Origin: Candidatus Omnitrophota bacterium
GTDB taxonomy: Bacteria > Omnitrophota > Gorgyraeia > 1-14-0-20-64-10
DNA length: 64,000 bases
Direction: 5' to 3'
Assembly (NCBI GenBank): GCA_016177405.1
Contig: JACOVG010000021.1
Span: 14,434-78,433, forward strand
Of the stretch, positions 1 to 64,000 are shown piece after piece; within the stretch, counting starts at the first letter, position 1; each line of letters begins with the position of its first letter. A program made the translations under genes and the position numbers. Below the pieces are notes generated by a model that was given only the letters and a program-made list of their open reading frames with translations, had not been told where the DNA came from and did not search any database.

Positions 1-780
1 CTTGGTTTCGCCCGGCTTCAAAACAAGCTTCCCCTGCAAAACCCCCACCATGTCCTCCCCGCGGACCTCGTGGCCCCCCAGCTTCTTGGCGGCCAACCCG
101 CCCATCTCCTTGAACGACCCGTAGGGTCCGAAGAAGCTCTCCCGGCGGCACTCGAAGCTCTCGATCGGGAACGAGGCCGAGAAGAAGCCGAAACCGGTCT
201 TGTGCCAATCCTTGAAGGGATGCTTGAAGGCGACGATCGCCTGGGCCGACTTGTCGAAGACCGCCTCGTTGTAGAGGCAGAGGATGTTCCGGTAATGGGT
301 CTCCAGCGCCACATCGCCGCAGACGAGCTCGACAAACGGATAAACCTCGATCTCCCGGCGCTGGCCGGTGGTGTTCTTAAGGGAGGTCAGCCACAGCTCC
401 ACCGGGGCCTCCTTGGCCACGAAGTAAGTGACCGACCCCTTGATCCCGTGGCGGCTGGCGCTGATCTTGGTGTAGCCCAGGCCGTGCCGGCACTCCCAGC
501 CGTCCAGCTTCTCCCTGAAGGGCTGCCAGTTGAGCGACCAGATCCGTTTCTTGGCGGGCTCCTTCAGGAAAAGATAGCGCCCGGGCCGGTCGGAGCTTAA
601 GTGGTCGTAGCGCAGGATCCGGTAATACTTGGGGTCCTTGAAGTAGGAAAAGCCGCCGGCGGTCTGCGAGATCAAACAGTGGTAGACGTCGTTGAACAGG
701 TAATTGAACCACGGCCTGGGCGTGTCGGGCCGGGTGATGATGAACTCTTTGCTGTCTGGGCTAAAATGTCCGAAGCGCAT
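1..780 (-). CDS. Glycoside hydrolase family 94-type glycoside phosphorylase (cellobiose/cellodextrin phosphorylase-like), N-terminal ~260 aa. ATG at 778-780; the gene continues past the window start.
   Basis: Hand translation of the minus strand gives MRFGHFSPDSKEFIITRPDTPRPWFNYLFNDVYHCLISQTAGGFSYFKDPKYYRILRYDHLSSDRPGRYLFLKE...ECRHGLGYTKISASRHG with no stop to position 1. This matches the conserved GH94 N-terminal pattern (HFDD..EYVIT.P.TP.PWINYL...AGG.S...D....RY...GRY.Y...ARHGLGY). The ORF track omits it because it has no stop inside the window. An AAGGAAGG RBS lies just upstream. Confidence 0.7.
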   Translation of the reverse strand, partial: MRFGHFSPDSKEFIITRPDTPRPWFNYLFNDVYHCLISQTAGGFSYFKDPKYYRILRYDHLSSDRPGRYLFLKEPAKKRIWSLNWQPFREKLDGWECRHGLGYTKISASRHGIKGSVTYFVAKEAPVELWLTSLKNTTGQRREIEVYPFVELVCGDVALETHYRNILCLYNEAVFDKSAQAIVAFKHPFKDWHKTGFGFFSASFPIESFECRRESFFGPYGSFKEMGGLAAKKLGGHEVRGEDMVGVLQGKLVLKPGETK

Positions 781-819
781 AGGCCTTCCTTATATCAGCC
801 CCCTGGACTTACGGGATGG

Positions 820-2022
820 TTAAACCGAGGCGAAGACGTCGCGGATCACGAGGCTCGCCGCGCCCAGGGCCACGCAGTCCTCGCCCAGGCGGGCGGGAAC
901 GATCTTCACCGCGTTGGCCATCTCCTCGAAGGCGTAAAGCCTGACCATCTTCTTGATCGCCTCAATCAGCGCCGGGCCGGCGGCCTCGATGCCGCCGCCG
1001 ATCACCACCGCCCCCGGGTTCATGAGGTTGACGAGAAAGGAGATCCGCACCCCCAGCCGCTCGCCGGCCTTCTGAACCATCTCGATGGCGAGCTTGTCGC
1101 CGTCCCGGACGGCTTCGAAGACGGTCTCCAGGGTGATCTTGTCCAGTTTTCCGGAAACCAGCTCCGAGATCCTGGACAGGCCCCCCTTCTGGATCGCCTC
1201 CCGGGCGTCGTCCGGAATTCCCAGGTGGGCCGCCCAGGGCTTCAAGGCGGTGAGGTTGCCGATCCAGACGTCCGAGACGTTCATCGAGTTCTTGATGGAG
1301 ACCTCGCCGGCCGTCCCGCTGATGCCGTGGTAGATCTCGCCGTTGATGATCATGCCGCAGCCGACCCCGGAATACATGAAGAGCATGATGTCCACATCGG
1401 TCCCGGCCCCCAGCGACCATTCGCCGTAGGCGGCGGTGGTGACGTCGTGCTCGAGCTTCACCGGCACCTTGAACTTCTCGGTGAGTAACCCCGCGATCGG
1501 CACGTAGATGGAGGCCACCCCCTCGGTGCAGCGGATCGTGCCGACCTCCCTGTCGATCACGCCGGAGGCGCCGATCTGGATGCCGCGGATCTTCTTGGCC
1601 TCCACCTGGGCGTTCTTGATCACCTCGCTGATGGCGTCGGTCAGGCTCTTCACCACGGAGTCGGCCGAGTCCCGCGGGCGGGGCGCCTTGGAGCGGGCCA
1701 CGACGTTCCCCTCCAGGTCCGCCAGGACCGCCTCGATCGAGAAAACGCCCAGATCCACCCCAACGACATAGGAAGATTTCGGATTCAGAACCACAATGGT
1801 CGGCCGGCGGCCGCCCGAGGAGATGTCCAGGCCCTTCTCGATCACGATCCCCTGCTCGATGAAGTTGTTGACGTAGTTGGAGACGGTCACGATGTTGAGC
1901 TTGGTGAGCTTGGAGATGTCGGTTCGGGAGATGGGCCCGTAACGCTTGATCGCTTCGAGGATGGAGACGTTCTTCCGTTCGCGGTCGGTCAGCGAATGCT
2001 CGTCCAGTTCCGCAGTCTTCAT
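820..2022 (-). CDS. ROK-family transcriptional regulator (NagC/Mlc/XylR-like) with an N-terminal HTH and a ROK sugar-kinase-like domain
   Basis: The 400-aa ORF has an N-terminal wHTH (ILEAIKRYGPISRTDISKLTKLNIVTVSNYVNNFIEQGIV). It is followed by glycine-rich ROK motifs (VGVDLG, IGASGVIDREVGTI, GVGCGMIINGEIYHGISGTAGEVS). The gene sits inside a sugar-utilisation locus. Confidence 0.85.
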   Translation of the reverse strand: MKTAELDEHSLTDRERKNVSILEAIKRYGPISRTDISKLTKLNIVTVSNYVNNFIEQGIVIEKGLDISSGGRRPTIVVLNPKSSYVVGVDLGVFSIEAVLADLEGNVVARSKAPRPRDSADSVVKSLTDAISEVIKNAQVEAKKIRGIQIGASGVIDREVGTIRCTEGVASIYVPIAGLLTEKFKVPVKLEHDVTTAAYGEWSLGAGTDVDIMLFMYSGVGCGMIINGEIYHGISGTAGEVSIKNSMNVSDVWIGNLTALKPWAAHLGIPDDAREAIQKGGLSRISELVSGKLDKITLETVFEAVRDGDKLAIEMVQKAGERLGVRISFLVNLMNPGAVVIGGGIEAAGPALIEAIKKMVRLYAFEEMANAVKIVPARLGEDCVALGAASLVIRDVFASV

Positions 2023-2075
2023 GATGGGGAGCCCCTTGGGTTAAGTCTGGCGGATGAGTTGCAACCCCGCGTGTT

Positions 2076-2094
2076 AAAACAACTAAACTGTTTT
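2076..2094. promoter_or_regulatory. AT-rich palindrome AAAACA-N7-TGTTTT just downstream of the putative promoter of the ROK regulator; candidate operator
   Basis: aaaacaactaaactgtttt is a perfect 6-bp inverted repeat in the only AT-rich stretch of the 166-bp intergenic region upstream of the regulator start (2022). Confidence 0.35.
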
Positions 2095-2124
2095 ATAAAT
2101 ACCTTCAAGAAGGCCCCTTGTCAA
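2095..2124 (-). promoter_or_regulatory. Sigma70-like promoter candidate for the ROK regulator (TTGACA-17-TATTTA read on the minus strand)
   Basis: The reverse complement of 2119-2124 is a perfect TTGACA. A 17-nt spacer leads to a weak TATTTA -10 element. This is about 70 nt upstream of the GTG/ATG at 2022. Confidence 0.3.
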
Positions 2125-2139
2125 TCATAAAAACAGAAC

Positions 2140-2202
2140 CCCCTGTCATCTCGAACGAGGCCTCTGTCATCTCGAACGAGACCCCTGTCATCTCGAACGA
2201 AG
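2140..2202. repeat. Three tandem direct 21-bp repeats cc(c/t)ctgtcatctcgaacga(g/a)(g/a), with degenerate partial copies on both sides
   Basis: cccctgtcatctcgaacgagg / cctctgtcatctcgaacgaga / cccctgtcatctcgaacgaag are read directly from the sequence. The third copy contains the stop codon of the upstream TIM-barrel gene. The array lies about 120-180 nt upstream of the ROK regulator start. Confidence 0.8.
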
Positions 2203-3194
2203 TGAGAGATCCCTGTAAGCGGCACTCAAAGTCTTCCAAACCGCTTCAGGATCTTCCGCCTTCAATTTGATGTAGGCCGCGCCGAAATAGCTCCAGGCGG
2301 CGAAGTTCCGGATCCCCTGGGCGTAACCCTCCTCTATCGCTTCCTTAATCTTGCCCTCTTCCCCTTTGGGAATATTGAAGTTCAGAATCCAAAGCTGGGC
2401 CTCCTTGCCGAATTGCCGGCACAGATCCTGGACGCGCCGGGCGAAGGGCCGGACACGCCCGGCCGCGTCCGGGGTGTGGGGCCTCCAGTAGGGGTCGGTC
2501 CCGAAGATCGAAAGCGAGGCTATCGAAGCGACCTTCGCCCAGTCGTTGACCGTCGAGGAGTTCTCGAAGGGAAGCTGGCAGAGCGCCGCCGTGAGCCCGG
2601 CCTTCACCGTGGCGTCGCAGAGGAATCGGGTGAAATCCACGAGGCATTCCTCTTTGAAGGCGCGAACCTCGGGCGTAAGGGTTTCGGGAAGCGCGCCGCC
2701 GTGCCGCTCCTTGAACCGCTGGGCGCAGGCCCCGCAGCGGCAGGCCCACAGGAGCGGATCGCCGGGCCCCTCCTTCTCTTCGGGATAGATCATGAAGTGG
2801 GGCTCGTCCCAGAAAAGGACGTCGGCCTTGATCCGCTGGGCGGCCTCGATCCACCGCAGGAGGTACTCCCGGACGGCCGGCTGGTTGGGGCAAGCGATGG
2901 GAAGGGATTCGCCCCGGGAGCTCACCTGCCGAAGCGAAAGCTCCCTGGCGATCAGGCTGGAGTAGGTTTCCCCGCCGAAAAGCTGGCCCACCCCCCAGGG
3001 GTCCAGCCAGACCTGAAGCCCCAGGGCGCGCGAGTCCTCCACGATCCGAGCCAGCGCCCCCTCGTAGAACTCCAGGTCCTCCTCGCTCATCGTGTGGACC
3101 ACGTAGGTGCAGCCGGCCTTCCGGATCTCTTCCAGATCCTCCTGGACCCGCCAGGGAATCCGGTTCCCGTAGTAGCTGACGCCGAGCGCGGTCA
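2188..3194 (-). CDS. TIM-barrel protein, putative glycoside hydrolase-like (clan GH-A-like?). The likely start is a TTG overlapping the stop of the symporter gene.
   Basis: Only the C-terminal ~335 aa of the 851-aa track ORF reads like protein (LTALGVSYYGNRIPWRVQEDLEEIRKAGCTYVVHTMSEEDLEFYEGALARIVEDSRALGLQVWLDPWG...FWDEPH...). The upstream part is an out-of-frame shadow of the SSS gene. In ctggaTTGAcc the TTG and the TGA overlap, suggesting translational coupling. Confidence 0.5.
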
Positions 3195-4991
3195 ATCCAG
3201 AGGGACGGGATCTTCCTGCTCGGACCAGTCGAGGTAGCCCACCGCCTTCAGCAGGATCGCGGCGGAGACCACCATCACGACGCCCGCGATGATCGCCTCT
3301 TTGAAGAGGCCGATGAAGGCCCACTGCAGACCCATCATGGCCGCGTAGACGGTGGCGATGCCGGAGAGCCAGCAGATGACGTTGCTTACCCGAAACTGCT
3401 GGGCGGTCAGCCCCGGCCAGCGGACATGGGCTTCCTTGGCGATGGGACCCCACCACCCCGGCGGCCGGGCCCGCCGGTAGAAGTTCAGCAGGACCTCCTT
3501 GTCCACCGGCTTGGTGAGGAAGGTCACCACGAGCCAGATGACGGTGCACAGGATGATCGTCAGGACCACCTGAATCGAGTACCATTCGCCGGTCTGGATC
3601 TTGGGCACGAGGAGAAGGGCGTTGGAGATCACGAAGCTCGCCACCAGCGACCAAAGCTCGGACTTGGCGGAGACGCGCCACCAGTACCACCGCAGCAAGG
3701 GCACCAGCACCCCGCCGGCCATCATCGCCGAGAGGAACAGCCACGCCCGGTAGACCGAGTTGAGCCGCCAGGCGCCGTAGGCCCCCATCAAGACCACAAC
3801 CACCGACATGATCTTGGAGACCACCACGTAGTGGCTCTCGGAGCCGCGGCGCACCACAAACCGCTTGTAGAGGTCGTTGACCAGGTACGAGGCGCCCCAG
3901 TTGATGTGGGTGGCCACGGTGGACATGAAGGCCGCCAGCATCGCCGCCACCATCAGCCCCCGGAATCCCACGGGCAGGAACATCACCATCATCTTGGGGT
4001 AGGCCATCTCCGGGTCGGCCAGGTTGGGCAGGTAAATGAGGCTGGCCAGGCCGACGAGCACCCAGGGGACGGCCCGGATGGCGTAATTCCAGATGTTGTA
4101 CCAGAGCAGAGCCCCGACGGCGTGCCGGCCGTTCTTGCAGGAGAAGAGGCGCTGGGCCAGGAAACCGCTGCCGTCGGCCCCGCCCCACCAGTTGATGAAG
4201 ATGAAGACCAAAAAGGTGAAGACCGCCAGGTCCGAGCCGGCAAAATTCGGAACAAACTTGATGATCTGGTCGGGGTCGGCCACCGGGGAGCCCAGCGTCG
4301 GGTCGGCGTGCAGAACCCGGGCCGCCTCCACCGCCTTCTGGGCCAGGGCGGCGGGGCCCCCGACATCCGCCACCACGATCCAGGCCAGCATGACCACGCC
4401 GATCATCGCCACGATGAACTGCATCAGATCGGTGTAAGCCACCCCCCACATCCCGGAGAGGGTCGTGTAGAACAGAGTCAGCGTGACCAGGATGACGATG
4501 GCGGTGAGCTTGGGCCATCCGAAGACCTCGGTGCAGATCTTCTGCATCCCGAGGAACACCCACGCCAGGGTGATGGTGTTGGCGATGACCGAGCGGAAGC
4601 AGGCGTGGAACATGCGAAGGCCCGCCGCGGTTTTCCCGCCGTAGCGCAGCTCCACGAGCTCCACGTCGGTCAGGATCTTGGAGCGCTGCCAGAGCTGGGC
4701 GAAGAAGAAGGCGGCCATCGTGGTGCCGATCAAGCCGCTCCACCAGTACCAGTTCCCCTGGAAACCCTGGGTGCGGACGATGCGGGCGATGGCCAGCGGG
4801 GTGTCGGCCGCGAAGGAGGTGGCCACCATCGAGGTGCCGGCCAGGAACCAGCCGAGTTTCCTGCCGGCTACGAAATATTCGCTAAGATTTTGAGAGGCGC
4901 GCTTGGTGAAGAGGAGGCCGATCCACAGGGAGGCGACGCCGTAGACGGCGATGACCGCCCAGTCCAGCGGGGCGAGGGCTATGCCGTCCAA
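3192..4991 (-). CDS. Sodium:solute symporter family (SSS) transporter
   Basis: The 599-aa ORF has about 13-14 predicted TM helices and SSS-like motifs (YFVAGRKLGWFLAGTSMVATSFAADTPL, GGPAAL). It sits between the ABC permease and the hydrolase-like gene. Confidence 0.8.
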   Translation of the reverse strand: MDGIALAPLDWAVIAVYGVASLWIGLLFTKRASQNLSEYFVAGRKLGWFLAGTSMVATSFAADTPLAIARIVRTQGFQGNWYWWSGLIGTTMAAFFFAQLWQRSKILTDVELVELRYGGKTAAGLRMFHACFRSVIANTITLAWVFLGMQKICTEVFGWPKLTAIVILVTLTLFYTTLSGMWGVAYTDLMQFIVAMIGVVMLAWIVVADVGGPAALAQKAVEAARVLHADPTLGSPVADPDQIIKFVPNFAGSDLAVFTFLVFIFINWWGGADGSGFLAQRLFSCKNGRHAVGALLWYNIWNYAIRAVPWVLVGLASLIYLPNLADPEMAYPKMMVMFLPVGFRGLMVAAMLAAFMSTVATHINWGASYLVNDLYKRFVVRRGSESHYVVVSKIMSVVVVLMGAYGAWRLNSVYRAWLFLSAMMAGGVLVPLLRWYWWRVSAKSELWSLVASFVISNALLLVPKIQTGEWYSIQVVLTIILCTVIWLVVTFLTKPVDKEVLLNFYRRARPPGWWGPIAKEAHVRWPGLTAQQFRVSNVICWLSGIATVYAAMMGLQWAFIGLFKEAIIAGVVMVVSAAILLKAVGYLDWSEQEDPVPLD

Positions 4992-5027
4992 CGGCGGGAA
5001 ACCCCGGCGGGGAGCATGGGGGGTATC

Positions 5028-6320
5028 TTAACCGACCGTTGAGCCGCGTGTCAATCCCTCGATGATGTACCGCTGAAAGCAGAGAAAGACGATGATCACC
5101 GGCAGAGCGGTGATGGCCGACCCGGCCATCAGGTGGACCCAATCGACCCCGGTGATCGACTTGTAGAGGGCCAGGCCCACCGGCAGGGTGCGCATCTCGA
5201 CCGTGTTGGTCAGCAGGAAGGGATAGAGGAAGGTGTTCCAGGCCCCCATGAAGGTGTTGATCCCGACCACCGCCAGCGCCGGAGAGGACAGGGGCAGCAC
5301 CACCCGGGTGAAGATGGCGAACTCCGAGGCGCCGTCGATCCGGGCCGCCTCCTCCACCGCCGGCGGCAGCTTGGAGATGTACTGCCGCATGAGGAAGATG
5401 TTGAAGGGGGTGACGAGGTTCGGAACGATCAGCGCCCAGTAGGAGTTGAGCCACCCGATGTGCTTCATCAGGATGAAGACCGGCACCATCAAAACCTGCG
5501 GCGGGATGGCGATGGAGCCCACGACCATGAAGAACATCGCTCGCTTGAAGGGAAAATCGCGGCGGGCGAAGGCGTAGCCCACCATGGCCGAGAAGAGAAG
5601 GTTGCCCAGGGTCACCAGCAGGGCGATCGCCGTCGAGTTGGCCGCGTAGCGGCCGAAGGGGCCGCTCACCAGAACGTCCCAGTAGTTGTTCCAGGTCCAG
5701 CGGCGGAACTCCAAGCGGACGTCGTCCAGGTGAAGGGTGCCGGCCCCCTCGGGAAAGGAGAGCGCGAGCGCTTCGGCCTGCCGCTCACGCAGCCCCGGGG
5801 AGAGGGCCTGCAGGAAAAGGGACTCCATCGGGACCCTGACCGTTTCCCATCGGGTGGTCAACCCGCCCCGAAGGAACTGCTGGAGGTCGACGCTTGCCCG
5901 GCGGCCCTTCAGGTCCGCCATCTCCACCATGAAGGTCTCGCCCCCTTTGTCGCCGCGAACCCGAAACGACAAGTGGGAGAATTTCCGCAGGTCCTGGGCG
6001 ATCCGGGTGGACCACCGGGCCGGCCCCTCCCCCTTGAGATACCGGATTGTCAGGAAGCGGTTCTGCTGGGGGGCGGGTTCCGGGGGCGTGAAGAGCATCT
6101 CCACCTTGGAGTCCGCGCCGGTTTCCACGCCGATGGGTCCGCCGATCGAATTCAAGGCGCCAACCTCGAAGTCGGCCACCAGGACCTCGCGGGAGCGCTT
6201 AAACAGGGTGCCGGTGGGCTTGAAGGAGGCGTGGAACATGAGGGCCAGCGGCGCCAGCGTCGCCGCGAGCATGACGGTCAGCACCGCCACCGCGAAGGCC
6301 GTCACCAGCCGCTCGCGCAT
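5028..6320 (-). CDS. ABC sugar transporter permease (MalG/UgpE type) with a ~170-aa CBM-like domain inserted in the first periplasmic loop
   Basis: The C-terminal part carries the EAA-loop permease signature (AARIDGASEFAIFTRVVLPLSSPALA) and six TM helices. Between TM1 and TM2 lies a module (VADFEVGALN...LSFRVRGDKGGETFMVEMADLKG...TRWETVRVPMESLF...GTLHLDDVRLE) that is paralogous to the domain in five secreted proteins at 29.5-34.4 kb. The likely start is the ATG at 6318-6320, overlapping the TGA of the upstream gene (TGATG). Confidence 0.8.
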   Translation of the reverse strand: MRERLVTAFAVAVLTVMLAATLAPLALMFHASFKPTGTLFKRSREVLVADFEVGALNSIGGPIGVETGADSKVEMLFTPPEPAPQQNRFLTIRYLKGEGPARWSTRIAQDLRKFSHLSFRVRGDKGGETFMVEMADLKGRRASVDLQQFLRGGLTTRWETVRVPMESLFLQALSPGLRERQAEALALSFPEGAGTLHLDDVRLEFRRWTWNNYWDVLVSGPFGRYAANSTAIALLVTLGNLLFSAMVGYAFARRDFPFKRAMFFMVVGSIAIPPQVLMVPVFILMKHIGWLNSYWALIVPNLVTPFNIFLMRQYISKLPPAVEEAARIDGASEFAIFTRVVLPLSSPALAVVGINTFMGAWNTFLYPFLLTNTVEMRTLPVGLALYKSITGVDWVHLMAGSAITALPVIIVFLCFQRYIIEGLTRGSTVG

Positions 6321-8605
6321 CAGACCCGATCCTCCATCTTGAAGAGACGCATCTGGACCCACGAGAAGCTCATCGTGATGAAGAAAAGGAGGTACCCGAC
6401 CGCCGCGGCCCGCCCCATCTCAAACCGGTGGAACCCGGTCTCGTAGAGGTACCAGACCACCGTGGTGGTGGAGCCCAGGGGCCCGCCCTGCGTCATCGCG
6501 AAGATCTCCGGGAAGACCTGAAAGGCGTGGATGGTGTTGACCACCGTCGCCACCAGAAGAATCGGCTTCAGCTGCGGCAGGGTGATGTGCCTGAACTTCT
6601 GCCACTCGTTGGCCCCGTCGATGGCCGCCGCCTCGTAGAGCTCCGAGGGGATCGTTTGCAGGCCCGCCAAGAACAGCACCATGTAATAGCCGAAGCTCGC
6701 CCAGACGTTCATCATCATGATGGAAAGCAGGGCCAGCCGGGTGTTGAGGAGCCAGTTCGGCGTGGGCGGCGGCAGACTCAGCGCCCGCAGCCCCAGGTTC
6801 ACCAGGCCGCCGGGGGAATAGAGGTAGGTGAAGATGGTGGCGATCACGATGACCGAGGTGGCCACCGGCAGGAAGAGGCCCGCCTGGTAGAGGCCCTTCA
6901 GGGGAACCTTGGTGTTGATCAGAACCGCCGCGAAAAGGGCCAGCGCCATGGTGGGCGGGATGGTCCCCGCCGCGAAGAAAAACGTGTTCGCCAGGGCCCG
7001 GAGGAACTCGGGGCTGCGCCCGATCTCCAGGAAGTTCCTCAAGCCCACAAAGGTGAATTCGGAGCTCAACAGGTTGTAGCGGGCAAAGCTCAAGACGAGC
7101 GAATGCACGAGCGGCGTCAGGCTGAAGACCAGAAAGATGGCCAGCCAGGGCGACAGAAAAATCAGGCTCACCGCCAAATCCCGGGGCGAGCGGGAAACCC
7201 TCGCCGCGATCCCCCGCCCCCGCCGCCTGGCCAACAGCCAGAGGAACATTCCGGCCAGGCCCGCGGCCGCCAGCAGGCCGAACACCACCGCGTCGCTCAC
7301 CCCCGTCTTCACCTCGGGGCTGGCCAGGATTTCGTTGATGGCGGCGGCGGCCTCGGCCAGGGCCGCGCTGGGGCGGCGGTCCTTCAAGACGACCTCCTCC
7401 ACCGCGCGGGTGATCCACTCCTGCATCTCCACCCACCGGGGATGGGCCGGGGGGGCCACCGCGAACCGGACCTGGTCAAAAAAGAGCTTCTGCTCCGGGT
7501 GGGTCTTGTAATAAGGATGGTTGAGGGCCGACTTGGCGGTGGGGACGATGTTGCGCTGGGCCTCCACAATGGCCATCGCCTGCTCCTCTTCCATCAAGAA
7601 GAGGGCCAACTTGAGGGCCGCCTCCGGGTGCTTGGCGCTTTTTAAGACGGACAGGATCTCCCCGCCGGCAAAGGAGGCCGGCGTTCCCCGGAGGGCCGCC
7701 GGCCGGGGGCACAGGCCCACGCCGAAATTGAGCGTGGGATTCATCTGGGGAATCAGGGAGAAGTTCCAGGAACCGGAAATTTGGATGCCCACCCGGCCCT
7801 GGGCGAAGAGCTGGTTCACCTGGGTCTGACGCTCCACCAGCGCGTAGGGCTTGAGCATCCGGTAGAACTCCAGGGCCTCCACCACCGGCGGCTGGTCCAG
7901 CAGACAGCGCTTCCACCGCGAATCCAACACCTCGCCGCCGTTGCCCCAGGCGAAGGAAAGGAACTCCTGCCAGGGGGCGTACGGCTCCGCCACGTGGATG
8001 CCGATCCCGTAAACGTCCGGCCCCAGGGCGTCAACGGCGCTGGCGGCCTGGAGAAGCTCTTCCCAGGTGGCCGGGGGACGGTCCGGGTCAAGCCCCGCCC
8101 GGCCGAAGAGATCCCGGTTGTAAAAAAGGATGCGGGTCCCGGCCAGCCACGGCAAGCCGTAGATCCGCTCCTTGAAGGCGGCCGGCTCCCAGAGGAAATA
8201 CCGGTCCCGGATGTCCCGTGAGGCCTCGGTCAGATCGGTCAGGACGCCGGAGGAGGCGAACTGCGGCACCCAGTCGGTCCCCAGCTCGCACAGGTCCGGG
8301 GCGTTGCCGGCGGCGATCGAGGTGATGATCTTGTCCAGGCCGTAGTCCCAGGCCAGCTGTTGAAACCGCACCCGGATGCCAGGATTCTGGCGCTCGAACT
8401 TGGCCAGGAGGCCGCGCATCAGCTCCTCGCCCACCGAAAGCTCCCAGAAATCAATGGTGACTTCGGAGGCGAAGGCGGGTGCGGGCTTAAGGGCGAGGGG
8501 TGAAAGGAGAAGGAGCGTCATGGCGAGCCCGCCAAAGAATTTCGGCGGGCGAAGCAATCTCTCGATCACGGGGCTAAGTCTACCGCCGGAGGAATAGATT
8601 GACAA
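6320..8605 (-). CDS. Fused extracellular solute-binding protein (family 1, MalE-like) plus ABC permease (MalF/UgpA type)
   Basis: The 761-aa ORF is a single continuous frame. The N-terminal ~430 aa look like a periplasmic sugar-binding protein with the shared LAMT leader. The C-terminal ~300 aa form a six-TM permease with an EAA loop (AAAIDGANEWQKFRHITLPQLKPIL). The track start is a TTG at 8605; a GTG at 8567-8569 would give MIERLLRPPKFFGGLAMT, which is more plausible. Confidence 0.75.
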   Translation of the reverse strand: MSIYSSGGRLSPVIERLLRPPKFFGGLAMTLLLLSPLALKPAPAFASEVTIDFWELSVGEELMRGLLAKFERQNPGIRVRFQQLAWDYGLDKIITSIAAGNAPDLCELGTDWVPQFASSGVLTDLTEASRDIRDRYFLWEPAAFKERIYGLPWLAGTRILFYNRDLFGRAGLDPDRPPATWEELLQAASAVDALGPDVYGIGIHVAEPYAPWQEFLSFAWGNGGEVLDSRWKRCLLDQPPVVEALEFYRMLKPYALVERQTQVNQLFAQGRVGIQISGSWNFSLIPQMNPTLNFGVGLCPRPAALRGTPASFAGGEILSVLKSAKHPEAALKLALFLMEEEQAMAIVEAQRNIVPTAKSALNHPYYKTHPEQKLFFDQVRFAVAPPAHPRWVEMQEWITRAVEEVVLKDRRPSAALAEAAAAINEILASPEVKTGVSDAVVFGLLAAAGLAGMFLWLLARRRGRGIAARVSRSPRDLAVSLIFLSPWLAIFLVFSLTPLVHSLVLSFARYNLLSSEFTFVGLRNFLEIGRSPEFLRALANTFFFAAGTIPPTMALALFAAVLINTKVPLKGLYQAGLFLPVATSVIVIATIFTYLYSPGGLVNLGLRALSLPPPTPNWLLNTRLALLSIMMMNVWASFGYYMVLFLAGLQTIPSELYEAAAIDGANEWQKFRHITLPQLKPILLVATVVNTIHAFQVFPEIFAMTQGGPLGSTTTVVWYLYETGFHRFEMGRAAAVGYLLFFITMSFSWVQMRLFKMEDRV
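8517..8564 (-). repeat. Leader cassette copy (variant cgtcatggcgag...cgaagcaatctctc) encoding the signal peptide of the SBP-permease fusion
   Basis: cgtcatggcgag-cccgccaaagaatttcggcggg-cgaagcaatctctc; the core is the inverted repeat cccgcc/ggcggg. Confidence 0.7.
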
Positions 8606-8645
8606 GCCTCTCCTCTTAAACGGATAATTAAATTCCTAACCTAAG

Positions 8646-9299
8646 ATGAAACCTAAGCTTCTGATCGCTTGCGATTTCGACGGAACGCTCACCCGGCAGG
8701 ACACCCTGGTGACGATCCTGGATTCCTTCGGCTCCCCTTCCTGGAGGGAAGTCCAGCAAAAGGTCGTTTCCGGTGAAATCCCGATCCGGGAGGGGCTCGC
8801 GGCGGAGATGGCCTCTGTCCGGGCCAACCGCGAGCAGTTGATCGAGCTTTTGACCCAGCAGGTTGGCGTGGATCCGGCTTTTTCCGGCTTCCTTCATCTG
8901 ACGCGGCGGGAGGGGGTGCCCCTGGTCTGCCTGACCGGCGGCTTCGACCTGTGCGTGGAGACGGTTCTCAAAAAGGAGGGGCTCTGGCCTCTGCCTTATC
9001 TTGCCAACCGGCTCCTGAAGGATAACGGCTCCTGGCATGTGGAGTTTCCGTACCCCTCGGCCACCTGCGCCGCCTGCGGCCACTGCAAGGCCGATCCGAT
9101 CCGCGGCTGGAACGAGCAGGGCTACACCACCGTCTTTGTGGGCAACGGGGTAACCGACCGCTGCCCGGCCCGGGTGGCCAACCTCACCTTCGCCAAGGAG
9201 GAGCTGGGCCAGTGGTGCCAAAGCCAGGGTCTGCCCTGGGTGCCTTACGAGAATTTCTCTGACGTCGAGCAGGAATTAAGGAGGAGGGAATGGATATAA
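8646..9299 (+). CDS. HAD-superfamily subfamily IB phosphatase, MtnX-like (2-hydroxy-3-keto-5-methylthiopentenyl-1-phosphate phosphatase family)
   Basis: Begins with the DFDGTLT HAD motif I, has the C-x-x-C-G-H-C-K Cys motif typical of MtnX-like proteins, and ends with the GNGVTD motif. Confidence 0.6.
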   Translation: MKPKLLIACDFDGTLTRQDTLVTILDSFGSPSWREVQQKVVSGEIPIREGLAAEMASVRANREQLIELLTQQVGVDPAFSGFLHLTRREGVPLVCLTGGFDLCVETVLKKEGLWPLPYLANRLLKDNGSWHVEFPYPSATCAACGHCKADPIRGWNEQGYTTVFVGNGVTDRCPARVANLTFAKEELGQWCQSQGLPWVPYENFSDVEQELRRREWI

Positions 9300-9973
9300 A
9301 AACGAGATTGCTTCGGGCCCTTGGGGCCCTCGCAATGACGACCACTTTTCTTTCGCCCCTCACCCTTGACCCTTCATCCGCTTACGCCTCGGTCAAGCAG
9401 GAGGTGTACGTCAGCGGGACGGTGGAGTCCTTCGGCGGCTACACCTTCACCGAGTCGCTCACCTTCACCGTGGACAAGCCCGGCTCCCGGGAGATCGGCG
9501 CCATCACCATGGAAGGCGTCTACAACGGGGAATACCCCTGGATCCTTCGGGCCTACACCGACAACTTCCACTACACCGGAATCGGGGGCGCCAGCCGCCC
9601 GGCGAGCGCCGCGGGGCTCGTGTCCAAGGACGGCCGCTTCGCGATCCCACTGGAGGTTCACTCTCCCCTGTACGACGAGGGGATCTGGCGCCGGGTCCCG
9701 GATCTAAGCGATCCGGATCCCATCCCCTACCAACCCGAGCCGGATCTGCGGCCGACGGTCTACACCGACTGCGTTCTGATGGGGATAGACCCCCGGAACG
9801 GCGCCTGGGTGGCGGGCCCGGACGGGGTGCTCTTCACCGCCGACGACTCGCTGCTGGGCGACTTCACCGCCAAGACCCCCTGCGAGATCCTGGTCCGGGC
9901 CAACGCCGACGCCGCCGCGGCCGCCGGCGAATATGAAACCTTCCTTTATCTCGAGATCGTCCCCGCCCCGTGA
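9290..9973 (+). CDS. Secreted protein of unknown function with the shared LAMT leader; paralog of 10881..11912
   Basis: The signal peptide is MDIKTRLLRALGALAMTTTFLSPLT. The block AAGLVSKDGRFAIPLEV is shared with 10881..11912 (AGLVSADGRFAIPLKL). The G.Y..F/L.LE-V/I C-terminus resembles a beta-strand terminus of pilin or spore-coat-U-like subunits. Confidence 0.6.
   Translation: MDIKTRLLRALGALAMTTTFLSPLTLDPSSAYASVKQEVYVSGTVESFGGYTFTESLTFTVDKPGSREIGAITMEGVYNGEYPWILRAYTDNFHYTGIGGASRPASAAGLVSKDGRFAIPLEVHSPLYDEGIWRRVPDLSDPDPIPYQPEPDLRPTVYTDCVLMGIDPRNGAWVAGPDGVLFTADDSLLGDFTAKTPCEILVRANADAAAAAGEYETFLYLEIVPAP
9304..9340 (+). repeat. Leader cassette copy (gagattgcttcg-gggcccttggggccc-tcgcaatgacg)
   Basis: Identical over ~38 nt to the reverse complement of 29509..29546. 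Confidence 0.8.
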
Positions 9974-10884
9974 AAAACCGGTGGTCATCGCGAGGCCCGG
10001 AGGGCCGTGGCGATCTCGCTTTAAAAACGGGATTGCTTCGTCCGCCAAAAATCATTGGCGGACTCGCAATGACGTTTTTATTTCTCACGACTGCCTTGGC
10101 GGTGGAGGTCAGCCCCACCCGGCTCGAGCAGGCCATCTCCGCCGACCAGCCGACCCTGGGGACCTTGGAAATCTCCAATCCCTCCTCCCGGGCGGCCCGC
10201 GTCCAGATCCAAACCGGGCCCTACCGCTACCTCGAGCCCAAGTTCAGGCTCCCCTCGGCCGAAGATTGGTTTCAATTCGAGCCGGCCGCCTTCAGCCTGG
10301 CCCCCGGAGCGTCGCTTACGGTTTCGTACACGATCACCCCGGCGGCCAACGTCCGGGACGACGCGGCCGCCGAGTACCTGGCCGCAATCCTGGTGGACCA
10401 GCTGCCGGAAGAGCCCAACGTCATTGCGAGGAGCAACAGCGACGAAGCAATCTCGCAAGCCTCGCCACAGAACGTTGGCGGGCAAGCCAAGGTCACCTTC
10501 GTGCCCCGCTTCGCCGTGCCGGTTTACCTCACCCTTCCGGAACGGGAGAAAAAGGAGCTGGAGCTTGCGGGGCTCACCGTCCGGGTCGGAGAATCGCCGG
10601 ACCTCTTGAGGTTCGGCGTCGCGCTTAAAAACACCGGCACGGTTCACCTTCGGCCAGCGGGCTCTTTGGTGATCCTCTCCGAGGCGGGGACAGCCGTCGA
10701 ATCCAGAACCCTGGGCAGATCCCTCCCCATCCTTCCGGGCGCCACCCTGGAGCTCCCGGCCCTGGTTCCCATGCCCGGGAGCGCGGGCCGGTACCGGGCC
10801 GCCGTCACGGTCCAAGCCGACGAAGCTCTCCTTCTGCAAAAAGAGATCGGCTTCGAGGTGACGCCCGAGGGGGCCGTGAAGTGA
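9970..10884 (+). CDS. Secreted two-domain beta-sandwich protein, PapD/pilus-chaperone-like fold candidate
   Basis: Has the LAMT leader, followed by two ~110-aa repeats with the chaperone-like pattern (VEVSPTRLE...TLEISNPSS.RAARVQI...FEPAAFSLAPGASLTVSYTI, and a second copy VTFVPRFAVPVYLTLPE...). The GTG start overlaps the stop of 9290..9973 (GTGA). Confidence 0.45.
   Translation: MKNRWSSRGPEGRGDLALKTGLLRPPKIIGGLAMTFLFLTTALAVEVSPTRLEQAISADQPTLGTLEISNPSSRAARVQIQTGPYRYLEPKFRLPSAEDWFQFEPAAFSLAPGASLTVSYTITPAANVRDDAAAEYLAAILVDQLPEEPNVIARSNSDEAISQASPQNVGGQAKVTFVPRFAVPVYLTLPEREKKELELAGLTVRVGESPDLLRFGVALKNTGTVHLRPAGSLVILSEAGTAVESRTLGRSLPILPGATLELPALVPMPGSAGRYRAAVTVQADEALLLQKEIGFEVTPEGAVK
10030..10074 (+). 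repeat. Leader cassette copy (gattgcttcg-tccgccaaaaatcattggcgga-ctcgcaatgacg, followed by tttttatttctc)
   Basis: Core inverted repeat tccgcca/tggcgga. About 60 nt are nearly identical to 10893..10950. Confidence 0.8.
10419..10455 (-). repeat. Inverted-orientation leader cassette copy embedded in-frame in CDS 9970..10884
   Basis: cgtcattgcgag-gagcaacagcgac-gaagcaatctcg is the reverse complement of the leader consensus. It is translated as NVIARSNSDEAISQA in the inter-domain linker. Confidence 0.7.
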
Positions 10885-11912
10885 AAAAAATGAGATTGCT
10901 TCGTTCGCCAAAGTTCATTGGCGGACTCGCAATGACGTTTTTATTTCTCCCCCCGGCTTTCGCCCAGAAGGCCCTGCGGATCGGGTCGGTCTCTTACGAT
11001 CAGCACGTCCACTCCACCGAGCTGATTAAGTTCACCGTGGCCGTCAAGAACAATGAGGCGACCACCCAGTTTGCCGAGGTGGACATCACCTTGACCAACG
11101 TGGAGACCGAGCAGGAGCTCACCCTGGTGCCCGTGCTCACCGGGAATGTCCTGGCCGGCCAGGAGTCTGTCCTGGTCACCACTTACCAGAACATCCCTGA
11201 CGGCACCTACACAGTCAGCTTTCCCCTTTTTGACGGCGACGGTGTCCGGGTGGACCGGGTCACCGGGTCCACCCCCATCCACATCGGCACCGAAACCGAA
11301 ACCCTGCAGGTCTTTCCGGAGGTGATTCATTTGGGAACCCTGCCGCCGGGCCGCGCGATGTTCCCGACGCCCATCGAGGTGCGCTGGGCTTTCTACCGGT
11401 TCAACCGTTTAAGACTCGATCAGCCCTTCTACATCCGGATTTACTCCGACAACGCCGCCCGCTACCGCGGCGTCCGGGGCGCCCTGCGGCGCAACTCGCC
11501 GGCCGGCCTGGTCTCCGCGGATGGGCGCTTTGCCATTCCGCTGAAGCTCTGGAACCTGAACTACGGCCCGGACATGCAGGAGGGGGGCTGGGACGCCGCC
11601 CTGGCCGGGCCGCCGCCTGTGGACGACGACGCCTTCTGGATCGGCCCGGAGCTTCTGGAGGGGGGCCGCAACCTCGGCTCGGCCAACTGGGTGAGGATCC
11701 CGGATCTTTCGGAGATGACCTCGGACCCGGTGAGCTGGCGGCGGCTGATCGGCCAGGACCCGTTCGACAACCGGTATGTCTCCGACTCCAATCAAACCGG
11801 AGACTTCACCCTAAAGAGCCCCTTCACCCTTTATCTGGCCGCCGAGGCGGGACCCACCGCCGTGGAAGGGGCCTACACCGCCAACCTCGTGGTGGAGCTG
11901 TGGGACCCGTAG
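10881..11912 (+). CDS. Secreted protein of unknown function with the LAMT leader; paralog of 9290..9973
   Basis: The signal peptide is MKKMRLLRSPKFIGGLAMTFLFLPPAFA. It shares the blocks named above and the C-terminal pattern GAYTANLVVELWDP. Confidence 0.6.
   Translation: MKKMRLLRSPKFIGGLAMTFLFLPPAFAQKALRIGSVSYDQHVHSTELIKFTVAVKNNEATTQFAEVDITLTNVETEQELTLVPVLTGNVLAGQESVLVTTYQNIPDGTYTVSFPLFDGDGVRVDRVTGSTPIHIGTETETLQVFPEVIHLGTLPPGRAMFPTPIEVRWAFYRFNRLRLDQPFYIRIYSDNAARYRGVRGALRRNSPAGLVSADGRFAIPLKLWNLNYGPDMQEGGWDAALAGPPPVDDDAFWIGPELLEGGRNLGSANWVRIPDLSEMTSDPVSWRRLIGQDPFDNRYVSDSNQTGDFTLKSPFTLYLAAEAGPTAVEGAYTANLVVELWDP
10893..10938 (+). repeat. Leader cassette copy (gagattgcttcg-ttcgccaaagttcattggcgga-ctcgcaatgacg, followed by tttttatttctc)
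   Basis: Read directly from the sequence. Confidence 0.8.
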
Positions 11913-13906
11913 GCGTCATGGCGAGGCGCAGCCGAAGCCATCTCGTTTTTGGATTGCTTGGGGCCCTTGCAATGACGGCGGGTCTGCTCACGACCGCTTC
12001 TGCGCAGGAGATCACGAGTCAGGAAACCCTTTCCCTGGGACGGGCCGACCAGCTTCTCCGCCAGAAGGCGTTCGATCAGGCCATGGAAGAGCTGGGGCGC
12101 CTGCCCAAGGAGTTCCACGAGGATCCGCTCTTCCGAGGCCATCTGGGCCGGGCCGCGGGCGCCCTTTACCGGACCGCCCGGAGAAGAACCTACCGGGAGG
12201 GGCTGGCCCCTTTTCGCGGGCGGGCGGCGGCCAGCGTCCGGGTGACCCACCGTAAGCAGGACTCCGGCCGGAATTCCGACCAGACCTCGGACAACCGCGG
12301 CTGGCAGATCAACGAGCGGCTGGAGACCACGTTGGGGCGGGAGGGCAGGATTAACGCCCGTTTTCTCCAGGAGGCGGACGGTTTCAAGAACGGCCACCGG
12401 GATCTTCGCTACCGCACGCTCCTGGTCGATTTCTTCAACGGTTCCTCCCACCTGGCCCTGGGAGATTCCGCCAGCTATGGCAGCCCCTACTTCCTGCGGG
12501 GCTCCCGGCTCCGGGGGGCCGACCTCCTTTTGCGCGGCGAAACCCACGAGCTTCAGTTGGTGGCCGGCGGCTACCCCTTCTGGCTGGAGTCCCGGGACGA
12601 GTACATTTATCCTCGGACCGTCTGGGGCTTCCGGGACAAATGGAATCTGATGGGAGAGCGCGTGAGCCTGGGGGCCGGCCTCATGCAGGCCAGAGATTCC
12701 GAGAAGATCCGGACGATCGACACGGCCAACCGCCCCCGGGACAATGTCGTCTACTCCCTGGAGCAGGCCGTGAGACTCGTCCCCGACGTCTGGTGGCTCA
12801 AGGCCTACGAGGCCTACAGCGTCACCGACGACGACCTCCTTGAGGAGCGCTTCGGAAACGCCCGGAAGCTCAAGGACACCGCCTTCCGGCTGGAGTCGGA
12901 CCTGATCCAGCCCTTTTTGAGATGGAGAAGCCGCTACGAACGGACCGGCCCTGAATTCCGGCTCCTCACCGATATCCCCTCCGGCTCGGTGGTGAACGCC
13001 AAAGGGATCACGGCCGACCGGGAATTCATTCAGCAATATCTGGATCTCGCCCCGCTGGGTCCGCTGGACCTGGACCTGGAGGCGAGCTGGTACCGCAACA
13101 GCCTGGACGGGCGGGACAACGTGGAGCAGACCCGCCAGCGGTGGGCCACGGTGGAGGCCGGCTTCCTGGTGCCCGAGGGCTGGCCCAAACCCAGGGTCCG
13201 CGGCACCGCCACCGAAACCCTCTCAAGCCCCGGTTCCGCCACCCGGGCCTCGCAAACCAGAACCTTTGATGTAAGAACCGATCTCACCCATCGCCTGGGG
13301 GACTGGTCCCTAAACGGCTTCGGCACCTTCAAGGCGGAGCACCCCCTCAAGGACAAAACCGCCTTTGACGAGCAAACCTCCTGGTCGGCCGGCTCCCAGA
13401 TTTCGCGCCCGCTGGGAAAACGCCTCTACTGGACGAGCCGCTACGAATTCCGTTTCTTCGATGAGGTCTTCGATGAGACGCGGATCCGGGACCACAGCGA
13501 CGAGATCAACAACAACCTCTCGGTCCGCCTCTGGAGCACCGCCTCGCTGGGGCTTCACCACAGCTTTCTCCGGGGAATGCTTCGGGGAACCGCCAGCGCC
13601 AAGAAGATCGAGGCCAACCGCCACACCGGAAGCGCCTCCCTCTCCTGGCCGTACGTCTGGACCAGGGCGGACAAGCGCCGCCGGCTGACCATTCACCCTT
13701 CGCTCGCCTACTACGTCAGCAACGTCACCAACAGCCTGGAAAGGCGGCCCATGGCCAGCGGCGGGCTCCGGCTGGCCTACGAGGCCTACCCGGACTGGAA
13801 GCTGGAGTTAAACGGCAATTTCCGCTGGGACGATGACGGCGAGGCCGACGAGGTCCGCACCGAGGAATCCCGCGTCTGGCTTTCCTTCACCACCCTCTGG
13901 CCGTAA
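11900..13906 (+). CDS. Large secreted protein, candidate outer-membrane beta-barrel (usher/porin-like)
   Basis: Has the LAMT leader (MARRSRSHLVFGLLGALAMTAGLLTTASA). The 668-aa sequence is rich in alternating aromatic/polar strands and Arg/Tyr/Trp, and the C-terminus (SRVWLSFTTLWP) is barrel-like. The true start may be the internal ATG near 11918. Confidence 0.45.
   Translation: MGPVGVMARRSRSHLVFGLLGALAMTAGLLTTASAQEITSQETLSLGRADQLLRQKAFDQAMEELGRLPKEFHEDPLFRGHLGRAAGALYRTARRRTYREGLAPFRGRAAASVRVTHRKQDSGRNSDQTSDNRGWQINERLETTLGREGRINARFLQEADGFKNGHRDLRYRTLLVDFFNGSSHLALGDSASYGSPYFLRGSRLRGADLLLRGETHELQLVAGGYPFWLESRDEYIYPRTVWGFRDKWNLMGERVSLGAGLMQARDSEKIRTIDTANRPRDNVVYSLEQAVRLVPDVWWLKAYEAYSVTDDDLLEERFGNARKLKDTAFRLESDLIQPFLRWRSRYERTGPEFRLLTDIPSGSVVNAKGITADREFIQQYLDLAPLGPLDLDLEASWYRNSLDGRDNVEQTRQRWATVEAGFLVPEGWPKPRVRGTATETLSSPGSATRASQTRTFDVRTDLTHRLGDWSLNGFGTFKAEHPLKDKTAFDEQTSWSAGSQISRPLGKRLYWTSRYEFRFFDEVFDETRIRDHSDEINNNLSVRLWSTASLGLHHSFLRGMLRGTASAKKIEANRHTGSASLSWPYVWTRADKRRRLTIHPSLAYYVSNVTNSLERRPMASGGLRLAYEAYPDWKLELNGNFRWDDDGEADEVRTEESRVWLSFTTLWP
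11913..11975 (+). repeat. Composite of an inverted leader-cassette copy (cgtcatggcgag-gcgcagc-cgaagccatctcg) immediately followed by a direct copy (ggattgcttggggcccttgcaatgacg)
   Basis: Read from the sequence. The inverted half begins at the stop codon of 10881..11912, and the direct half encodes the FGLLGALAMT of the next gene. Confidence 0.65.
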
Positions 13907-13910
13907 CGTC

Positions 13911-16900
13911 TTACGCGGCGGTGCGCAGGGGTTCGATCTCTTCGAGGATTCTTTCCGGGGTAAGGCCGCGGACGCCGAGTTCCTTAAGGGCGGCCAGGTA
14001 CCACTCGATCCAATTCTGATCCACTTCTCGAATCACAAAGTCAGGCGAGGGAAGCTGGACGCGCGCCATGGCCTCGTTGAGCGCTCTCCGGTGATCGGCC
14101 TCATCGCCGGGAAGGTAAACGTAGGTTACCGCTTCCAGGAGGCGCCGGGCCAGAGGATCGGAAAGCCGCGCTTGGGCCTGGGCCAGCTCCTGGGCCGTGG
14201 CCACCCCGGCCGCCCGGATAGGAAGCTCCTGCTCGCCTAGTCGAAGCTGAACCGCCAGCCGCAGAAGCTCCAGCACCCGCGCATCCCCCTTCCCCGTATC
14301 CACCACAAACCTCATCGGTTTCGTCACCGGTTCGGCAACCGGCGCCTGAACCCCCACCGGCTTCTCCTCCAGGCCGGATTCGTAACCGATCAGGGGATAA
14401 ACTAGAAGGGCAGCATTGAGGGGCCTAAAGGGCCGCTCCACCCCCTTGCCTCCTGCCGGCTGAGGGCGACGAGGAGAAGAACGGAGGTTGGTGCCGTCCC
14501 ACTGGTTTACATCTTGGCTGCCGCCAAGAAGCAAAGCGTCTCTGGCGCCCAACTCCTTAAGAAGAGAAGCCAACTGATGTACCGTTACGCCAGAAAGCCG
14601 CTCGCCCATTCTTTCTCCAAACATCGAAAGGAAGATAAGTTTCCCCGCGGGGTCAATCCCAATGGCAGAGAAGGAAGCCTGCGTCGTCTTGGGATTCCAT
14701 CCCACTCGGTCAGGCCGCCAGTCCAGTCCAAGAGGACGGCCTCGTTCATCACGCTTTATAACCTCAGCTTCCTCGATCTGATCCGCCACAAGCTCTCCAT
14801 TTCGAAGCAGTGCCGGGCCGGAAATCGCATGAGAGATACCGCCTGTAACGAGCTGATTATTCTTGATCTCAACGGTCTCAAGGCCCAGGCGCTCTAATGG
14901 CGCTAACACAAATACGGTAAAGCGGCCATCCAGGGGGCGATATTCACTTTGAAAGAGACCCCTCTTCTTATCCGTCTTTCGAATCAGTCGGCCATCTACA
15001 ATCAGAAGCCCAAGCGGCTGCCAGAAGTTGGATTGGAAGCTGTTGGAAGCGTAGATGAGGCGCGGGGCTTGTTCTTCTTCGGCTGATCCTCTGCCTTCCT
15101 CAATAATCTCTTGGAAATGCCGGCCAGGCAGCTGATCGTCGGAAAGGGCGGGATCCCCCAGCATCTGCGGGAGTGTATCTCCCGGCAAATCTTGATCTAG
15201 AATTTCGGGGTTAAACCAGGAGACCACCTGAACCTGGCGCGAATCGACTAAGAAAACCTGACCGCTGGCTTGCTGGGTTCCGGTTCTCAAAGTCACTGAT
15301 CGAATGGCACCGATTCCGCTGGGGTCAGATTTGGGGTCCCCCACAACGAACTCCTCCAGGCCAGCGGAGGGAGGTCCTTGATTCTTCGGAGGGCTCGAGA
15401 GAGGAGGCATCTTCTCGAGAAAGGAAAGGGCCACCCAGCCGCTCATCCCTTGCAGCCGAGCTCGTTTGCCCTGGACATCCACCTCTTCCACAACCCACTC
15501 TCGAAGTCGGCGATCATGAACACGATCGCCCGCTTGGATCGGCAGCTCGGCGGGCGGGGAGGGTTTCGTGTCCGCCGCGGTTCCCCCCAATTGAAAGTGA
15601 GCATCGGCCCTGCGAATCGCCTCCCCTAAGGAGGCAGAGGTCCTGTCCGATACTGCCTGGTTGAGGTATTCGACGGCTGCTGCAAGAGCCCGCTCCTGGG
15701 AAGGGCTTCCTTCTCTGACGGCCATCTTGAAGCCCGCCGCGTAGGCCAGGCCGCCCAGGGCCGAACCGGTGAGATCGCCCAGAGAACCCTCCTGAACCTC
15801 CGTGTCTCCTCTTTCCGGCGCACGCAACATCTCGGCTCGGACGCTTGAGATGATCCGCTCAAGCTGGTTGGCGCGCTGTTCGGCGGAGAATTCTTTTTCT
15901 CCTATCTCGCGGCCCTCCGCGAAGACCCTCATCTTTGCCAGCAGCCAGGGAAAAATGATGGGCAGCCCATAAGGACCGCGCAACGTCTTTTCTTCCTGGA
16001 AGGCACCGCTTCGAACAAAGAGGAGCATCTCCATGGCTCCGGCAAACCAATCCGCTGCCTTGCCTTTATCCGCCTGCAGGATTCTGGCAATCTCCCTGCC
16101 GTATGCGGCCGCCATTCGATCCACAGGGAGGGCATTCGCCACCCAGACAGACCAAGCCGCCTCTCCGGGTCCCAATCTCTTCCTGCGAGAGCCCATTCCG
16201 TCTGCCGTGAGAAACTGCCTGGACTTCACCGCAAGTTCCTGAATCAGACGTCCTTGTTCTGCTTCTGATGGCTGCCCTTCCTTCCAGGCCTCTTCAATCG
16301 CGGGTAGGTTCATCTCGGCATAAGCGGCCAACCCTAAGGGGCGGGGCTCCGAATCAATCAGGCCGTTGGCAAGAGCCCTCCTTTGGACGGTTCCCGCTTC
16401 ATCGCCGGGAAACAGGGCAGCCAAGACCCACTCCCGGGTTTCGCGAAGCGATCCCTTTTCCTCTTCCGTAAAACCCTCGCTTGCCGCCTGGAAGAGCACC
16501 GCCAGCAACTGGGGGCTTATCCCCAGGGATTCTATGCCATGCTGCAGATACCACCGCCGAACCAAGGCCGCCTCCCTTATTCCCTCCTGTACAGCCCTTC
16601 GGCAAGCCTGGGAAAACTTCGGGTGGTGGGTCTTCACGTATTCCAACCAAGCTTGATCCGCCTGCCGAAGGCGGCCGTGAAAGGCCCTGCCGGTCCTCAT
16701 CGCCCTCTCGCTGAAATAGGCGCCCGACAGAGAAGCTCTTCCCGTCACGACCTGCTCATCGCGCTGGGGGCTGACCTCAAACGCCTCGCGCATCTTCGTA
16801 ACAAGCTCAGTCAGCATGCGCCGGTAGGCAAGCGCCTCTCGGCCATGGCCCGCGGCGTAGCGCGCCAAAGAGGCCGTATCTCCCATAAAAACCGCGTACG

Positions 16901-19900
16901 ACTCCTCCAATTCAATAAGCTTTTCCAGCAAGAGGGCGACTACCAGGGGATGGGTTTTCGAAAAGAGCTCTTTAAGAAAGGCCTCCCGGTAGTAGGTGTA
17001 GGATTGGATCAGCGCCTGGCGGTCAGGCAACCGGATGGCACCGGACGGCACCGCTCCTCCCTCTTCTGCCGCACGCGCAAGACGCATCCTCCCCAAGGTC
17101 TCCAGGACGCCAGCGGCCATCTGGCCCATCATCTGCACCGAAGGGCTCTCTCGGAGCACCTCGGGATGTGACGTAAAGCGCTTCCAATTCTCTGCTCTCG
17201 TCAGGAAAATCCGCTGAAGCGCTTCGGAGGCCTTGATGTTTTGGGGGGTAACGCCGGTGTGGGATACCTGGGCCTCTTGCTGTAACTTCGGAATACGGGC
17301 CTGCTCTATGGCATCGCGAACATAGATGGCCAACAGCATGCGTATAACCGCCAGGGGACCCCCTTCACCCTGAAGCCGTTCGGTCTGATCAAGAATTTGA
17401 AGCGCCTGCTCGTTGGGTAGCCTGCCCACCATCCTGCCGAAAGCCCACAGGAGGCGATCCGTGCCGTCGTGCATCATGGACAGCAGGAGATCATCCAGCA
17501 AGATCGCCCTGACCGATTCCGCTGGAGGATCTTTGCCGAGGAAGACCTCGGACACAAATCGCTGGATCTCCGGATCGTCGACCATCCACGACAAACCCTC
17601 CAGAAATAAAACCCTTTGGAATGAAGCCGCCTGGGAGAGCTCTTCGGACGTTTTCTTCATTCGCTGGTTCGGCTCTTTCACGGTGCGAATCTCCCTTAAA
17701 AGGGATTGCGTCTCGGCATCTACCATCGCATTCGCGTACAGCTCAAAGGGGAGAACCCCCAGCCCGTATTGAAGCCCCCTGGAGAGGACGTAAAGCCGGT
17801 TGGCAGCCGCGGCTCGTTCCCCGGCATGGTGGCGCATGGCCATCGCCGTCTCCGAAGTCCGGCCCATCGAAAGCACCTCCCCAGCCACTCCATGAATCTC
17901 GATAAGCTTTTCCAATTTCCGAAAACGGGCAAAGGAAGCGAGGTCGCCCTCTAATGCCTCCGTGAGAGACTGCTGTACCTCTGTGCAATAGCGAACCACC
18001 TCGGCAATGGTCTCTATGGCCCGCTGGACCTTCTCTTGGAGCTCTTCCTTTTTGAGCCGGCCCTCCTCTGCGGCCAAAATGGTTTCCATGATCTGGGCTC
18101 TCAAGCGGGCCACATAGGAATCGTTTCTAAGGGCGCTCACGACGCCATCGTAAAGATCGCCAAGCCCGCTCCAGATGCGCACCCTTTCTTGATACAGCGC
18201 CTCTATCTTGAGGTAGTGGGAGGGTTCGATGGGCCCTCGCTTGGCTTCGAGCTCGCGAATCTGGGACTCCTTGACTCCATCAAGAAGATAGGCCAAGAGC
18301 AACTGCCCGTGAGCTTTCCATGGAACTCCTCCTGAAAGGCGCAGCGCCGCTTTCACCGCGGCATGAACCCGAATACCGTCCTGGACTGGAAGGTCCCGAA
18401 CCGCAAGGGCCAGGGAGGACAAGGCCTCATCGGAGTGTTCCTCCTGGGAGGAACTCAACACCGCATGGAGGATGGCGTCTCTCAACAGCTCCGCCTGTGG
18501 TGTCCCTGCAAGAAAAATATCTACCAGCCACGCCTGCACCTCTGGGTGTTCTCTTACCCAAAACAGCGCCTTAAGAAAAGCGGCCCGCTGGCTCTCATCG
18601 AAGGTCGGCAGACGCCTCTCCGTTAAATCCAGTCTGCGGTTCGCGTCTTTCTCTGCAACCAAATCCCCAATCAACTCCTTGACCCTCTCATCCCATGGAG
18701 CGCTCCCTGATCCCTCCTCCTGCTCCTCCAGGCCGGAGGGGGGAGACGGCGTTGGCGCGTGACGGATGAGGACCCGAGAGAGCTTTCTGACCAATTGATC
18801 CCGCGTTACCTTATTCTTGGGATCCGGATTTACCAAGTTCTTCCATCTAAAAGTAGACCGTTCCTTCTGAAGACGGAAATCATCCTCGTCTTTTTCCATT
18901 CTAAGGGTGAGGAAATGATCCCCTAACAGCCCCCCCAAACTCAACTCCCCTTGAGCATTTCGGATTCCCCGGCCTTTCCTTGCCTCCATCACCCACCCCG
19001 AACGGAGCTCAACCCCCTCTTTTTTTAAGCCATTGATGCCGGCCACAAAATCCTTGGGCCTCCTGCTGTCAATCACGATATCCCCAATATGAAGCCGAAG
19101 TTTTCGTTCAACGGGAAGCAAGGGAAACCAGGGTTTTTGCTCAACGATTTCGACCTTAACCTGGGGGATCTCCACACTCGGTGAGGGCGGCTGCGGCGGC
19201 GCTGCAGGCTTGGCCACCGGCGCTGGGGGTTTAAGGAGTGCCGCTTTGGGGATGTGCCTCGGTGTAACTTGTTGACCTTCGCTCGCCTTCTTGTACCAAA
19301 CCCAGTGTGTTGAAAGAAATTCAAACACCTCTTGGGCACTCTGTTGGTCCAGGATTTCCTTTTCTTGCCTGATGTGTGTCAGCCAATCCCACGCCGAGAT
19401 GGCAGCCTGCTCATGATCTGAGTTAGGCGCGGGCGGCGCTGCCGCCGCCACCCTTAAGCTCATCTCGGTGGCTTTCGCGTGCACATACTCCAAGAGCGGT
19501 ATCCAGCCGTCCACACGGTACCGCTTCCCCTCCTCCAGGCCGGATAAAAATTCTCTGGCAAAATCCCGAAGCTGTTCCGGCGTTACGCTGACTTCCCGGA
19601 GCATCTTCTGGGCATCGTCGGTTTTCATCGCTTGGTAGGTTTTTTCATTTCCTGTTATGATGACTCCTCCCATCTCGATGGACGCAATGCCGATTCCATC
19701 CAAATGCCTTTCCTTAGCCCACGAGGAGGCATAACTCACCCTGGGAAATATGAAGATTCTGGCCGCCCCTTCCTTTGGCCCACGGGCGAAAAGGACGTTG
19801 TAACCCAGCATTTCCCTCCTCGCAATTCTCCCGTCCAAAAGTCTCAAAAACCGATTCCCGGCATCTGCCAAATCATCTCGCAAAGAGCCTTCCAGCACCA

Positions 19901-21974
19901 AAACCTGAGCAGGGTATCCCTTCGCCGCGAAGACGCTTACCGAGCGCAGGTCTCCAACTTTCTCCAGGGAGGCATCCTCCACCGGCAGCCTGTCGGTAAT
20001 GCCCTGGAAATGTTGATGCTTGGGGACGCTGACACCCACCTCCAGGCCGTTGTGAAAGACGCGATAGGCCGGGGCAAGAAGGAGGAGATCGATGACATCC
20101 TGGATCTCCGATAAGTTGATCTGCTGATCTCGATGATCCTTCCAAGCCAGGGTGATGTGGTCTTGAAAAACAGGAAACGGATTGGGCCAGATATTAAATC
20201 CCCGCCACCGGTAGGCCTTGAGTCCAGGAAAATTCACGGCCACCGTATCCTGACATAACGTGCAGCGCCGGTGATCTGCGAAACTACCTTCCAAATAACT
20301 CATTCCGCTGGTGTCTCGAGCCGGCCTAAACTGGACCCGCAGAGAAGTTCCCGGAAACAATCTCGGTGGATGCCCCTCGGCAGCCTGGGGGTCTTTCAGG
20401 GGGGGCAAGGCACGGGGAGCCATCCTCTGATGCCGCTGAATCGCCAAGAGCACATCGCCTAGGTTAGAAACTGTGCCGCGAGGCAATGGATCGTCTTCTT
20501 GCAGCAACCCTGAATTCAGAATTTCGTTCAGAAGGCGGAGGTTCTCTTGGTAAGGATGATTTTGACCCTCCGCCCATTCTCTGACCCGACTGACAACCGA
20601 CGGTGGCAGCTCCTCGAGACCACCATAGACCAAAAGATGGGCACCCTCCGGGAATTCATTCCGAATCAGCTCCGGCTTCTTCACCTGGAGAAGGAAGAAT
20701 ACATCTTTGGTCAAGGCGTTGTACCTCAAGTTCTCCCAGGTTCCCTGGCCTTTTGCAATCCGAAGATCTGCCCCCAACCACGCCTCTGTGAACTCGGGGG
20801 TCGCCCAGCGAAGATCCGTACCGGCAATATCCGACCCGCTGGAGATAACGGCGAGCCGACTTCTCCAATCCGGAATCTCTCGGAAGAAACGATCTATCTC
20901 AAGGCGCCCCAGCAAACCCTCGATGTCCTGTTTCGTCACGTCGTTGACCACCGGCCTGCCACGTCCAACCAAGGTAACCGAATGTCCCTGGGCCAGCATT
21001 TGCTTGATGAAAAGAAGATCCAAGACGGCTTCTCCCGCATTGTCCATAAGGAAAAGGACCTTCTGGTTCTGGCGCGACAGCTTGTCTCTTAATGGAGAGA
21101 AGTCGCTTCTGAAAAACCAGGAGGAACCTTGAGATGACGCCTCTCGGAGGCGCTCCTCGGTAACCCCCAACAGAACCGTGAGATCCCGGCTCGGTGCGGG
21201 ACCTTGGTCCAGCGCATTGCCAATGATTCCTGCCTGAAGACTTGCCAAAAGAGGGTTTTGGCTCGAACGAATGAGCTCTTCCAGTTTAGGTAATAAACCT
21301 AAGGCAATCTCATTGTCTTGCTTCTTAAGCGTCTTATAGGGATCTGGTTCTCCTGTGGCAACGCGGATCAGCTCATAGTGGATGGCCGCTGCCTGAGGAA
21401 AAGGCAGATCCTCTCCGCGAAGGGGGATGCCGGGAGAGATCTGACCTTGAAGCCTCGCAGAGAGCGCTTCCAGGAGACGATTGGCCAGATCCCGTTTGCG
21501 GGGATCGTCGGTAGACAGTTCAACCAGCTTACGGGAGACGGCTTGCAGGGGGTAAACCTTCTCTGAAACCTCTCTATGCTTAAGCGGACTTAAGATAAAA
21601 GGGGTTCCGGGCTGAATAAATCCTTCGGGAGGCCGTGGAAGCCGGGAGGGATGAAATGGCTCCAGGACGCGATCCAGGATTTCTCTTGGCGCAGCCCCTC
21701 CTGCAAGCGCCTCATCCCGGAGGGCTTGGCTCTCCCTCAAATCATCACTTAGATACCTCCCCTCCTCCAGGCCGGCCTGGAGGGACTCTTCGAGGCCGGA
21801 GAGCTTGGGCGGAGACTCGACGGTTTCCAAATCGCGCAGGCCTGCCTGCCGAAGCTCCGGCGAAGGCAGGGCCCTTCGACCAAACACAGGGTAAACTCCG
21901 GCGGAGGGCGGGAGGGTCAGTGAAATGCTGATCACAAACGAGACAAGGCGAGCAAACCATTTGCCTGGGTTCAT
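13911..21974 (-). CDS. Giant secreted or membrane-anchored multidomain protein (2687 aa). Contains a signal peptide, a DUF89 (ARMT1-like sugar-phosphate phosphatase) domain, a GalT/HIT-like HxHxQ nucleotidyltransferase/phosphorylase domain, a long alpha-helical repeat region, and a C-terminal phosphodiester-glycosidase-like (DUF2233/NAGPA-like) domain.
   Basis: Uninterrupted 8 kb ORF with natural amino-acid composition. DUF89 motifs: LFLMDNAGEAVLDLL and RIAKGQGTWENLRYN (about 20.5-21.2 kb). GalT-like Cys/His motif HRRCTLCQ...VPKHQHFQG (about 19.8-20.25 kb). PDG-like C-terminal domain ...NPKTTQASFSAIGIDPAGKLIFLSMFGE...LLGGSQDVNQWDG (about 14.45-15.0 kb), paralogous to a domain in giant 2. Confidence 0.75.
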   Translation of the reverse strand: MNPGKWFARLVSFVISISLTLPPSAGVYPVFGRRALPSPELRQAGLRDLETVESPPKLSGLEESLQAGLEEGRYLSDDLRESQALRDEALAGGAAPREILDRVLEPFHPSRLPRPPEGFIQPGTPFILSPLKHREVSEKVYPLQAVSRKLVELSTDDPRKRDLANRLLEALSARLQGQISPGIPLRGEDLPFPQAAAIHYELIRVATGEPDPYKTLKKQDNEIALGLLPKLEELIRSSQNPLLASLQAGIIGNALDQGPAPSRDLTVLLGVTEERLREASSQGSSWFFRSDFSPLRDKLSRQNQKVLFLMDNAGEAVLDLLFIKQMLAQGHSVTLVGRGRPVVNDVTKQDIEGLLGRLEIDRFFREIPDWRSRLAVISSGSDIAGTDLRWATPEFTEAWLGADLRIAKGQGTWENLRYNALTKDVFFLLQVKKPELIRNEFPEGAHLLVYGGLEELPPSVVSRVREWAEGQNHPYQENLRLLNEILNSGLLQEDDPLPRGTVSNLGDVLLAIQRHQRMAPRALPPLKDPQAAEGHPPRLFPGTSLRVQFRPARDTSGMSYLEGSFADHRRCTLCQDTVAVNFPGLKAYRWRGFNIWPNPFPVFQDHITLAWKDHRDQQINLSEIQDVIDLLLLAPAYRVFHNGLEVGVSVPKHQHFQGITDRLPVEDASLEKVGDLRSVSVFAAKGYPAQVLVLEGSLRDDLADAGNRFLRLLDGRIARREMLGYNVLFARGPKEGAARIFIFPRVSYASSWAKERHLDGIGIASIEMGGVIITGNEKTYQAMKTDDAQKMLREVSVTPEQLRDFAREFLSGLEEGKRYRVDGWIPLLEYVHAKATEMSLRVAAAAPPAPNSDHEQAAISAWDWLTHIRQEKEILDQQSAQEVFEFLSTHWVWYKKASEGQQVTPRHIPKAALLKPPAPVAKPAAPPQPPSPSVEIPQVKVEIVEQKPWFPLLPVERKLRLHIGDIVIDSRRPKDFVAGINGLKKEGVELRSGWVMEARKGRGIRNAQGELSLGGLLGDHFLTLRMEKDEDDFRLQKERSTFRWKNLVNPDPKNKVTRDQLVRKLSRVLIRHAPTPSPPSGLEEQEEGSGSAPWDERVKELIGDLVAEKDANRRLDLTERRLPTFDESQRAAFLKALFWVREHPEVQAWLVDIFLAGTPQAELLRDAILHAVLSSSQEEHSDEALSSLALAVRDLPVQDGIRVHAAVKAALRLSGGVPWKAHGQLLLAYLLDGVKESQIRELEAKRGPIEPSHYLKIEALYQERVRIWSGLGDLYDGVVSALRNDSYVARLRAQIMETILAAEEGRLKKEELQEKVQRAIETIAEVVRYCTEVQQSLTEALEGDLASFARFRKLEKLIEIHGVAGEVLSMGRTSETAMAMRHHAGERAAAANRLYVLSRGLQYGLGVLPFELYANAMVDAETQSLLREIRTVKEPNQRMKKTSEELSQAASFQRVLFLEGLSWMVDDPEIQRFVSEVFLGKDPPAESVRAILLDDLLLSMMHDGTDRLLWAFGRMVGRLPNEQALQILDQTERLQGEGGPLAVIRMLLAIYVRDAIEQARIPKLQQEAQVSHTGVTPQNIKASEALQRIFLTRAENWKRFTSHPEVLRESPSVQMMGQMAAGVLETLGRMRLARAAEEGGAVPSGAIRLPDRQALIQSYTYYREAFLKELFSKTHPLVVALLLEKLIELEESYAVFMGDTASLARYAAGHGREALAYRRMLTELVTKMREAFEVSPQRDEQVVTGRASLSGAYFSERAMRTGRAFHGRLRQADQAWLEYVKTHHPKFSQACRRAVQEGIREAALVRRWYLQHGIESLGISPQLLAVLFQAASEGFTEEEKGSLRETREWVLAALFPGDEAGTVQRRALANGLIDSEPRPLGLAAYAEMNLPAIEEAWKEGQPSEAEQGRLIQELAVKSRQFLTADGMGSRRKRLGPGEAAWSVWVANALPVDRMAAAYGREIARILQADKGKAADWFAGAMEMLLFVRSGAFQEEKTLRGPYGLPIIFPWLLAKMRVFAEGREIGEKEFSAEQRANQLERIISSVRAEMLRAPERGDTEVQEGSLGDLTGSALGGLAYAAGFKMAVREGSPSQERALAAAVEYLNQAVSDRTSASLGEAIRRADAHFQLGGTAADTKPSPPAELPIQAGDRVHDRRLREWVVEEVDVQGKRARLQGMSGWVALSFLEKMPPLSSPPKNQGPPSAGLEEFVVGDPKSDPSGIGAIRSVTLRTGTQQASGQVFLVDSRQVQVVSWFNPEILDQDLPGDTLPQMLGDPALSDDQLPGRHFQEIIEEGRGSAEEEQAPRLIYASNSFQSNFWQPLGLLIVDGRLIRKTDKKRGLFQSEYRPLDGRFTVFVLAPLERLGLETVEIKNNQLVTGGISHAISGPALLRNGELVADQIEEAEVIKRDERGRPLGLDWRPDRVGWNPKTTQASFSAIGIDPAGKLIFLSMFGERMGERLSGVTVHQLASLLKELGARDALLLGGSQDVNQWDGTNLRSSPRRPQPAGGKGVERPFRPLNAALLVYPLIGYESGLEEKPVGVQAPVAEPVTKPMRFVVDTGKGDARVLELLRLAVQLRLGEQELPIRAAGVATAQELAQAQARLSDPLARRLLEAVTYVYLPGDEADHRRALNEAMARVQLPSPDFVIREVDQNWIEWYLAALKELGVRGLTPERILEEIEPLRTAA

Positions 21975-22001
21975 CGGGGAGCGGCCCTCTCTTTCAACGC
22001 A

Positions 22002-22031
22002 AGCTTACCCGATGTGAGGTGTTTTTGTCAA
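22002..22031 (-). promoter_or_regulatory. Sigma70-like promoter candidate upstream of giant gene 1 (TTGACA-18-TAAGCT)
   Basis: The reverse complement of 22026-22031 is TTGACA, and the reverse complement of 22002-22007 is TAAGCT. They lie in the only AT-richer stretch of the 90-nt gap, with a GAGAGGG RBS-like element before the ATG at 21974. Confidence 0.3.
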
Positions 22032-22064
22032 GAGTGCAAAACTAGGTTTTTATACTTTTACAGA

Positions 22065-24044
22065 CTACGCGGGAGAGGGGGTGGGGTTGGGCTTGAGGGG
22101 GGCGGGGCCTTTGGGCAGGGAGGCGATCAGCTTTTCCACATCGGACTTAAGCTGCTGGGTCACGGCCCAGGTTTCCTTCACGAAGGAATCGCTGCCGGCC
22201 GGCGGATGGGCCTCGTGGTAATCCTCGATCACCTCGGCGCCCCGGTGGTCGTCCTTCTCCTTGGAGGTCTGGACGTCCTGGGCGATTTTTTCCTGCATCT
22301 GAATCAACTGCCTTAGAAGGTCGGCCGCGCCGCCGTTGGGAAATTCGTGGAAAAGGAGCCGCCTCTCATGCTCCCAGCGGGGGTTGGCGCTCGGCTGTTC
22401 CAAAAGCCGGGCAAGGTCAGCGGGCTTCCTGCCCCCGGCCAGCGCCGAGAGTTCCCGCTTCAAGCCGAGCAAGGCGTAGTAGCGGATGTAGAAGGTGTAG
22501 GTTTCGATCGCCTTCCTGCGGGAGTGCTCCAGGAGGTAGCTCTTGCCCAGCCCCTCCACATCCTTGGAGGTGTAAAGCTCCTTCACCTTGCCCACCTGAA
22601 GCCGCCGGCGGGCGTCCACCATCATCTCCACCAGCTCCGGCCGGAAAACCTCGAAGTCAAACTTGGAGCGCTTGGCCTTGTTCCGCTTGGCGTACTTGCC
22701 CTCGTTTCGCTTCACCATGTAAATGTTGTCGGAGAGCACCCACGCCGGCATGATCTCGGTGTAGGCCGGCGAGACGCCGGGGTACGCGGCCGCCGGGGTG
22801 TTGATGAGAGAGAAGGGGAAGCGCGCCTTCTGCGGAAGCATGGCGACCCCGCTGGCGATGATCGTGTAGGGGGAGCCGGTCAGGTCGGTGGGAAATTTGA
22901 TGTTGGCCCCCAGGCCGAAGAAGGTCCCCTCGCCCGGCCAGATCTCCTGATCCGGGGCCTTGGCGGTGTGGTTGGAGCCGATGTTGGCGCCGTAGCCGAC
23001 GTTCCCCTTCCCCTCCGGCCAGAGGGCGGCGATCAGCAGGGCCTGGTGATGGAAGCCGACGAACGGCCCCAGCAGGGCGCTCGTCACCTCTCCCTCGCCG
23101 ACACCGGTGTTGGGGCCTAAAATCGAATGGGTCACCTTGCCGTGGCGCTCCACGTGGGAATGCTCGGCAAGGAGCGAGGAGTCCACGATCGCCCCGGTGG
23201 TGACCTCGCTCGCCCATTGGAGGATGCTGGATTTGACGATCGCACCGTTGCCGATCTCGGTTTCCTCTCCCTCGGCGCTCAAGACCGTGGCCTCTTCCAC
23301 GGAGACGGCGTTGGCCACCTGGCCGGCCTGTCCCAGGAAAACCCCTTTCAACCTTGGCGTGTGAAGAATTCTGGCGGAGGCGCCGATCACGTTGCAGGGG
23401 CAGGTGACCGCCTTCACGTAGGCCGCCAGCGCGGCCGCGTAGTCGGAAAGAAGCTTGGTGTTCCCCCGCGAGCGGGCCAAGACCCAGGCCCCGTCCACGG
23501 TGAGCTCGGCAAAGAGGGGAACCTCCCGGCCGCCGGTTTCAATGGCGATGGCGGTTTCCAGGCCGTTGGCGAAGGAGGTTTCCTTCTCCAGGGTAAGACT
23601 TCCGACATCAAAGAGAACCGCCCCCTCGCCTACCACCGTCGCGTTGAGGAGCCGGACGTTGCGGATCAGGGCGTTCTTACCCACCACCACCCGGTCCAGC
23701 GTGGCGTGCGAGAGGCCGGCCGGGAACGCGGTTCCCTCAATCTCGACCGAGCCGGCCGCCCCGGAAAGAAGAACGGGCCCGGCAAAATGGCACCGGGAAA
23801 CCCTCTTGGGATCAAAGCCGCTTCCCGCCCCCACCGACTTCCAATCGCGGGCGGTGTTCCCCTGGGCGGTCAGGAGCTTGATCTGCGCGGGGGTAAGGGG
23901 TTTGAAGCCGGCCTTGCGGCGCTTTTCGGGGGAGACAGACAGCAAGGTGAAGAGGGCCCTGGCCTTGCCCGCCTCGCGAACGAACTCGGAGGCCGAAGAG
24001 GCCTCGCGCAGGGCCCTCACCACATCAAAGGATGGAACAGCCAA
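22065..24044 (-). CDS. DUF4954-like protein with a left-handed beta-helix (hexapeptide-repeat-like) region
   Basis: 659-aa ORF with repetitive [LIV]-G-x-x-x segments (NALIRNVRLLNATVVGEGAVLFDVGS..., GNGAIVKSSIL..., GVGEGEVTSALLGPFVGFHHQ) and a lysine-rich C-terminal half. It is immediately downstream of, and co-directional with, nagB (4-nt gap). Confidence 0.4.
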   Translation of the reverse strand: MAVPSFDVVRALREASSASEFVREAGKARALFTLLSVSPEKRRKAGFKPLTPAQIKLLTAQGNTARDWKSVGAGSGFDPKRVSRCHFAGPVLLSGAAGSVEIEGTAFPAGLSHATLDRVVVGKNALIRNVRLLNATVVGEGAVLFDVGSLTLEKETSFANGLETAIAIETGGREVPLFAELTVDGAWVLARSRGNTKLLSDYAAALAAYVKAVTCPCNVIGASARILHTPRLKGVFLGQAGQVANAVSVEEATVLSAEGEETEIGNGAIVKSSILQWASEVTTGAIVDSSLLAEHSHVERHGKVTHSILGPNTGVGEGEVTSALLGPFVGFHHQALLIAALWPEGKGNVGYGANIGSNHTAKAPDQEIWPGEGTFFGLGANIKFPTDLTGSPYTIIASGVAMLPQKARFPFSLINTPAAAYPGVSPAYTEIMPAWVLSDNIYMVKRNEGKYAKRNKAKRSKFDFEVFRPELVEMMVDARRRLQVGKVKELYTSKDVEGLGKSYLLEHSRRKAIETYTFYIRYYALLGLKRELSALAGGRKPADLARLLEQPSANPRWEHERRLLFHEFPNGGAADLLRQLIQMQEKIAQDVQTSKEKDDHRGAEVIEDYHEAHPPAGSDSFVKETWAVTQQLKSDVEKLIASLPKGPAPLKPNPTPSPA

Positions 24045-24048
24045 TGCC

Positions 24049-24816
24049 TTACGCCAGAACGAGGACGTGCGGTTCGGCCGGGTATTCCCGCGTCAGCTTG
24101 GCGGAGGCCGGCTTGTCCACGATGATCGTCGCCTTGGGATGCAGCTGAACGATCGTGGCCGGCACAATCGCCGTGATCGGTCCCTCGCAGGTGTTGGCGA
24201 TCGCCTCGGCCTTGCCCGCGCCGTTGGCCAGCAGGATGAGCTGGCGGGCGTCCATGATCGTGCCGATTCCCATCGTGATGGCGTACCTGGGAACCTCGTT
24301 CATGTTGCGGAAGAAGCGGGCGTTGTCCTGCCGGGTCCGGTCGTCCAGGGTCTTGACGCGGGTCCGGGAGCCCAGCGACGAGCCCGGCTCGTTGAAGGCG
24401 ATGTGCCCGTTGCCGCCGATCCCCAGAAGCTGGAGGTCCAGGCCCCCGGCCCGGATGATGTCCTCTTCGTACTTGCGGCAGAATTCCGGGATGTCCTTCG
24501 CGGTGCCGTCGGGGATATGGACGTTCTTGGCGTTCACGTTCAGGTGCTTGAAGAGGTTCTCCCACATGAAGAAATGGTAGCTCTGGGGATGCTCGTGGAC
24601 CAAGCCCACGTACTCATCCAGGTTGAAGGTGGTCACCTTGGAGAAATCCAGACCATCCTCTTTGTGCAGGCGGATGAGCTCCTTGTAGGTCCCCAGGGGG
24701 GTCGAGCCGGTGGCCAGCCCCAAAACGGCCCGGGGCTTGCGGCGGATCAAATCGGCGATCAGCTCCGCCGACAGGCGGGATACCTCGTCGTACGATTCCT
24801 TGACAATGACTTCCAT
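24049..24816 (-). CDS. nagB: Glucosamine-6-phosphate deaminase
   Basis: The 255-aa ORF has canonical NagB blocks (LGLATGSTPLGTYKELI, FNLDEYVGL, IGGNGHIAFNEPGSSL, ITMGIGTIMDARQ). Confidence 0.9.
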   Translation of the reverse strand: MEVIVKESYDEVSRLSAELIADLIRRKPRAVLGLATGSTPLGTYKELIRLHKEDGLDFSKVTTFNLDEYVGLVHEHPQSYHFFMWENLFKHLNVNAKNVHIPDGTAKDIPEFCRKYEEDIIRAGGLDLQLLGIGGNGHIAFNEPGSSLGSRTRVKTLDDRTRQDNARFFRNMNEVPRYAITMGIGTIMDARQLILLANGAGKAEAIANTCEGPITAIVPATIVQLHPKATIIVDKPASAKLTREYPAEPHVLVLA

Positions 24817-24911
24817 GGCTTTAGGGCGACTCCTTCTTTTGTTGGTTGTTGGGTTCTGATAATAAGGCTTTAGCGCGACCGTTCGCGAGGGGCCTTACGA
24901 GGCGAAACCTT

Positions 24912-24941
24912 ATTATATAAGGAGACTCCCGGAGCCGTCAA
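24912..24941 (-). promoter_or_regulatory. Strong sigma70-type promoter candidate for nagB/DUF4954 (TTGACG-18-TATAAT), with the -10 element inside the palindrome CCTTATATAATAAGG
   Basis: On the minus strand the sequence reads cccTTGACGgctccgggagtctccttaTATAATaagg. The -35 overlaps the stop of the TPR gene. An AAGGAG RBS lies 9 nt before the nagB ATG, and a CA-rich leader (cccaacaaccaacaaaag) precedes it. Confidence 0.5.
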
Positions 24942-26578
24942 GGGCTGGCCTTGGTCCGGCGCGCTTCCAGCAAGCCCTGAAGCTTGAGAAGCTCGGGATC
25001 TTCGGGGTGCACCTTGAGGGTCAGGTGAAGCTTCCGCTGGGCCTCGTCCAGCTCTCCGCGGCGGATCGCCAGCTCCACGTCGATCAGGGCCCAGTGGATC
25101 TCTTCCCGCGCCCCCCGGGGGACCATCGAACGCAGGCGGACCTGAGCTTCGTCCAGCCGGCCGGAGCGAAGATCCAGCGCGATCAGGTTGAAGGCGGCCG
25201 GGGTGAAGGAAGGGTCCGCTTCCAGGGCCCGGACGTATTGCTCCCGGGCCAGCGATTCCCGCCCGGCCCGATCGTAGGCCGTGCCCAGGTTGTTCAAGGC
25301 CTCGGCGTAGCGGGGTTGGCCGCGCAGCGCTTCCTGATAGTGCTGGATGGCTTGCTCCACGCGGCCGCGGCTTAACAGGATGTTTCCCAGGTTACTGTGA
25401 ACCTTGGCGCTGCCCGGAGGAAAACGGAGGGCCTCCTCATAAACCCGGACCGGCTCCTGCCAGACCCAGATCCGGTGAAGGCTGATGCCGCTTAAAAAAA
25501 GAATCCACAAGCCCGCCTCCAGGCCGATCCATTTGCGCCAGCGGGGCCGCGCCGCGGCCAGCCGGGCCTTGGCGGCCGCTGTCACCAGCGCCAGCCCCGC
25601 CAAGGGAAGATAGAGCCAGTGGTCGGCCATGTTCGGATCCAGCTGAACCACCAGCCCCGAAACCGGAAGCCAGGTCAGGAAGAACCACCCTGCCCCAAAG
25701 AGGAGGGCCCTGTCCCTTCGGAACCGCCACGCGAGCCAAAGAACCGCCGCCAGCGCCGCCGCCGGAAACCACACCGCCCCAGCGAACCAGGAGGTGACCC
25801 AAGGGATCCGGCGCTCCATGTGGAGATCCACCGGAAGAAGGAAGATTCGAAGGTAAGTGACGAGCATCCGGGGAACCGTGAAAATCCGGCCGGCCCATTC
25901 CAAGGGAGGCTGGTGCCCGCCGAATCCCAGATGGGCGCGGACAGCCAGGTAGAGCAAGAAAAGAAAGACGAGGGGCGCGAAAGGAATCCAGCGCTTGGCC
26001 CAGGGGATCGGCCGGCCCTGGTTCAGCGCCGTCCGATCCGCCCAGAGGAGAAGCAGGGGAAGGATGAGGCCGGCCTCCTTCGAAAGCCAAGCCGCGAGGG
26101 CGCCGGCCAGCGCCGTCAGGTACCAGAAAAAAGCCGAGGGCCCCGCGCCGCGCCGGAACTTGAGCCAGCCGATTACGCCCAGCAGAACCCCGCAAGCCGC
26201 CAAGGGATCCGCCCGCCCGGAAAGGTACCCGACCGCGGCGACCTGGACCGGGTGAACCAGGAAGATCAAGCCCGCGAAGAAGGCCGGGATGGACACACCC
26301 AGCAGAGTCCAGGCCAGGTAAAAGACGAGCGCCGTGTTGACAAGATGAAGGCTCACGCTCGTCAGGTGAAAGCCCAGCGGATTCAACCCCCAGAGCTGGT
26401 AATCCACCAGGAAGCTCACGCCCTGCAGGGGCCGGTAGTAGCTCTGATGAAACACCTCCTGATAAAAGGAGGGCCCAAAGAGGTCCGGAAAAAACCTCCA
26501 GGATCTTAGGAACCGGTCTTCGACGATCAGGAGCTTATCGTCCCAGAGGAAGGGGATTTGGAAGCTGGGCAGATACAA
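24938..26578 (-). CDS. Polytopic membrane protein with a C-terminal TPR-repeat domain (TMTC/DUF1736-like, PMT-type glycosyltransferase-like)
   Basis: The N-terminal ~380 aa contain about 9-11 TM helices and a DUF1736-like WDD motif. The C-terminal ~160 aa carry TPR repeats (AKVHSNLGNILLSRGRVEQAIQHYQEALRGQPRYAEALNNLGTAYDRAG...). The track start is a TTG; the in-frame upstream sequence is also hydrophobic, so the true start is uncertain. Confidence 0.65.
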   Translation of the reverse strand: MYLPSFQIPFLWDDKLLIVEDRFLRSWRFFPDLFGPSFYQEVFHQSYYRPLQGVSFLVDYQLWGLNPLGFHLTSVSLHLVNTALVFYLAWTLLGVSIPAFFAGLIFLVHPVQVAAVGYLSGRADPLAACGVLLGVIGWLKFRRGAGPSAFFWYLTALAGALAAWLSKEAGLILPLLLLWADRTALNQGRPIPWAKRWIPFAPLVFLFLLYLAVRAHLGFGGHQPPLEWAGRIFTVPRMLVTYLRIFLLPVDLHMERRIPWVTSWFAGAVWFPAAALAAVLWLAWRFRRDRALLFGAGWFFLTWLPVSGLVVQLDPNMADHWLYLPLAGLALVTAAAKARLAAARPRWRKWIGLEAGLWILFLSGISLHRIWVWQEPVRVYEEALRFPPGSAKVHSNLGNILLSRGRVEQAIQHYQEALRGQPRYAEALNNLGTAYDRAGRESLAREQYVRALEADPSFTPAAFNLIALDLRSGRLDEAQVRLRSMVPRGAREEIHWALIDVELAIRRGELDEAQRKLHLTLKVHPEDPELLKLQGLLEARRTKASP

Positions 26579-26628
26579 AAGGGCCCCGGAAAGAAATAGG
26601 GCCGCGAGGAAGAAAGGGTGGGCGCGTT

Positions 26629-27174
26629 TTACCAGGGCTGGCGGCTCTCCTCGCCGGGGACGGCCCCGAAGGTCTTGTCCGGCTTGCCGTCGAAATCTTC
26701 GTCCACCCGCCCCCCGGCGATCTTGGTGCCCCCCAGGGCATAGTAGAACCAGGCGTCCGGTTTGCCATCGTGGTTCTTGTCCATGATCATGAGGTCCTTG
26801 ATGCCCTCTTTATAGTAAGACCAGGCGTCGGGTTTGCCGTCGAAGTTGAGATCCGCCCGTTCCCGAATCGCCAAGCCCTTCTCCATCTGACGCAGGAGGT
26901 CCGGCTTGCCGTCGCCGTTGCGGTCCACCTCGGAACGCTCCGGTTTTCCATCCTTGAAGTAGATCACGATCTCCCGCTTGCCGTCCCCCTGCCGGTCCCT
27001 CTCCACCCGGACCAGGAGATCCCCCTCGTAGAACTTCCACTCATCCGGTTTGCCGTCCTTGTTCGTGTCCAGGGCCTCAACCCGCTCCTTGGCCGCGAAA
27101 GCGGCGGAAGGCAAAAGAAACAGCGCCGTCATTGCGAGGACGCGAAGCGGACGAAGCAATCTCTCTTTTTTCAT
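26629..27174 (-). CDS. Secreted calcium-binding-like repeat protein with six D-x-[DN]-x-DGKPD repeats
   Basis: Has the LAMT leader (MKKERLLRPLRVLAMTALFLLPSAAFA). Repeats: DTNKDGKPDEW, DRQGDGKRE, DRNGDGKPD, DLNFDGKPDAW, DKNHDGKPDAW, DEDFDGKPD. These are EF-hand/excalibur-like DxDxDG loops. Confidence 0.65.
   Translation of the reverse strand: MKKERLLRPLRVLAMTALFLLPSAAFAAKERVEALDTNKDGKPDEWKFYEGDLLVRVERDRQGDGKREIVIYFKDGKPERSEVDRNGDGKPDLLRQMEKGLAIRERADLNFDGKPDAWSYYKEGIKDLMIMDKNHDGKPDAWFYYALGGTKIAGGRVDEDFDGKPDKTFGAVPGEESRQPW
27127..27165 (-). repeat. Leader cassette copy (cgtcattgcgag-gacgcgaagcggac-gaagcaatctctc)
   Basis: Read directly from the sequence. Confidence 0.75.
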
Positions 27175-27740
27175 TCTAGGAACCTCAAGGTTTCGTTCAG
27201 GTAATTGACCTTACGGTGGATCTCCTGCCCCGCCGAGGGCAGCCGCTGAAGATCGCTGCGCAGGGCCGAGGCGGTCGACTGCAAAGAGGCCACCAGATTC
27301 TTGCGCTCCTTGTTGCGGGGGCCCAGTCCCGAGGTGATCTCGTTGATCAGCTGGGCCACCTCCTTGAGCTCATCGAAGCGCCTAAGGCTCAAGGGGGCCA
27401 GATCGAACTCGCCGCGCGCCATCAGGTGGAGGTAGCGCTTGATCCGAACCAGGGGCCCGGCGATGGTGTGCGAGATGAACAGCGTCACCAAAAGCGCCAC
27501 CGGCACCAACAGGAGAAAACCCAGCGCCAGGCGCATGTAGATCAAACGGAGAACCTCCACCAGGCGCCCCTGCGGATAGACGTTGGCCAGCCGCTCCACC
27601 AGGTGCGACCACCCGGTGACGTAAACCACCCAGACCGAGATCCCAAAGAAAACAGCCAGAAGCAGGAAGGTCACCAGCATCATGCGCAGCTGCAGGGAAC
27701 TGTCCGTGACAAACTGCGTGCGCTTGAATTTGTCCGCCAT
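27171..27740 (-). CDS. Small membrane protein with a HAMP domain
   Basis: Two TM helices are followed by a HAMP-like segment (SHTIAGPLVRIKRYLHLMARGEFD) and a short coiled-coil tail. Its stop overlaps the start of 26629..27174 (ATGA). An AAGGAG RBS lies 8 nt upstream. Confidence 0.6.
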   Translation of the reverse strand: MADKFKRTQFVTDSSLQLRMMLVTFLLLAVFFGISVWVVYVTGWSHLVERLANVYPQGRLVEVLRLIYMRLALGFLLLVPVALLVTLFISHTIAGPLVRIKRYLHLMARGEFDLAPLSLRRFDELKEVAQLINEITSGLGPRNKERKNLVASLQSTASALRSDLQRLPSAGQEIHRKVNYLNETLRFLE

Positions 27741-27766
27741 CTAAGGCACTCCTTTTATTATTATCA

Positions 27767-28657
27767 TTACTGCCGAACCACCCGAAGGTCCCGGTGAACG
27801 GTCAAGGTCAGCCCTTGGCCGCGGGACTTCTCCACCTGAAGCTGAACCTCCTTGAGGGGCAAGTAGCGGGTCGCCTGTCCGTCCACGGCGGCGACACGGT
27901 CGCCGGCGAGCAATCCCGCGCCCGAGGCGGAACCTCCCGGGTCCACCGCGGCCACGGTCAACCCCATCCTCTCCGTGGAAAACCGGAAGCCCGGCCAGGC
28001 AGGCTGCGCGGGGCCGGCGGGGATGAGTTCGATCCGCCGCGCGAGGGTGATCTTGGCCATCGACCCGCCGGGCCCCAGGAGGAGATACGCCGCCTCCCGA
28101 ACCGGCAAGAAGGCCAGCGACTCTCCCCAGACCGCCGTCAACCGGTCGCCGGCGGCGATTCCGGCGCGCTGGGCCTGCGACCCGGGCTCCACCGACTGGA
28201 CCTCGGGGTATCCCTCGCCGGCCTTCAACCGCAGGCCCCAGCGCGTCAAGAGCTCGCCGGACAAATCGGCGGACAGCGTAAGCGAAGGGACGCCGCGCTT
28301 GGCTTTGAGATCGGCCGCCCGGTTCAGGGCGTCATCGGCCTCCTGAAATTCCGGGTAAATCTGCAGGGCCTTGCGAAAGAGCCCCTGGGCAACGGTGAAA
28401 TCGCCGCCGGCCAGCGACCGGTTTCCCAGGTACAGGTAGTTGCGCTCCGGATCGTCAAAGAAGATCTCGTCAATCTCGCCGCGCGCGATCACCCGTTCAC
28501 CGTCCACGGTGCTGACCACAATCCTGTCCCGGTGTTCCTCCACCACCAGCCCCTTCAGCTCCTCGCCGGAGGTGAAGTAGATCGCGTCCGCGAAAGCGGT
28601 GGAAAGAAATAAGAACGACATTGCGAAGGCCCCAAGCAATCTTGTTTTCATTCGCAC
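27767..28657 (-). CDS. Secreted tandem-PDZ-domain protein
   Basis: Leader MRMKTRLLGAFAMSFLFLSTAFA. Two PDZ-like segments (VEPGSQAQRAGIAAGDRLTAVWG and VDPGGSASGAGLLAGDRVAAVDG) follow an N-terminal TPR-like helical region. Confidence 0.6.
   Translation of the reverse strand: MRMKTRLLGAFAMSFLFLSTAFADAIYFTSGEELKGLVVEEHRDRIVVSTVDGERVIARGEIDEIFFDDPERNYLYLGNRSLAGGDFTVAQGLFRKALQIYPEFQEADDALNRAADLKAKRGVPSLTLSADLSGELLTRWGLRLKAGEGYPEVQSVEPGSQAQRAGIAAGDRLTAVWGESLAFLPVREAAYLLLGPGGSMAKITLARRIELIPAGPAQPAWPGFRFSTERMGLTVAAVDPGGSASGAGLLAGDRVAAVDGQATRYLPLKEVQLQVEKSRGQGLTLTVHRDLRVVRQ
28617..28645 (-). repeat. Degenerate leader cassette copy (cgacattgcgaaggccccaagcaatcttg)
   Basis: Read directly from the sequence. 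Confidence 0.6.
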
Positions 28658-29556
28658 AGCTTCTTGTAGCTTTCGTAGTGGTGAATCGCCAGGCCGCCGA
28701 AGCCCGCTTGGCCGCCCACGGCGTTCACGATCTTCTTGAGCTCCCGGCTCATCACGTTGCAGGTGGTCCCCCCGAAACTCACGTACGCGGGGAAAAGGTC
28801 CTCCTGGGTTTCCTGGCCGATCAAGACCGGCTTGCCCACTTGGCCCCCGTACTCCAGTTCCAGCCGCACCAGGCGCAGGGTTCCATCCGATCCCTCGGCG
28901 AAATTCCGGTAAGCCATGACGGTGACGGTGTCCACCGTGTCCAGGATGTGCTGGGTGGGGCTCTTGACCGAGCCTCGCCAGAGAATCCGGTAGCTGGCGT
29001 CGTCGTCAAACCAAAAGGGAATGTCCACCCCGAAAATCACGGGAACCGGCTCCTTCCGTATCGCTTCGGCCATCTTCGCGTTCAAATCCAGGTAGCCCCC
29101 CAGAAGCTCGCCCGGCCGTTCGTTCCAGGCCTGGGTCAGCAAATACACCTCCACATCGGAGTGAATCCCGTCGAAGCGCTCCTCGGGCGGGGCCTGGCGG
29201 TTCATCTGAAGGACCGCGCCGGTCCAGGCCATGGGAAGGGTGTGGTAGCGGCTCTTCCCCCAGCGCGGGTCGCCCGCCAGGGCATGGACCGAAAGCCCCA
29301 TCTCGTGGGCCTGGCGGTTAAAATCGCGGTACGTCCGGTCCCAGGGGGGCTCCAGGTTGTAGGCCGACAGGTACAGCGTGCCGATTTGGTGCCTTCGGCA
29401 GAAAGCCAGGAGTTTTGCCTTGGATTCTGGTTTGGCGGCGATGCGGGCGTCCCAGACCCACATCGCCCGGGGCGGCTCCTCGGCGAAAACGGAGGGGAGA
29501 AATAAAAACGTCATTGCGAGGGCCCCAAGGGCCCGAAGCAATCTCGTACCCCTCAC
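28648..29556 (-). CDS. Secreted TIM-barrel glycoside-hydrolase-like protein (GHL/DUF4015-type, family uncertain); paralog of the central domain of 32083..34419
   Basis: Leader MRGTRLLRALGALAMTFLFLPSVFA. Conserved blocks shared with 32083..34419: MWVWD/SWVWKYD, AHEMGLSVHALAGDPRW/AHEAGVHVEALQGNPLW, GKPVLIGQETQ/GKKVVIGVETQ, GFGGLAIHHYESYKKL/SFGGLAVHAYDSYRLL. Confidence 0.6.
   Translation of the reverse strand: MRGTRLLRALGALAMTFLFLPSVFAEEPPRAMWVWDARIAAKPESKAKLLAFCRRHQIGTLYLSAYNLEPPWDRTYRDFNRQAHEMGLSVHALAGDPRWGKSRYHTLPMAWTGAVLQMNRQAPPEERFDGIHSDVEVYLLTQAWNERPGELLGGYLDLNAKMAEAIRKEPVPVIFGVDIPFWFDDDASYRILWRGSVKSPTQHILDTVDTVTVMAYRNFAEGSDGTLRLVRLELEYGGQVGKPVLIGQETQEDLFPAYVSFGGTTCNVMSRELKKIVNAVGGQAGFGGLAIHHYESYKKLCE
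29509..29546 (-). repeat. Leader cassette copy (cgtcattgcgag-ggccccaagggccc-gaagcaatctcg); exact reverse-complement match to 9304..9340, preceded by gagaaataaaaacg
   Basis: Read directly from the sequence. Confidence 0.8.
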
Positions 29557-30266
29557 TCGAGGGTGATGTCGTCGAGGTAAACGGTTCCCAGCCCCGCCCC
29601 CTCGGGATAAAGTTCCCCCTCGAAACAGATCGAGATGGAAGCCAATTTGGTGTAGTCAATGAAGTAGGAGGACAACGGAATCACCGCCTTCTGCCATTCG
29701 GCCGTCAACCGGCCCGCCGGCAGGTACTTGCCGATCTCCTCGGACTTGACCGAATCCCCCACCCGGTCCCAGTGCCGGTCGGCCAGCCCCACCATAAAGT
29801 TCTCCTCCCCCTTGTCTCCGCGGACCCAGAAGGTGACTGCCTGGTAGCCGGAGGCGTCAAAATACTGCTCCCCCACCATCGGGGGGCTGGGTTGGTCGGT
29901 GGTGGGCGCCACCAGATAACCGCTTGTCTTTAGAAGGGTGTAATAGCCGCACCAACCGCCCATGCCGTAGGGTCCGCCCTCTGACTGCTTGTCGTAACGG
30001 ATCAGGAGCACGCTGCTCTTGGCGCCGTTCACCTCTTCCTCCACCCGGCTCATCATGATCCGAGAGGGGGCCTTCACATAAACATTGGCCCGCCCGCCGG
30101 CCCGGTTCTGGATCTCCTCCCCTTCAAAATCGTCCACGAGGAGCGGCTCCGCCGCGAAAGCGGTCGTGAGTCGCGCGTCGTGAGTCGTGAGTAGAAAGAC
30201 GCAGAAGGCAAGCCCTACAGTCCTTACCCATGACCCATGACCCATGACCCATGACTTTTTCTTCAT
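29553..30266 (-). CDS. Secreted single-domain protein carrying the recurrent CBM-like beta-sandwich module
   Basis: Module motifs: PLLVDDFEGEE..., GGWCGYYTLL, VTFWVRGDKGEENFMVGLADRHWDRVGDSVKSEEIGKYLPAGRLTAEWQKAVIPL, GTVYLDDITLE. Two heptanucleotide repeat tracts lie in the signal-peptide codons. Confidence 0.65.
   Translation of the reverse strand: MKKKSWVMGHGSWVRTVGLAFCVFLLTTHDARLTTAFAAEPLLVDDFEGEEIQNRAGGRANVYVKAPSRIMMSRVEEEVNGAKSSVLLIRYDKQSEGGPYGMGGWCGYYTLLKTSGYLVAPTTDQPSPPMVGEQYFDASGYQAVTFWVRGDKGEENFMVGLADRHWDRVGDSVKSEEIGKYLPAGRLTAEWQKAVIPLSSYFIDYTKLASISICFEGELYPEGAGLGTVYLDDITLE
30164..30191. repeat. Heptanucleotide tandem repeat (tcgtgag x3 plus variant tcgcgcg) inside the signal-peptide codons of 29553..30266
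   Basis: tcgtgag tcgcgcg tcgtgag tcgtgag, read from the sequence; it encodes LTTHDARLTT. Confidence 0.75.
30226..30253. repeat. Perfect heptanucleotide tandem repeat (cccatga) x4, 10 nt downstream of the start codon of 29553..30266
   Basis: cccatgacccatgacccatgacccatga; on the coding strand this is (TCATGGG)x4, encoding SWVMGHGSWV. Each unit is 7 nt, so it is frame-shifting and carries out-of-frame ATGs. Confidence 0.8.
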
Positions 30267-30275
30267 TTTGTCCTC

Positions 30276-30899
30276 CTACTCCAGCTTAAGATCATCCAGG
30301 TAAACCGTCCCCCTGCCCACACCGCCGGGGAAAAGGGTGCCTTCGAAGCAGATGGCGACGGAGGCCGTCTGCTTGTGATCCAGGAAGAAGGCCTCCACGG
30401 GAATGACGGCCTTCTGCCATTCCGCGGTGACCTTCCCGGCCGGCAGGTACTTCCCGATCGGTTCGGACTTCACGGAGTCCCCCACCTCGTCCCAATGGCG
30501 GTCGGCCATTCCCACCAGGAAGTTCTCATCGCCGGCGGCCCCCCTCACCCAAAAGGTGAGGCTCCGGTAGCCGGAGGCGTCGAAGTAGCGGCTGCCGCTC
30601 TTCAGCAGGGTATACCAGCCGCACCAGCCCCCGGAATCGTAAGGGCCGCCCCGCCCCTTCTTGTCGTACTTCAACATCAGGGAACCGGAGCCTTGATGGG
30701 CCGGGTCCTTCACCAAAAGGGCCAGCGACCGTGAGGGCTCTTTCAGGTAGGTGCTGGCGCGCCCGCCCAGCTTATTGACCGAAGCCCCCTCGAAGTCGTC
30801 AATCAACAGGGGCTCCGCCGCGAAAGCGGCGGTAAGCGGTAAGCAGTAAGCAGTAAGCAAAACAGCGGTCATCGCGAGCAATCTCTTTCTCATTCCCAT
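30276..30899 (-). CDS. Secreted single-domain protein carrying the recurrent CBM-like module; close paralog of 29553..30266
   Basis: PLLIDDFEGASVNKLGGRAS..., GGWCGWYTLL, LTFWVRGAAGDENFLVGMADRHWDEVGDSVKSEPIGKYLPAGKVTAEWQKAVIPV, GTVYLDDLKLE. Confidence 0.65.
   Translation of the reverse strand: MGMRKRLLAMTAVLLTAYCLPLTAAFAAEPLLIDDFEGASVNKLGGRASTYLKEPSRSLALLVKDPAHQGSGSLMLKYDKKGRGGPYDSGGWCGWYTLLKSGSRYFDASGYRSLTFWVRGAAGDENFLVGMADRHWDEVGDSVKSEPIGKYLPAGKVTAEWQKAVIPVEAFFLDHKQTASVAICFEGTLFPGGVGRGTVYLDDLKLE
30831..30858. repeat. Heptanucleotide tandem repeat (ggtaagc x2, agtaagc x2) in the signal-peptide codons of 30276..30899
   Basis: ggtaagcggtaagcagtaagcagtaagc, encoding LTAYCLPLT on the coding strand. 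Confidence 0.75.
30868..30886 (-). repeat. Truncated leader cassette copy (gtcatcgcgagcaatctc)
   Basis: Read from the sequence; it lacks the central hairpin. Confidence 0.5.
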
Positions 30900-32086
30900 T
30901 CCTCCAACAGCTCTTCCTGGGTTTTACGGATAAAGATCAAATCATCCAGATAGACCCTGCCCTTCCCCGGGCGGTGGAAATTCACCACGAAAGAGCCCAT
31001 CTGCGTCCAATCCAGTTTACCAAATTGGGCAAGCGGTATCACCACTTCCTGCCAGCCGGCGGTGAGCCCGCCGGGCAGGAACTTCTCAATCGTTCCGGCC
31101 TTCACCGAATCCCCGATGGTGAGCCACGACTTGTCCGACAGGCCGATCTCGAAGGTCTCCCCTCCCTTTTCCCCGCGCGCCCAAAAGGAGAGGGCCTTGA
31201 AGGGGCTCAAATCGTAGTAGGCGCCGTCGATCTGGTTTAAGAGGGTGTAATAGCCGCACCAGCCGGTGGCCTGCTTGTCGAAATCGAGCCGGAGGGATCT
31301 GCCCTGCTCCCCCCGCCGGGACTCCAGGACCCTCTTCGCCAAACACACGGAGGGAGGCCTCTTATAGGTCCCGGTCTTGCGGCCCAGGAGATTGATGTCG
31401 CTGTGGTCAAAATCGTCCAGGAGCAGAAACCCCTGCCGCTGGGCGGGTTCCTGGACCGAAACCAGCGGCTCCGTGTCAAACCGCAGTCCGTCAATCCAGA
31501 AGGCGCCTTCCCCTTCCTCGTTGAAGTTAAAGACCAGGCTGTAAACGCGGCTTAGATCCACCCCGAAGAAATCCTCCAGGGGCACGCGGACCTCCTGCCA
31601 GTCCGTGGTGATGCCGCCGGGCAGATACCGGTGGATCGAGCCGATGAAAACAGCGTCCTCCCGCTTGTTGGAAATGGTGTCGTTCATGCCGATCTCGAAG
31701 GTTTCTCCCCCCCTGGCTCCCTTCACCCAAAAGCTTAACGCGGCAAAGCGGGACAGGTCCCCCAGCACGATGAGGTAGGCCCCGCAGAAAAAGGGGTCCT
31801 TCGCCCGCCGGTAGCGGTATCGAACGGCCCCCGGCGAGGCCGGATCCTGCTTCACCCTCTCGTCCAGATAACAGCCGTACTTCGAGGGCTTCATGGCGAA
31901 GCCGCCGGTCTTGCCCCTCTTGGCAAAGCGCTCCTCGGCCGGAAGGAGCTTCGTGCCCAGCGGCAGGGGGGCGGCTTCGTCGAGAGAAACCATCTCCGCG
32001 AAAACAGCGGTAAGCAGAAGGAGGGACGCTCCAAAAAGGGACACACCTCGGCAAGAGTGTCCCCAAATGGAGCGTCCCCTTTTCAT
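30890..32086 (-). CDS. Secreted protein with two tandem copies of the CBM-like module
   Basis: Copy 1 has ...LSFWVKGARGGETFEIGMNDTIS...WQEVRVPLEDFF...FWIDGLRFD. Copy 2 has GFLLLDDFDHSD..., GWCGYYTLL, LSFWARGEKGGETFEIGLSDKSW..., RVYLDDLIFI. The likely start is the ATG at 32084-32086 (MKRGRSIW...), overlapping the TGA of the upstream gene (ATGA); the track start of 32125 is probably too far upstream. Confidence 0.6.
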   Translation of the reverse strand: MKRGRSIWGHSCRGVSLFGASLLLLTAVFAEMVSLDEAAPLPLGTKLLPAEERFAKRGKTGGFAMKPSKYGCYLDERVKQDPASPGAVRYRYRRAKDPFFCGAYLIVLGDLSRFAALSFWVKGARGGETFEIGMNDTISNKREDAVFIGSIHRYLPGGITTDWQEVRVPLEDFFGVDLSRVYSLVFNFNEEGEGAFWIDGLRFDTEPLVSVQEPAQRQGFLLLDDFDHSDINLLGRKTGTYKRPPSVCLAKRVLESRRGEQGRSLRLDFDKQATGWCGYYTLLNQIDGAYYDLSPFKALSFWARGEKGGETFEIGLSDKSWLTIGDSVKAGTIEKFLPGGLTAGWQEVVIPLAQFGKLDWTQMGSFVVNFHRPGKGRVYLDDLIFIRKTQEELLEEWE

Positions 32087-34419
32087 TCGAGGGTCAGCTC
32101 GTTGAAGGTGGTCGGGTCGCCCCACTGGCGCTCGCCGGAGGTGGAGATCAGCGCCTTCTGGGGAAATTTGGCGTGGTCGGTGTCGGAGCCGTCAATCATG
32201 ACCCCCAGCCGGAAGCCCGGCTTGAACCGCTTGCTCGAGAGCACCTCCTCCTGGGCGGGAGAAATCTCCGGCGCCGGTCTCGGGCGGGGCGAAACCTGGC
32301 GGGGATCCACCCCCACCCGCTTGCCCAGGGTCTGGAACAGGAAGCCGCTGGGCAGACGGACCTCCAGCGTGTAGCCGTTGCCGGCGCGGGCGGCGCCGAT
32401 CCGGACGTCGGCCAGCGAGGCGGGGTCCACGGAAGGGACCCAGACCCAGATCTCCGGGGGCCGCTCGCTGAAGTTGCCCGGGCTCAAACCCAGCTGGAAG
32501 TCGTCCAGGGAATTGACCGCCTCGGTGTAGTCCCCCAGGAGATCCACATCCAGCCACAGCTCCACGTGGTCCCCCTGCCACAGGTCGCCGGCGGCCCACT
32601 CCTGAACCAGGGCATCGTCCGCCACCTCTATCGCCAGGTACAGGGCCTCCGGGCTCCACTGAAACGCCGCCTTGAAGCTCAAGTCCTGGGGCGATTTCCA
32701 GGCGCCGGCCCCGTAGACCACCTGGCCGCGATGGTCGAAGGTGTACCACCGGGCCCCTTCCCACTCGTCCAGGTTTCCGTCGGCGGCAATCGGAATGGGC
32801 GCGGGCCGGGCGGTCAAGGGCGCGACCTTTCCGGTCCTCTCGCGGGTGGGGACGTTGCGCCCCTTTTGAAGAAGCCGGTAGGAGTCGTAGGCGTGGACGG
32901 CAAGCCCCCCGAAGGAGGGCTCTCCCTGAAAGGCCTCCACCACCTGGGCCAGCTGGCGCTCCATCTCCTCCCAGCCCTCCTCGTGGAAGGTGTTGCGCCG
33001 CTTGCCCTGCGACATCTGGACCAGGTCCTGGGTCTCCACGCCGATCACCACCTTCTTGCCCAGCCGCTTGGCCGTCTCCAGGTGGAAACGGGCGTTCTTC
33101 ACGATGTCGACGGCGGAATCGTAATAATCCATGAGGGCGGCATAGTCCACCTGCTTCAGCAGACTGGCCTCGAACTCCGGCTCCCGGTCGTAGAAGACCG
33201 GGATCGCCAGGCCCATCTGGAAGGATCCTTCGGCGCCCTGCTCGCTGTTGATCAGTTTCCTCAAATCAACCATCAGCTCCACGAATTCCGCCTGGAGCTT
33301 GGCGCGGTCGCCGGTTTCCCAATCGGCGGTCAGATACGGCTCGATGTCCAGCGAAACGCCGTCGATACGCTCCTGGGCGGGGCGTGCGCGGTTGAAGGCG
33401 AGAAACCCCGAAACCCATTCCAGGACCCTGGGGTGGTACTCCTTCAAGGCCCAGAGGGGATTGCCCTGCAGGGCTTCCACATGAACCCCCGCCTCGTGCG
33501 CCTGGGCCAGAAACTGGGCAAGCTTGGCCTGATAATCGGCCGGCATTTCCAGGATGGGGCTCTCCCCGAGATAGACGAAGAGGGTTTCCAGGGCGGCGCG
33601 CCGGGCGAAATCCAGGAGATCCCTGCGCACCCTCAAGTCGTTCACCGGATCGTACTTCCAGACCCAGGAGAAGCGGGGGGCGCGCGGATTGGCCGCGGCG
33701 CGGGGCGCGTTCTCCTCCTGCACGCGCTCCACCCCCTCGTCGTAGGTGAAGGCGACGTCGTCCACGTAGACCGTCCCCCGGCCCTCGTACCTGAACCAGA
33801 GAACCAGAGAGCCCATCCGGGTCATGTCCATGTCGGTCCGCAGACCCGCCAGGGGCACCTTGACCTGCTGCCACTGGGTGGTGACCCCATCGGGCAGGAA
33901 GGCCATGATCGGCCCGGCAAAGATCGCGTCTATCTCGAGCTCCTGCATTTTCTCGTCGGCGAAGCCGATGTCAAAGCGCTCGCCCCCCTGCTCGCCCTTC
34001 ACCCAGAAGGTGAGGGCGTTGTGCCGGCTGACATCGATCCCATTGAGGAGGGTGTACCACCCGCACCAGCCGCCCAGCTTGGCGTACTCCAGCCGAAGAC
34101 AGGAGGAGCCGCCGCGGCCGGGCCGGGTGTCATCGGCCTTGGTGATCACCGTGTAGGAGGGCCTTCTGGCCCAAGTCCCCTGGAAGGCGTCCAGCCGGTT
34201 CTTGCGCTCGGCGAAGATTCCCTGGGTGGCGCCCACCTCAAAATCGTCCACCAGGATCGGCTCCAGGATTCGCGGAGCCGGCGGCGCGGGACGAGCGGGG
34301 GCGGGAGGCAAGGCGGGGGGCCGAGGAGAAAAGAACCGCGCGGCCGCCCATCCCGCGCCGACGGCCGCGGCCACAACAACGCAAATCAGGAGAATCTTTC
34401 TTCTCGGCATCGCCCCCAT
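32083..34419 (-). CDS. Secreted multidomain protein: CBM-like module + TIM-barrel GH-like domain + C-terminal CBM9-like (DOMON-like) carbohydrate-binding domain
   Basis: The likely start is MGAMPRRKILLICVVVAAAVGAGW (ATG 34417-34419) rather than the track start of 34641. Module motifs: ILVDDFEVGAT, GGWCGWYTLL, LTFWVKGEQGGERFDIGFADEKM, GTVYVDDVAFT. The central domain is paralogous to 28648..29556. The C-terminus (DGNLDEWEGARWYTF...LSFKAAFQWSPEALYLAIEVADDALV...LWQGDHVELWLDVD) resembles CBM9-like domains. Confidence 0.65.
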   Translation of the reverse strand: MGAMPRRKILLICVVVAAAVGAGWAAARFFSPRPPALPPAPARPAPPAPRILEPILVDDFEVGATQGIFAERKNRLDAFQGTWARRPSYTVITKADDTRPGRGGSSCLRLEYAKLGGWCGWYTLLNGIDVSRHNALTFWVKGEQGGERFDIGFADEKMQELEIDAIFAGPIMAFLPDGVTTQWQQVKVPLAGLRTDMDMTRMGSLVLWFRYEGRGTVYVDDVAFTYDEGVERVQEENAPRAAANPRAPRFSWVWKYDPVNDLRVRRDLLDFARRAALETLFVYLGESPILEMPADYQAKLAQFLAQAHEAGVHVEALQGNPLWALKEYHPRVLEWVSGFLAFNRARPAQERIDGVSLDIEPYLTADWETGDRAKLQAEFVELMVDLRKLINSEQGAEGSFQMGLAIPVFYDREPEFEASLLKQVDYAALMDYYDSAVDIVKNARFHLETAKRLGKKVVIGVETQDLVQMSQGKRRNTFHEEGWEEMERQLAQVVEAFQGEPSFGGLAVHAYDSYRLLQKGRNVPTRERTGKVAPLTARPAPIPIAADGNLDEWEGARWYTFDHRGQVVYGAGAWKSPQDLSFKAAFQWSPEALYLAIEVADDALVQEWAAGDLWQGDHVELWLDVDLLGDYTEAVNSLDDFQLGLSPGNFSERPPEIWVWVPSVDPASLADVRIGAARAGNGYTLEVRLPSGFLFQTLGKRVGVDPRQVSPRPRPAPEISPAQEEVLSSKRFKPGFRLGVMIDGSDTDHAKFPQKALISTSGERQWGDPTTFNELTLE

Positions 34420-34450
34420 CTTACCACAACCTCGACGCCGCCCTTTTCCG

Positions 34451-37400
34451 CTACAGCTGCGTTGAAACGGCGGCGGAATCTTCCAGGCCGGACTCAACGG
34501 AAGGCTCCTGCCCCGCGCTCGGCAGCCTCCTTTCCAGATCAATGCGGGCCGCCGCCGCCTGAAGACCCTTTTCCACCTCCAAGCTGACGATTTGCGGGTC
34601 GATCCCAAAGATGTCCAGGAACCCTCTAACGTGAAGCTCATTCAGAAAACCGACCGCCCTGAAACTGAAGGGATAGGTCGCGGCGAAAAGCCGGCGCAGC
34701 CACTCCTCCAATTCTGCCCTTGTCTTCTGCTTCTCCTCTCCTTCCGGGATTCCCTCGCCCCAGTCCGTCAGGTTCTCCACCAGGATTCTAATCTCCCTCC
34801 AGGAGGCCCTCTCCTCCGGCCGATTTTCCGGGTCGAACTCCATCCTTTCAATCACCATGCGGCGGATGATCCGAAAGAGGTAGCCCCACGGCTTGCTCTC
34901 CCGCAGGGTGGCCGAAGAGGTCCCGAGGATCAACGGACGCTTTTCTTCAAGCGATCTCAAGGCCCCATAGGGATCCAGGAGAATCGCTTTTTGCGGGTCG
35001 GCCGGATGGGGCAGCAGAACCATCATCTCGGCGGCCAGCATCAGCTTTCCCTGGTAGGGGTCGCCCTTCCCGGCGGCATGCTCGGTGATCCGCAATCCCG
35101 CCGGGTCCAGCAGGCCTCCCCAAAGCTCCACGATCTTTTCCTCGCTTCCCCTGCCAAAGGTGGGTTGTTTCAGTCCCGCGTCTTGGGCCAGGCCAGGGAA
35201 AAGCGCCCGCGGGTCGGACACGCCCAAGACTTGACACAACCCTTTGATCTTGGGCGCCAGGCGCTCCAGGCGCCAGGCCTCCTCCGGGCTTTTCGCCTCC
35301 GGCAATAGATTGATCTCCTCCTGAACCTCCCAGGCCTCTTCCTTCTCCGCCACCAGCACGAGGTCCAGATCCTTAAAGGCCCGCTCGGCTCTGCCCCCTT
35401 CCGCCAAAAGACTTAGCACGCTTCCACCGTGCAGCCCAATCCGGAAGAGCCCATTTTGATGAAGCATCTGCAGGAAGCGCTTCGCCGGGTGATAGGCGAA
35501 CCGCCTTAAGTCCATCTCATAAAGACCATCGGCCAGCGGCACGACGGCCTGATGAAAGAGCCGGGAGCGAACCACGAACTGGCTTATGGCGAGCCACCCT
35601 TGAGGATCCTGCCGGAATTCCGTCGGATACCCTATCAGGGGAGCCAGCGGCCCCCCCGGCCCCTGCAGCATCCAAACCGGCAGGGAGTAGCCGCGGATCT
35701 CCGGATCCATCACCGGCGGAACATTGAGCCGGAGGGTTCGGGGGTCCAGCAGCCAGGCCAGATCATCCCAGGCCGCGTCGTCCCATTGGTCCACCCCTTT
35801 CAGGACCAGCCTCATCTGCCGGTCCCTCAAGAAAAGCCAAAGCCCTTCCGGCAGCCACACCTCCCTTAACAGGTTGAGGGAACCCCCTTCCGCGCTCAAG
35901 TAGTGGACTCCCGATCCGCTAAGCTCCAGCACAGCCGCCTTCGCGGCCCTCGCCGTTGGGCGGATGGTTTCCTGGACAAATCTCCTGTAGCCTTCAAAAG
36001 GGGCGCCGGAGCCAGCCGGCGAAGCGACAAGCTCCATCCTGCCGGAGCCCAGCCAGCGGAGCTCCAGGCCCCAAACTCCTTTCAGGGGAGGAAAAGGCTC
36101 TCCCCGCTGCAGGGCCTCCAGATCCACCGTGCCGATCTTAGAAAGGAGAGAGGAGATTTGCCTTGAGAGGGCTGGATCGCTCTTTACCTCGTCGGGAACG
36201 TCGAGGTGAAACACCCTTCTTTCCTGGAGGGATTCCTCCAACCGCGCCAGGGAGGCATCCGCCTCTATTCCTCTTGGAGGAAGGCGTCTCAATCTGGATT
36301 CATAGAGATCAACCTGGTTGGGAGAAGGAAGGCCGCCCAGCATCACCCGGTCGGCTTCATCTCCAACCGTGGAAGAAACAAAGCTGTTGGCCAGGGTGTT
36401 TCGGTTGAGGTCCAGAGGGACTCCCGCTCCCTGCCCGCGATAACGCTCCAGCCGCTCGCTGAATCCGCTCTGAACCGAAGGGATCATCAGCTCGCTCAAG
36501 CCCGGCCTCGTGCTTCCCAGCACCACGTAATCCGGCCACTCGAATCGTTCCCGGAAAATCGATCGGGTCTCCATGAGCCAGACGGCCAAGGCGATTCCCA
36601 GCTCTCTGCCGGATTCCCAAATGGCCGTCTTGGCCGGATTCTCCCCTCGCTCTTTTTCAGGCCTGTTCGCGGCAGCCACGAGCCCGCCCAGCGTCAGTTG
36701 ATCGGCCTTCAAGAGCTCCCTGGCGCGCGCCAGGATCCTGGCGATGCTGACCCTATCCTCCAGGTCCTGCTCCCCAGGGGCCAGGGTGGGATGAAAACCT
36801 TTCGTTTCCCTGGCAACATAACGATAGTCGGGGCTCCCCGGGTTTCCGGTGAAAATCAGATGGTGGGGCGCCTCGCTGTGGTAAAGGATCTCCGGCTCTC
36901 CCTGAAAGGATTTTCCGTTGACAACCATCTGGGCGGCAATGCCGTTTCCAATGTGAACAAACAACAGATTGTCTACTCCCGGACAAGTCCCCCTTAGGCC
37001 TACTTCCCCCCTTGCCCCTGCCCGCGCGTTGGAGACCACATCTACCTCCAGGCGGCCCAGGGAGGGATCGCGTTTGCCCTCGTAGAGTTGGTCCAGTCTT
37101 TTTTGGACCTCTTCCTTGAAAGAGAATCCTTTCGGGAACACGGGGAGCCAGGAGATTCGCTCAACCAGCGCGCCGTCCGAATCCACAAAGCCGGGAACAG
37201 AAAAATAGACGTACATGACCCTGTCGGGCCCATACCGCTCGACCACCCGCCGGATCGCCTGGACGAGGCGCTCGACAATCTCGCCGGGCGCGTCGCTCCG
37301 GTCCGGTTTGAGAAAAATGCGTTCGTGCTCGGCCGGCCCCCAAAAGCCCTGCGGGATACCGGCCCGGAAGACGATTGCCTGGTCCTCCCCGACGCCCATC

Positions 37401-40400
37401 TTGCCGACGACGGCCACAGGCCCTTCATAATCCGCCACGCGGGCCACGTGGCGGCTGGCCGACGACCGCTCCTCCAGGCCGGCACCGAGCGGAGCCGAGG
37501 GGCCGGCACCGCCGGAAACGGTGCCGGTTTCGTAGCCGGCGAGCGCGGCGACAAGCGGCCGGCCTATCTGCCCGCGCTGTTTCGAACCCAAATCGGCGGC
37601 GGCTTTTAAGATGGGATGCGTTCCAAACAGCTCCTGCTGGGTGTCGGCCGACCCGCCCCAGAGACTGCCGGAAACGGCGCCCGCCTCAAGTAGGAGCCGG
37701 GCCATCTCCCGCGCCGTCACATGGGCCGTCACCCAAAGGAGGATGATCTGGCCGTCGTCTCTTACCCCGATGGCCGACATCGCCCCGGCCCTTTCCCGCG
37801 GGTTCCAAACCAATTCGTTGGGCCGCACCTTAAGAGGGATCCCGTCTTCGCGAACGCTCCAACGAAGCTGTCCCGAGACGTCCTTCCCGTCGAGGACAAG
37901 CGGCATGCCGGAGACGGCATGGAGAATCTCGGAAGGCCGCGCTTCCCGCGCCACCGCCCTTCCCCCCTCAATCTGGGCGTCCACCAGCTCTTCGATGCCG
38001 GGCGAATCTCCCCGGTTGGAACCGAACCGCAAGGCCGCCATCCGGGGCGGGCCCGGCTCCAGGACAAAGGCCCAGAAGGAGTCGTCGTATCCCCTCTCGC
38101 GCAGCGTTTGGACATCCAAGGGGTATTTTTCCCAAGCCCAGTGAGGCCGGATCACCCGGCCGAGCGCCACCAGGAAGCCGTAGGGCTCCTTGAGATTATG
38201 CTGGCCGCTGTTGGAGAGATAAACCCTTTGGGCCCCCGGCGGCAGACCCTCGGGAGGCGCCTTCGCTTTCTCCTGCCAGGCCTCAAGCGTGAGCCCGGCC
38301 CTCCTGAACCTCTCCAGAAGCGCCGGGTCAACCGGCCCGGTCTGGAACTCCGGAAAAGCTTCTCCTTCCACCTCCGGATCCCAGGCGGACACGAGCTTCA
38401 ATCTGGAAAGATCCGGCAGAACCACCCGCCCAGCCGGCTCCCCCTTCCCATCGAGGACCGGCCGGACAACCCCGATCGGCCCCCCCAGAGCCCCCTGCCA
38501 CGCCTCCTCCTTCCCCAGCCGCAGCTCCTCCAACCCCGCGTCGGGTTTGAGAAGCTCCGCGCTTTGCTCTCCTGTAATCCTGATGAGCAAGAACCCCGTT
38601 TTCTCAACAAAGGCCTTATCGGCAAGCAACTCCTTGATGAGAACGGTGGTGAGGAAGGTTTTATCCCTTTTGAGCCGGCCTTGGAACGCTTCCCAGGCCT
38701 TTCGGTCCTTCACAATGACCACCAGGGTATGGTCCTTGCGAAATCGGCGGTGGTCGGCGCGCCAATTGCTTAAGGCAGCTTGGCCCCGCTGGATCTGGCC
38801 AACAGATTCGGCCGTAGGCTGGATGTACCAAACTCCCTCCTCGCCTTGGAGGTCATCTTCCACCCAGCTTGTCGCGAGGGCGCCGTCAGGAACTCCGTCC
38901 AGCGTCAGGTTGAGCCGCTCACCGTTAAGCCGAACCTCTTTCACCGAAACCCCGGGACTGCCGCCCTCCTTGGCTTGCGCTGAAGCCGTCCATCGCGGCG
39001 CCTGGCCGGCCACCTTCATCTCCCGATCTGGCAAGACGTTGAGGTAGTCGTCGGCCGGCAGCCCCTCCTGAAGGAGATCGTCCAGCACAATCCCCTGGTG
39101 ACCATTGGAGGCGACGGCCAGCATGGTGTTGAAGAAACCTCGGATGTCCAGGGTGGCGTAAGGAGCCCCGCCGTAGATCTCGGCGAGGCGCAGCATGGAA
39201 CGGATCAGCTTTTGGGCCAGGGCGTAGGCCCACTCTCTTTTTTCAAGGTCGGCCGCGTAATAGCCAAACTGAACCAAGCGGAAGATGATGCTCCAGGTGA
39301 TCTCCGGCTGAAGCATCCTGTCGTAATTCTCGTTGGGTGGAACATGGGGATCCTTAAAATTCGGGTCAAAGAAGATGACGCCTGTAAACTCCTCCTTGGG
39401 ATCAACCCCTTGGGGAAGGTGGCTGAACCCTTGGGCCTTCAGGGTTCTCAAGAAATGCCGCTCAACATTTTTGAGTTCGTTCTCGGCCATCTCCGGGTCG
39501 TAGGCGCCCTGGGGGGACCAAACCTCGTTGTCGGCAGCCCAGGAAAGGTTGAGCGTTCCATCCGGATCCATGCCGGTCGCCCAACGCCTCTTACCGGGCA
39601 GCCCCTGGATGATCTGCGCCACCCTCTCATGTTCCTGCCGAACACCCTTCTCCAGATTGCCTCCGGCTTCCAACTCCAGGCGCCTTAACTGGGCCTTCAC
39701 CTTTTCCGGCGTAAGAAGCAATCTCTTGCTTTCCTTCATCGCCAGCTCATGCCTGGAGGCAATCTCTCTAAGAAACGGCGATTGGAAATCTGCGGTTTGG
39801 TTGGCCCGGTAGGCCAGCCGGAGGGCATCGATGTAATCCCAGTTGTGCTCGGTGGTGATCTCTTCCCGCTGGAGATTGGATTTCTCAAAATCGGACTCGT
39901 TGCCGGTTCCAAAGCCGGCCCGAAACAGGCCGTAGCGGGGATCGGCCGGATCCGTCACCTGCTGGGCGAAGGCCGTCTCCGCCAACTTCGTGTTGATCCC
40001 ATTCAGGAACTTCGGATCTTTCGTTTCCAAGGCCAGGAGGTAGAGCCCCTTAAAAACCCAGGCGGTTCCGCCGCTCATGGCCCGGGCATCGGTGAAGGTG
40101 GTCCCGTAAGAGAAGCGCCAGCCCCCCTTTTGCCCCTTGGCCTCCATCTGTCGGGCGATGTCGATCATCCGACCGGCCAGCCACTGGGCCTCTTCCATCT
40201 CTCCCCGGCCCACCAGGTATTTGAGCGTCACCCCCATGTCGTAGGCCCAGAAGCGCTCCACCCCCAGATATCGATCAAAGGGATGCCGGGGATCCGACTG
40301 GTAGCTTTGGTATCCTTGGACTCGAAAACCCTCCGGGGCCTTGACAGGACCTTCCATCTTCTGGGCGGTAAAGAAATCTCTGGTCTTCTGCCTCCAGAGG

Positions 40401-40948
40401 GTCATCCGCTTGACCAGCCCGGCATCCAGGTTTTCGATGAAGCGCCGCGTGGGAGGTTGGGCCGGCCCAGGAGAGGGGGCCTCTTGCCCCAAGATGGGCC
40501 TGGGTAACCCAAGGAAGGCCGCGCCGGCCCAAAAGAGGGCGCGCCTGCCAAATTCCCTTCGATCCATCCAGCCGGCGGGCGTTGGCTGGCCGGAACGGAG
40601 GGCCTCTTCAAGCCCCACAGCCACGGGATTGCGAAGTCGGTCGTCCGCGGGCTGGATCTGCTTTAAAGAGCCGGCGAAGTCTGAAACCTCGTCCGAGATG
40701 ACGGATGGCAGGCCGGCCTTTTGGGCCTCCAGTTCCTGAAGGGCCTTCTCCTCCAGCTCAACGTTCCACCCCTTGGACCAGGAGTGGCTGGAAATACCCC
40801 CTGCTGTTTGCTTCTTTTCCGCGGCGGAGGGCGGGGAATCCTCCCCGTCAGCCGCCCTCGCGGGAAGAGGCAGAGAGGTCCACTCAAAGGTGAGCGCCAG
40901 AAGAAGCGCCAGGAGACGGCGGGATCTGCTTCGCATTCCCTTAGGCAA
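34451..40948 (-). CDS. Giant secreted multidomain protein (2165 aa). Contains a signal peptide, an N-terminal helical (alpha/alpha)6-glycosidase-like region, a phosphodiester-glycosidase-like domain, a ROK/ASKHA sugar-kinase-like domain, and a C-terminal Pol-beta-type nucleotidyltransferase motif.
   Basis: Continuous 6.5 kb ORF. The PDG-like domain (NPRERAGAMSAIGVRDDGQIILLWVTAH...REMARLLLEAGAVSGSLWGGSADTQQ) is paralogous to the C-terminus of giant 1. ROK/ASKHA-like motifs: VAVVGKMGVGEDQAIVF... and LLFVHIGNGIAAQMVVNGKSFQGEPEILYHSE. NTase motif: IGLHGGSVLSLLAEGGRAERAFKDLDLVLV, near 35.4 kb. Confidence 0.7.
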   Translation of the reverse strand: MPKGMRSRSRRLLALLLALTFEWTSLPLPARAADGEDSPPSAAEKKQTAGGISSHSWSKGWNVELEEKALQELEAQKAGLPSVISDEVSDFAGSLKQIQPADDRLRNPVAVGLEEALRSGQPTPAGWMDRREFGRRALFWAGAAFLGLPRPILGQEAPSPGPAQPPTRRFIENLDAGLVKRMTLWRQKTRDFFTAQKMEGPVKAPEGFRVQGYQSYQSDPRHPFDRYLGVERFWAYDMGVTLKYLVGRGEMEEAQWLAGRMIDIARQMEAKGQKGGWRFSYGTTFTDARAMSGGTAWVFKGLYLLALETKDPKFLNGINTKLAETAFAQQVTDPADPRYGLFRAGFGTGNESDFEKSNLQREEITTEHNWDYIDALRLAYRANQTADFQSPFLREIASRHELAMKESKRLLLTPEKVKAQLRRLELEAGGNLEKGVRQEHERVAQIIQGLPGKRRWATGMDPDGTLNLSWAADNEVWSPQGAYDPEMAENELKNVERHFLRTLKAQGFSHLPQGVDPKEEFTGVIFFDPNFKDPHVPPNENYDRMLQPEITWSIIFRLVQFGYYAADLEKREWAYALAQKLIRSMLRLAEIYGGAPYATLDIRGFFNTMLAVASNGHQGIVLDDLLQEGLPADDYLNVLPDREMKVAGQAPRWTASAQAKEGGSPGVSVKEVRLNGERLNLTLDGVPDGALATSWVEDDLQGEEGVWYIQPTAESVGQIQRGQAALSNWRADHRRFRKDHTLVVIVKDRKAWEAFQGRLKRDKTFLTTVLIKELLADKAFVEKTGFLLIRITGEQSAELLKPDAGLEELRLGKEEAWQGALGGPIGVVRPVLDGKGEPAGRVVLPDLSRLKLVSAWDPEVEGEAFPEFQTGPVDPALLERFRRAGLTLEAWQEKAKAPPEGLPPGAQRVYLSNSGQHNLKEPYGFLVALGRVIRPHWAWEKYPLDVQTLRERGYDDSFWAFVLEPGPPRMAALRFGSNRGDSPGIEELVDAQIEGGRAVAREARPSEILHAVSGMPLVLDGKDVSGQLRWSVREDGIPLKVRPNELVWNPRERAGAMSAIGVRDDGQIILLWVTAHVTAREMARLLLEAGAVSGSLWGGSADTQQELFGTHPILKAAADLGSKQRGQIGRPLVAALAGYETGTVSGGAGPSAPLGAGLEERSSASRHVARVADYEGPVAVVGKMGVGEDQAIVFRAGIPQGFWGPAEHERIFLKPDRSDAPGEIVERLVQAIRRVVERYGPDRVMYVYFSVPGFVDSDGALVERISWLPVFPKGFSFKEEVQKRLDQLYEGKRDPSLGRLEVDVVSNARAGARGEVGLRGTCPGVDNLLFVHIGNGIAAQMVVNGKSFQGEPEILYHSEAPHHLIFTGNPGSPDYRYVARETKGFHPTLAPGEQDLEDRVSIARILARARELLKADQLTLGGLVAAANRPEKERGENPAKTAIWESGRELGIALAVWLMETRSIFRERFEWPDYVVLGSTRPGLSELMIPSVQSGFSERLERYRGQGAGVPLDLNRNTLANSFVSSTVGDEADRVMLGGLPSPNQVDLYESRLRRLPPRGIEADASLARLEESLQERRVFHLDVPDEVKSDPALSRQISSLLSKIGTVDLEALQRGEPFPPLKGVWGLELRWLGSGRMELVASPAGSGAPFEGYRRFVQETIRPTARAAKAAVLELSGSGVHYLSAEGGSLNLLREVWLPEGLWLFLRDRQMRLVLKGVDQWDDAAWDDLAWLLDPRTLRLNVPPVMDPEIRGYSLPVWMLQGPGGPLAPLIGYPTEFRQDPQGWLAISQFVVRSRLFHQAVVPLADGLYEMDLRRFAYHPAKRFLQMLHQNGLFRIGLHGGSVLSLLAEGGRAERAFKDLDLVLVAEKEEAWEVQEEINLLPEAKSPEEAWRLERLAPKIKGLCQVLGVSDPRALFPGLAQDAGLKQPTFGRGSEEKIVELWGGLLDPAGLRITEHAAGKGDPYQGKLMLAAEMMVLLPHPADPQKAILLDPYGALRSLEEKRPLILGTSSATLRESKPWGYLFRIIRRMVIERMEFDPENRPEERASWREIRILVENLTDWGEGIPEGEEKQKTRAELEEWLRRLFAATYPFSFRAVGFLNELHVRGFLDIFGIDPQIVSLEVEKGLQAAAARIDLERRLPSAGQEPSVESGLEDSAAVSTQL

Positions 40949-43900
40949 GACTTTCCAGGTAGGTTTGAACTTCCTCCAGGCCGACCGCGATCCCGGAGAG
41001 GTTGTAGATCACGACTCCATGCCCCTCAAGAAATCTCAACAGCGCCTCGATATCCGCGACAACGGGCACGGTCTGAAGAATCACCCCGGGCAGCCCCGCG
41101 GGAAGATGCCGATTGAAATGCTCGGCCAGGGCCTGCTCGGCCAACGCCCTGTTCCCCCTGTGCCATTCCAGGGCCTCAACGGCATAGCGGGTGCTGGGAG
41201 TGCCGCTGGCTTCAAACAGCTCCTCAAGTGCCGCGGCTTCTTCGGCGGTCTTGGTCAGCACCGCCACCGGCGCGAGCTGGGCGATGAAGGGAGCCAGCCG
41301 CCAGCTCTGCGGGTTATCAAAAAGAAAGATTTTCGCTCTGGGACCTTCATTCACAACGCTAAAACCAAAGATTCCGTCGGAATCGAGAACGCCCAAGGCA
41401 GCCCTCTCCAGCGCGGTGAGCTGTCCCAGGCGCTTGGACAGCTCTTCCAATCCCGCCTCCCCTTTGCGTGAGGTTTCTTCCAGCTCTCGGGCCTTCTGCT
41501 TTAACTGGCCAACCAAAGCCCAGAGCTCCCCATTTTCCTTCTCCAACCCCCCAACCTTCTTTTTCAAATCTATCTTTTCGCCCTCCCAATCCCCGAGATC
41601 CGCCCACCTCTTCACTTGATGGTTAAACGCTTCTTCGAAGGCCGCTTGCGCTTCTAGATGCCCTCTCACATCGCTCTGGAGCTCTCCTATCTGGGTCTTG
41701 AGGGCGGCGGCCTCCTCCTGGTGGGCTCGCTGCCTCTTTCGAATCTCTTCCTTAATAGCCCTCCGGACTCCGGCAAGCTGGCCCTCCAGTTTGGCCACCT
41801 GCTCTTGATGCGCGTTACCCTCTTCTCGAGCTTCGTTCTGCAATTTCAAGACTTCTCTTTCCAGCTCTTCTTGAGCTTCCTTCGCTGAAAGCAACAGGCC
41901 CTCGCGCGCCTCCAGCGCCTCAACCAGCTCCGCGAATTCTACCTGCCACTCTCGCGTAGTCTCATCGGCTTGCCGGAGGGCTTCCTCACGGGCACGGGCA
42001 GCCTGCACAGCCCGCTCCATCTGCTCCCTTAATTCCTGCAATTCGGGCGCCCGGTCCACCGGCGCTGCCTCGGGCGCCGCAGTAACAGGCTCCACCTTCG
42101 GCGGAACCGGGCCCTCCCCTGGCAACAGAGCGGGCCATATCCCGGCTTCCTTGAGCTTGGCTTCAAGAAGAGATCTCTTCTCCTCATCCGGCTTCTCCGC
42201 CCAGCCTGCCGCCTGGTCCGCACGCAGATCTTTCAGAAGCCCGAAGGCCTGTTGACGCCTCTGGGGGTCATCGAGAAGATCTTGTGGAACGCCCCAGCGG
42301 CCAAGGGTCCACTTCTCCAAAACTTCTGAACCCTCCTCCAGCCCGGCACCAGACGCGGATCTCCGAATCTCATCCAGGACCTGGCGCATGGCGGGTATCT
42401 TATTCAGCTCATCCACCAAGTCCAGAAAGTTTGCAAAGAACGCTTTCGGATCGCTCTTTAACGCCTGCAAGATCTGATCCTTAGAAGGCAAGCCCGGATT
42501 CGCGTGAACCGCCGCCTCCAGGGCCTGCTCTAAGGTCACCGTTGAATGGACAGCGCCGGCAGGAGCGGCGCCGCGCGTGTCGGCAATGGCGTAGGCCAAG
42601 CCCTGCCAGGGGTCTATCGGCGTGAGGGGCTTGTTTTTTTGCAGCTCCGGGACAGTATGGTCTCTAAAACGAGCCACCACAGGCGCCACTTCGGTGTCCC
42701 ACGCCTCCAGGGCTTCCTTCAGCCGGACCATCCGCCGCAAGAGCTGTTGGGTTAAATGGAGTCTCAAAACGGGTTTGACCCCCGTGGCAACCTGCGCAGC
42801 CAATTGTTGGCGCTGGGCTCGATCCCTTTGGCTATCCCCCAGCTTCTCGATGGGTCCGTACTTTCCACCCATGAAGTCGTTCATGCTCTTATTGCCTGTG
42901 GAAGCTCGGAGCTGGGTGTTGACCCCGTCCAGATGTGTCCTTAGTTGATCTGCGGTCATTCCGATCAACTGATCAAAAGTCCCGCTCCCTTGGGCTGGCG
43001 GACCCAGAGATGGACCCATGGCCATGGGACGGGACAGCAGGCGAGCTGTTTCTCGCAGATCCTTTTCCAGCGCCTTGCGCCCCTCCGGGAGGAAATCCGG
43101 CTCCATCAGCAGGGCGTAGTTGCCCTCGGCGTTCGAGTCTCCCGGCTTCTCGTTGACCCATTCGAAGTTCAGATGGCTCAACGTCCAGCCGCTTAAGACG
43201 TTGGAGAGGTTGGAGACCCCGTGCGCCAGGGCGGGCCAGCGCATCTGGAGCGTGTCGAAGGCCTTCAGCCCCCAGAGGTTCTCCTGCAAATGGTAGGGGG
43301 TGCTCAAGAAGCTGTCTTTATAGCGGTTCCCCGCGTTATCGGAAATCACCGAGGCATCTCGGTCTACCGTCAGGGTGACCGCCTGGGCAGCCGGCCCTTG
43401 CCCTATCAGGACCGAAAACTTACTTCGACCGGGAACTTCAGCGACCCGCGCAATTCCTGTGACGGTTACCTCGTGCCTGTAACCGTCCAAGGTGACCAAG
43501 ACCCCCTCATGCGCCGACTGGTCGCCTGTAAAGATCGGCAGGTTGAACATCCGCTGGTTGGCGTCTCTCAAGGCCTCACCCAGGCCAAACTCCGCCGCGC
43601 GAGAAAGGGCCGAATCCAACTGTTTGAGTTCGGCCGAAAGGTGCTGCATCTCCTGCTGGAAGATGGCCGCCGCCGGAGGAAGCGGGCCGCCGGGTGGGTT
43701 GGCCCCCCGCCGCCTGCGGAACCTTTGCCCTGTGACGAGCTCGTACCATATCTCCAGCGGGCCTCCTGTTATTCCCCGGAACTCCTCGACCCCCTCGTAG
43801 CCGCCCAGGGTATCCTCGGCCTTCAGGAGCTGTTCCAGGATGGCGTAAGCACGCCGCCAGGCCAGCACATTGAAGGCCGAGATCGGCGCCAGGTCAGGCG

Positions 43901-46900
43901 GAACCTCAAGTATCCGGATGGCCTGCAGGATGGTAAGGGGCGGCGCATCCGGCGGAATGACTCCGCCTCTCCACCACAAGGGAACCTTGGTGAAATAGCC
44001 CGTGCCTTCCGCCAAGGGAAGACCCAGCTTGAGCTGCCAGGTGGAAGAGTCCCAGAATCCGGCGAACTGGTTGGGCGTTCTGCCGAAGAGCCGCGCCAAG
44101 ATCCGGATGTCCCGGCTGTAAGGAGGCCCAGAGGCGCGCAGAAGCCGGAAGAGCCCCGCGATCACCGCGCCCAGCCCCACCGAGATGGTAAGCGCGAACC
44201 CAAGACCCAGCGCCGGGAAACCGAAGGGAATGAGGACGAAACCGATGAAGGCCGCGAGCCAACCCATCAAGATCGGCTGGCGGCTTCCGGTCATCCAGAG
44301 GGAAGGCAGGAAAAGGTTTGCCTTGGCGGCGATCAGCCCGGAGACGATGCCAAAGAGAATCGAACCCGCCAGCCAAAAGCTGGGAGCCAGGAAAAGAATG
44401 CCCAAAGACGCCGCGAGGCCGGCGTAACCCGCAAAAACTCGCCGGGGAGTTCGGGAAAGGGGGTCGGCGGCAGCCAAAAGATAGACCAAGGCACCCACCA
44501 TGCCAACGCCGACAGAAGCGGCCAGGATGAGCCCCATGGCTCCCAAAACCCCGCCAAGGGCAGGCAGGGTCGGCCAAATGGCCGGGGCAAGCCCAAGAAA
44601 TTTCGCCAGCCCCAGAAGGGTAACTCCGGAAAGCACCCCTACCGCCAAGCCCCTGGGGGCCCGGCGATAGCCAGAGAACAATCCACCACCGGAGGCCGGG
44701 GGCCAAGCGGTAAGGAAAGCCGTGGCGACACCGGCTATGGCGCCTGCCGCCAGGCCTCCGCCGGCTCCAAGGAAAAGCGCCGCCAGACCTCCAACCATCA
44801 GTCCTGTCAGAGCCCCGGTGACGGCCCTGTGGCCCGGGTCCCGAACGTCGTAGAGGTGCAGACGGCCCTGTCTGAATTCGTCAGAGAAATGCTGGGTATC
44901 CGGCATGGCCGCCTGCGCTTGAGGAACGGTTTGGCCGGTCTCCTGCGCCCACTGCCGGACAAAGTTGGTGTCGCCCACTCGATGGTGGAGCCCCGCTAGA
45001 ATGTCTCCCCACCGCGCCCCGGTGTTGGCCCGCGTGTCTCTTAGCATCGCCATGAGGGTCCCGGAATCCTGGTGAAGGGGGGAGAGAGATCGCAGATAGA
45101 GCTCGAAGGGAATCTCGGGCTCTCCTTTTTGGTGCCTTTGATTCATCTCGTCCGCGTATTCATTGACCACAATTTCGCCCAGACCGCCCGCGCTTAATCC
45201 CAGCAGTTCATCAATAACCCCGCCCAGAGTCACCGGCTCGGGCTCCCGCCCGTAGCGCTTGACCCTGAACCCCCATGCCTTGGGGCGTTCCACGGCGATC
45301 TGGAGCAGCCGGAAATAGGGCCAGGCCGGATCGGCCGTATCGGTGCCGTGGGTCAACTCGAGTTGCGAAGAAATCTCTTCGCTGACATGGGTGTGCAGGA
45401 AGACATTGGCGAAGGGGTGGTGCTTCAATCCCACCAGAAGGCCGCGGGCCGCCTGTTCGGCCGCGGTGATGGCTTGTGGATTGCCTCGGATATTCGCTCG
45501 AGTCAAGCCGGCCGGAACCGGTTCCTTGGCCTCGTCGGCCTCCCTGGTGTTCAGGGCCTTGCCCTGGCCCTGCAATCTGAAGAAGGAAGCGGCAGTCACC
45601 GCCTCTCGAAGGATTGCCCGAACCACCCTCGTCCCCCACCAGCGCGAGAGGCGGTCCTCGGCCGGCAATTGAGAGGAGGAGGTGTCATGCCCTCTCCTGT
45701 TCTCCGGCGAGTCGGCCAGAAGCTCCAGATGGAGGGCGGCGCGGTCGCCGGCCATCCCCCGGTAAGACTCGAGCGTAACGTCCAAGTGCCTCTTGACGCT
45801 GACGTGGGTCTCTCCTGGAAACTCATACTGCTCCTCGTTGGGACCGGGCCAGGCCAACCGGAGAGGCTCCTCAAGCCCTGTTCTGTGGAGGGCGAGGCGG
45901 CCGCTGTCCATGTACTGCCAGCCCCGCAGAGCGGCCAGCTTCATCCCCTTGCTCAAGCTCTCCGGATCGTCCCGCATGATAAACCGGTAGTCGGTTCGCG
46001 ACGGCAAGAGCTGAACGACCGTCCTTAGCCCATCCCCTTGAACTTTCTCGCCCTTTTCATTTACATGGTAAGTGTCCACCTTGTAAGGAAGGGAAAGACC
46101 TGGGGTAGACCACCCTTCCAAGTAGGTGATAAAGCGCCCGTCCGACCCCGCAAAACCCGGAGAGACATCGGTGTTGAGCTGGCGAATCAATCCTCCATCT
46201 CGCGCGGGATCCACGGGCCGAATCCCGATGATGGGCGGGCTCTGCCCCATGCCGGTCCACTTCTCGAGGTAAGGGTCCTCCATGAGCCGCCAGAGTCCGG
46301 AGGCGACCGCGTTCCTCTCCGTGCTTAGCATGAGCCGCTCGGCCAAATCGGTAAACTCCTCTGTCTTGTAAAACTTCTCGTGGACCAGCTCGGCCAGCGG
46401 AAACATGAGGCGATACCCCGCCCACTCCCGCAGCTTGGTGAGGATATCCCCTGTGTACCAGCGCCCTTTCTGGTCCAAGGCGTTGACCCATTCTGTCTCC
46501 GGCTCGGAAAGGGTCATGACCGCTCCGGAGGAGTCGCGCACCAGGAAGAGAACGTCGGTCAAGCCGTGGAGTTTGGAGGGAAGGGTGTCCAGAATCGTTC
46601 GAAGAAATTTCTTTTTGAATGGCTCCTTTTCCTCCGCCTTTGGCTTATTGAGGATCCCGGTGAGCCGGGATTCTGCGGACTCATGATTAAAAACGGTCCA
46701 ATGGCCGCTTCTCATCCAAAAGCTCAGCAATTCCTTGGCGATGCTGTTGGCGGGGTTGGCTGGATCCAAGAGGGCTCTTTGTAAATCGCTCGCCCTAACA
46801 TTTGGAGCATAGGCTTTGGCTTGAGGACTTAAGGTGTCAGAAATTCTTCTGTCTTCCGTCAGCCACGTTAAAAATCTTTTCGCATATTCATGATCTGGAT

Positions 46901-49900
46901 GCGAGGAGTCCCCCAAAACACTGATAAAACCATTGATATTCCGTATAGCCCCCGAGACAAAACCCCATCGGTGGACAACCGACAAGATGCCCCTCGGAAG
47001 ACCCCAGACCCAGACCGCTAGGGCAGGAAGGAGGTGGACCCCAAGAAGCGTCCCGCCGATGATGGCAAGGGCGTGAGCGCCCACAAAGCCCGCCACCACC
47101 TGCGGCAAGAAAAACAGAGCCGCCGCGAATGCCGGAAAGATGAGCCAGCGAAGGTTGAGGAGGCGGCCGGCATCCTGATCCTCCCAGGCCCAGAGGATGT
47201 TGAAGACAAAAGCGGCCAAGCCGGCCACTCCAAGAATTGTCGCCCCAAAGGTCGGCCAGGCGATAAAGACGGTCAATAAAGCGGCCAAAAGCCCCGCTCC
47301 CAAAGCCAGGGGGTGCTCCACATTGGGCCTCTCCCCGACGAAGTCCATGAAGCGGCGCATCATCATGGAGAGGGTGTAGCCGCCCACCTGCCAGAGGACG
47401 ACGAGCGGCACCAGAAGGTCGTACTTGGCCCAGTGGAATTTCTGGGAGAAGCTCTTCAAGGTTCCATCCCTGTCCTCTCCGCCGAAAGCCGCCATGGGGA
47501 GAACCCCCAGGAAATATGGAATCGCGCGCAGGGCAAGCTCCACAGAACTCACCAGGTAAAAGAGGGCCATGAGGGTAAGCCGCCCGCCCAAGATCAGCCC
47601 CGCTCCCGCGATGATCCAAGGAGAGGCGTGAGCCACGACAAGCGCCGGCACGACCCACTTCAGGTAGGGGACAAGAAGAGCCCCCCAGGGCAGCCAGTTT
47701 CTAAGCATGAGCCCTGGGCCCCATTTCTCCTTCCGCATGGCTGGGCGGTCTCGCTTCTCCAGGCGCCAGCGGACCAGCCACAGGATTCCACGTTTTACCG
47801 AGGAGCGGTATTTATCGTTTTCGGGCTTATAGGCCCCCTGAACCACGGTCCAGGGCCGCCAATCCAGGTGGATGGGGGGCGCGGTGACGCCTTTTTTGAT
47901 CCATTCCTCCACCGGGCCGTACATCTCGGCCATCAGGTCCTGGTTGATCCAGAGGCCCTGCCGGCGCTCCGGGGTCAGCCGCTTGGCCGATTCCACATAG
48001 AGCCGGGCGAAGAGCTCCTCGATATTGCCCACCTGAAGGAAATGGTGATCCACCGAGATCCGCCGGGTGGCCGGGTTGACCCGGATCATCGCCGCCCCGA
48101 GCAGGCGCCGAAGGTATTTGACCTTTCGCATGAGATCCGCCGTCACTTCAGGCGGCAGGGCCATCTGAACATCCATCCATCCCGACGCGGGAATAGGGCC
48201 ATTCTGAAGAGCGGCTACCTGGGCGGCCGGATCGACCGCTTTTATGGCTTCCGCCACCGCCTGCCGCCAGGCGTCGTTGACGTATCCTCCGCCCAGCGGC
48301 ACTTGTGCCGCCATCCGGCCCGGCGCCGCGGGGGTCAAGGCCCGGCCCACCGACTCTTGAGCGAAGGTGCCAAGCTCCGCCAGATCATCCGGTAGAGGAA
48401 GCTTGTCGGGAGGCGGCACATTGCTGGACTGCATCGTTGCGCTTCGCTTGGCGAATCCCCAAGTGGGAAGGTTAAAGACGGTGCCGGCCTCCACCAGTCC
48501 CCGGAAGCGCTCCACGCGGCCGCCACTTCGGGCAACCTCCTTCTGCCGGATCCCATACACCTTCGCCGCGACAAGGTTTTCGATCTTGACCGGAGCGGCC
48601 TCCTCCAGGCCGGTCAGGTGGGGGTCTCCTGTGCTGGCCGAGGGCACTTGCCGGAAGGAAACGGCGCCCGGGGTCCGGGGCGGAGGACGAGAGCGCCAAT
48701 GGGCCGCGGCGTAGACCAAACTTGCCAAGGCCCATCTGACCGACAGCCACGCCAGCCAGAGGGCGCCGCTGCCCAAGAGGAAAATCCAGCCGCGGATCAT
48801 AGCGCCGCGGTAACTGTCCCGCGGTTTCTCCGGGGCCAGCTCCAGGGGCTCTCCCGGTTTCTTTTCCTTCCGCGCCTGCTCCTCCACCGACCGCTCGAGG
48901 GCCGCGCGAAACTCCTTCTTGCTCTTGGGAACCAGGGTAAGGCTCGCCTTGCCATCCGCAGCGGTCTGCTCGACCACCCTCGCCCAAAGGCCGAACCGAT
49001 CCTCCAGGAGCTCTTTCATCTGCCGGGAATCCGGCTTCCCCGCGGCGCCGCCCAGCGCTTCCCTCCAACCGTTCCAATAGCCCAGCTCTTTCCGAAAGAT
49101 CTCAAGCTCTTCTTCGATCTGGTCTCTTGGGAAGCTGTCGGCCGGTTTGGCCTCCGGGCTGACCACCTCCACAATCCCCTGCGTCCTGGAAAGGAGGCGT
49201 TCCGGCGTGACGAAACTGCTCACCCGGCCGCGGATTCCCTCCAGGTCCCAGCGAAGCGCCGCGGCGGACCAGCTTAGCCTGCCCCGGGGGAAATCCTTGA
49301 GCCACAAAACAATCCGCCGGGGATGCCCCTTCTTAAGATCGACCACCGCCTCCCACTCGTACCGCCTGCCGGTCGAGTGGTGATAGGCCGTCAGAACAAT
49401 CCGGTAGAGGGTTTCTTCCGCGCTGCCGTGGTGGGTCAACTGAAGCGCCACCGGAACGGCCTCGCCCTCGACCGCGTCCTGGTGGGAGGGTGCCGCCCCT
49501 TGCACCCTGGCGAATCCCCAGCCGGCATGGACCATCGGCAAGCTGGGCATATTCCCCACAAAGACCTCCTCGAACCCTTCCAGATCGGTGACAAAACGGG
49601 GTTTCTGCGGGCTGTCGGCGATCCGGGCCAATTCCTCTTCCCAGGCCCGCGCCAACGCCTTGGCTTTTTCATGATCGTCGTTCTGGGGATCGCGGAGGGC
49701 GTCGCTGAAATCACCGAAGCTCCGATGCCCGTTCAACAAGGAACCGGCGTAGGCCTTCACCAGGGCGGGACTGGCGGCGCCCTGTCTCAACAAGGCTTCG
49801 TCGGTGGGAACCATCAGCCGCTCAAAGAGATCTTCCTGGACCTGCTCATCGCCGCCAACCGTCGGAAGCGGCTCCAACTGGGCGACTGTTTCAGAAAGCC

Positions 49901-52900
49901 TGCCGCCGCCGATGATGACCGCCTTCTTCCAGCGATGTCCGAAGGCCTTCTCCCGTGGTTCCTTCATGTCCGCCAGATCCTGAAGTTTCTTGACCGCCGC
50001 GGCAGGATCGGTCAAGGAGACCTCGGCGGCCTGGAGACTTTCCTTGCTGGACGCCATGGAATCCCCCGCGAAGATCAGGGGGGTGTTCAGCTCGCCCACC
50101 ACCACCCGTTCCAGCTCCTCGCGGGCCTCTTTCCCGGCGCCAGTGATCAGAATCCCTTTCGCGCCGAAGCCGTTCTCCTGGTTCAGAAGCAGAAGGACCC
50201 GCAGGGCCGCCGGCAGGGTATCCTGGCGCCTGCCCTTGAGGCGCTCCGCGCTCTCGCGCTGTTGGGCCAACTTGGAAATCTTCAATTGAGAGAGGATTCC
50301 CGCGTCCAGCTCAAAGTAAACATCAAAACCCTCCTCCAGGGCGCGGCCAATCACCTGGCCGGCCTTTTCCATGCCGCCCAAGAGAGCCCCTCCGGGGCGG
50401 GCGGTCTTCTCGGCCCTCTGGGCCAGGGCCTGAAAAAGCTCCCCCTCCAGAGCCGGAATCCTCAAGGAGATCGAGGTCACCCCGCTCGCCCGCAGGTACT
50501 TGAGGGCGTACGTGAAGGCATCCGGATCGTCCGCCTCCTGAAGCTCCATCCGCGCCACCGTCTCCATCCGGCCGGACGCCGCCAAGCCGATCCTGTTCTG
50601 ACGCAGCACGCGCAAGGCCGCCGCCTCCTCCAGCCGCCCCTCGGCAAGCAGTCTCCCTTCCTTCTCTCCCGGCAGTCCCTGAAGGATCTTCCCGAATCTT
50701 TGCCGCGCCTCTCGGACAAGGTAAGGCCAGTATTGGGACACGACAGAGAGATCCGTGCCGGGACCCACCGATTCCTCCACATATCCCTCCGGGCCAAAGA
50801 GGCGGATGTTATAAAAGTTCACCCCCTGCACCAATTGTGGAAACGGTATCTCCACAGCCCCCTCTTTCTCCCCCGGCGGCATGTTGACCTGCCCCCATTC
50901 CTCCGGCTGAACCTTCTCACCGGAACCGCCGTAGCCCTTGCCGAATCGGACCGCCACGGCCGCGTTGCCGCCGCGGCTCTGGCGCCACGCCTTCAGCCAC
51001 CAGGGATCGTTGGGGTCTTCCACATAATCCCGCTCGACGGTCACGCGAAGAGAAAGCTTCTCGTCTACCGTGGGAACGTGGAGGTCGGCGCTGGTTCCCA
51101 GGACATTGGTCGTTAGAACCTCGGTCTTGCCGTCCTTCGCGCGGAGGATCTCCACCTTCTTCACCCGGAGGGCTCCTGGCGAGGAGAGAGTACTTTGGAG
51201 CTGGCGGATGGGCTTCAGCCAAATCCCCTCTTGCGCCGCCGGCCAGGCATCCAGCTCAAACCGGAACTTCCCTTCGGCCGTGTTGACAATCATCCTCATC
51301 AGGCGATGGGGAACAGCCCCGCCCACCGTTCCGGCCGCCTGCCCTTGGGCGAGACTCCTTCCGAAATCCCAGAACTTATCCCAGAAAGTCCTTGGCCTTG
51401 GCTTCTCAACCCGCTCCCAAAGACTGGACTCTTGGCTGTCGCCAATCATGAAATAGACAAAATCGGAGAAGTGGCCGGCCTGTTCGGAAAACTCCGGCGT
51501 CAAGGCCCATCCCTCCGGGCCGGCGATCACCCTCCGGCCAGGCATCCCCAGGGCCAGGAGGGCGCCGGTGCCGGTGATGTTCACCACAACACTGGGCGCC
51601 TGACTTTCTTCAACCACCTCCTTGAGCCTGGCCTCTGTTCCGGCAGGGTCCTTGGCAAATTCATCTTGCAGGGTAGCCGTGCGCTCTTGGAGGGCCGGCA
51701 TGAGATTCACCGCCAGCGCCATTCTCTCTTTCGGCACCCCGGGAAGCTGCACCTTCCCGAGGGAGGCGCCCATTTGATCCAGATCCGCCGCCGCCATGAC
51801 CACCGGAACGATTCGCCGATCCATCTCCTTCACGCCGCGCTCCTCCAGAACCTCGGAAAGAATCCGGCCAAAGGGATCCAGCTCGGCCGAGGGAATAAAG
51901 GTATGAAGCTTGAACTCCCAGGGAAACTGCAGGCGCTTGAGGGCCTCCAGGTGCCACTCGTACCAGCGCCAGGCCAAGCTCTTCAAAAGCTCCGGGTTTT
52001 TCGGCTGCCCATTCGCGTCGGCGGCCGAGGCCTCCTTCCACTCCGGCGTGGTCCAGATCCGGTTTCTCACGTAGGCCTGATCCCAGTCGAAATCGGGGTA
52101 GGCGAGGTAGGCCTCGACGTAATGGAGAAGAGCGCTGTCTCGTCCGGAGGGATGAACGCAGTCGGCCACATCCACCAAGGGGGAAACCTTGGCTCCCTTG
52201 GCGCGCGCGGTGTGAATATCCCGGACAAAGACCTCGTGGATCGCCCTCTTGTTCGGATAGGCCTCGAACCCTTTAAAATCGACGGCGGCCTCGGTTGCCA
52301 GCAGGACCCTTCCCTCAACCGCACCCACACCCTGGAAGATTCTCTCCTTGACTGCCTGACCGGCCAGATCCAGTCGAGCGTAATCCCAGATGGGCACCAC
52401 CAGTTTCCCTCTAGGGGCAACCTGGGGCGCCTCCCAGGTTTCCGCGGAATCCGCTCCTCCGGGCGCCCAGGCCCAGACGCGCGCCAGGTTTCCCATTATC
52501 TCGGAATTCACAGAGGGCCTGAACATGGTCCGGGGGACAATCCCCCGGCTGCGCTCTGGAAGGGTGCCCGCGAGGGCCGTCTCCCTGCCTTCCTCTGGCT
52601 GTTTGAAGATGATCTCCGCGTTCAGAACATCCGGATCCGGCTCTCCCTCCTCGAAAGAATCCAGAGCGAAGAACCTTATCGGCAGTTGATCCGGCGAGAA
52701 GGGATATTTGACTTCACCCTTGGTCACAATGGGATCCCCAGGCCCGGCCTGTCTCAAATAAATTGGGAACAGCCCTGGAACGAGAACTCCGGATTCGGGC
52801 GCGGCCTGATCCGACGGCTGTCCCTGAACCGGTTCGGCCGCGGCCCCATGGGAAAAACCGAGGAAGGCCGCCAGCCCCACCGCCGCCAGAGAAGCCCATT

Positions 52901-53957
52901 TCAAACCGCGGCGTGCGAACCTTTTCTGCTCCTCTTCCTCCCTGGCTTCTTCTTGGGCGCGCGCCTGCTCCAATTGACCGCGCCTGGCCAGGGCCTGCTT
53001 AACGGCGGGGATCTCAAGATAATGCCTGGCCACCCTCCCATAGGACCGGGGCGACTTCTCGAGCGCCAGCTGCAGCGCGTACCGGTCTTCCAAGCGAAGG
53101 GCAGCCGCCGCGGCGATACCCAGGTTAAAGCGATCGCTGAACCGCTCCATGAGGGGATCGTTGGTTGCCTGCACGGCCAATCGAACGCCCTGGCTCCAAC
53201 GGGACGGCTTGGCCTTGGACGGAACGGGGACCACGACGGTCAAATAGCCCAAGGGGGTGTTGGGTGACGACTTCTTCGAGGAAACCCCCTCCGCGATAAG
53301 CTCACCGACTACCTTGGGAGAATCAAAGGCGCCCAGAACCAAGAGGGTCACATTCACCCCTTTTTGGCGCAGTTGGGCAACCTTCTCCAGCGTCTCTCTC
53401 GTAATACCCGACGGCTCCAGAAGCGGCTCGCCGGCCTGCCGGTCCTCCTGCCAAGGAGTCCCAAGAGAGACAACAACTGCTTTATCAAATTTGCTTTCAA
53501 AGAGAAGGTATCCCTGCCGCTTGAAGGCGCGCGGCGCGGGCACCAAGAAAGCGGCGGAACGAGAGGGCTTGGGAACAATGTTTTCCTTGGGAGGCGGCTC
53601 GACCGTCGCCCCTCGCTTCACCCAGAAATTCACCGTCGGGCTGGAAACCGTCGGCTGCTTGGGTGAGGCAGACTCCGTTTGGACCGGGACATGAAGGGCC
53701 TCTTCCAGGCCGGATTTGACGCTGCCTGGGGTTGATGCTTCCGCCTGCTCGACACGCAGGTGGGTTTCCACGGGGACAGTCCCCGTTGCCCAGCCCGCGG
53801 GAAGGAGGGTGGTGACTGTGAAGGCGAAGGCGGTCGCGGCGGCTAGCCCCTTGAGGATCGGCTTAAAACGGGGTTTCTGGGAGGTCAGCAAGACTCCTCC
53901 ATCAGCTTCAGGAGAAGCTTTTTTAATCGTCCCTAAGAACTCTGTAAAGTTAAACAT
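40941..53957 (-). CDS. Giant polytopic membrane protein (4338 aa) with large soluble domains and a ~250-aa C-terminal coiled coil
   Basis: Continuous 13 kb ORF whose start overlaps the stop of giant 2 by 8 nt. There are several clusters of TM helices. Examples are GLKWASLAAVGLAAFLGF, WLPWGALLVPYLKWVVPALVVAHASPWIIAGAGLILGG...LIFPAFAAALFFLPQVVAGFVGAHALAIIGG, and the region ALTGLMVGGLAALFLGAGGG...GFPALGLGFALTISVGLGAVIAGLF. The coiled-coil region is ELQELREQMERAVQAARAREEALRQ...LEKENGELWALVGQLKQKARELEE. No enzymatic motif was confidently recognised. Confidence 0.7.
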   Translation of the reverse strand: MFNFTEFLGTIKKASPEADGGVLLTSQKPRFKPILKGLAAATAFAFTVTTLLPAGWATGTVPVETHLRVEQAEASTPGSVKSGLEEALHVPVQTESASPKQPTVSSPTVNFWVKRGATVEPPPKENIVPKPSRSAAFLVPAPRAFKRQGYLLFESKFDKAVVVSLGTPWQEDRQAGEPLLEPSGITRETLEKVAQLRQKGVNVTLLVLGAFDSPKVVGELIAEGVSSKKSSPNTPLGYLTVVVPVPSKAKPSRWSQGVRLAVQATNDPLMERFSDRFNLGIAAAAALRLEDRYALQLALEKSPRSYGRVARHYLEIPAVKQALARRGQLEQARAQEEAREEEEQKRFARRGLKWASLAAVGLAAFLGFSHGAAAEPVQGQPSDQAAPESGVLVPGLFPIYLRQAGPGDPIVTKGEVKYPFSPDQLPIRFFALDSFEEGEPDPDVLNAEIIFKQPEEGRETALAGTLPERSRGIVPRTMFRPSVNSEIMGNLARVWAWAPGGADSAETWEAPQVAPRGKLVVPIWDYARLDLAGQAVKERIFQGVGAVEGRVLLATEAAVDFKGFEAYPNKRAIHEVFVRDIHTARAKGAKVSPLVDVADCVHPSGRDSALLHYVEAYLAYPDFDWDQAYVRNRIWTTPEWKEASAADANGQPKNPELLKSLAWRWYEWHLEALKRLQFPWEFKLHTFIPSAELDPFGRILSEVLEERGVKEMDRRIVPVVMAAADLDQMGASLGKVQLPGVPKERMALAVNLMPALQERTATLQDEFAKDPAGTEARLKEVVEESQAPSVVVNITGTGALLALGMPGRRVIAGPEGWALTPEFSEQAGHFSDFVYFMIGDSQESSLWERVEKPRPRTFWDKFWDFGRSLAQGQAAGTVGGAVPHRLMRMIVNTAEGKFRFELDAWPAAQEGIWLKPIRQLQSTLSSPGALRVKKVEILRAKDGKTEVLTTNVLGTSADLHVPTVDEKLSLRVTVERDYVEDPNDPWWLKAWRQSRGGNAAVAVRFGKGYGGSGEKVQPEEWGQVNMPPGEKEGAVEIPFPQLVQGVNFYNIRLFGPEGYVEESVGPGTDLSVVSQYWPYLVREARQRFGKILQGLPGEKEGRLLAEGRLEEAAALRVLRQNRIGLAASGRMETVARMELQEADDPDAFTYALKYLRASGVTSISLRIPALEGELFQALAQRAEKTARPGGALLGGMEKAGQVIGRALEEGFDVYFELDAGILSQLKISKLAQQRESAERLKGRRQDTLPAALRVLLLLNQENGFGAKGILITGAGKEAREELERVVVGELNTPLIFAGDSMASSKESLQAAEVSLTDPAAAVKKLQDLADMKEPREKAFGHRWKKAVIIGGGRLSETVAQLEPLPTVGGDEQVQEDLFERLMVPTDEALLRQGAASPALVKAYAGSLLNGHRSFGDFSDALRDPQNDDHEKAKALARAWEEELARIADSPQKPRFVTDLEGFEEVFVGNMPSLPMVHAGWGFARVQGAAPSHQDAVEGEAVPVALQLTHHGSAEETLYRIVLTAYHHSTGRRYEWEAVVDLKKGHPRRIVLWLKDFPRGRLSWSAAALRWDLEGIRGRVSSFVTPERLLSRTQGIVEVVSPEAKPADSFPRDQIEEELEIFRKELGYWNGWREALGGAAGKPDSRQMKELLEDRFGLWARVVEQTAADGKASLTLVPKSKKEFRAALERSVEEQARKEKKPGEPLELAPEKPRDSYRGAMIRGWIFLLGSGALWLAWLSVRWALASLVYAAAHWRSRPPPRTPGAVSFRQVPSASTGDPHLTGLEEAAPVKIENLVAAKVYGIRQKEVARSGGRVERFRGLVEAGTVFNLPTWGFAKRSATMQSSNVPPPDKLPLPDDLAELGTFAQESVGRALTPAAPGRMAAQVPLGGGYVNDAWRQAVAEAIKAVDPAAQVAALQNGPIPASGWMDVQMALPPEVTADLMRKVKYLRRLLGAAMIRVNPATRRISVDHHFLQVGNIEELFARLYVESAKRLTPERRQGLWINQDLMAEMYGPVEEWIKKGVTAPPIHLDWRPWTVVQGAYKPENDKYRSSVKRGILWLVRWRLEKRDRPAMRKEKWGPGLMLRNWLPWGALLVPYLKWVVPALVVAHASPWIIAGAGLILGGRLTLMALFYLVSSVELALRAIPYFLGVLPMAAFGGEDRDGTLKSFSQKFHWAKYDLLVPLVVLWQVGGYTLSMMMRRFMDFVGERPNVEHPLALGAGLLAALLTVFIAWPTFGATILGVAGLAAFVFNILWAWEDQDAGRLLNLRWLIFPAFAAALFFLPQVVAGFVGAHALAIIGGTLLGVHLLPALAVWVWGLPRGILSVVHRWGFVSGAIRNINGFISVLGDSSHPDHEYAKRFLTWLTEDRRISDTLSPQAKAYAPNVRASDLQRALLDPANPANSIAKELLSFWMRSGHWTVFNHESAESRLTGILNKPKAEEKEPFKKKFLRTILDTLPSKLHGLTDVLFLVRDSSGAVMTLSEPETEWVNALDQKGRWYTGDILTKLREWAGYRLMFPLAELVHEKFYKTEEFTDLAERLMLSTERNAVASGLWRLMEDPYLEKWTGMGQSPPIIGIRPVDPARDGGLIRQLNTDVSPGFAGSDGRFITYLEGWSTPGLSLPYKVDTYHVNEKGEKVQGDGLRTVVQLLPSRTDYRFIMRDDPESLSKGMKLAALRGWQYMDSGRLALHRTGLEEPLRLAWPGPNEEQYEFPGETHVSVKRHLDVTLESYRGMAGDRAALHLELLADSPENRRGHDTSSSQLPAEDRLSRWWGTRVVRAILREAVTAASFFRLQGQGKALNTREADEAKEPVPAGLTRANIRGNPQAITAAEQAARGLLVGLKHHPFANVFLHTHVSEEISSQLELTHGTDTADPAWPYFRLLQIAVERPKAWGFRVKRYGREPEPVTLGGVIDELLGLSAGGLGEIVVNEYADEMNQRHQKGEPEIPFELYLRSLSPLHQDSGTLMAMLRDTRANTGARWGDILAGLHHRVGDTNFVRQWAQETGQTVPQAQAAMPDTQHFSDEFRQGRLHLYDVRDPGHRAVTGALTGLMVGGLAALFLGAGGGLAAGAIAGVATAFLTAWPPASGGGLFSGYRRAPRGLAVGVLSGVTLLGLAKFLGLAPAIWPTLPALGGVLGAMGLILAASVGVGMVGALVYLLAAADPLSRTPRRVFAGYAGLAASLGILFLAPSFWLAGSILFGIVSGLIAAKANLFLPSLWMTGSRQPILMGWLAAFIGFVLIPFGFPALGLGFALTISVGLGAVIAGLFRLLRASGPPYSRDIRILARLFGRTPNQFAGFWDSSTWQLKLGLPLAEGTGYFTKVPLWWRGGVIPPDAPPLTILQAIRILEVPPDLAPISAFNVLAWRRAYAILEQLLKAEDTLGGYEGVEEFRGITGGPLEIWYELVTGQRFRRRRGANPPGGPLPPAAAIFQQEMQHLSAELKQLDSALSRAAEFGLGEALRDANQRMFNLPIFTGDQSAHEGVLVTLDGYRHEVTVTGIARVAEVPGRSKFSVLIGQGPAAQAVTLTVDRDASVISDNAGNRYKDSFLSTPYHLQENLWGLKAFDTLQMRWPALAHGVSNLSNVLSGWTLSHLNFEWVNEKPGDSNAEGNYALLMEPDFLPEGRKALEKDLRETARLLSRPMAMGPSLGPPAQGSGTFDQLIGMTADQLRTHLDGVNTQLRASTGNKSMNDFMGGKYGPIEKLGDSQRDRAQRQQLAAQVATGVKPVLRLHLTQQLLRRMVRLKEALEAWDTEVAPVVARFRDHTVPELQKNKPLTPIDPWQGLAYAIADTRGAAPAGAVHSTVTLEQALEAAVHANPGLPSKDQILQALKSDPKAFFANFLDLVDELNKIPAMRQVLDEIRRSASGAGLEEGSEVLEKWTLGRWGVPQDLLDDPQRRQQAFGLLKDLRADQAAGWAEKPDEEKRSLLEAKLKEAGIWPALLPGEGPVPPKVEPVTAAPEAAPVDRAPELQELREQMERAVQAARAREEALRQADETTREWQVEFAELVEALEAREGLLLSAKEAQEELEREVLKLQNEAREEGNAHQEQVAKLEGQLAGVRRAIKEEIRKRQRAHQEEAAALKTQIGELQSDVRGHLEAQAAFEEAFNHQVKRWADLGDWEGEKIDLKKKVGGLEKENGELWALVGQLKQKARELEETSRKGEAGLEELSKRLGQLTALERAALGVLDSDGIFGFSVVNEGPRAKIFLFDNPQSWRLAPFIAQLAPVAVLTKTAEEAAALEELFEASGTPSTRYAVEALEWHRGNRALAEQALAEHFNRHLPAGLPGVILQTVPVVADIEALLRFLEGHGVVIYNLSGIAVGLEEVQTYLESLA

Positions 53958-54083
53958 CTTCGTCAGATGCGTCCCTCCTTTACAGATACCCCTACATCAG
54001 AAAGTTTACCTGATGCGCCGCCAATTATCAAATTTTATAACTAAGTATATTCTGCTACTAACTATTAGCCAGATCTCTCTTCG
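53958..54083 (-). promoter_or_regulatory. AT-rich intergenic island between giant genes 4 and 3, with a promoter-like TTGATA-17-TAAACT, an AAGGAGG RBS and a CATCAG/CTGATG hairpin
   Basis: The only AT-rich (~40% GC) segment in this part of the window. The minus strand reads ...TTGATAattggcggcgcatcaggTAAACTttctgatgtaggggtatctgtAAAGGAGGgacgcatctgacgaagaATG. Confidence 0.35.
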
Positions 54084-57000
54084 TTATACGCCCCTGCCGA
54101 TGACCGGCTCGGCGGCCAGCGCCTCAGTCAGCCGGTTCAACTCCTGGCGGATCGTCTTCTCCGGCACTCCTAAGGCACGGCCCAGCATCCAGAGAAAGTC
54201 CTGCAGGCCTCCGGTTACCGGCCTGGCGGTCACCGCCCGGCTAAGGAGTCTTGAGAGCTCACGGACGAGTGGATCGTCCTCGCCGACACCTACCACCTGA
54301 ACGGCAGCCCCAGCCGGAAGGGTGGCCGCCAGGGAGCTCATCTCCGGAACCACCGTCAGAGCGGGATTCCGCCGGGCCATGTCAAAGCTCTCCCAGCCGG
54401 CCCCCAACAGCCGCACCCGGGAGGCCAAGCCGGCCGGCAAAACAGCCAGGGCGTTGAGCGCTTCCTCGGAAATCCGATCCAGCAGGAGATCCGGCAGAAC
54501 CACGATCTCGTTCCTCTCAAGGATCTCAAGCTTGGCCTGCCACCGGATGAAGCCGGCGTGGGCCGCGATCACCGCGTCCGGCGTCCTGGACTCCTCACTC
54601 GGGGAGATCGGCCTGGGGTCAAACGGAACGCTCACCATCCAGTGGATCAGCTCCGCCGTCTGGGCGCTGGATCTGCCGGACGATTCGATCGTGGCGCCCG
54701 CCTTCTTCAGGGCCTCTTCGAGCTCCCGGCGTCCGGCCTCTTTGCCGAGAGCCGCCAGGGCCCGGCTTAGCTCCGACTTGCCGTTGGCCAGCCGCATCGC
54801 CTGAACCGGCACGCTGATCCTGTCGAACGAGATGTCTTGTACCCCCTGGCCGCCGGGCAGGATCCTTCGGGTGACGCGCGTGGCGACCAGGTGCTTGCCC
54901 TTCTCCTCCAGGCCGGCCAGCTCCAGAAGGTGGGAGCCGTCACGCTGCCTGGAGATCCCCATGGGCCGAAGCTGGGATAGATGGATGACGGCTGGGCCCC
55001 CTGTCCATCCTCGTTGGGCCATCAGCCGACGCATCGTCTCGGGGTTGACCCGTTCCTCAAGGCCGGCCCACTGCAAGGAGGCGCCCTCTCCCATCTCCAG
55101 GGGATTGAGGGAAGGCACGCCGGTCGCACGGAAGGTTCGCCCCTGGAACTTCCCCTTCAGGAAGACGTCCCGGGTGAAGGCGCTGGTGCGGCCCACGTAA
55201 AGCTCGGCCGTGATGCCATAACCATTCAGAATCCGGCGCAGATGCTCATTGATCTCGGCGCAGTCAAGGGCCCGCTTCCTTCGGCCGTCCTTCAGGTAAA
55301 GGACCAGCTTGCCCTGGCCGTCCTGCCGGTAGACGCCGCCATCCTGCTGGAGGGAATCTTCCCAGCCGTACCACTGCTCCGACAGCTCCTGGACCGAGCT
55401 CAAGAATTCGCGGAACGATTGCTCGGTCACCCCGCCGGAAAGGTAGACGCCGGCCAATTTCTTCATCTCCCGGTTAAGCCAGCTTGGGTCGCCGCGCTCC
55501 TCTAAAATGACCGCCGTCGGTTGGGGCCGCGGCGCCCCGACGCCAAACAGTTCAACGTAGGCCTCGGAGAAGGAAGCGCCTGCCTCCACCAGATCCCCCA
55601 GCCGATTCGCGATGGAATCGTAGCCGTCCCCGGCTGGGAGCCAGCCGTTGGGGCCGGCGGCCGCCTCCATCAGAACCCGCGCCATTTCCTGGGCAGATGG
55701 ATAGGGGTCGGGGCGCTGCTCTTTCAGCTCGGCCACTATTTCATCAAAGTACCTCAAGACAAGACCCCTCCTTCTCTCCTCGCCAACCTTCTTGAGCTCT
55801 GTCAGGGCATAGGCAAACCGTTGTCTCAACTCTCCCATGAAGGCCTTTCGGGAGGGCTTCCCCTTCCTGTCCCGTTTCTTGCCGCTTAAGTCTCCCAGGC
55901 CCCGGGGAGGAGGCGTGCTTTCCACCACGGGCGGACGCTCCATCACCCCCAGAAGGGCCCGGATAACCTGGTACGCCTTGGGTTTCACCACGTTGGCCAC
56001 ATTGCCCGGCTGCGGCGCGGCCAGGACCGACCGCCCAATGGCGGCCGGAGCCGGCAGGATGGCCGGAACCGCCGGCGCCGGGGCAAGCGGCGCCAACCCG
56101 GCGGCCGAAACCATCTTTCCGTCGTCGAACTGGAAGATCGCCGGCCCCTGCACCCAGAGGGGCCGCGCCGGCCGATCATGAACCCGCGCCATTCTCTGCC
56201 GCAGCTCCTCGCCGACAGCCATGAGGGTGACGGCATGCCCAAAGGCCGGGGTCTGAAGGTGGGCGACGGCCGGGCCGGTCATCCCCTCCGCCAGGAAGTA
56301 GAGGGTCTGCTGTCCATCCGAGCCGGTGTCGGCGTACCGTGAATAGACCGCCCCTGGTACGGTGCCGAAGGGACCGCCCTGCTCCACAAGATCCACCGAC
56401 TGGGAGAGTGGGACCGGCGCCTGCCAGAGATCAAGTCGGTAGTCGTGCGTCGCCTTAAGAAGCGGCGCGATGAGGGCATAGGGCACCCGGACCGCCGGTT
56501 TCTCCATTCCGGCCAGGCGGTAGAGGAGCGACTTGCCTCCCCGCTCGCCCTCGACCGCGTGCAGGAGAAGCAGGATGGTGAGGGTACGCGCCATCTCCTC
56601 CACCTGATCCGGCTGGCTCCGAACCATGGAGCCGATCTCAAGCCCTTGGCGCAGCTCCACATAATGAAGAGCCGCCTCCAGGCCGCAGTTGAGCGCCGCG
56701 AGGGTAAGCGGCTGGCGCATCGCCCCGGCCACCCCCTCCACCACGCCTGGCGGAAGCACCGGCATCCCAAGAATCTTCGGCAGTTTCTCCGGCCGCAGGA
56801 CCTCGGCCACCGCCCGCTCGATCACCCCTGCCCGCCCCGCCGCCGGCGGCTCCATCACCGCGGCCGCCCCCTCCTCCAGCCCGGCCGCCGCGCCGGCGAG
56901 CTTGGCTTGGTATTCGGTAAGCTTCGACATCGAGTCAAGTTTAAGGATGAATTCGTCGGCGTGCTGGTTCGGCCCATACTTATTCTCCTGACCAGCGTGA

Positions 57001-60000
57001 TGGACGACCGCGCCCGCTGGAATGGAGTCGCCGTAGAGCTTCTTCATCCAGTCATTCTGCATGAGAGGACCGGGTTTTCCGACCTCGCCCTGCGGCTCGC
57101 CCTTCACCTGCTCGTCGTATCCGATCTTCCGGGCGTGAGCCGCCACCTGGGCAGCGCCCAGCTTCTGGACCTGGTCCAGCCAGGCCAGCCGCACCGTCTG
57201 GCCCGCCCCCTTGATGCCCCGCTTCTGCGCCTCCGAACCCCAGAAGGAGAGATAATAAGTTCCCTTCAGCTCATCCGCGGTGAAGCTCTTGACGAATTCA
57301 TCCGGAGCGGCCGGGTGGCCGATCGTGCTGGCCAGGATCTGGCCGGTCGCCTTATCCACCGCGATCAGATGGACGCTGTCCGCAGCTTCATGAATTCTCT
57401 TCCAGCCCTCCACGGTGTTGTAAAGCGCGAACCGGCTGATTCCGGCATCCAGGGCCTGCTCCGTTTCAGGGGCATCGGCCTCCAGCATCTTTTGGCCCTT
57501 GAGAAGGGCAAGGGCTTTCTTCAAGTCGCCGCCGGCCGCTTGAAGGACCTGCTCCTTGTAGGCAGGCACCTGGCGCCGGGCAAACTCCCAGGCCACATTC
57601 TGCAAGCCGCCCGCGGCCAGAAGAACCTCCCAATCGGCCTTCTTCTGGCCGCCGGCGGCCAGGTGGAACTCAACCGTGACCGGATTGCCGTCCTTGTCCT
57701 TGGTATCCAGCGTATCCACAACCTTCCCAAACCGCTCCGCCGCGGGGGCGTAGCGGTAATCCTGGGCACTCGCCGGCTCAAACTCGCTCCAGAGCGCCTT
57801 GCCGGCGAGATCCTGCATCAGGGCCTCCGCCGCCTCCGGGGTCTTGGCCTGCTGGAGGCCGCCCAAAAGGTCTTGGCCGGAGTCTCTGGCCGCTTGATCA
57901 ACCGCCCGCAGGTTGTGGTGCACGCGCACCCAATAGGCCTCGTCGGTATTCCCCGCCATCAAATTCTCCAAATCCTCGCGGATGGCCCGCAGAGCCGAGT
58001 CGCCCTCCGCCATTCTTGCCAGACCGGCTTCGGCCTCGAACAGCCCCTGGGCGGTTTCGAAGCGGCCGGGGCGCGCGCCCAGGATGTTCTTGGCAACAAC
58101 TCCTCGCGCCACCCTTCCAATCCAGCTTGTCCAAAGCGACCGGGTATCCTTGGCCGCTTCTTGTCCCAAGGCCCGCGCGGCCTGGGCGAAGCGGTCCCGG
58201 TGCCGGGTCTCCTCGGCATCCCGCGTGGACTGGGCATGGGTCCGGGCCCACGGGCGTTCCCATCCCCTAAGTTTCTCGAGGTGCGGGATCAGCGCCCCCA
58301 AGAGCTTCTCCAGCGGCTTCACGTATTGGTCATAGCGCTTGGGATCCGCGGCCTTGAGGCGATCCAGATACCCTGCCTCGAATCCGGGCTGGGCAATCCG
58401 TTCCGCGCGGCTGCGGGCGGTGGCATCGGACAAAACGGCGTAGGGACCGCTGTTGAAGGAACCGCCTTCCGCCAGGCGAAGTCCGATGGTGATATTGCCC
58501 GGATGGGCTTGGGCATCCCGCGGCGGCGCCACGATGCCGCCTGTGACGGAGCCGGAAACCTCGCTCACAAAGACCGCCAGGCCCTGCGGCTGAAGGAACT
58601 TGCCTGTGAGGGTCTCCAGGAGCGGCTGGAGATCGGTTACCCGGAAATTCCCATCCGGCAGTTTCAGCGCGTCGGCCGCTTCTTTGGGCAGGCCGGCCAG
58701 GCGGACCGCCTCCATGAGCGATTTCTGCAGTTTGGCCTTCCCGTTTTCTGAAAGGACGGCATCCGCTTTACCCTCGACGGATCCGAGCGCTTCCTTCACC
58801 GCCTCCTCAACGGCCGGCACCACCACAAAGGCCTGCGGGATCTTGCCCTGAACCATCTGATCCAGAACCTTGTTGAGAGCCAGCAGGGATTCCTGATCCA
58901 CGCCGGGATCCTGGGTCCACTGGGCCAGCATACCCTTCATCGTTCGAATGGCCGCCTTGACCGCCAGGGTTTCGGGTGTCTCCTGGACCGTCTGGGTGGC
59001 CGCCTCTTCAGCCCCCGCCTTCGCCAGATGAGCTGTTGGAGGCCGCTGCAGCCAGACCATCTCTCCCTTCGGCGTCTGGGCCAGGAGATTCAGCGCCTCT
59101 GAACCGAGGGAGGCGGCGCCCGGCTTGGCGCCCTCCTTGGCCAACAGGTGAATCGCCCTGGCCACCGGCAGGATGGCCTGATCCACCTTGAGGTCGGCGG
59201 GCTTGTTTTCATCGTCGTCGCCTGAGCCGCCGCTCGCGGCATCCTTCTTGGGCGGCGCCGGCATCATCCGCCTTAAGACATCGCCTATCGTCCGAGCACG
59301 CTGGAGGACCGCCGTTTCTTGACCATCCCGAATCTCCGCTCCGCGGGGAGCCGCTTGCCCCTGCACCTGCAAAACGCTTGAATCTTTAGCGAGCGTCAGC
59401 GTTAATCCCAGCGCTTCGTTCTCCAGGTGAAGAGTCTCGTTGCTGGAGGCCCTTACGGCGGCTCCCGCCACGAAGGCATCCAACGGCAAGCCGGTCTGCT
59501 GTTCCACCTTCGCCCGGGCATCCGGCGACAGCGCGAGCAACCGCCGGGCGTCATTACCCTCGATCTTCCGGGCGGACATCGCCTGCTTCAACCGGTCATT
59601 GGTCTGCACCCCTTGCTCTCCGGCGGATGGCCGGTAGCTTATCCCCTTCCAAGAATCCTTCCTGGCTTGGGAGACCGCTAGGGCAAACCGGTCAATCTCC
59701 TGCCGGTCGGCAGGGGTCAGGTAATGATACTCGTCGTTGGACTCGATCGCCTGCGCCACCAGCGCCACAACCGTCTCCTGATCGAGCGCGCCCAAGAAGG
59801 CCTCAACCGGCATGACCTTCGCCACGAAGAAGAAAGCCCCAAAGGCGGCGTGAAACTCCGCTTTGTCAAACAGCCGGTGGATCGTCCAGTTGGCCTGCTG
59901 CTCATTCCTGGCGTGCCGCACCAGGACAAGCCGCTCGGAAAGCTTGGCCAGATGCTGGACGTTATCGGGATCGATCCGCCCGCCCAGCTCCCCTTCCAGC

Positions 60001-63000
60001 TTCTCGATCTCCGCCCAGATCTTATCCGGCTTCATCCCCTCCGCGTGCTGATCGAGTTTATGGACATGGAGAAGCACATTCCGTTCGAGTTCGGAGTTCC
60101 GGTCGGTCATCCGATCCCGGGAGATGGCAATGGAGCGGGCCGCCTGCAAGGCCTGCAGGCCGTGCGTCAACTCGTGCGGGACCAGGAAGGTGGCGTAGAG
60201 GGCCGCCAGACTCTTTTGCTGAAGCTGTCCTTTGGCATTCACCCACTGGACCGGGAGGTTGGCCAGACCCGACTTCTGAAGGGCATGGAGGATCTTGGAA
60301 TCCACGGTGATCACCAAGGTCCCGTCCGGATCCTGATGAATGGCCGCGGCGCCCACCTTCGCCTCGAGATCACCCACCGCTACCCGGATGAGCGGCTTCC
60401 GGGAAGTCCCCTGGGGAGCAAGAAGCTCCTCTGGATCAACCCCCTCCAGCCCGAAGGTTGCCAAGAGTTCCGGCCGGGTCCGAAGCAGGGCTTCAACGAC
60501 CGCCTGGGCGAGATTTCGGACCTCCTGGGTCGCCTCCTCGCCTTCTGGAATGGCCTGCTCTGCTTGAGAAAGTTGCTCAATCCCAAAGAGACTCTCCGCC
60601 ATGGTCGGCGCTCGGCCTGTGGTTTCCGCTGTGGTAACACGCTCATCCATTTTGTCAACCATGGTTCTAAGCAAGTCCGCGTAAGCCCGATTGCCGGAGC
60701 CAAGCTCATTGAGTTTCGCCGCGCGCTGATCCGCGCCCAAACGCCAGACGGCACCCGCGTCCCCGATGAGCCGCTGAAGCGGATTCTCCCCGGGCTGGAG
60801 GTTCAAACTGCTCAAGTCAACCCCCGTGGCTTGCGCGATAACCTTCTCCACGACCGGGGCCGCTATCCTCTCCGCGGCTTGGGCCTGGGGCGAGTTCGGC
60901 TCGGCCAGCGGCGCGCTTCCGGCAAGCTCGGCATCTCCAATAACCTGCTGCGCTTCGAGTAACTGTCTGACCTCTTTATCCATCCCCCAAATCTGGTTCT
61001 TCATCGCCGCCTGTCGGGCTTCCCGGACAGCCTCGCGCCGCTCGCCCCGGCTGCCGGCGGGATCGTGCGCCGCCTGACCCCTGGCCAGCGCCAGGGAAAG
61101 CTCACGCCCCTCTGGATCGGCAAGAAGCCCGGGATCCGCGGGGAGAAGCTGAAGGAAGAGCCCCTGCTGAATCGGGGTGAGGTTTACCTGTTCAAGCAAG
61201 CGGGCGCGAATGTCCTTGGCGTTGAACAGGACAGCGCCCGGGACAATCGCCGCCTCGAAGTCGTGGCTAAGGGCCGCGTCTGCCTTGCCACCTTTGGCTG
61301 CCTCCCCAGCCAGCATCTGATGGACCAACGACTTGCTCCACCCGGCCGGATCCTCAACGGTGGGGGAAACCTGCTTCACCAGCAGGGTCAAGAGCTGGAC
61401 AAGCTGGTCGGCATTGGCCTGGGGCGCCAACCGCTTGGCCTGCGCCACCAACTCTGAAGCCACTACTTTCAGCAGATGCGCCTTTCCGGCAATCGCCTTC
61501 TTAAGCTCTTCTTGTTGAGATTCAGTCAGCCCCTCTCCGGTCACACCCAGATTCCGCAGGCGGCTTTGGACCCATTCCACCAACGGTTGAGGAAGGCCTT
61601 TGTGCCAGGCGCTTGGATACGCGACGATGGACTGAACGATCTGGCCAGCCGCCTCCTGCGCGGTTTCTTTGTTCCTCATGGCCTCCGCGGCAGTCAGAAG
61701 CGCCTGGCCAGCACCCGGAGCCATGAGGCGCGGGAGTCTTTCCTTAAATTCACCCATCCATTTTTCGACCGCCTGGGGATCCTCCGGCTCTTTCTTGTCC
61801 TGGAAGGCGCGGGCTTTTTCCTCCGCCTTTTTCAGAACCTCCTTCACATTGCCATTCTGCTGGCGGTCCACCTCGTGCTGGAGGGTCTGGATGGCCGAGG
61901 CCAGCCGCTGGTTGGCCTTCAGCGGTGGCTCTTTTTTCTGTTTTTCTTCATCCACCTGGACAATCTGTTCCAGCGTACCCAAGGGTTTATCCAGGTAGTC
62001 GGCCAGCTCTTTTACGCCGGCGAGCTGGCCTGTCCCCTGGGCAGCCCAGATCAGATCCTTCCAAGCAGTCAGAAGATCGACGCCAGGCACGTTCGCCCAC
62101 CGGGCAAGCCTCGGTTCCACCAGGGCCAACAGCACTTCCGGATTCACCCCGTTGGCCCGGGCAAGCTCCTTTACCTTCTCGGGCGTCCAGATCTTCAGTT
62201 TTTGCTCGAGCTGTTCCTTCAGATGGGCTTCCTCGGTCTTCACCTGCCCGCTCTCAATCTCAAGGACGGCGCGATCCTGCGGGTTGGTCGTCTCCTTGGC
62301 CCGCTCGCCAAGCTCCTTGGCCGACGTCTCGACCCGTTCCAGATCCACGCCGATCTCGCCCAGCTCAAGGAAGTCACGCAGATCACCGCTTATCGCCGCG
62401 GAATTCTTCTCAACACCCTGGGCCGCCAATCCCTGAATGCCGGCCGGCTCGGTGAGAGCCCTGCCAATGGCCTCGGCCCCAAAGAGCGGGGCCTGCCCCT
62501 GATGAACCCCCTTGAAGAAATCAACCACCTGGGCCGCCTGCCGGTATCTCTCCGGATCGGCAAAGGAGCTGCTAAGCGGATTCAGGAAGTTCTTCAGCGC
62601 GAAGAGGAAGAGATCGCCTTCGGCGGCGGTATATCCCGCGTCGCTCGCCAGGGTCGTTATCCAGCCCTTGAGGGCGGAATCCTCTTCGTCCTGGTATTGA
62701 TGGTGAAGGGCCAGCACCATCCTGCCGGTGAGGGTCAACTGGCCGGCGGCTCCCACCATGTTGTTCGCCGTAAGGTAAGGCGCCAGCGCGGCGCTCTTCG
62801 GATCGGCCTTGGCCTGATCGATCGTGCGCGCGGTCCCGCTCAACCTGGCCTCCAGCGGTTTGGAAAGAGGCCCGGCGCGGCGGGAGGTGAGCCAATTGGC
62901 GGTGCGCCTGGCCCAGACCACCGCCTCGGCAACGGTGCCTATCTCCAGCGCCCCTCTCGTTTCCGTGCCGGCCTCAACGCTTCGAGCCAGGGAGTCGTAT

Positions 63001-64000
63001 CGGGTGAGATCATCGGTCATGAACAACTTGTCCACCTGTTTGGCAACCTCACCCGGCAGGAGGCTCTTCAAGCGGCCAATGGTGCCGTCCTTGCCGTCCT
63101 TCATCTTCCCCAGGAGGGACTCACGCCAGCCCTGATAGATCCCCTCGTAATTATCCAATCCTCGAAGGGTCTCTCCGGTGATCGCCTCCTCCCCATAAAG
63201 GGACTGATCGTTCAGGAACTGCCGGTATTGCGCCTCCACCACCTGGCGCGCGGCGGCGTTGCCCTTGACCTCCCTAAGCAGCGCCTTGAAGGCGTTGTTC
63301 GTCATCCGGCGCAGGACACGCTGTGAGAAGGTGTGGACCAGAGACTCGGAGTTCTCCTTCACCCGCCTGACTTCACCCAGGAGCTTGACCCGCTCGTTCA
63401 GGGTGAGCGGCTGGCTTGGATTCTTCCACTTCTTCAAGAGGTCCAGGTTGTCTTGAACATTCCGCTGGGCTGAAGGTAAGCCCCCTCCTTCCAGGCGGTT
63501 CTTCTCCAACGCGAAGATTCCATCGAGGTCCCCCGCCAGGGGCTGCTGTTCCTTGGGGCTTCCCAGGAACTCCGTCTCCAGCTTGGCCAGCTCCCTCCGG
63601 CCGTAGAAGAGGTGCGCCTCGCCGTTGGCGGTCTGGCCTTCCACGCGGTTCACCCTTCGGATCATCTGGGCCAAATCCAGAGAGGAGTACTCCTCCGCGT
63701 GGACCGCGATGAGATCGGTCCCGGCGGGGGCATCGGTCGGGTCAAAGGCCTGCTTGGCCCGGCGGTTGGTGATCAAGAGCTGCCGGCCTTGGCCCAGCTC
63801 CCTGCCGGCCTGAAGGAGCTTGCCGGCATCCGGGGTATCCAGGACCACATGGATCTTGTCAAACGCCCGAAGATCCTCCATCCCCTGAATCATCCCTTTC
63901 TGAACCTTGCCGCTTTCCGGCAGGATGATGATGAGAGACTTGTCTGGGTTCTTCGCCTTCCAGGCCCTGACAAAATTGATAACGTCCAGGGCGGCGTCGA
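54084..64000 (-). CDS. Giant multidomain protein (at least 3300 aa in the window; N-terminus beyond the window end), predominantly alpha-helical, with an SF2-helicase-C-like segment at the window edge
   Basis: The track gives 54084..63893 from an internal Met. The frame stays open to position 64000 with no stop (...DAALDVINFVRAWKAKNPDKSLIIILPESGKVQKGMIQGMEDLRAF...). Residues encoded near 63.6-64.0 kb resemble a helicase C-terminal domain (LIAVHAEEYSSLDLAQMIRRVNR, cf. motif VI QxxGRxxR). A single HExxH (FLVPHELTHGLQ) occurs near 60.1 kb. No TM segments were seen. Confidence 0.65.
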   Translation of the reverse strand, partial: DAALDVINFVRAWKAKNPDKSLIIILPESGKVQKGMIQGMEDLRAFDKIHVVLDTPDAGKLLQAGRELGQGRQLLITNRRAKQAFDPTDAPAGTDLIAVHAEEYSSLDLAQMIRRVNRVEGQTANGEAHLFYGRRELAKLETEFLGSPKEQQPLAGDLDGIFALEKNRLEGGGLPSAQRNVQDNLDLLKKWKNPSQPLTLNERVKLLGEVRRVKENSESLVHTFSQRVLRRMTNNAFKALLREVKGNAAARQVVEAQYRQFLNDQSLYGEEAITGETLRGLDNYEGIYQGWRESLLGKMKDGKDGTIGRLKSLLPGEVAKQVDKLFMTDDLTRYDSLARSVEAGTETRGALEIGTVAEAVVWARRTANWLTSRRAGPLSKPLEARLSGTARTIDQAKADPKSAALAPYLTANNMVGAAGQLTLTGRMVLALHHQYQDEEDSALKGWITTLASDAGYTAAEGDLFLFALKNFLNPLSSSFADPERYRQAAQVVDFFKGVHQGQAPLFGAEAIGRALTEPAGIQGLAAQGVEKNSAAISGDLRDFLELGEIGVDLERVETSAKELGERAKETTNPQDRAVLEIESGQVKTEEAHLKEQLEQKLKIWTPEKVKELARANGVNPEVLLALVEPRLARWANVPGVDLLTAWKDLIWAAQGTGQLAGVKELADYLDKPLGTLEQIVQVDEEKQKKEPPLKANQRLASAIQTLQHEVDRQQNGNVKEVLKKAEEKARAFQDKKEPEDPQAVEKWMGEFKERLPRLMAPGAGQALLTAAEAMRNKETAQEAAGQIVQSIVAYPSAWHKGLPQPLVEWVQSRLRNLGVTGEGLTESQQEELKKAIAGKAHLLKVVASELVAQAKRLAPQANADQLVQLLTLLVKQVSPTVEDPAGWSKSLVHQMLAGEAAKGGKADAALSHDFEAAIVPGAVLFNAKDIRARLLEQVNLTPIQQGLFLQLLPADPGLLADPEGRELSLALARGQAAHDPAGSRGERREAVREARQAAMKNQIWGMDKEVRQLLEAQQVIGDAELAGSAPLAEPNSPQAQAAERIAAPVVEKVIAQATGVDLSSLNLQPGENPLQRLIGDAGAVWRLGADQRAAKLNELGSGNRAYADLLRTMVDKMDERVTTAETTGRAPTMAESLFGIEQLSQAEQAIPEGEEATQEVRNLAQAVVEALLRTRPELLATFGLEGVDPEELLAPQGTSRKPLIRVAVGDLEAKVGAAAIHQDPDGTLVITVDSKILHALQKSGLANLPVQWVNAKGQLQQKSLAALYATFLVPHELTHGLQALQAARSIAISRDRMTDRNSELERNVLLHVHKLDQHAEGMKPDKIWAEIEKLEGELGGRIDPDNVQHLAKLSERLVLVRHARNEQQANWTIHRLFDKAEFHAAFGAFFFVAKVMPVEAFLGALDQETVVALVAQAIESNDEYHYLTPADRQEIDRFALAVSQARKDSWKGISYRPSAGEQGVQTNDRLKQAMSARKIEGNDARRLLALSPDARAKVEQQTGLPLDAFVAGAAVRASSNETLHLENEALGLTLTLAKDSSVLQVQGQAAPRGAEIRDGQETAVLQRARTIGDVLRRMMPAPPKKDAASGGSGDDDENKPADLKVDQAILPVARAIHLLAKEGAKPGAASLGSEALNLLAQTPKGEMVWLQRPPTAHLAKAGAEEAATQTVQETPETLAVKAAIRTMKGMLAQWTQDPGVDQESLLALNKVLDQMVQGKIPQAFVVVPAVEEAVKEALGSVEGKADAVLSENGKAKLQKSLMEAVRLAGLPKEAADALKLPDGNFRVTDLQPLLETLTGKFLQPQGLAVFVSEVSGSVTGGIVAPPRDAQAHPGNITIGLRLAEGGSFNSGPYAVLSDATARSRAERIAQPGFEAGYLDRLKAADPKRYDQYVKPLEKLLGALIPHLEKLRGWERPWARTHAQSTRDAEETRHRDRFAQAARALGQEAAKDTRSLWTSWIGRVARGVVAKNILGARPGRFETAQGLFEAEAGLARMAEGDSALRAIREDLENLMAGNTDEAYWVRVHHNLRAVDQAARDSGQDLLGGLQQAKTPEAAEALMQDLAGKALWSEFEPASAQDYRYAPAAERFGKVVDTLDTKDKDGNPVTVEFHLAAGGQKKADWEVLLAAGGLQNVAWEFARRQVPAYKEQVLQAAGGDLKKALALLKGQKMLEADAPETEQALDAGISRFALYNTVEGWKRIHEAADSVHLIAVDKATGQILASTIGHPAAPDEFVKSFTADELKGTYYLSFWGSEAQKRGIKGAGQTVRLAWLDQVQKLGAAQVAAHARKIGYDEQVKGEPQGEVGKPGPLMQNDWMKKLYGDSIPAGAVVHHAGQENKYGPNQHADEFILKLDSMSKLTEYQAKLAGAAAGLEEGAAAVMEPPAAGRAGVIERAVAEVLRPEKLPKILGMPVLPPGVVEGVAGAMRQPLTLAALNCGLEAALHYVELRQGLEIGSMVRSQPDQVEEMARTLTILLLLHAVEGERGGKSLLYRLAGMEKPAVRVPYALIAPLLKATHDYRLDLWQAPVPLSQSVDLVEQGGPFGTVPGAVYSRYADTGSDGQQTLYFLAEGMTGPAVAHLQTPAFGHAVTLMAVGEELRQRMARVHDRPARPLWVQGPAIFQFDDGKMVSAAGLAPLAPAPAVPAILPAPAAIGRSVLAAPQPGNVANVVKPKAYQVIRALLGVMERPPVVESTPPPRGLGDLSGKKRDRKGKPSRKAFMGELRQRFAYALTELKKVGEERRRGLVLRYFDEIVAELKEQRPDPYPSAQEMARVLMEAAAGPNGWLPAGDGYDSIANRLGDLVEAGASFSEAYVELFGVGAPRPQPTAVILEERGDPSWLNREMKKLAGVYLSGGVTEQSFREFLSSVQELSEQWYGWEDSLQQDGGVYRQDGQGKLVLYLKDGRRKRALDCAEINEHLRRILNGYGITAELYVGRTSAFTRDVFLKGKFQGRTFRATGVPSLNPLEMGEGASLQWAGLEERVNPETMRRLMAQRGWTGGPAVIHLSQLRPMGISRQRDGSHLLELAGLEEKGKHLVATRVTRRILPGGQGVQDISFDRISVPVQAMRLANGKSELSRALAALGKEAGRRELEEALKKAGATIESSGRSSAQTAELIHWMVSVPFDPRPISPSEESRTPDAVIAAHAGFIRWQAKLEILERNEIVVLPDLLLDRISEEALNALAVLPAGLASRVRLLGAGWESFDMARRNPALTVVPEMSSLAATLPAGAAVQVVGVGEDDPLVRELSRLLSRAVTARPVTGGLQDFLWMLGRALGVPEKTIRQELNRLTEALAAEPVIGRGV

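Follow-up and report, generated by a model that had tools for sequence, protein, structure and literature searches.

A giant open frame with a putative, highly divergent SF2 NTPase core beside a polytopic membrane giant in an Omnitrophota genome

Giant genes in Planctomycetota and related PVC bacteria have long been noted and are functionally opaque. Divergent SecA-DEAD-type domains have been described on giant PVC proteins (bioRxiv 10.1101/2023.11.21.568195; 10.64898/2026.06.07.730766), and the giant Omnitrophota proteins with SecA-DEAD-like modules (West-Roberts et al. 2023, bioRxiv 10.1101/2023.11.21.568195) offer the comparison with which we begin. The stretch of DNA analysed here (the window, 64,000 nucleotides) carries tandem giant genes of a PVC-related lineage, and one of them, giant 4, runs off its edge. 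Like the Omnitrophota SecA-like giants, giant 4 appears to be a giant protein fused to a highly divergent SF2-type ATPase and associated with transmembrane and extracellular carbohydrate-related giants. Unlike them, neither giant 4 nor its relative has a SecA_DEAD or PPXD match in Pfam, no transmembrane region occurs in the giant that would bear the ATPase (a separate gene encodes the membrane part), and the putative ATPase of this family is placed within the N-terminal third, not behind C-terminal anchors.

The minus-strand frame of giant 4, translated from 54084 to 63998, comprises 3,304 codons and a single stop at the 3' end (54084-54086), with no other stop as far as the window edge; the first-pass annotation was thus right to describe a protein of more than 3300 residues whose frame stays open beyond the listed start. 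That start is the ATG at 63893, residue 36 of the open frame, directly before which a poorly spaced GAAAGGG is all that the sequence offers. The alignment to the only relative found (P0001) begins at residue 20 of giant 4 (nt 63941), 19 residues from the window edge and upstream of Met36, and because the homology extends this far we reject Met 63893 as an internal start. Since the alignment opens at residue 1398 of the relative, about 1,400 further residues probably lie beyond the window, and giant 4 as we have it is probably the C-terminal ~70% of the product of a single gene, some 4,700 residues in all by comparison with the 5,117 of the relative. No hydrophobic segments occur in giant 4, which is probably cytoplasmic and without a signal peptide. 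No family model in Pfam, NCBIfam or PADLOC matched the whole of it, and neither internal repeats nor paralogy with the other giants was found at E < 1e-3. The genome and metagenome contig collections contained no exact match to a 40-mer taken from the end of the window, and an exact look-up of the sequence of the neighbouring giant 3 matched no record.

The relative, a protein from an uncultured Planctomycetia MAG, was the sole one returned by HMMER from 1.84 billion cluster representatives (E 2e-172, residues 20-1058 of giant 4 against 1398-2437), and giant 4 is collinear with its residues 1398-5115 over the whole length, at 40-76% identity. Its own contig was the only related locus in the genome, metagenome and viral collections; plasmid and phage searches (tblastn, and for plasmids also megablast) gave no match, and no family member was found in GTDB species genomes, JGI metagenomes, plasmids or phages. 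The family is known from two genomes so far. A loose analogy with the helicase-fused proteins of mobile elements, which had been drawn from the sequence alone, has no support, there being no plasmid, phage or viral-contig relatives; defence-system models (PADLOC) returned coiled-coil noise alone on the giants. We therefore reject a mobile-element or defence helicase, for which there are no matches and no supporting context. The features discussed below are collected in Table 1.

Table 1. Features of giant 4 and of the adjoining region, with positions in the window.
Feature	Position	Strand	Basis
Giant 4, 3' portion of an orphan giant gene whose frame is open at the edge	54084..64000	-	Stop codon; collinearity with P0001
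Segment of alternating beta and alpha elements, proposed as second RecA-like lobe	63594..63941	-	Aligned to P0001 1398-1513
LLITNRRAKQAFDPT (residues 75-89), strand and loop resembling motif V	63732..63776	-	Pairwise alignment
QMIRRVNR, residues 111-118, motif VI-like Q-x3-R-x2-R	63645..63668	-	Pairwise alignment
Conserved block KSLAALYATFLVPHELTHGLQALQAAR with HExxH	60135..60215	-	Retained in P0001
C-terminal module, ~900 aa	54087..56798	-	66-84% identity to P0001
AT-rich spacer between giants 4 and 3	53958..54083	-	Promoter-like site, AGGAGG, conserved stretch
Giant 3, 4,338 aa, polytopic membrane giant directly downstream	40941..53957	-	Hydrophobic segments; homology

The neighbourhood of giant 4 is shared with the relative. 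In giant 3 a hydrophobic anchor at the N-terminus is accompanied by 11 hydrophobic segments, which form two clusters, and the protein is 73-84% identical to two ORFs downstream of the relative's gene, so that the adjacency is kept in both genomes; the N-terminus of giant 2 resembles a signal peptide, and a tandem arrangement with exported and membrane giants, as first proposed, is indeed what the locus has. In the spacer between giant 4 and giant 3 lie a promoter-like site (54031-54003) and the ribosome-binding site AGGAGG, and a stretch of it is conserved in the corresponding spacer at the other locus. From these elements, giant 3 may be transcribed separately, from this promoter-like, conserved AT-rich spacer. 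On the other side of the spacer, the C-terminal module of giant 4 is far more conserved than the remainder of the protein, includes an insertion of ~100 residues that the relative does not have, and matched nothing in Pfam and no PDB sequence.

The first-pass annotation saw a helicase lobe at the window edge, which would call for helicase N-terminal motifs upstream, and these we read in the relative, not in the window's own upstream DNA. There, a Walker A motif (AASGKT at 935, in the context AEAASGKTLGY) is followed 124 residues later by DEFH at 1059, which sits on a hydrophobic strand, NLTIA, and is the sole DE.[DH] among all 5,117 residues; LLVGSAT, at 1333, follows motif II by 274 residues, a long distance because an insertion of ~270 residues separates motifs II and III. 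The order AASGKT, DEFH, GSAT is that of SF2, also relative to the window-edge segment. The ordered set of three was found in none of 5,000 shuffles of the relative, and motif I followed by motif II in 1%, for a pattern that was defined post hoc. Profile searches point the same way, in that the motif I region matched helicase models only, yet all the matches lie below their family cut-offs and span ~60 residues around motif I [Pfam DEAD, E 0.0021, 18.3 bits against a cut-off of 26; Pfam ResIII, E 0.013, 15.9 bits against 22.5; PADLOC type IV DinG, E 7.5e-5, below cut-off]. The top three NCBIfam models at this place, all sub-threshold, are dinG_rel, YoaA and DinG (11-15 bits for the DinG models against cut-offs of 548-680), and the PDB sequence match is 8s35_M, a DEAD/DEAH box helicase, at E 1.2. 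With hhalign, the relative matched a DinG+YoaA profile at a probability of 56-62% (E about 1e-4) and DEAD-box profiles at E about 1e-3, against 0.06-0.6 for non-SF2 controls. The homologues collected with E. coli DinG were all 87-100% identical (those named were enterobacterial DinG) and were useless as a diverse profile. The upstream motifs are thus present in the relative, while the profile evidence for them stays sub-threshold throughout.

The window-edge segment itself was first read as a helicase C-terminal RecA-like domain on the strength of LIIILPESGKV (residues 22-32) and LIAVHAEEYSSLDLAQMIRRVNR (residues 96-118). Residues 20-135 of giant 4 share 46% identity with the relative, whose aligned part starts 65 residues past its GSAT. 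The resulting distance from motif III to motif VI is 158 residues, against 141-144 in RhlE, RhlB and RecQ. Within the segment LLITNRRAKQAFDPT is almost invariant (its counterpart is ILITNSRVKEAFDPT) and is positioned at DEAD-box motif V on an hhalign path of low confidence; QMIRRVNR, which reads QLLNRVNR in the relative, keeps the glutamine and both arginines, has the motif VI glycine replaced, and is aligned to DEAD-box HRIGRTGR with low posterior confidence. The same low-confidence path places DEFH, GSAT, KSAIVVV and QLLNRVNR on DEAD-box motifs II, III, IV and VI. The likeness to the DEAD-box core (RhlE, RhlB, DeaD, SrmB, DbpA) accordingly lies in the order and spacing of motifs I-VI once the insertion is removed and in the hhalign score at motif I, whereas the differences are DEFH instead of DEAD, the 270-residue insertion, the missing Helicase_C match and a motif VI without its glycine.

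Taken by itself, the segment has no significant helicase similarity. Smith-Waterman comparison with E. coli RhlE, RhlB, RecQ, DinG, SecA and UvrB gave z < 1 against shuffles; no helicase was matched in Pfam, NCBIfam, PADLOC or PDB, and the Helicase_C, Helicase_C_2 and SecA models did not match lobe 2 (Helicase_C not even at E <= 10). The only PHROGs matches, weak ones at E 0.065-0.29, were to an exonuclease family and to a family whose function is unknown, and a PDB match to polyubiquitin was discarded as a repeat artefact of 20 residues. An AlphaFold2 model of the helicase region, built on a two-sequence alignment, had a pLDDT of 37 and was unusable, its alternation of beta and alpha elements being compatible with RecA-like folds; Foldseek on this model gave generic alpha/beta folds and nothing significant. 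What speaks for a helicase lobe is position, spacing and the conserved QxxxRVNR, and in this restricted form the original reading of the edge segment is partly supported.

We propose that giant 4 is a protein of ~4,700 residues with a highly divergent SF2 NTPase core that acts as a partner of the membrane giant, a reading to which we give a probability of roughly one half. By homology with the relative, the missing N-terminal part would end in a highly divergent SF2 core of the DExH type, with lobe 1 (Walker A, DEFH, the inserted domain of ~270 residues and GSAT) just past the window edge and lobe 2 formed by residues 20-135, in which the motif-VI-like QxxxRVNR retains both arginines. Behind lobe 2 would come ~1,100 poorly conserved residues without a detectable domain, then a conserved HExxH island, perhaps a zincin-like metal site, and finally the conserved C-terminal module of ~900 residues. 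NTP hydrolysis would serve as a motor or remodelling engine, and, from the adjacency in two genomes, giant 4 would act together with the adjoining polytopic giant 3 and therefore also with the secreted giant downstream, a parallel to the SecA-like ATPase modules that are fused to giant proteins of the Omnitrophota envelope. It is from this adjacency to a membrane giant that we infer the "energised machine" of the first-pass annotation.

The HExxH island could go further than a conserved landmark and be a working zincin-type metallopeptidase site, used for example to process the giant itself or its partners, which we regard as possible but doubtful. The motif is HELTH, residues 1275-1279 (nt 60162-60176, within FLVPHELTHGLQ), exactly the single HExxH that had been reported near 60.1 kb, and it is the only one in all four giants, where composition predicts 0.07 in giant 4 and ~0.29 in the four together; because ~0.29 are expected across the four, its presence alone is no more than mildly unexpected. 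Conservation says more. The counterpart of KSLAALYATFLVPHELTHGLQALQAAR in the relative is KSLGALYATFLIPHEITHDLQAIQSAR, with HEITH for HELTH and 21 of 27 positions identical, so both histidines and the glutamate are kept, and the local identity of 0.68 places the block in the top 2.4% of 31-residue windows over the divergent first 2,400 residues, among the most conserved blocks of that region; still, three residues kept in a 68%-identical block of two sequences are weak evidence. The AlphaFold2 model (two-sequence alignment, pLDDT 45) predicts that the motif lies on a long helix after a small beta-beta-alpha-beta-beta unit, as in zincins, but Foldseek found nothing with this model, and the region matched no peptidase family in Pfam, NCBIfam, PHROGs or PDB. 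Downstream there are many conserved Glu, His and Asp residues that are candidate third ligands, though no specific one can be assigned. A metzincin we reject, as HELTHGLQALQ does not have the third histidine of HExxHxxGxxH. The nearest likeness is to minimal metallopeptidases of the gluzincin type (HExxH plus a downstream Glu), with which giant 4 shares the predicted long helix, the small preceding beta unit and the conserved acidic and histidine residues downstream, and from which it differs in lacking a family match, an assigned third ligand and a confident fold. The suggestion of a zincin-like site thus gains from the retention of the motif in the relative and from the conserved island, and loses for want of a third ligand and of a match to any zincin family.

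As to the core, giant 4 might instead be a true DinG/XPD (Rad3) nucleic-acid helicase that would act on DNA or RNA, in repair, in defence or as part of a mobile element, and to which the envelope giants would be incidental. We consider this unlikely, even though DinG/XPD supplies the best matches in three libraries and the hhalign score given above. The relative scores best over FxxxxxQRxM...LAIxAxxxxGKTLxY, has a motif II of the DExH type and carries its large II-III insertion at the position of the Arch domain, with a spacing to be compared with 211 residues in E. coli DinG, but no Arch homology is detectable in the ~270 inserted residues. The similarity is confined to the Q-motif and Walker A stretch, remaining below cut-off over ~60 residues, and DEAD_2 (PF06733) and Helicase_C_2 (PF13307) are unmatched in the relative. 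Because there are no cysteines in its residues 935-1059, between motifs I and II, the relative has no Fe-S cluster; some members of the DinG/XPD family, such as CasDinG, also have none, which makes this a likeness to CasDinG as much as a difference from the family. The III-VI distance of 158 residues, against 193 in DinG, makes for a shorter lobe 2 that is DEAD-box- or RecQ-like. Furthermore, the core is embedded in a protein of ~5,000 residues with no other recognisable domain, in a context without anything DNA-related: no defence-system model and no plasmid, phage or viral relatives were found, and it is the synteny with the membrane giant that is kept.

A second alternative for the core, which we hold to be quite unlikely, is that of a SecA-like translocation ATPase, in which the ~270-residue insertion would be preprotein-binding-like and the ATPase would power the neighbouring giants' export or insertion. 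The precedent in PVC giants favours it, as do the place of the insertion, which is that of the PPXD (the II-III spacing is 182 residues in E. coli SecA), and the company of a polytopic membrane giant and a signal-peptide-like giant. Against it, SecA_DEAD (PF07517) and SecA_PP_bind (PF01043) are unmatched in Pfam even at E <= 10, the hhalign match to E. coli SecA is confined to motif I and, at E 0.03, weaker than those to DinG and the DEAD-box profiles, and motif II is DEFH, not DEVD. Improbable, too, is a generic Rossmann-like alpha/beta domain at the window edge, or an SF2 core that is a dead scaffold relic: the window segment has no significant similarity to any helicase, Foldseek on its poor model gives methyltransferases and GTPases just as readily, and the motif VI glycine is lost, but Walker A, DEFH and GSAT stand in order and with helicase-like spacing directly upstream in the relative, and the catalytic-type residues (GKT, DE, both motif VI arginines) all appear to be present and conserved.

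A wider arrangement may also be considered, which we think improbable: giants 4, 3 and 2, with further giants upstream, would form an undescribed envelope-spanning apparatus of a Planctomycetia-related lineage, its motor an orphan DExH-type ATPase to which a module resembling metalloproteases and a docking domain under high constraint are fused. Were this true, the motor class would be unrelated at the family level to SecA or to the known secretion ATPases. Because the present evidence is thin, the value of the finding is that of a lead rather than a discovery. The rarity of the family, with one relative among 1.84 billion representatives, marks it as true dark matter, and it comes with experimental handles in the lysine of Walker A and the glutamates of DExH and HExxH, and with a testable partner in giant 3. 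Such handles could reveal the role of the cluster, and whether giants of this kind are ATP-driven envelope machines.

Giant 4, the minus-strand ORF at the window edge, was listed as running from an ATG at 63893 to a stop at 54084, in a window of G+C ~0.63 whose minus strand bears four giant ORFs. When 54084-63998 is translated on that strand, 3,304 sense codons precede the one stop, at the end; the first-pass annotation was thus right that the frame stays open out to the edge, and the peptides it quoted are found in frame. An exhaustive HMMER search of 1.84 billion cluster representatives with residues 1-1200, numbered in the open frame from the edge, returned a single match, P0001, a 5,117-aa protein (E 2.4e-172; 38% identity; query 20-1058 aligned with P0001 1398-2437). 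Its gene lies on a contig of 49 kb in GCA_964372575.1, an assembly labelled as an uncultured Planctomycetia bacterium. Met36 (nt 63893) is ruled out as the start of giant 4, because the homology already begins at residue 20, and from the relative we expect about 1,400 more residues beyond the window. The two proteins are collinear over their whole shared length; giant 4 is ~40% identical to P0001 in its first 2,400 residues and 66-84% in its last ~900. Residues ~2701-2800 of the window protein (~100 aa) are an insertion, and P0001 has one of ~530 aa directly upstream of the conserved C-terminal module. Giant 4 matched no family in Pfam, NCBIfam or PADLOC, and its first 300 residues matched no PDB sequence. 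There were no further relatives in GTDB species genomes or JGI metagenomes, nor in IMG/VR, plasmids or phages, which leaves an earlier analogy with mobile elements unsupported. As judged by these sequence searches, giant 4 is a very rare orphan family.

The in-window part of giant 4 has neither Walker A nor DExD/H. In P0001, the 520 residues ahead of the stretch that aligns with the window edge include a Walker A (AEAASGKTLGY, residue 935), a DExH-type motif II (NLTIADEFH, residue 1059; P0001 has no other DE.[DH]) and a motif III (LLVGSAT, residue 1333). Among 5,000 composition-preserving shuffles of P0001, Walker A followed by motif II at helicase-like spacing arose in 1% and the ordered I-II-III set in none, a result that is indicative only, the pattern having been set after the sequence was seen. 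Profile matches to this region are to helicase families only, are confined to ~60 residues at the Q-motif and Walker A, and all score below curated cut-offs (Pfam DEAD, E 0.0021, 18.3 bits against a cut-off of 26; Pfam ResIII, E 0.013; the NCBIfam top three dinG_rel, YoaA and DinG, E 0.007-0.02; PADLOC type IV DinG, E 7.5e-5); PDB 8s35_M, a DEAD/DEAH box helicase, matched at E 1.2. We aligned the P0001 core by hhalign with E. coli helicase sequences and non-SF2 comparators, and obtained a probability of 56-62% (E about 1e-4) for the DinG+YoaA profile, 17-22% (E about 1e-3) for a five-member DEAD-box profile, E 0.03 for SecA, and E 0.06-0.6 for SF1 Rep and UvrD, Rho, an ABC ATPase and CyaA. On a relaxed path of low confidence, with a ~230-aa insertion cut from the query beforehand, DEFH falls on DEAD, GSAT on FSAT, KSAIVVV on motif IV and QLLNRVNR on HRIGRTGR.

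The I-II, II-III and III-VI spacings are 124, 274 and 158 residues in P0001, against 108, 31 and 144 in RhlE, 191, 211 and 193 in DinG, and 104, 182 and 179 in SecA. These spacings suggest that the P0001 core is an SF2 NTPase in which a large inserted domain separates motifs II and III, where DinG/XPD carry the Arch domain and SecA its preprotein-binding domain. We consider it unlikely that the ATPase core serves as a DNA or RNA helicase; the DinG+YoaA profile, which aligns best, speaks for this role, and against it the stretch from motif I to motif II in P0001 lacks the cysteines that an Fe-S cluster would need. A SecA-like role, for which the shared insertion position speaks and the hhalign value for SecA does little, appears quite improbable.

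Residues 20-135 of giant 4, 46% identical to P0001 1398-1513, would by position be lobe 2, the second RecA-like half: LLITNRRAKQAFDPT is nearly invariant between the two proteins at the motif V position, as is QMIRRVNR (QLLNRVNR in P0001) at that of motif VI, with Q and both arginines kept. Alone, this segment has no helicase match in Pfam, NCBIfam, PADLOC or PDB, only weak non-helicase matches in PHROGs (E 0.065-0.29), and z below 1 in Smith-Waterman comparisons with six SF2 proteins of E. coli. AlphaFold2, given the P0001 core together with the aligned window sequence, produced a model (pLDDT 37) whose beta/alpha alternation is compatible with the lobe reading, and Foldseek on this model returned insignificant generic alpha/beta folds only. 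That the core is a degenerate scaffold appears quite improbable; the segment's want of significant helicase similarity would allow this reading, and the kept motifs disfavor it. The helicase interpretation of giant 4 is thus partly supported, through the motifs and profiles of its single homologue; since the segment alone has no significant similarity to helicases, the first-pass annotation guessed the resemblance rightly, on grounds that the sequence of the window alone could not supply.

The locus carrying P0001 (L001) reads: a giant of >2,741 aa, an 849-aa gene, P0001, an 847-aa ORF and a 3,496-aa ORF. The last two (L001 25533-35354) are together 73-84% identical to the membrane giant, giant 3, an identity far above that of most of giant 4; giant 3 is one ORF in the window and two in the relative. 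With giant 3 homologues next to P0001, the adjacency of giant 4 and the membrane giant is conserved, and constraint is strongest on giant 3 and on the last ~900 residues of giant 4. The stretch …TTATAAAA..TTTG.TA.TT… is common to the spacer between giants 4 and 3 and to L001 25355-25532; a sigma-70-like promoter match overlaps this stretch, and the spacer may therefore serve to regulate giant 3. No hydrophobic segments occur in giant 4, which would work from the cytoplasm, driven by NTP, as a partner of the membrane giant. Residues 50-125 of P0001 (L001 10001-10400), whose counterpart in the window protein lies off-window, contain two marginally hydrophobic stretches (Kyte-Doolittle about 1.6) that could fold as a hairpin in the inner membrane and so anchor the giant there.

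The single HExxH that had been noted in giant 4 is present as HELTH, the only one in all four giants. Composition alone predicts 0.07 occurrences in giant 4 and about 0.29 across the four, so the motif by itself is weak evidence. Its block, KSLAALYATFLVPHELTHGLQALQAAR, is identical to P0001 …FLIPHEITHDLQAIQSAR at 21/27 positions, within the top 2.4% of 31-residue windows by identity in the divergent first 2,400 residues. A two-sequence AlphaFold model (pLDDT 45) predicts beta-beta-alpha-beta-beta and then a long helix bearing HExxH, a topology compatible with a zincin; Foldseek on it was uninformative. The region matches no peptidase family and no PDB sequence, and among many conserved Glu, His and Asp downstream none stands out as third ligand. 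A metzincin reading was rejected, HELTH not being of that type. The HExxH is conserved and in a plausible context, and may or may not mark the suggested zincin-like site.

Carbohydrate-related genes elsewhere in the window include CBM-like secreted proteins, a NAGPA-domain giant, an ABC sugar transporter and a ROK regulator. The CBM run suggests that a family of carbohydrate-binding genes has expanded between the giants, and the repeats of a small secreted protein are reminiscent of calcium-binding repeats.

Features of giant 4 and its neighbors (window positions)
Feature	Position	Strand	Content
Neighboring permease	5028-6362	-	N-terminal CBM30-like domain
761-aa ORF	6320-8605	-	ABC sugar-transport solute-binding domain fused to permease domain
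Giant 1	13911-21974	-	ARMT1-like damage-control phosphatase, DUF4922 and NAGPA (phosphodiester glycosidase) domains; region G+C 0.56-0.59, surroundings 0.63-0.65
Small secreted protein	26629-27174	-	about seven D-x-D/N-G-K-P-D repeats
Secreted paralogues	29553-32125 and 32083-34641	-	CBM30/CBM11-like (237, 207, 411 aa), then 852-aa CBM9/CBM30 protein
Giant 2	34451-40948	-	signal-peptide-like N-terminus; 392-aa NAGPA-like region common to giant 1 (29% identity); 8-nt overlap with giant 3
Giant 3	40941-53957	-	4,338 aa; N-terminal anchor and 11 hydrophobic segments
Giant 4 - giant 3 spacer	53958-54083		AT-rich; promoter-like site and ribosome-binding site
Giant 4, C-terminal ~900 aa	54087-56798	-	no family, PDB or fold match
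HELTH	60162-60176	-	residues 1275-1279
Putative lobe 2	63594-63941	-	residues 20-135

Divergent SecA-DEAD-like ATPase domains have been reported on giant Omnitrophota envelope proteins (10.1101/2023.11.21.568195; 10.64898/2026.06.07.730766), and giant genes are reported to be abundant in Planctomycetota (PMC12673574). Giant 4 looks like a variant of this theme, a giant PVC protein with a divergent SF2 ATPase, and its orphan family is worth following as a lead.
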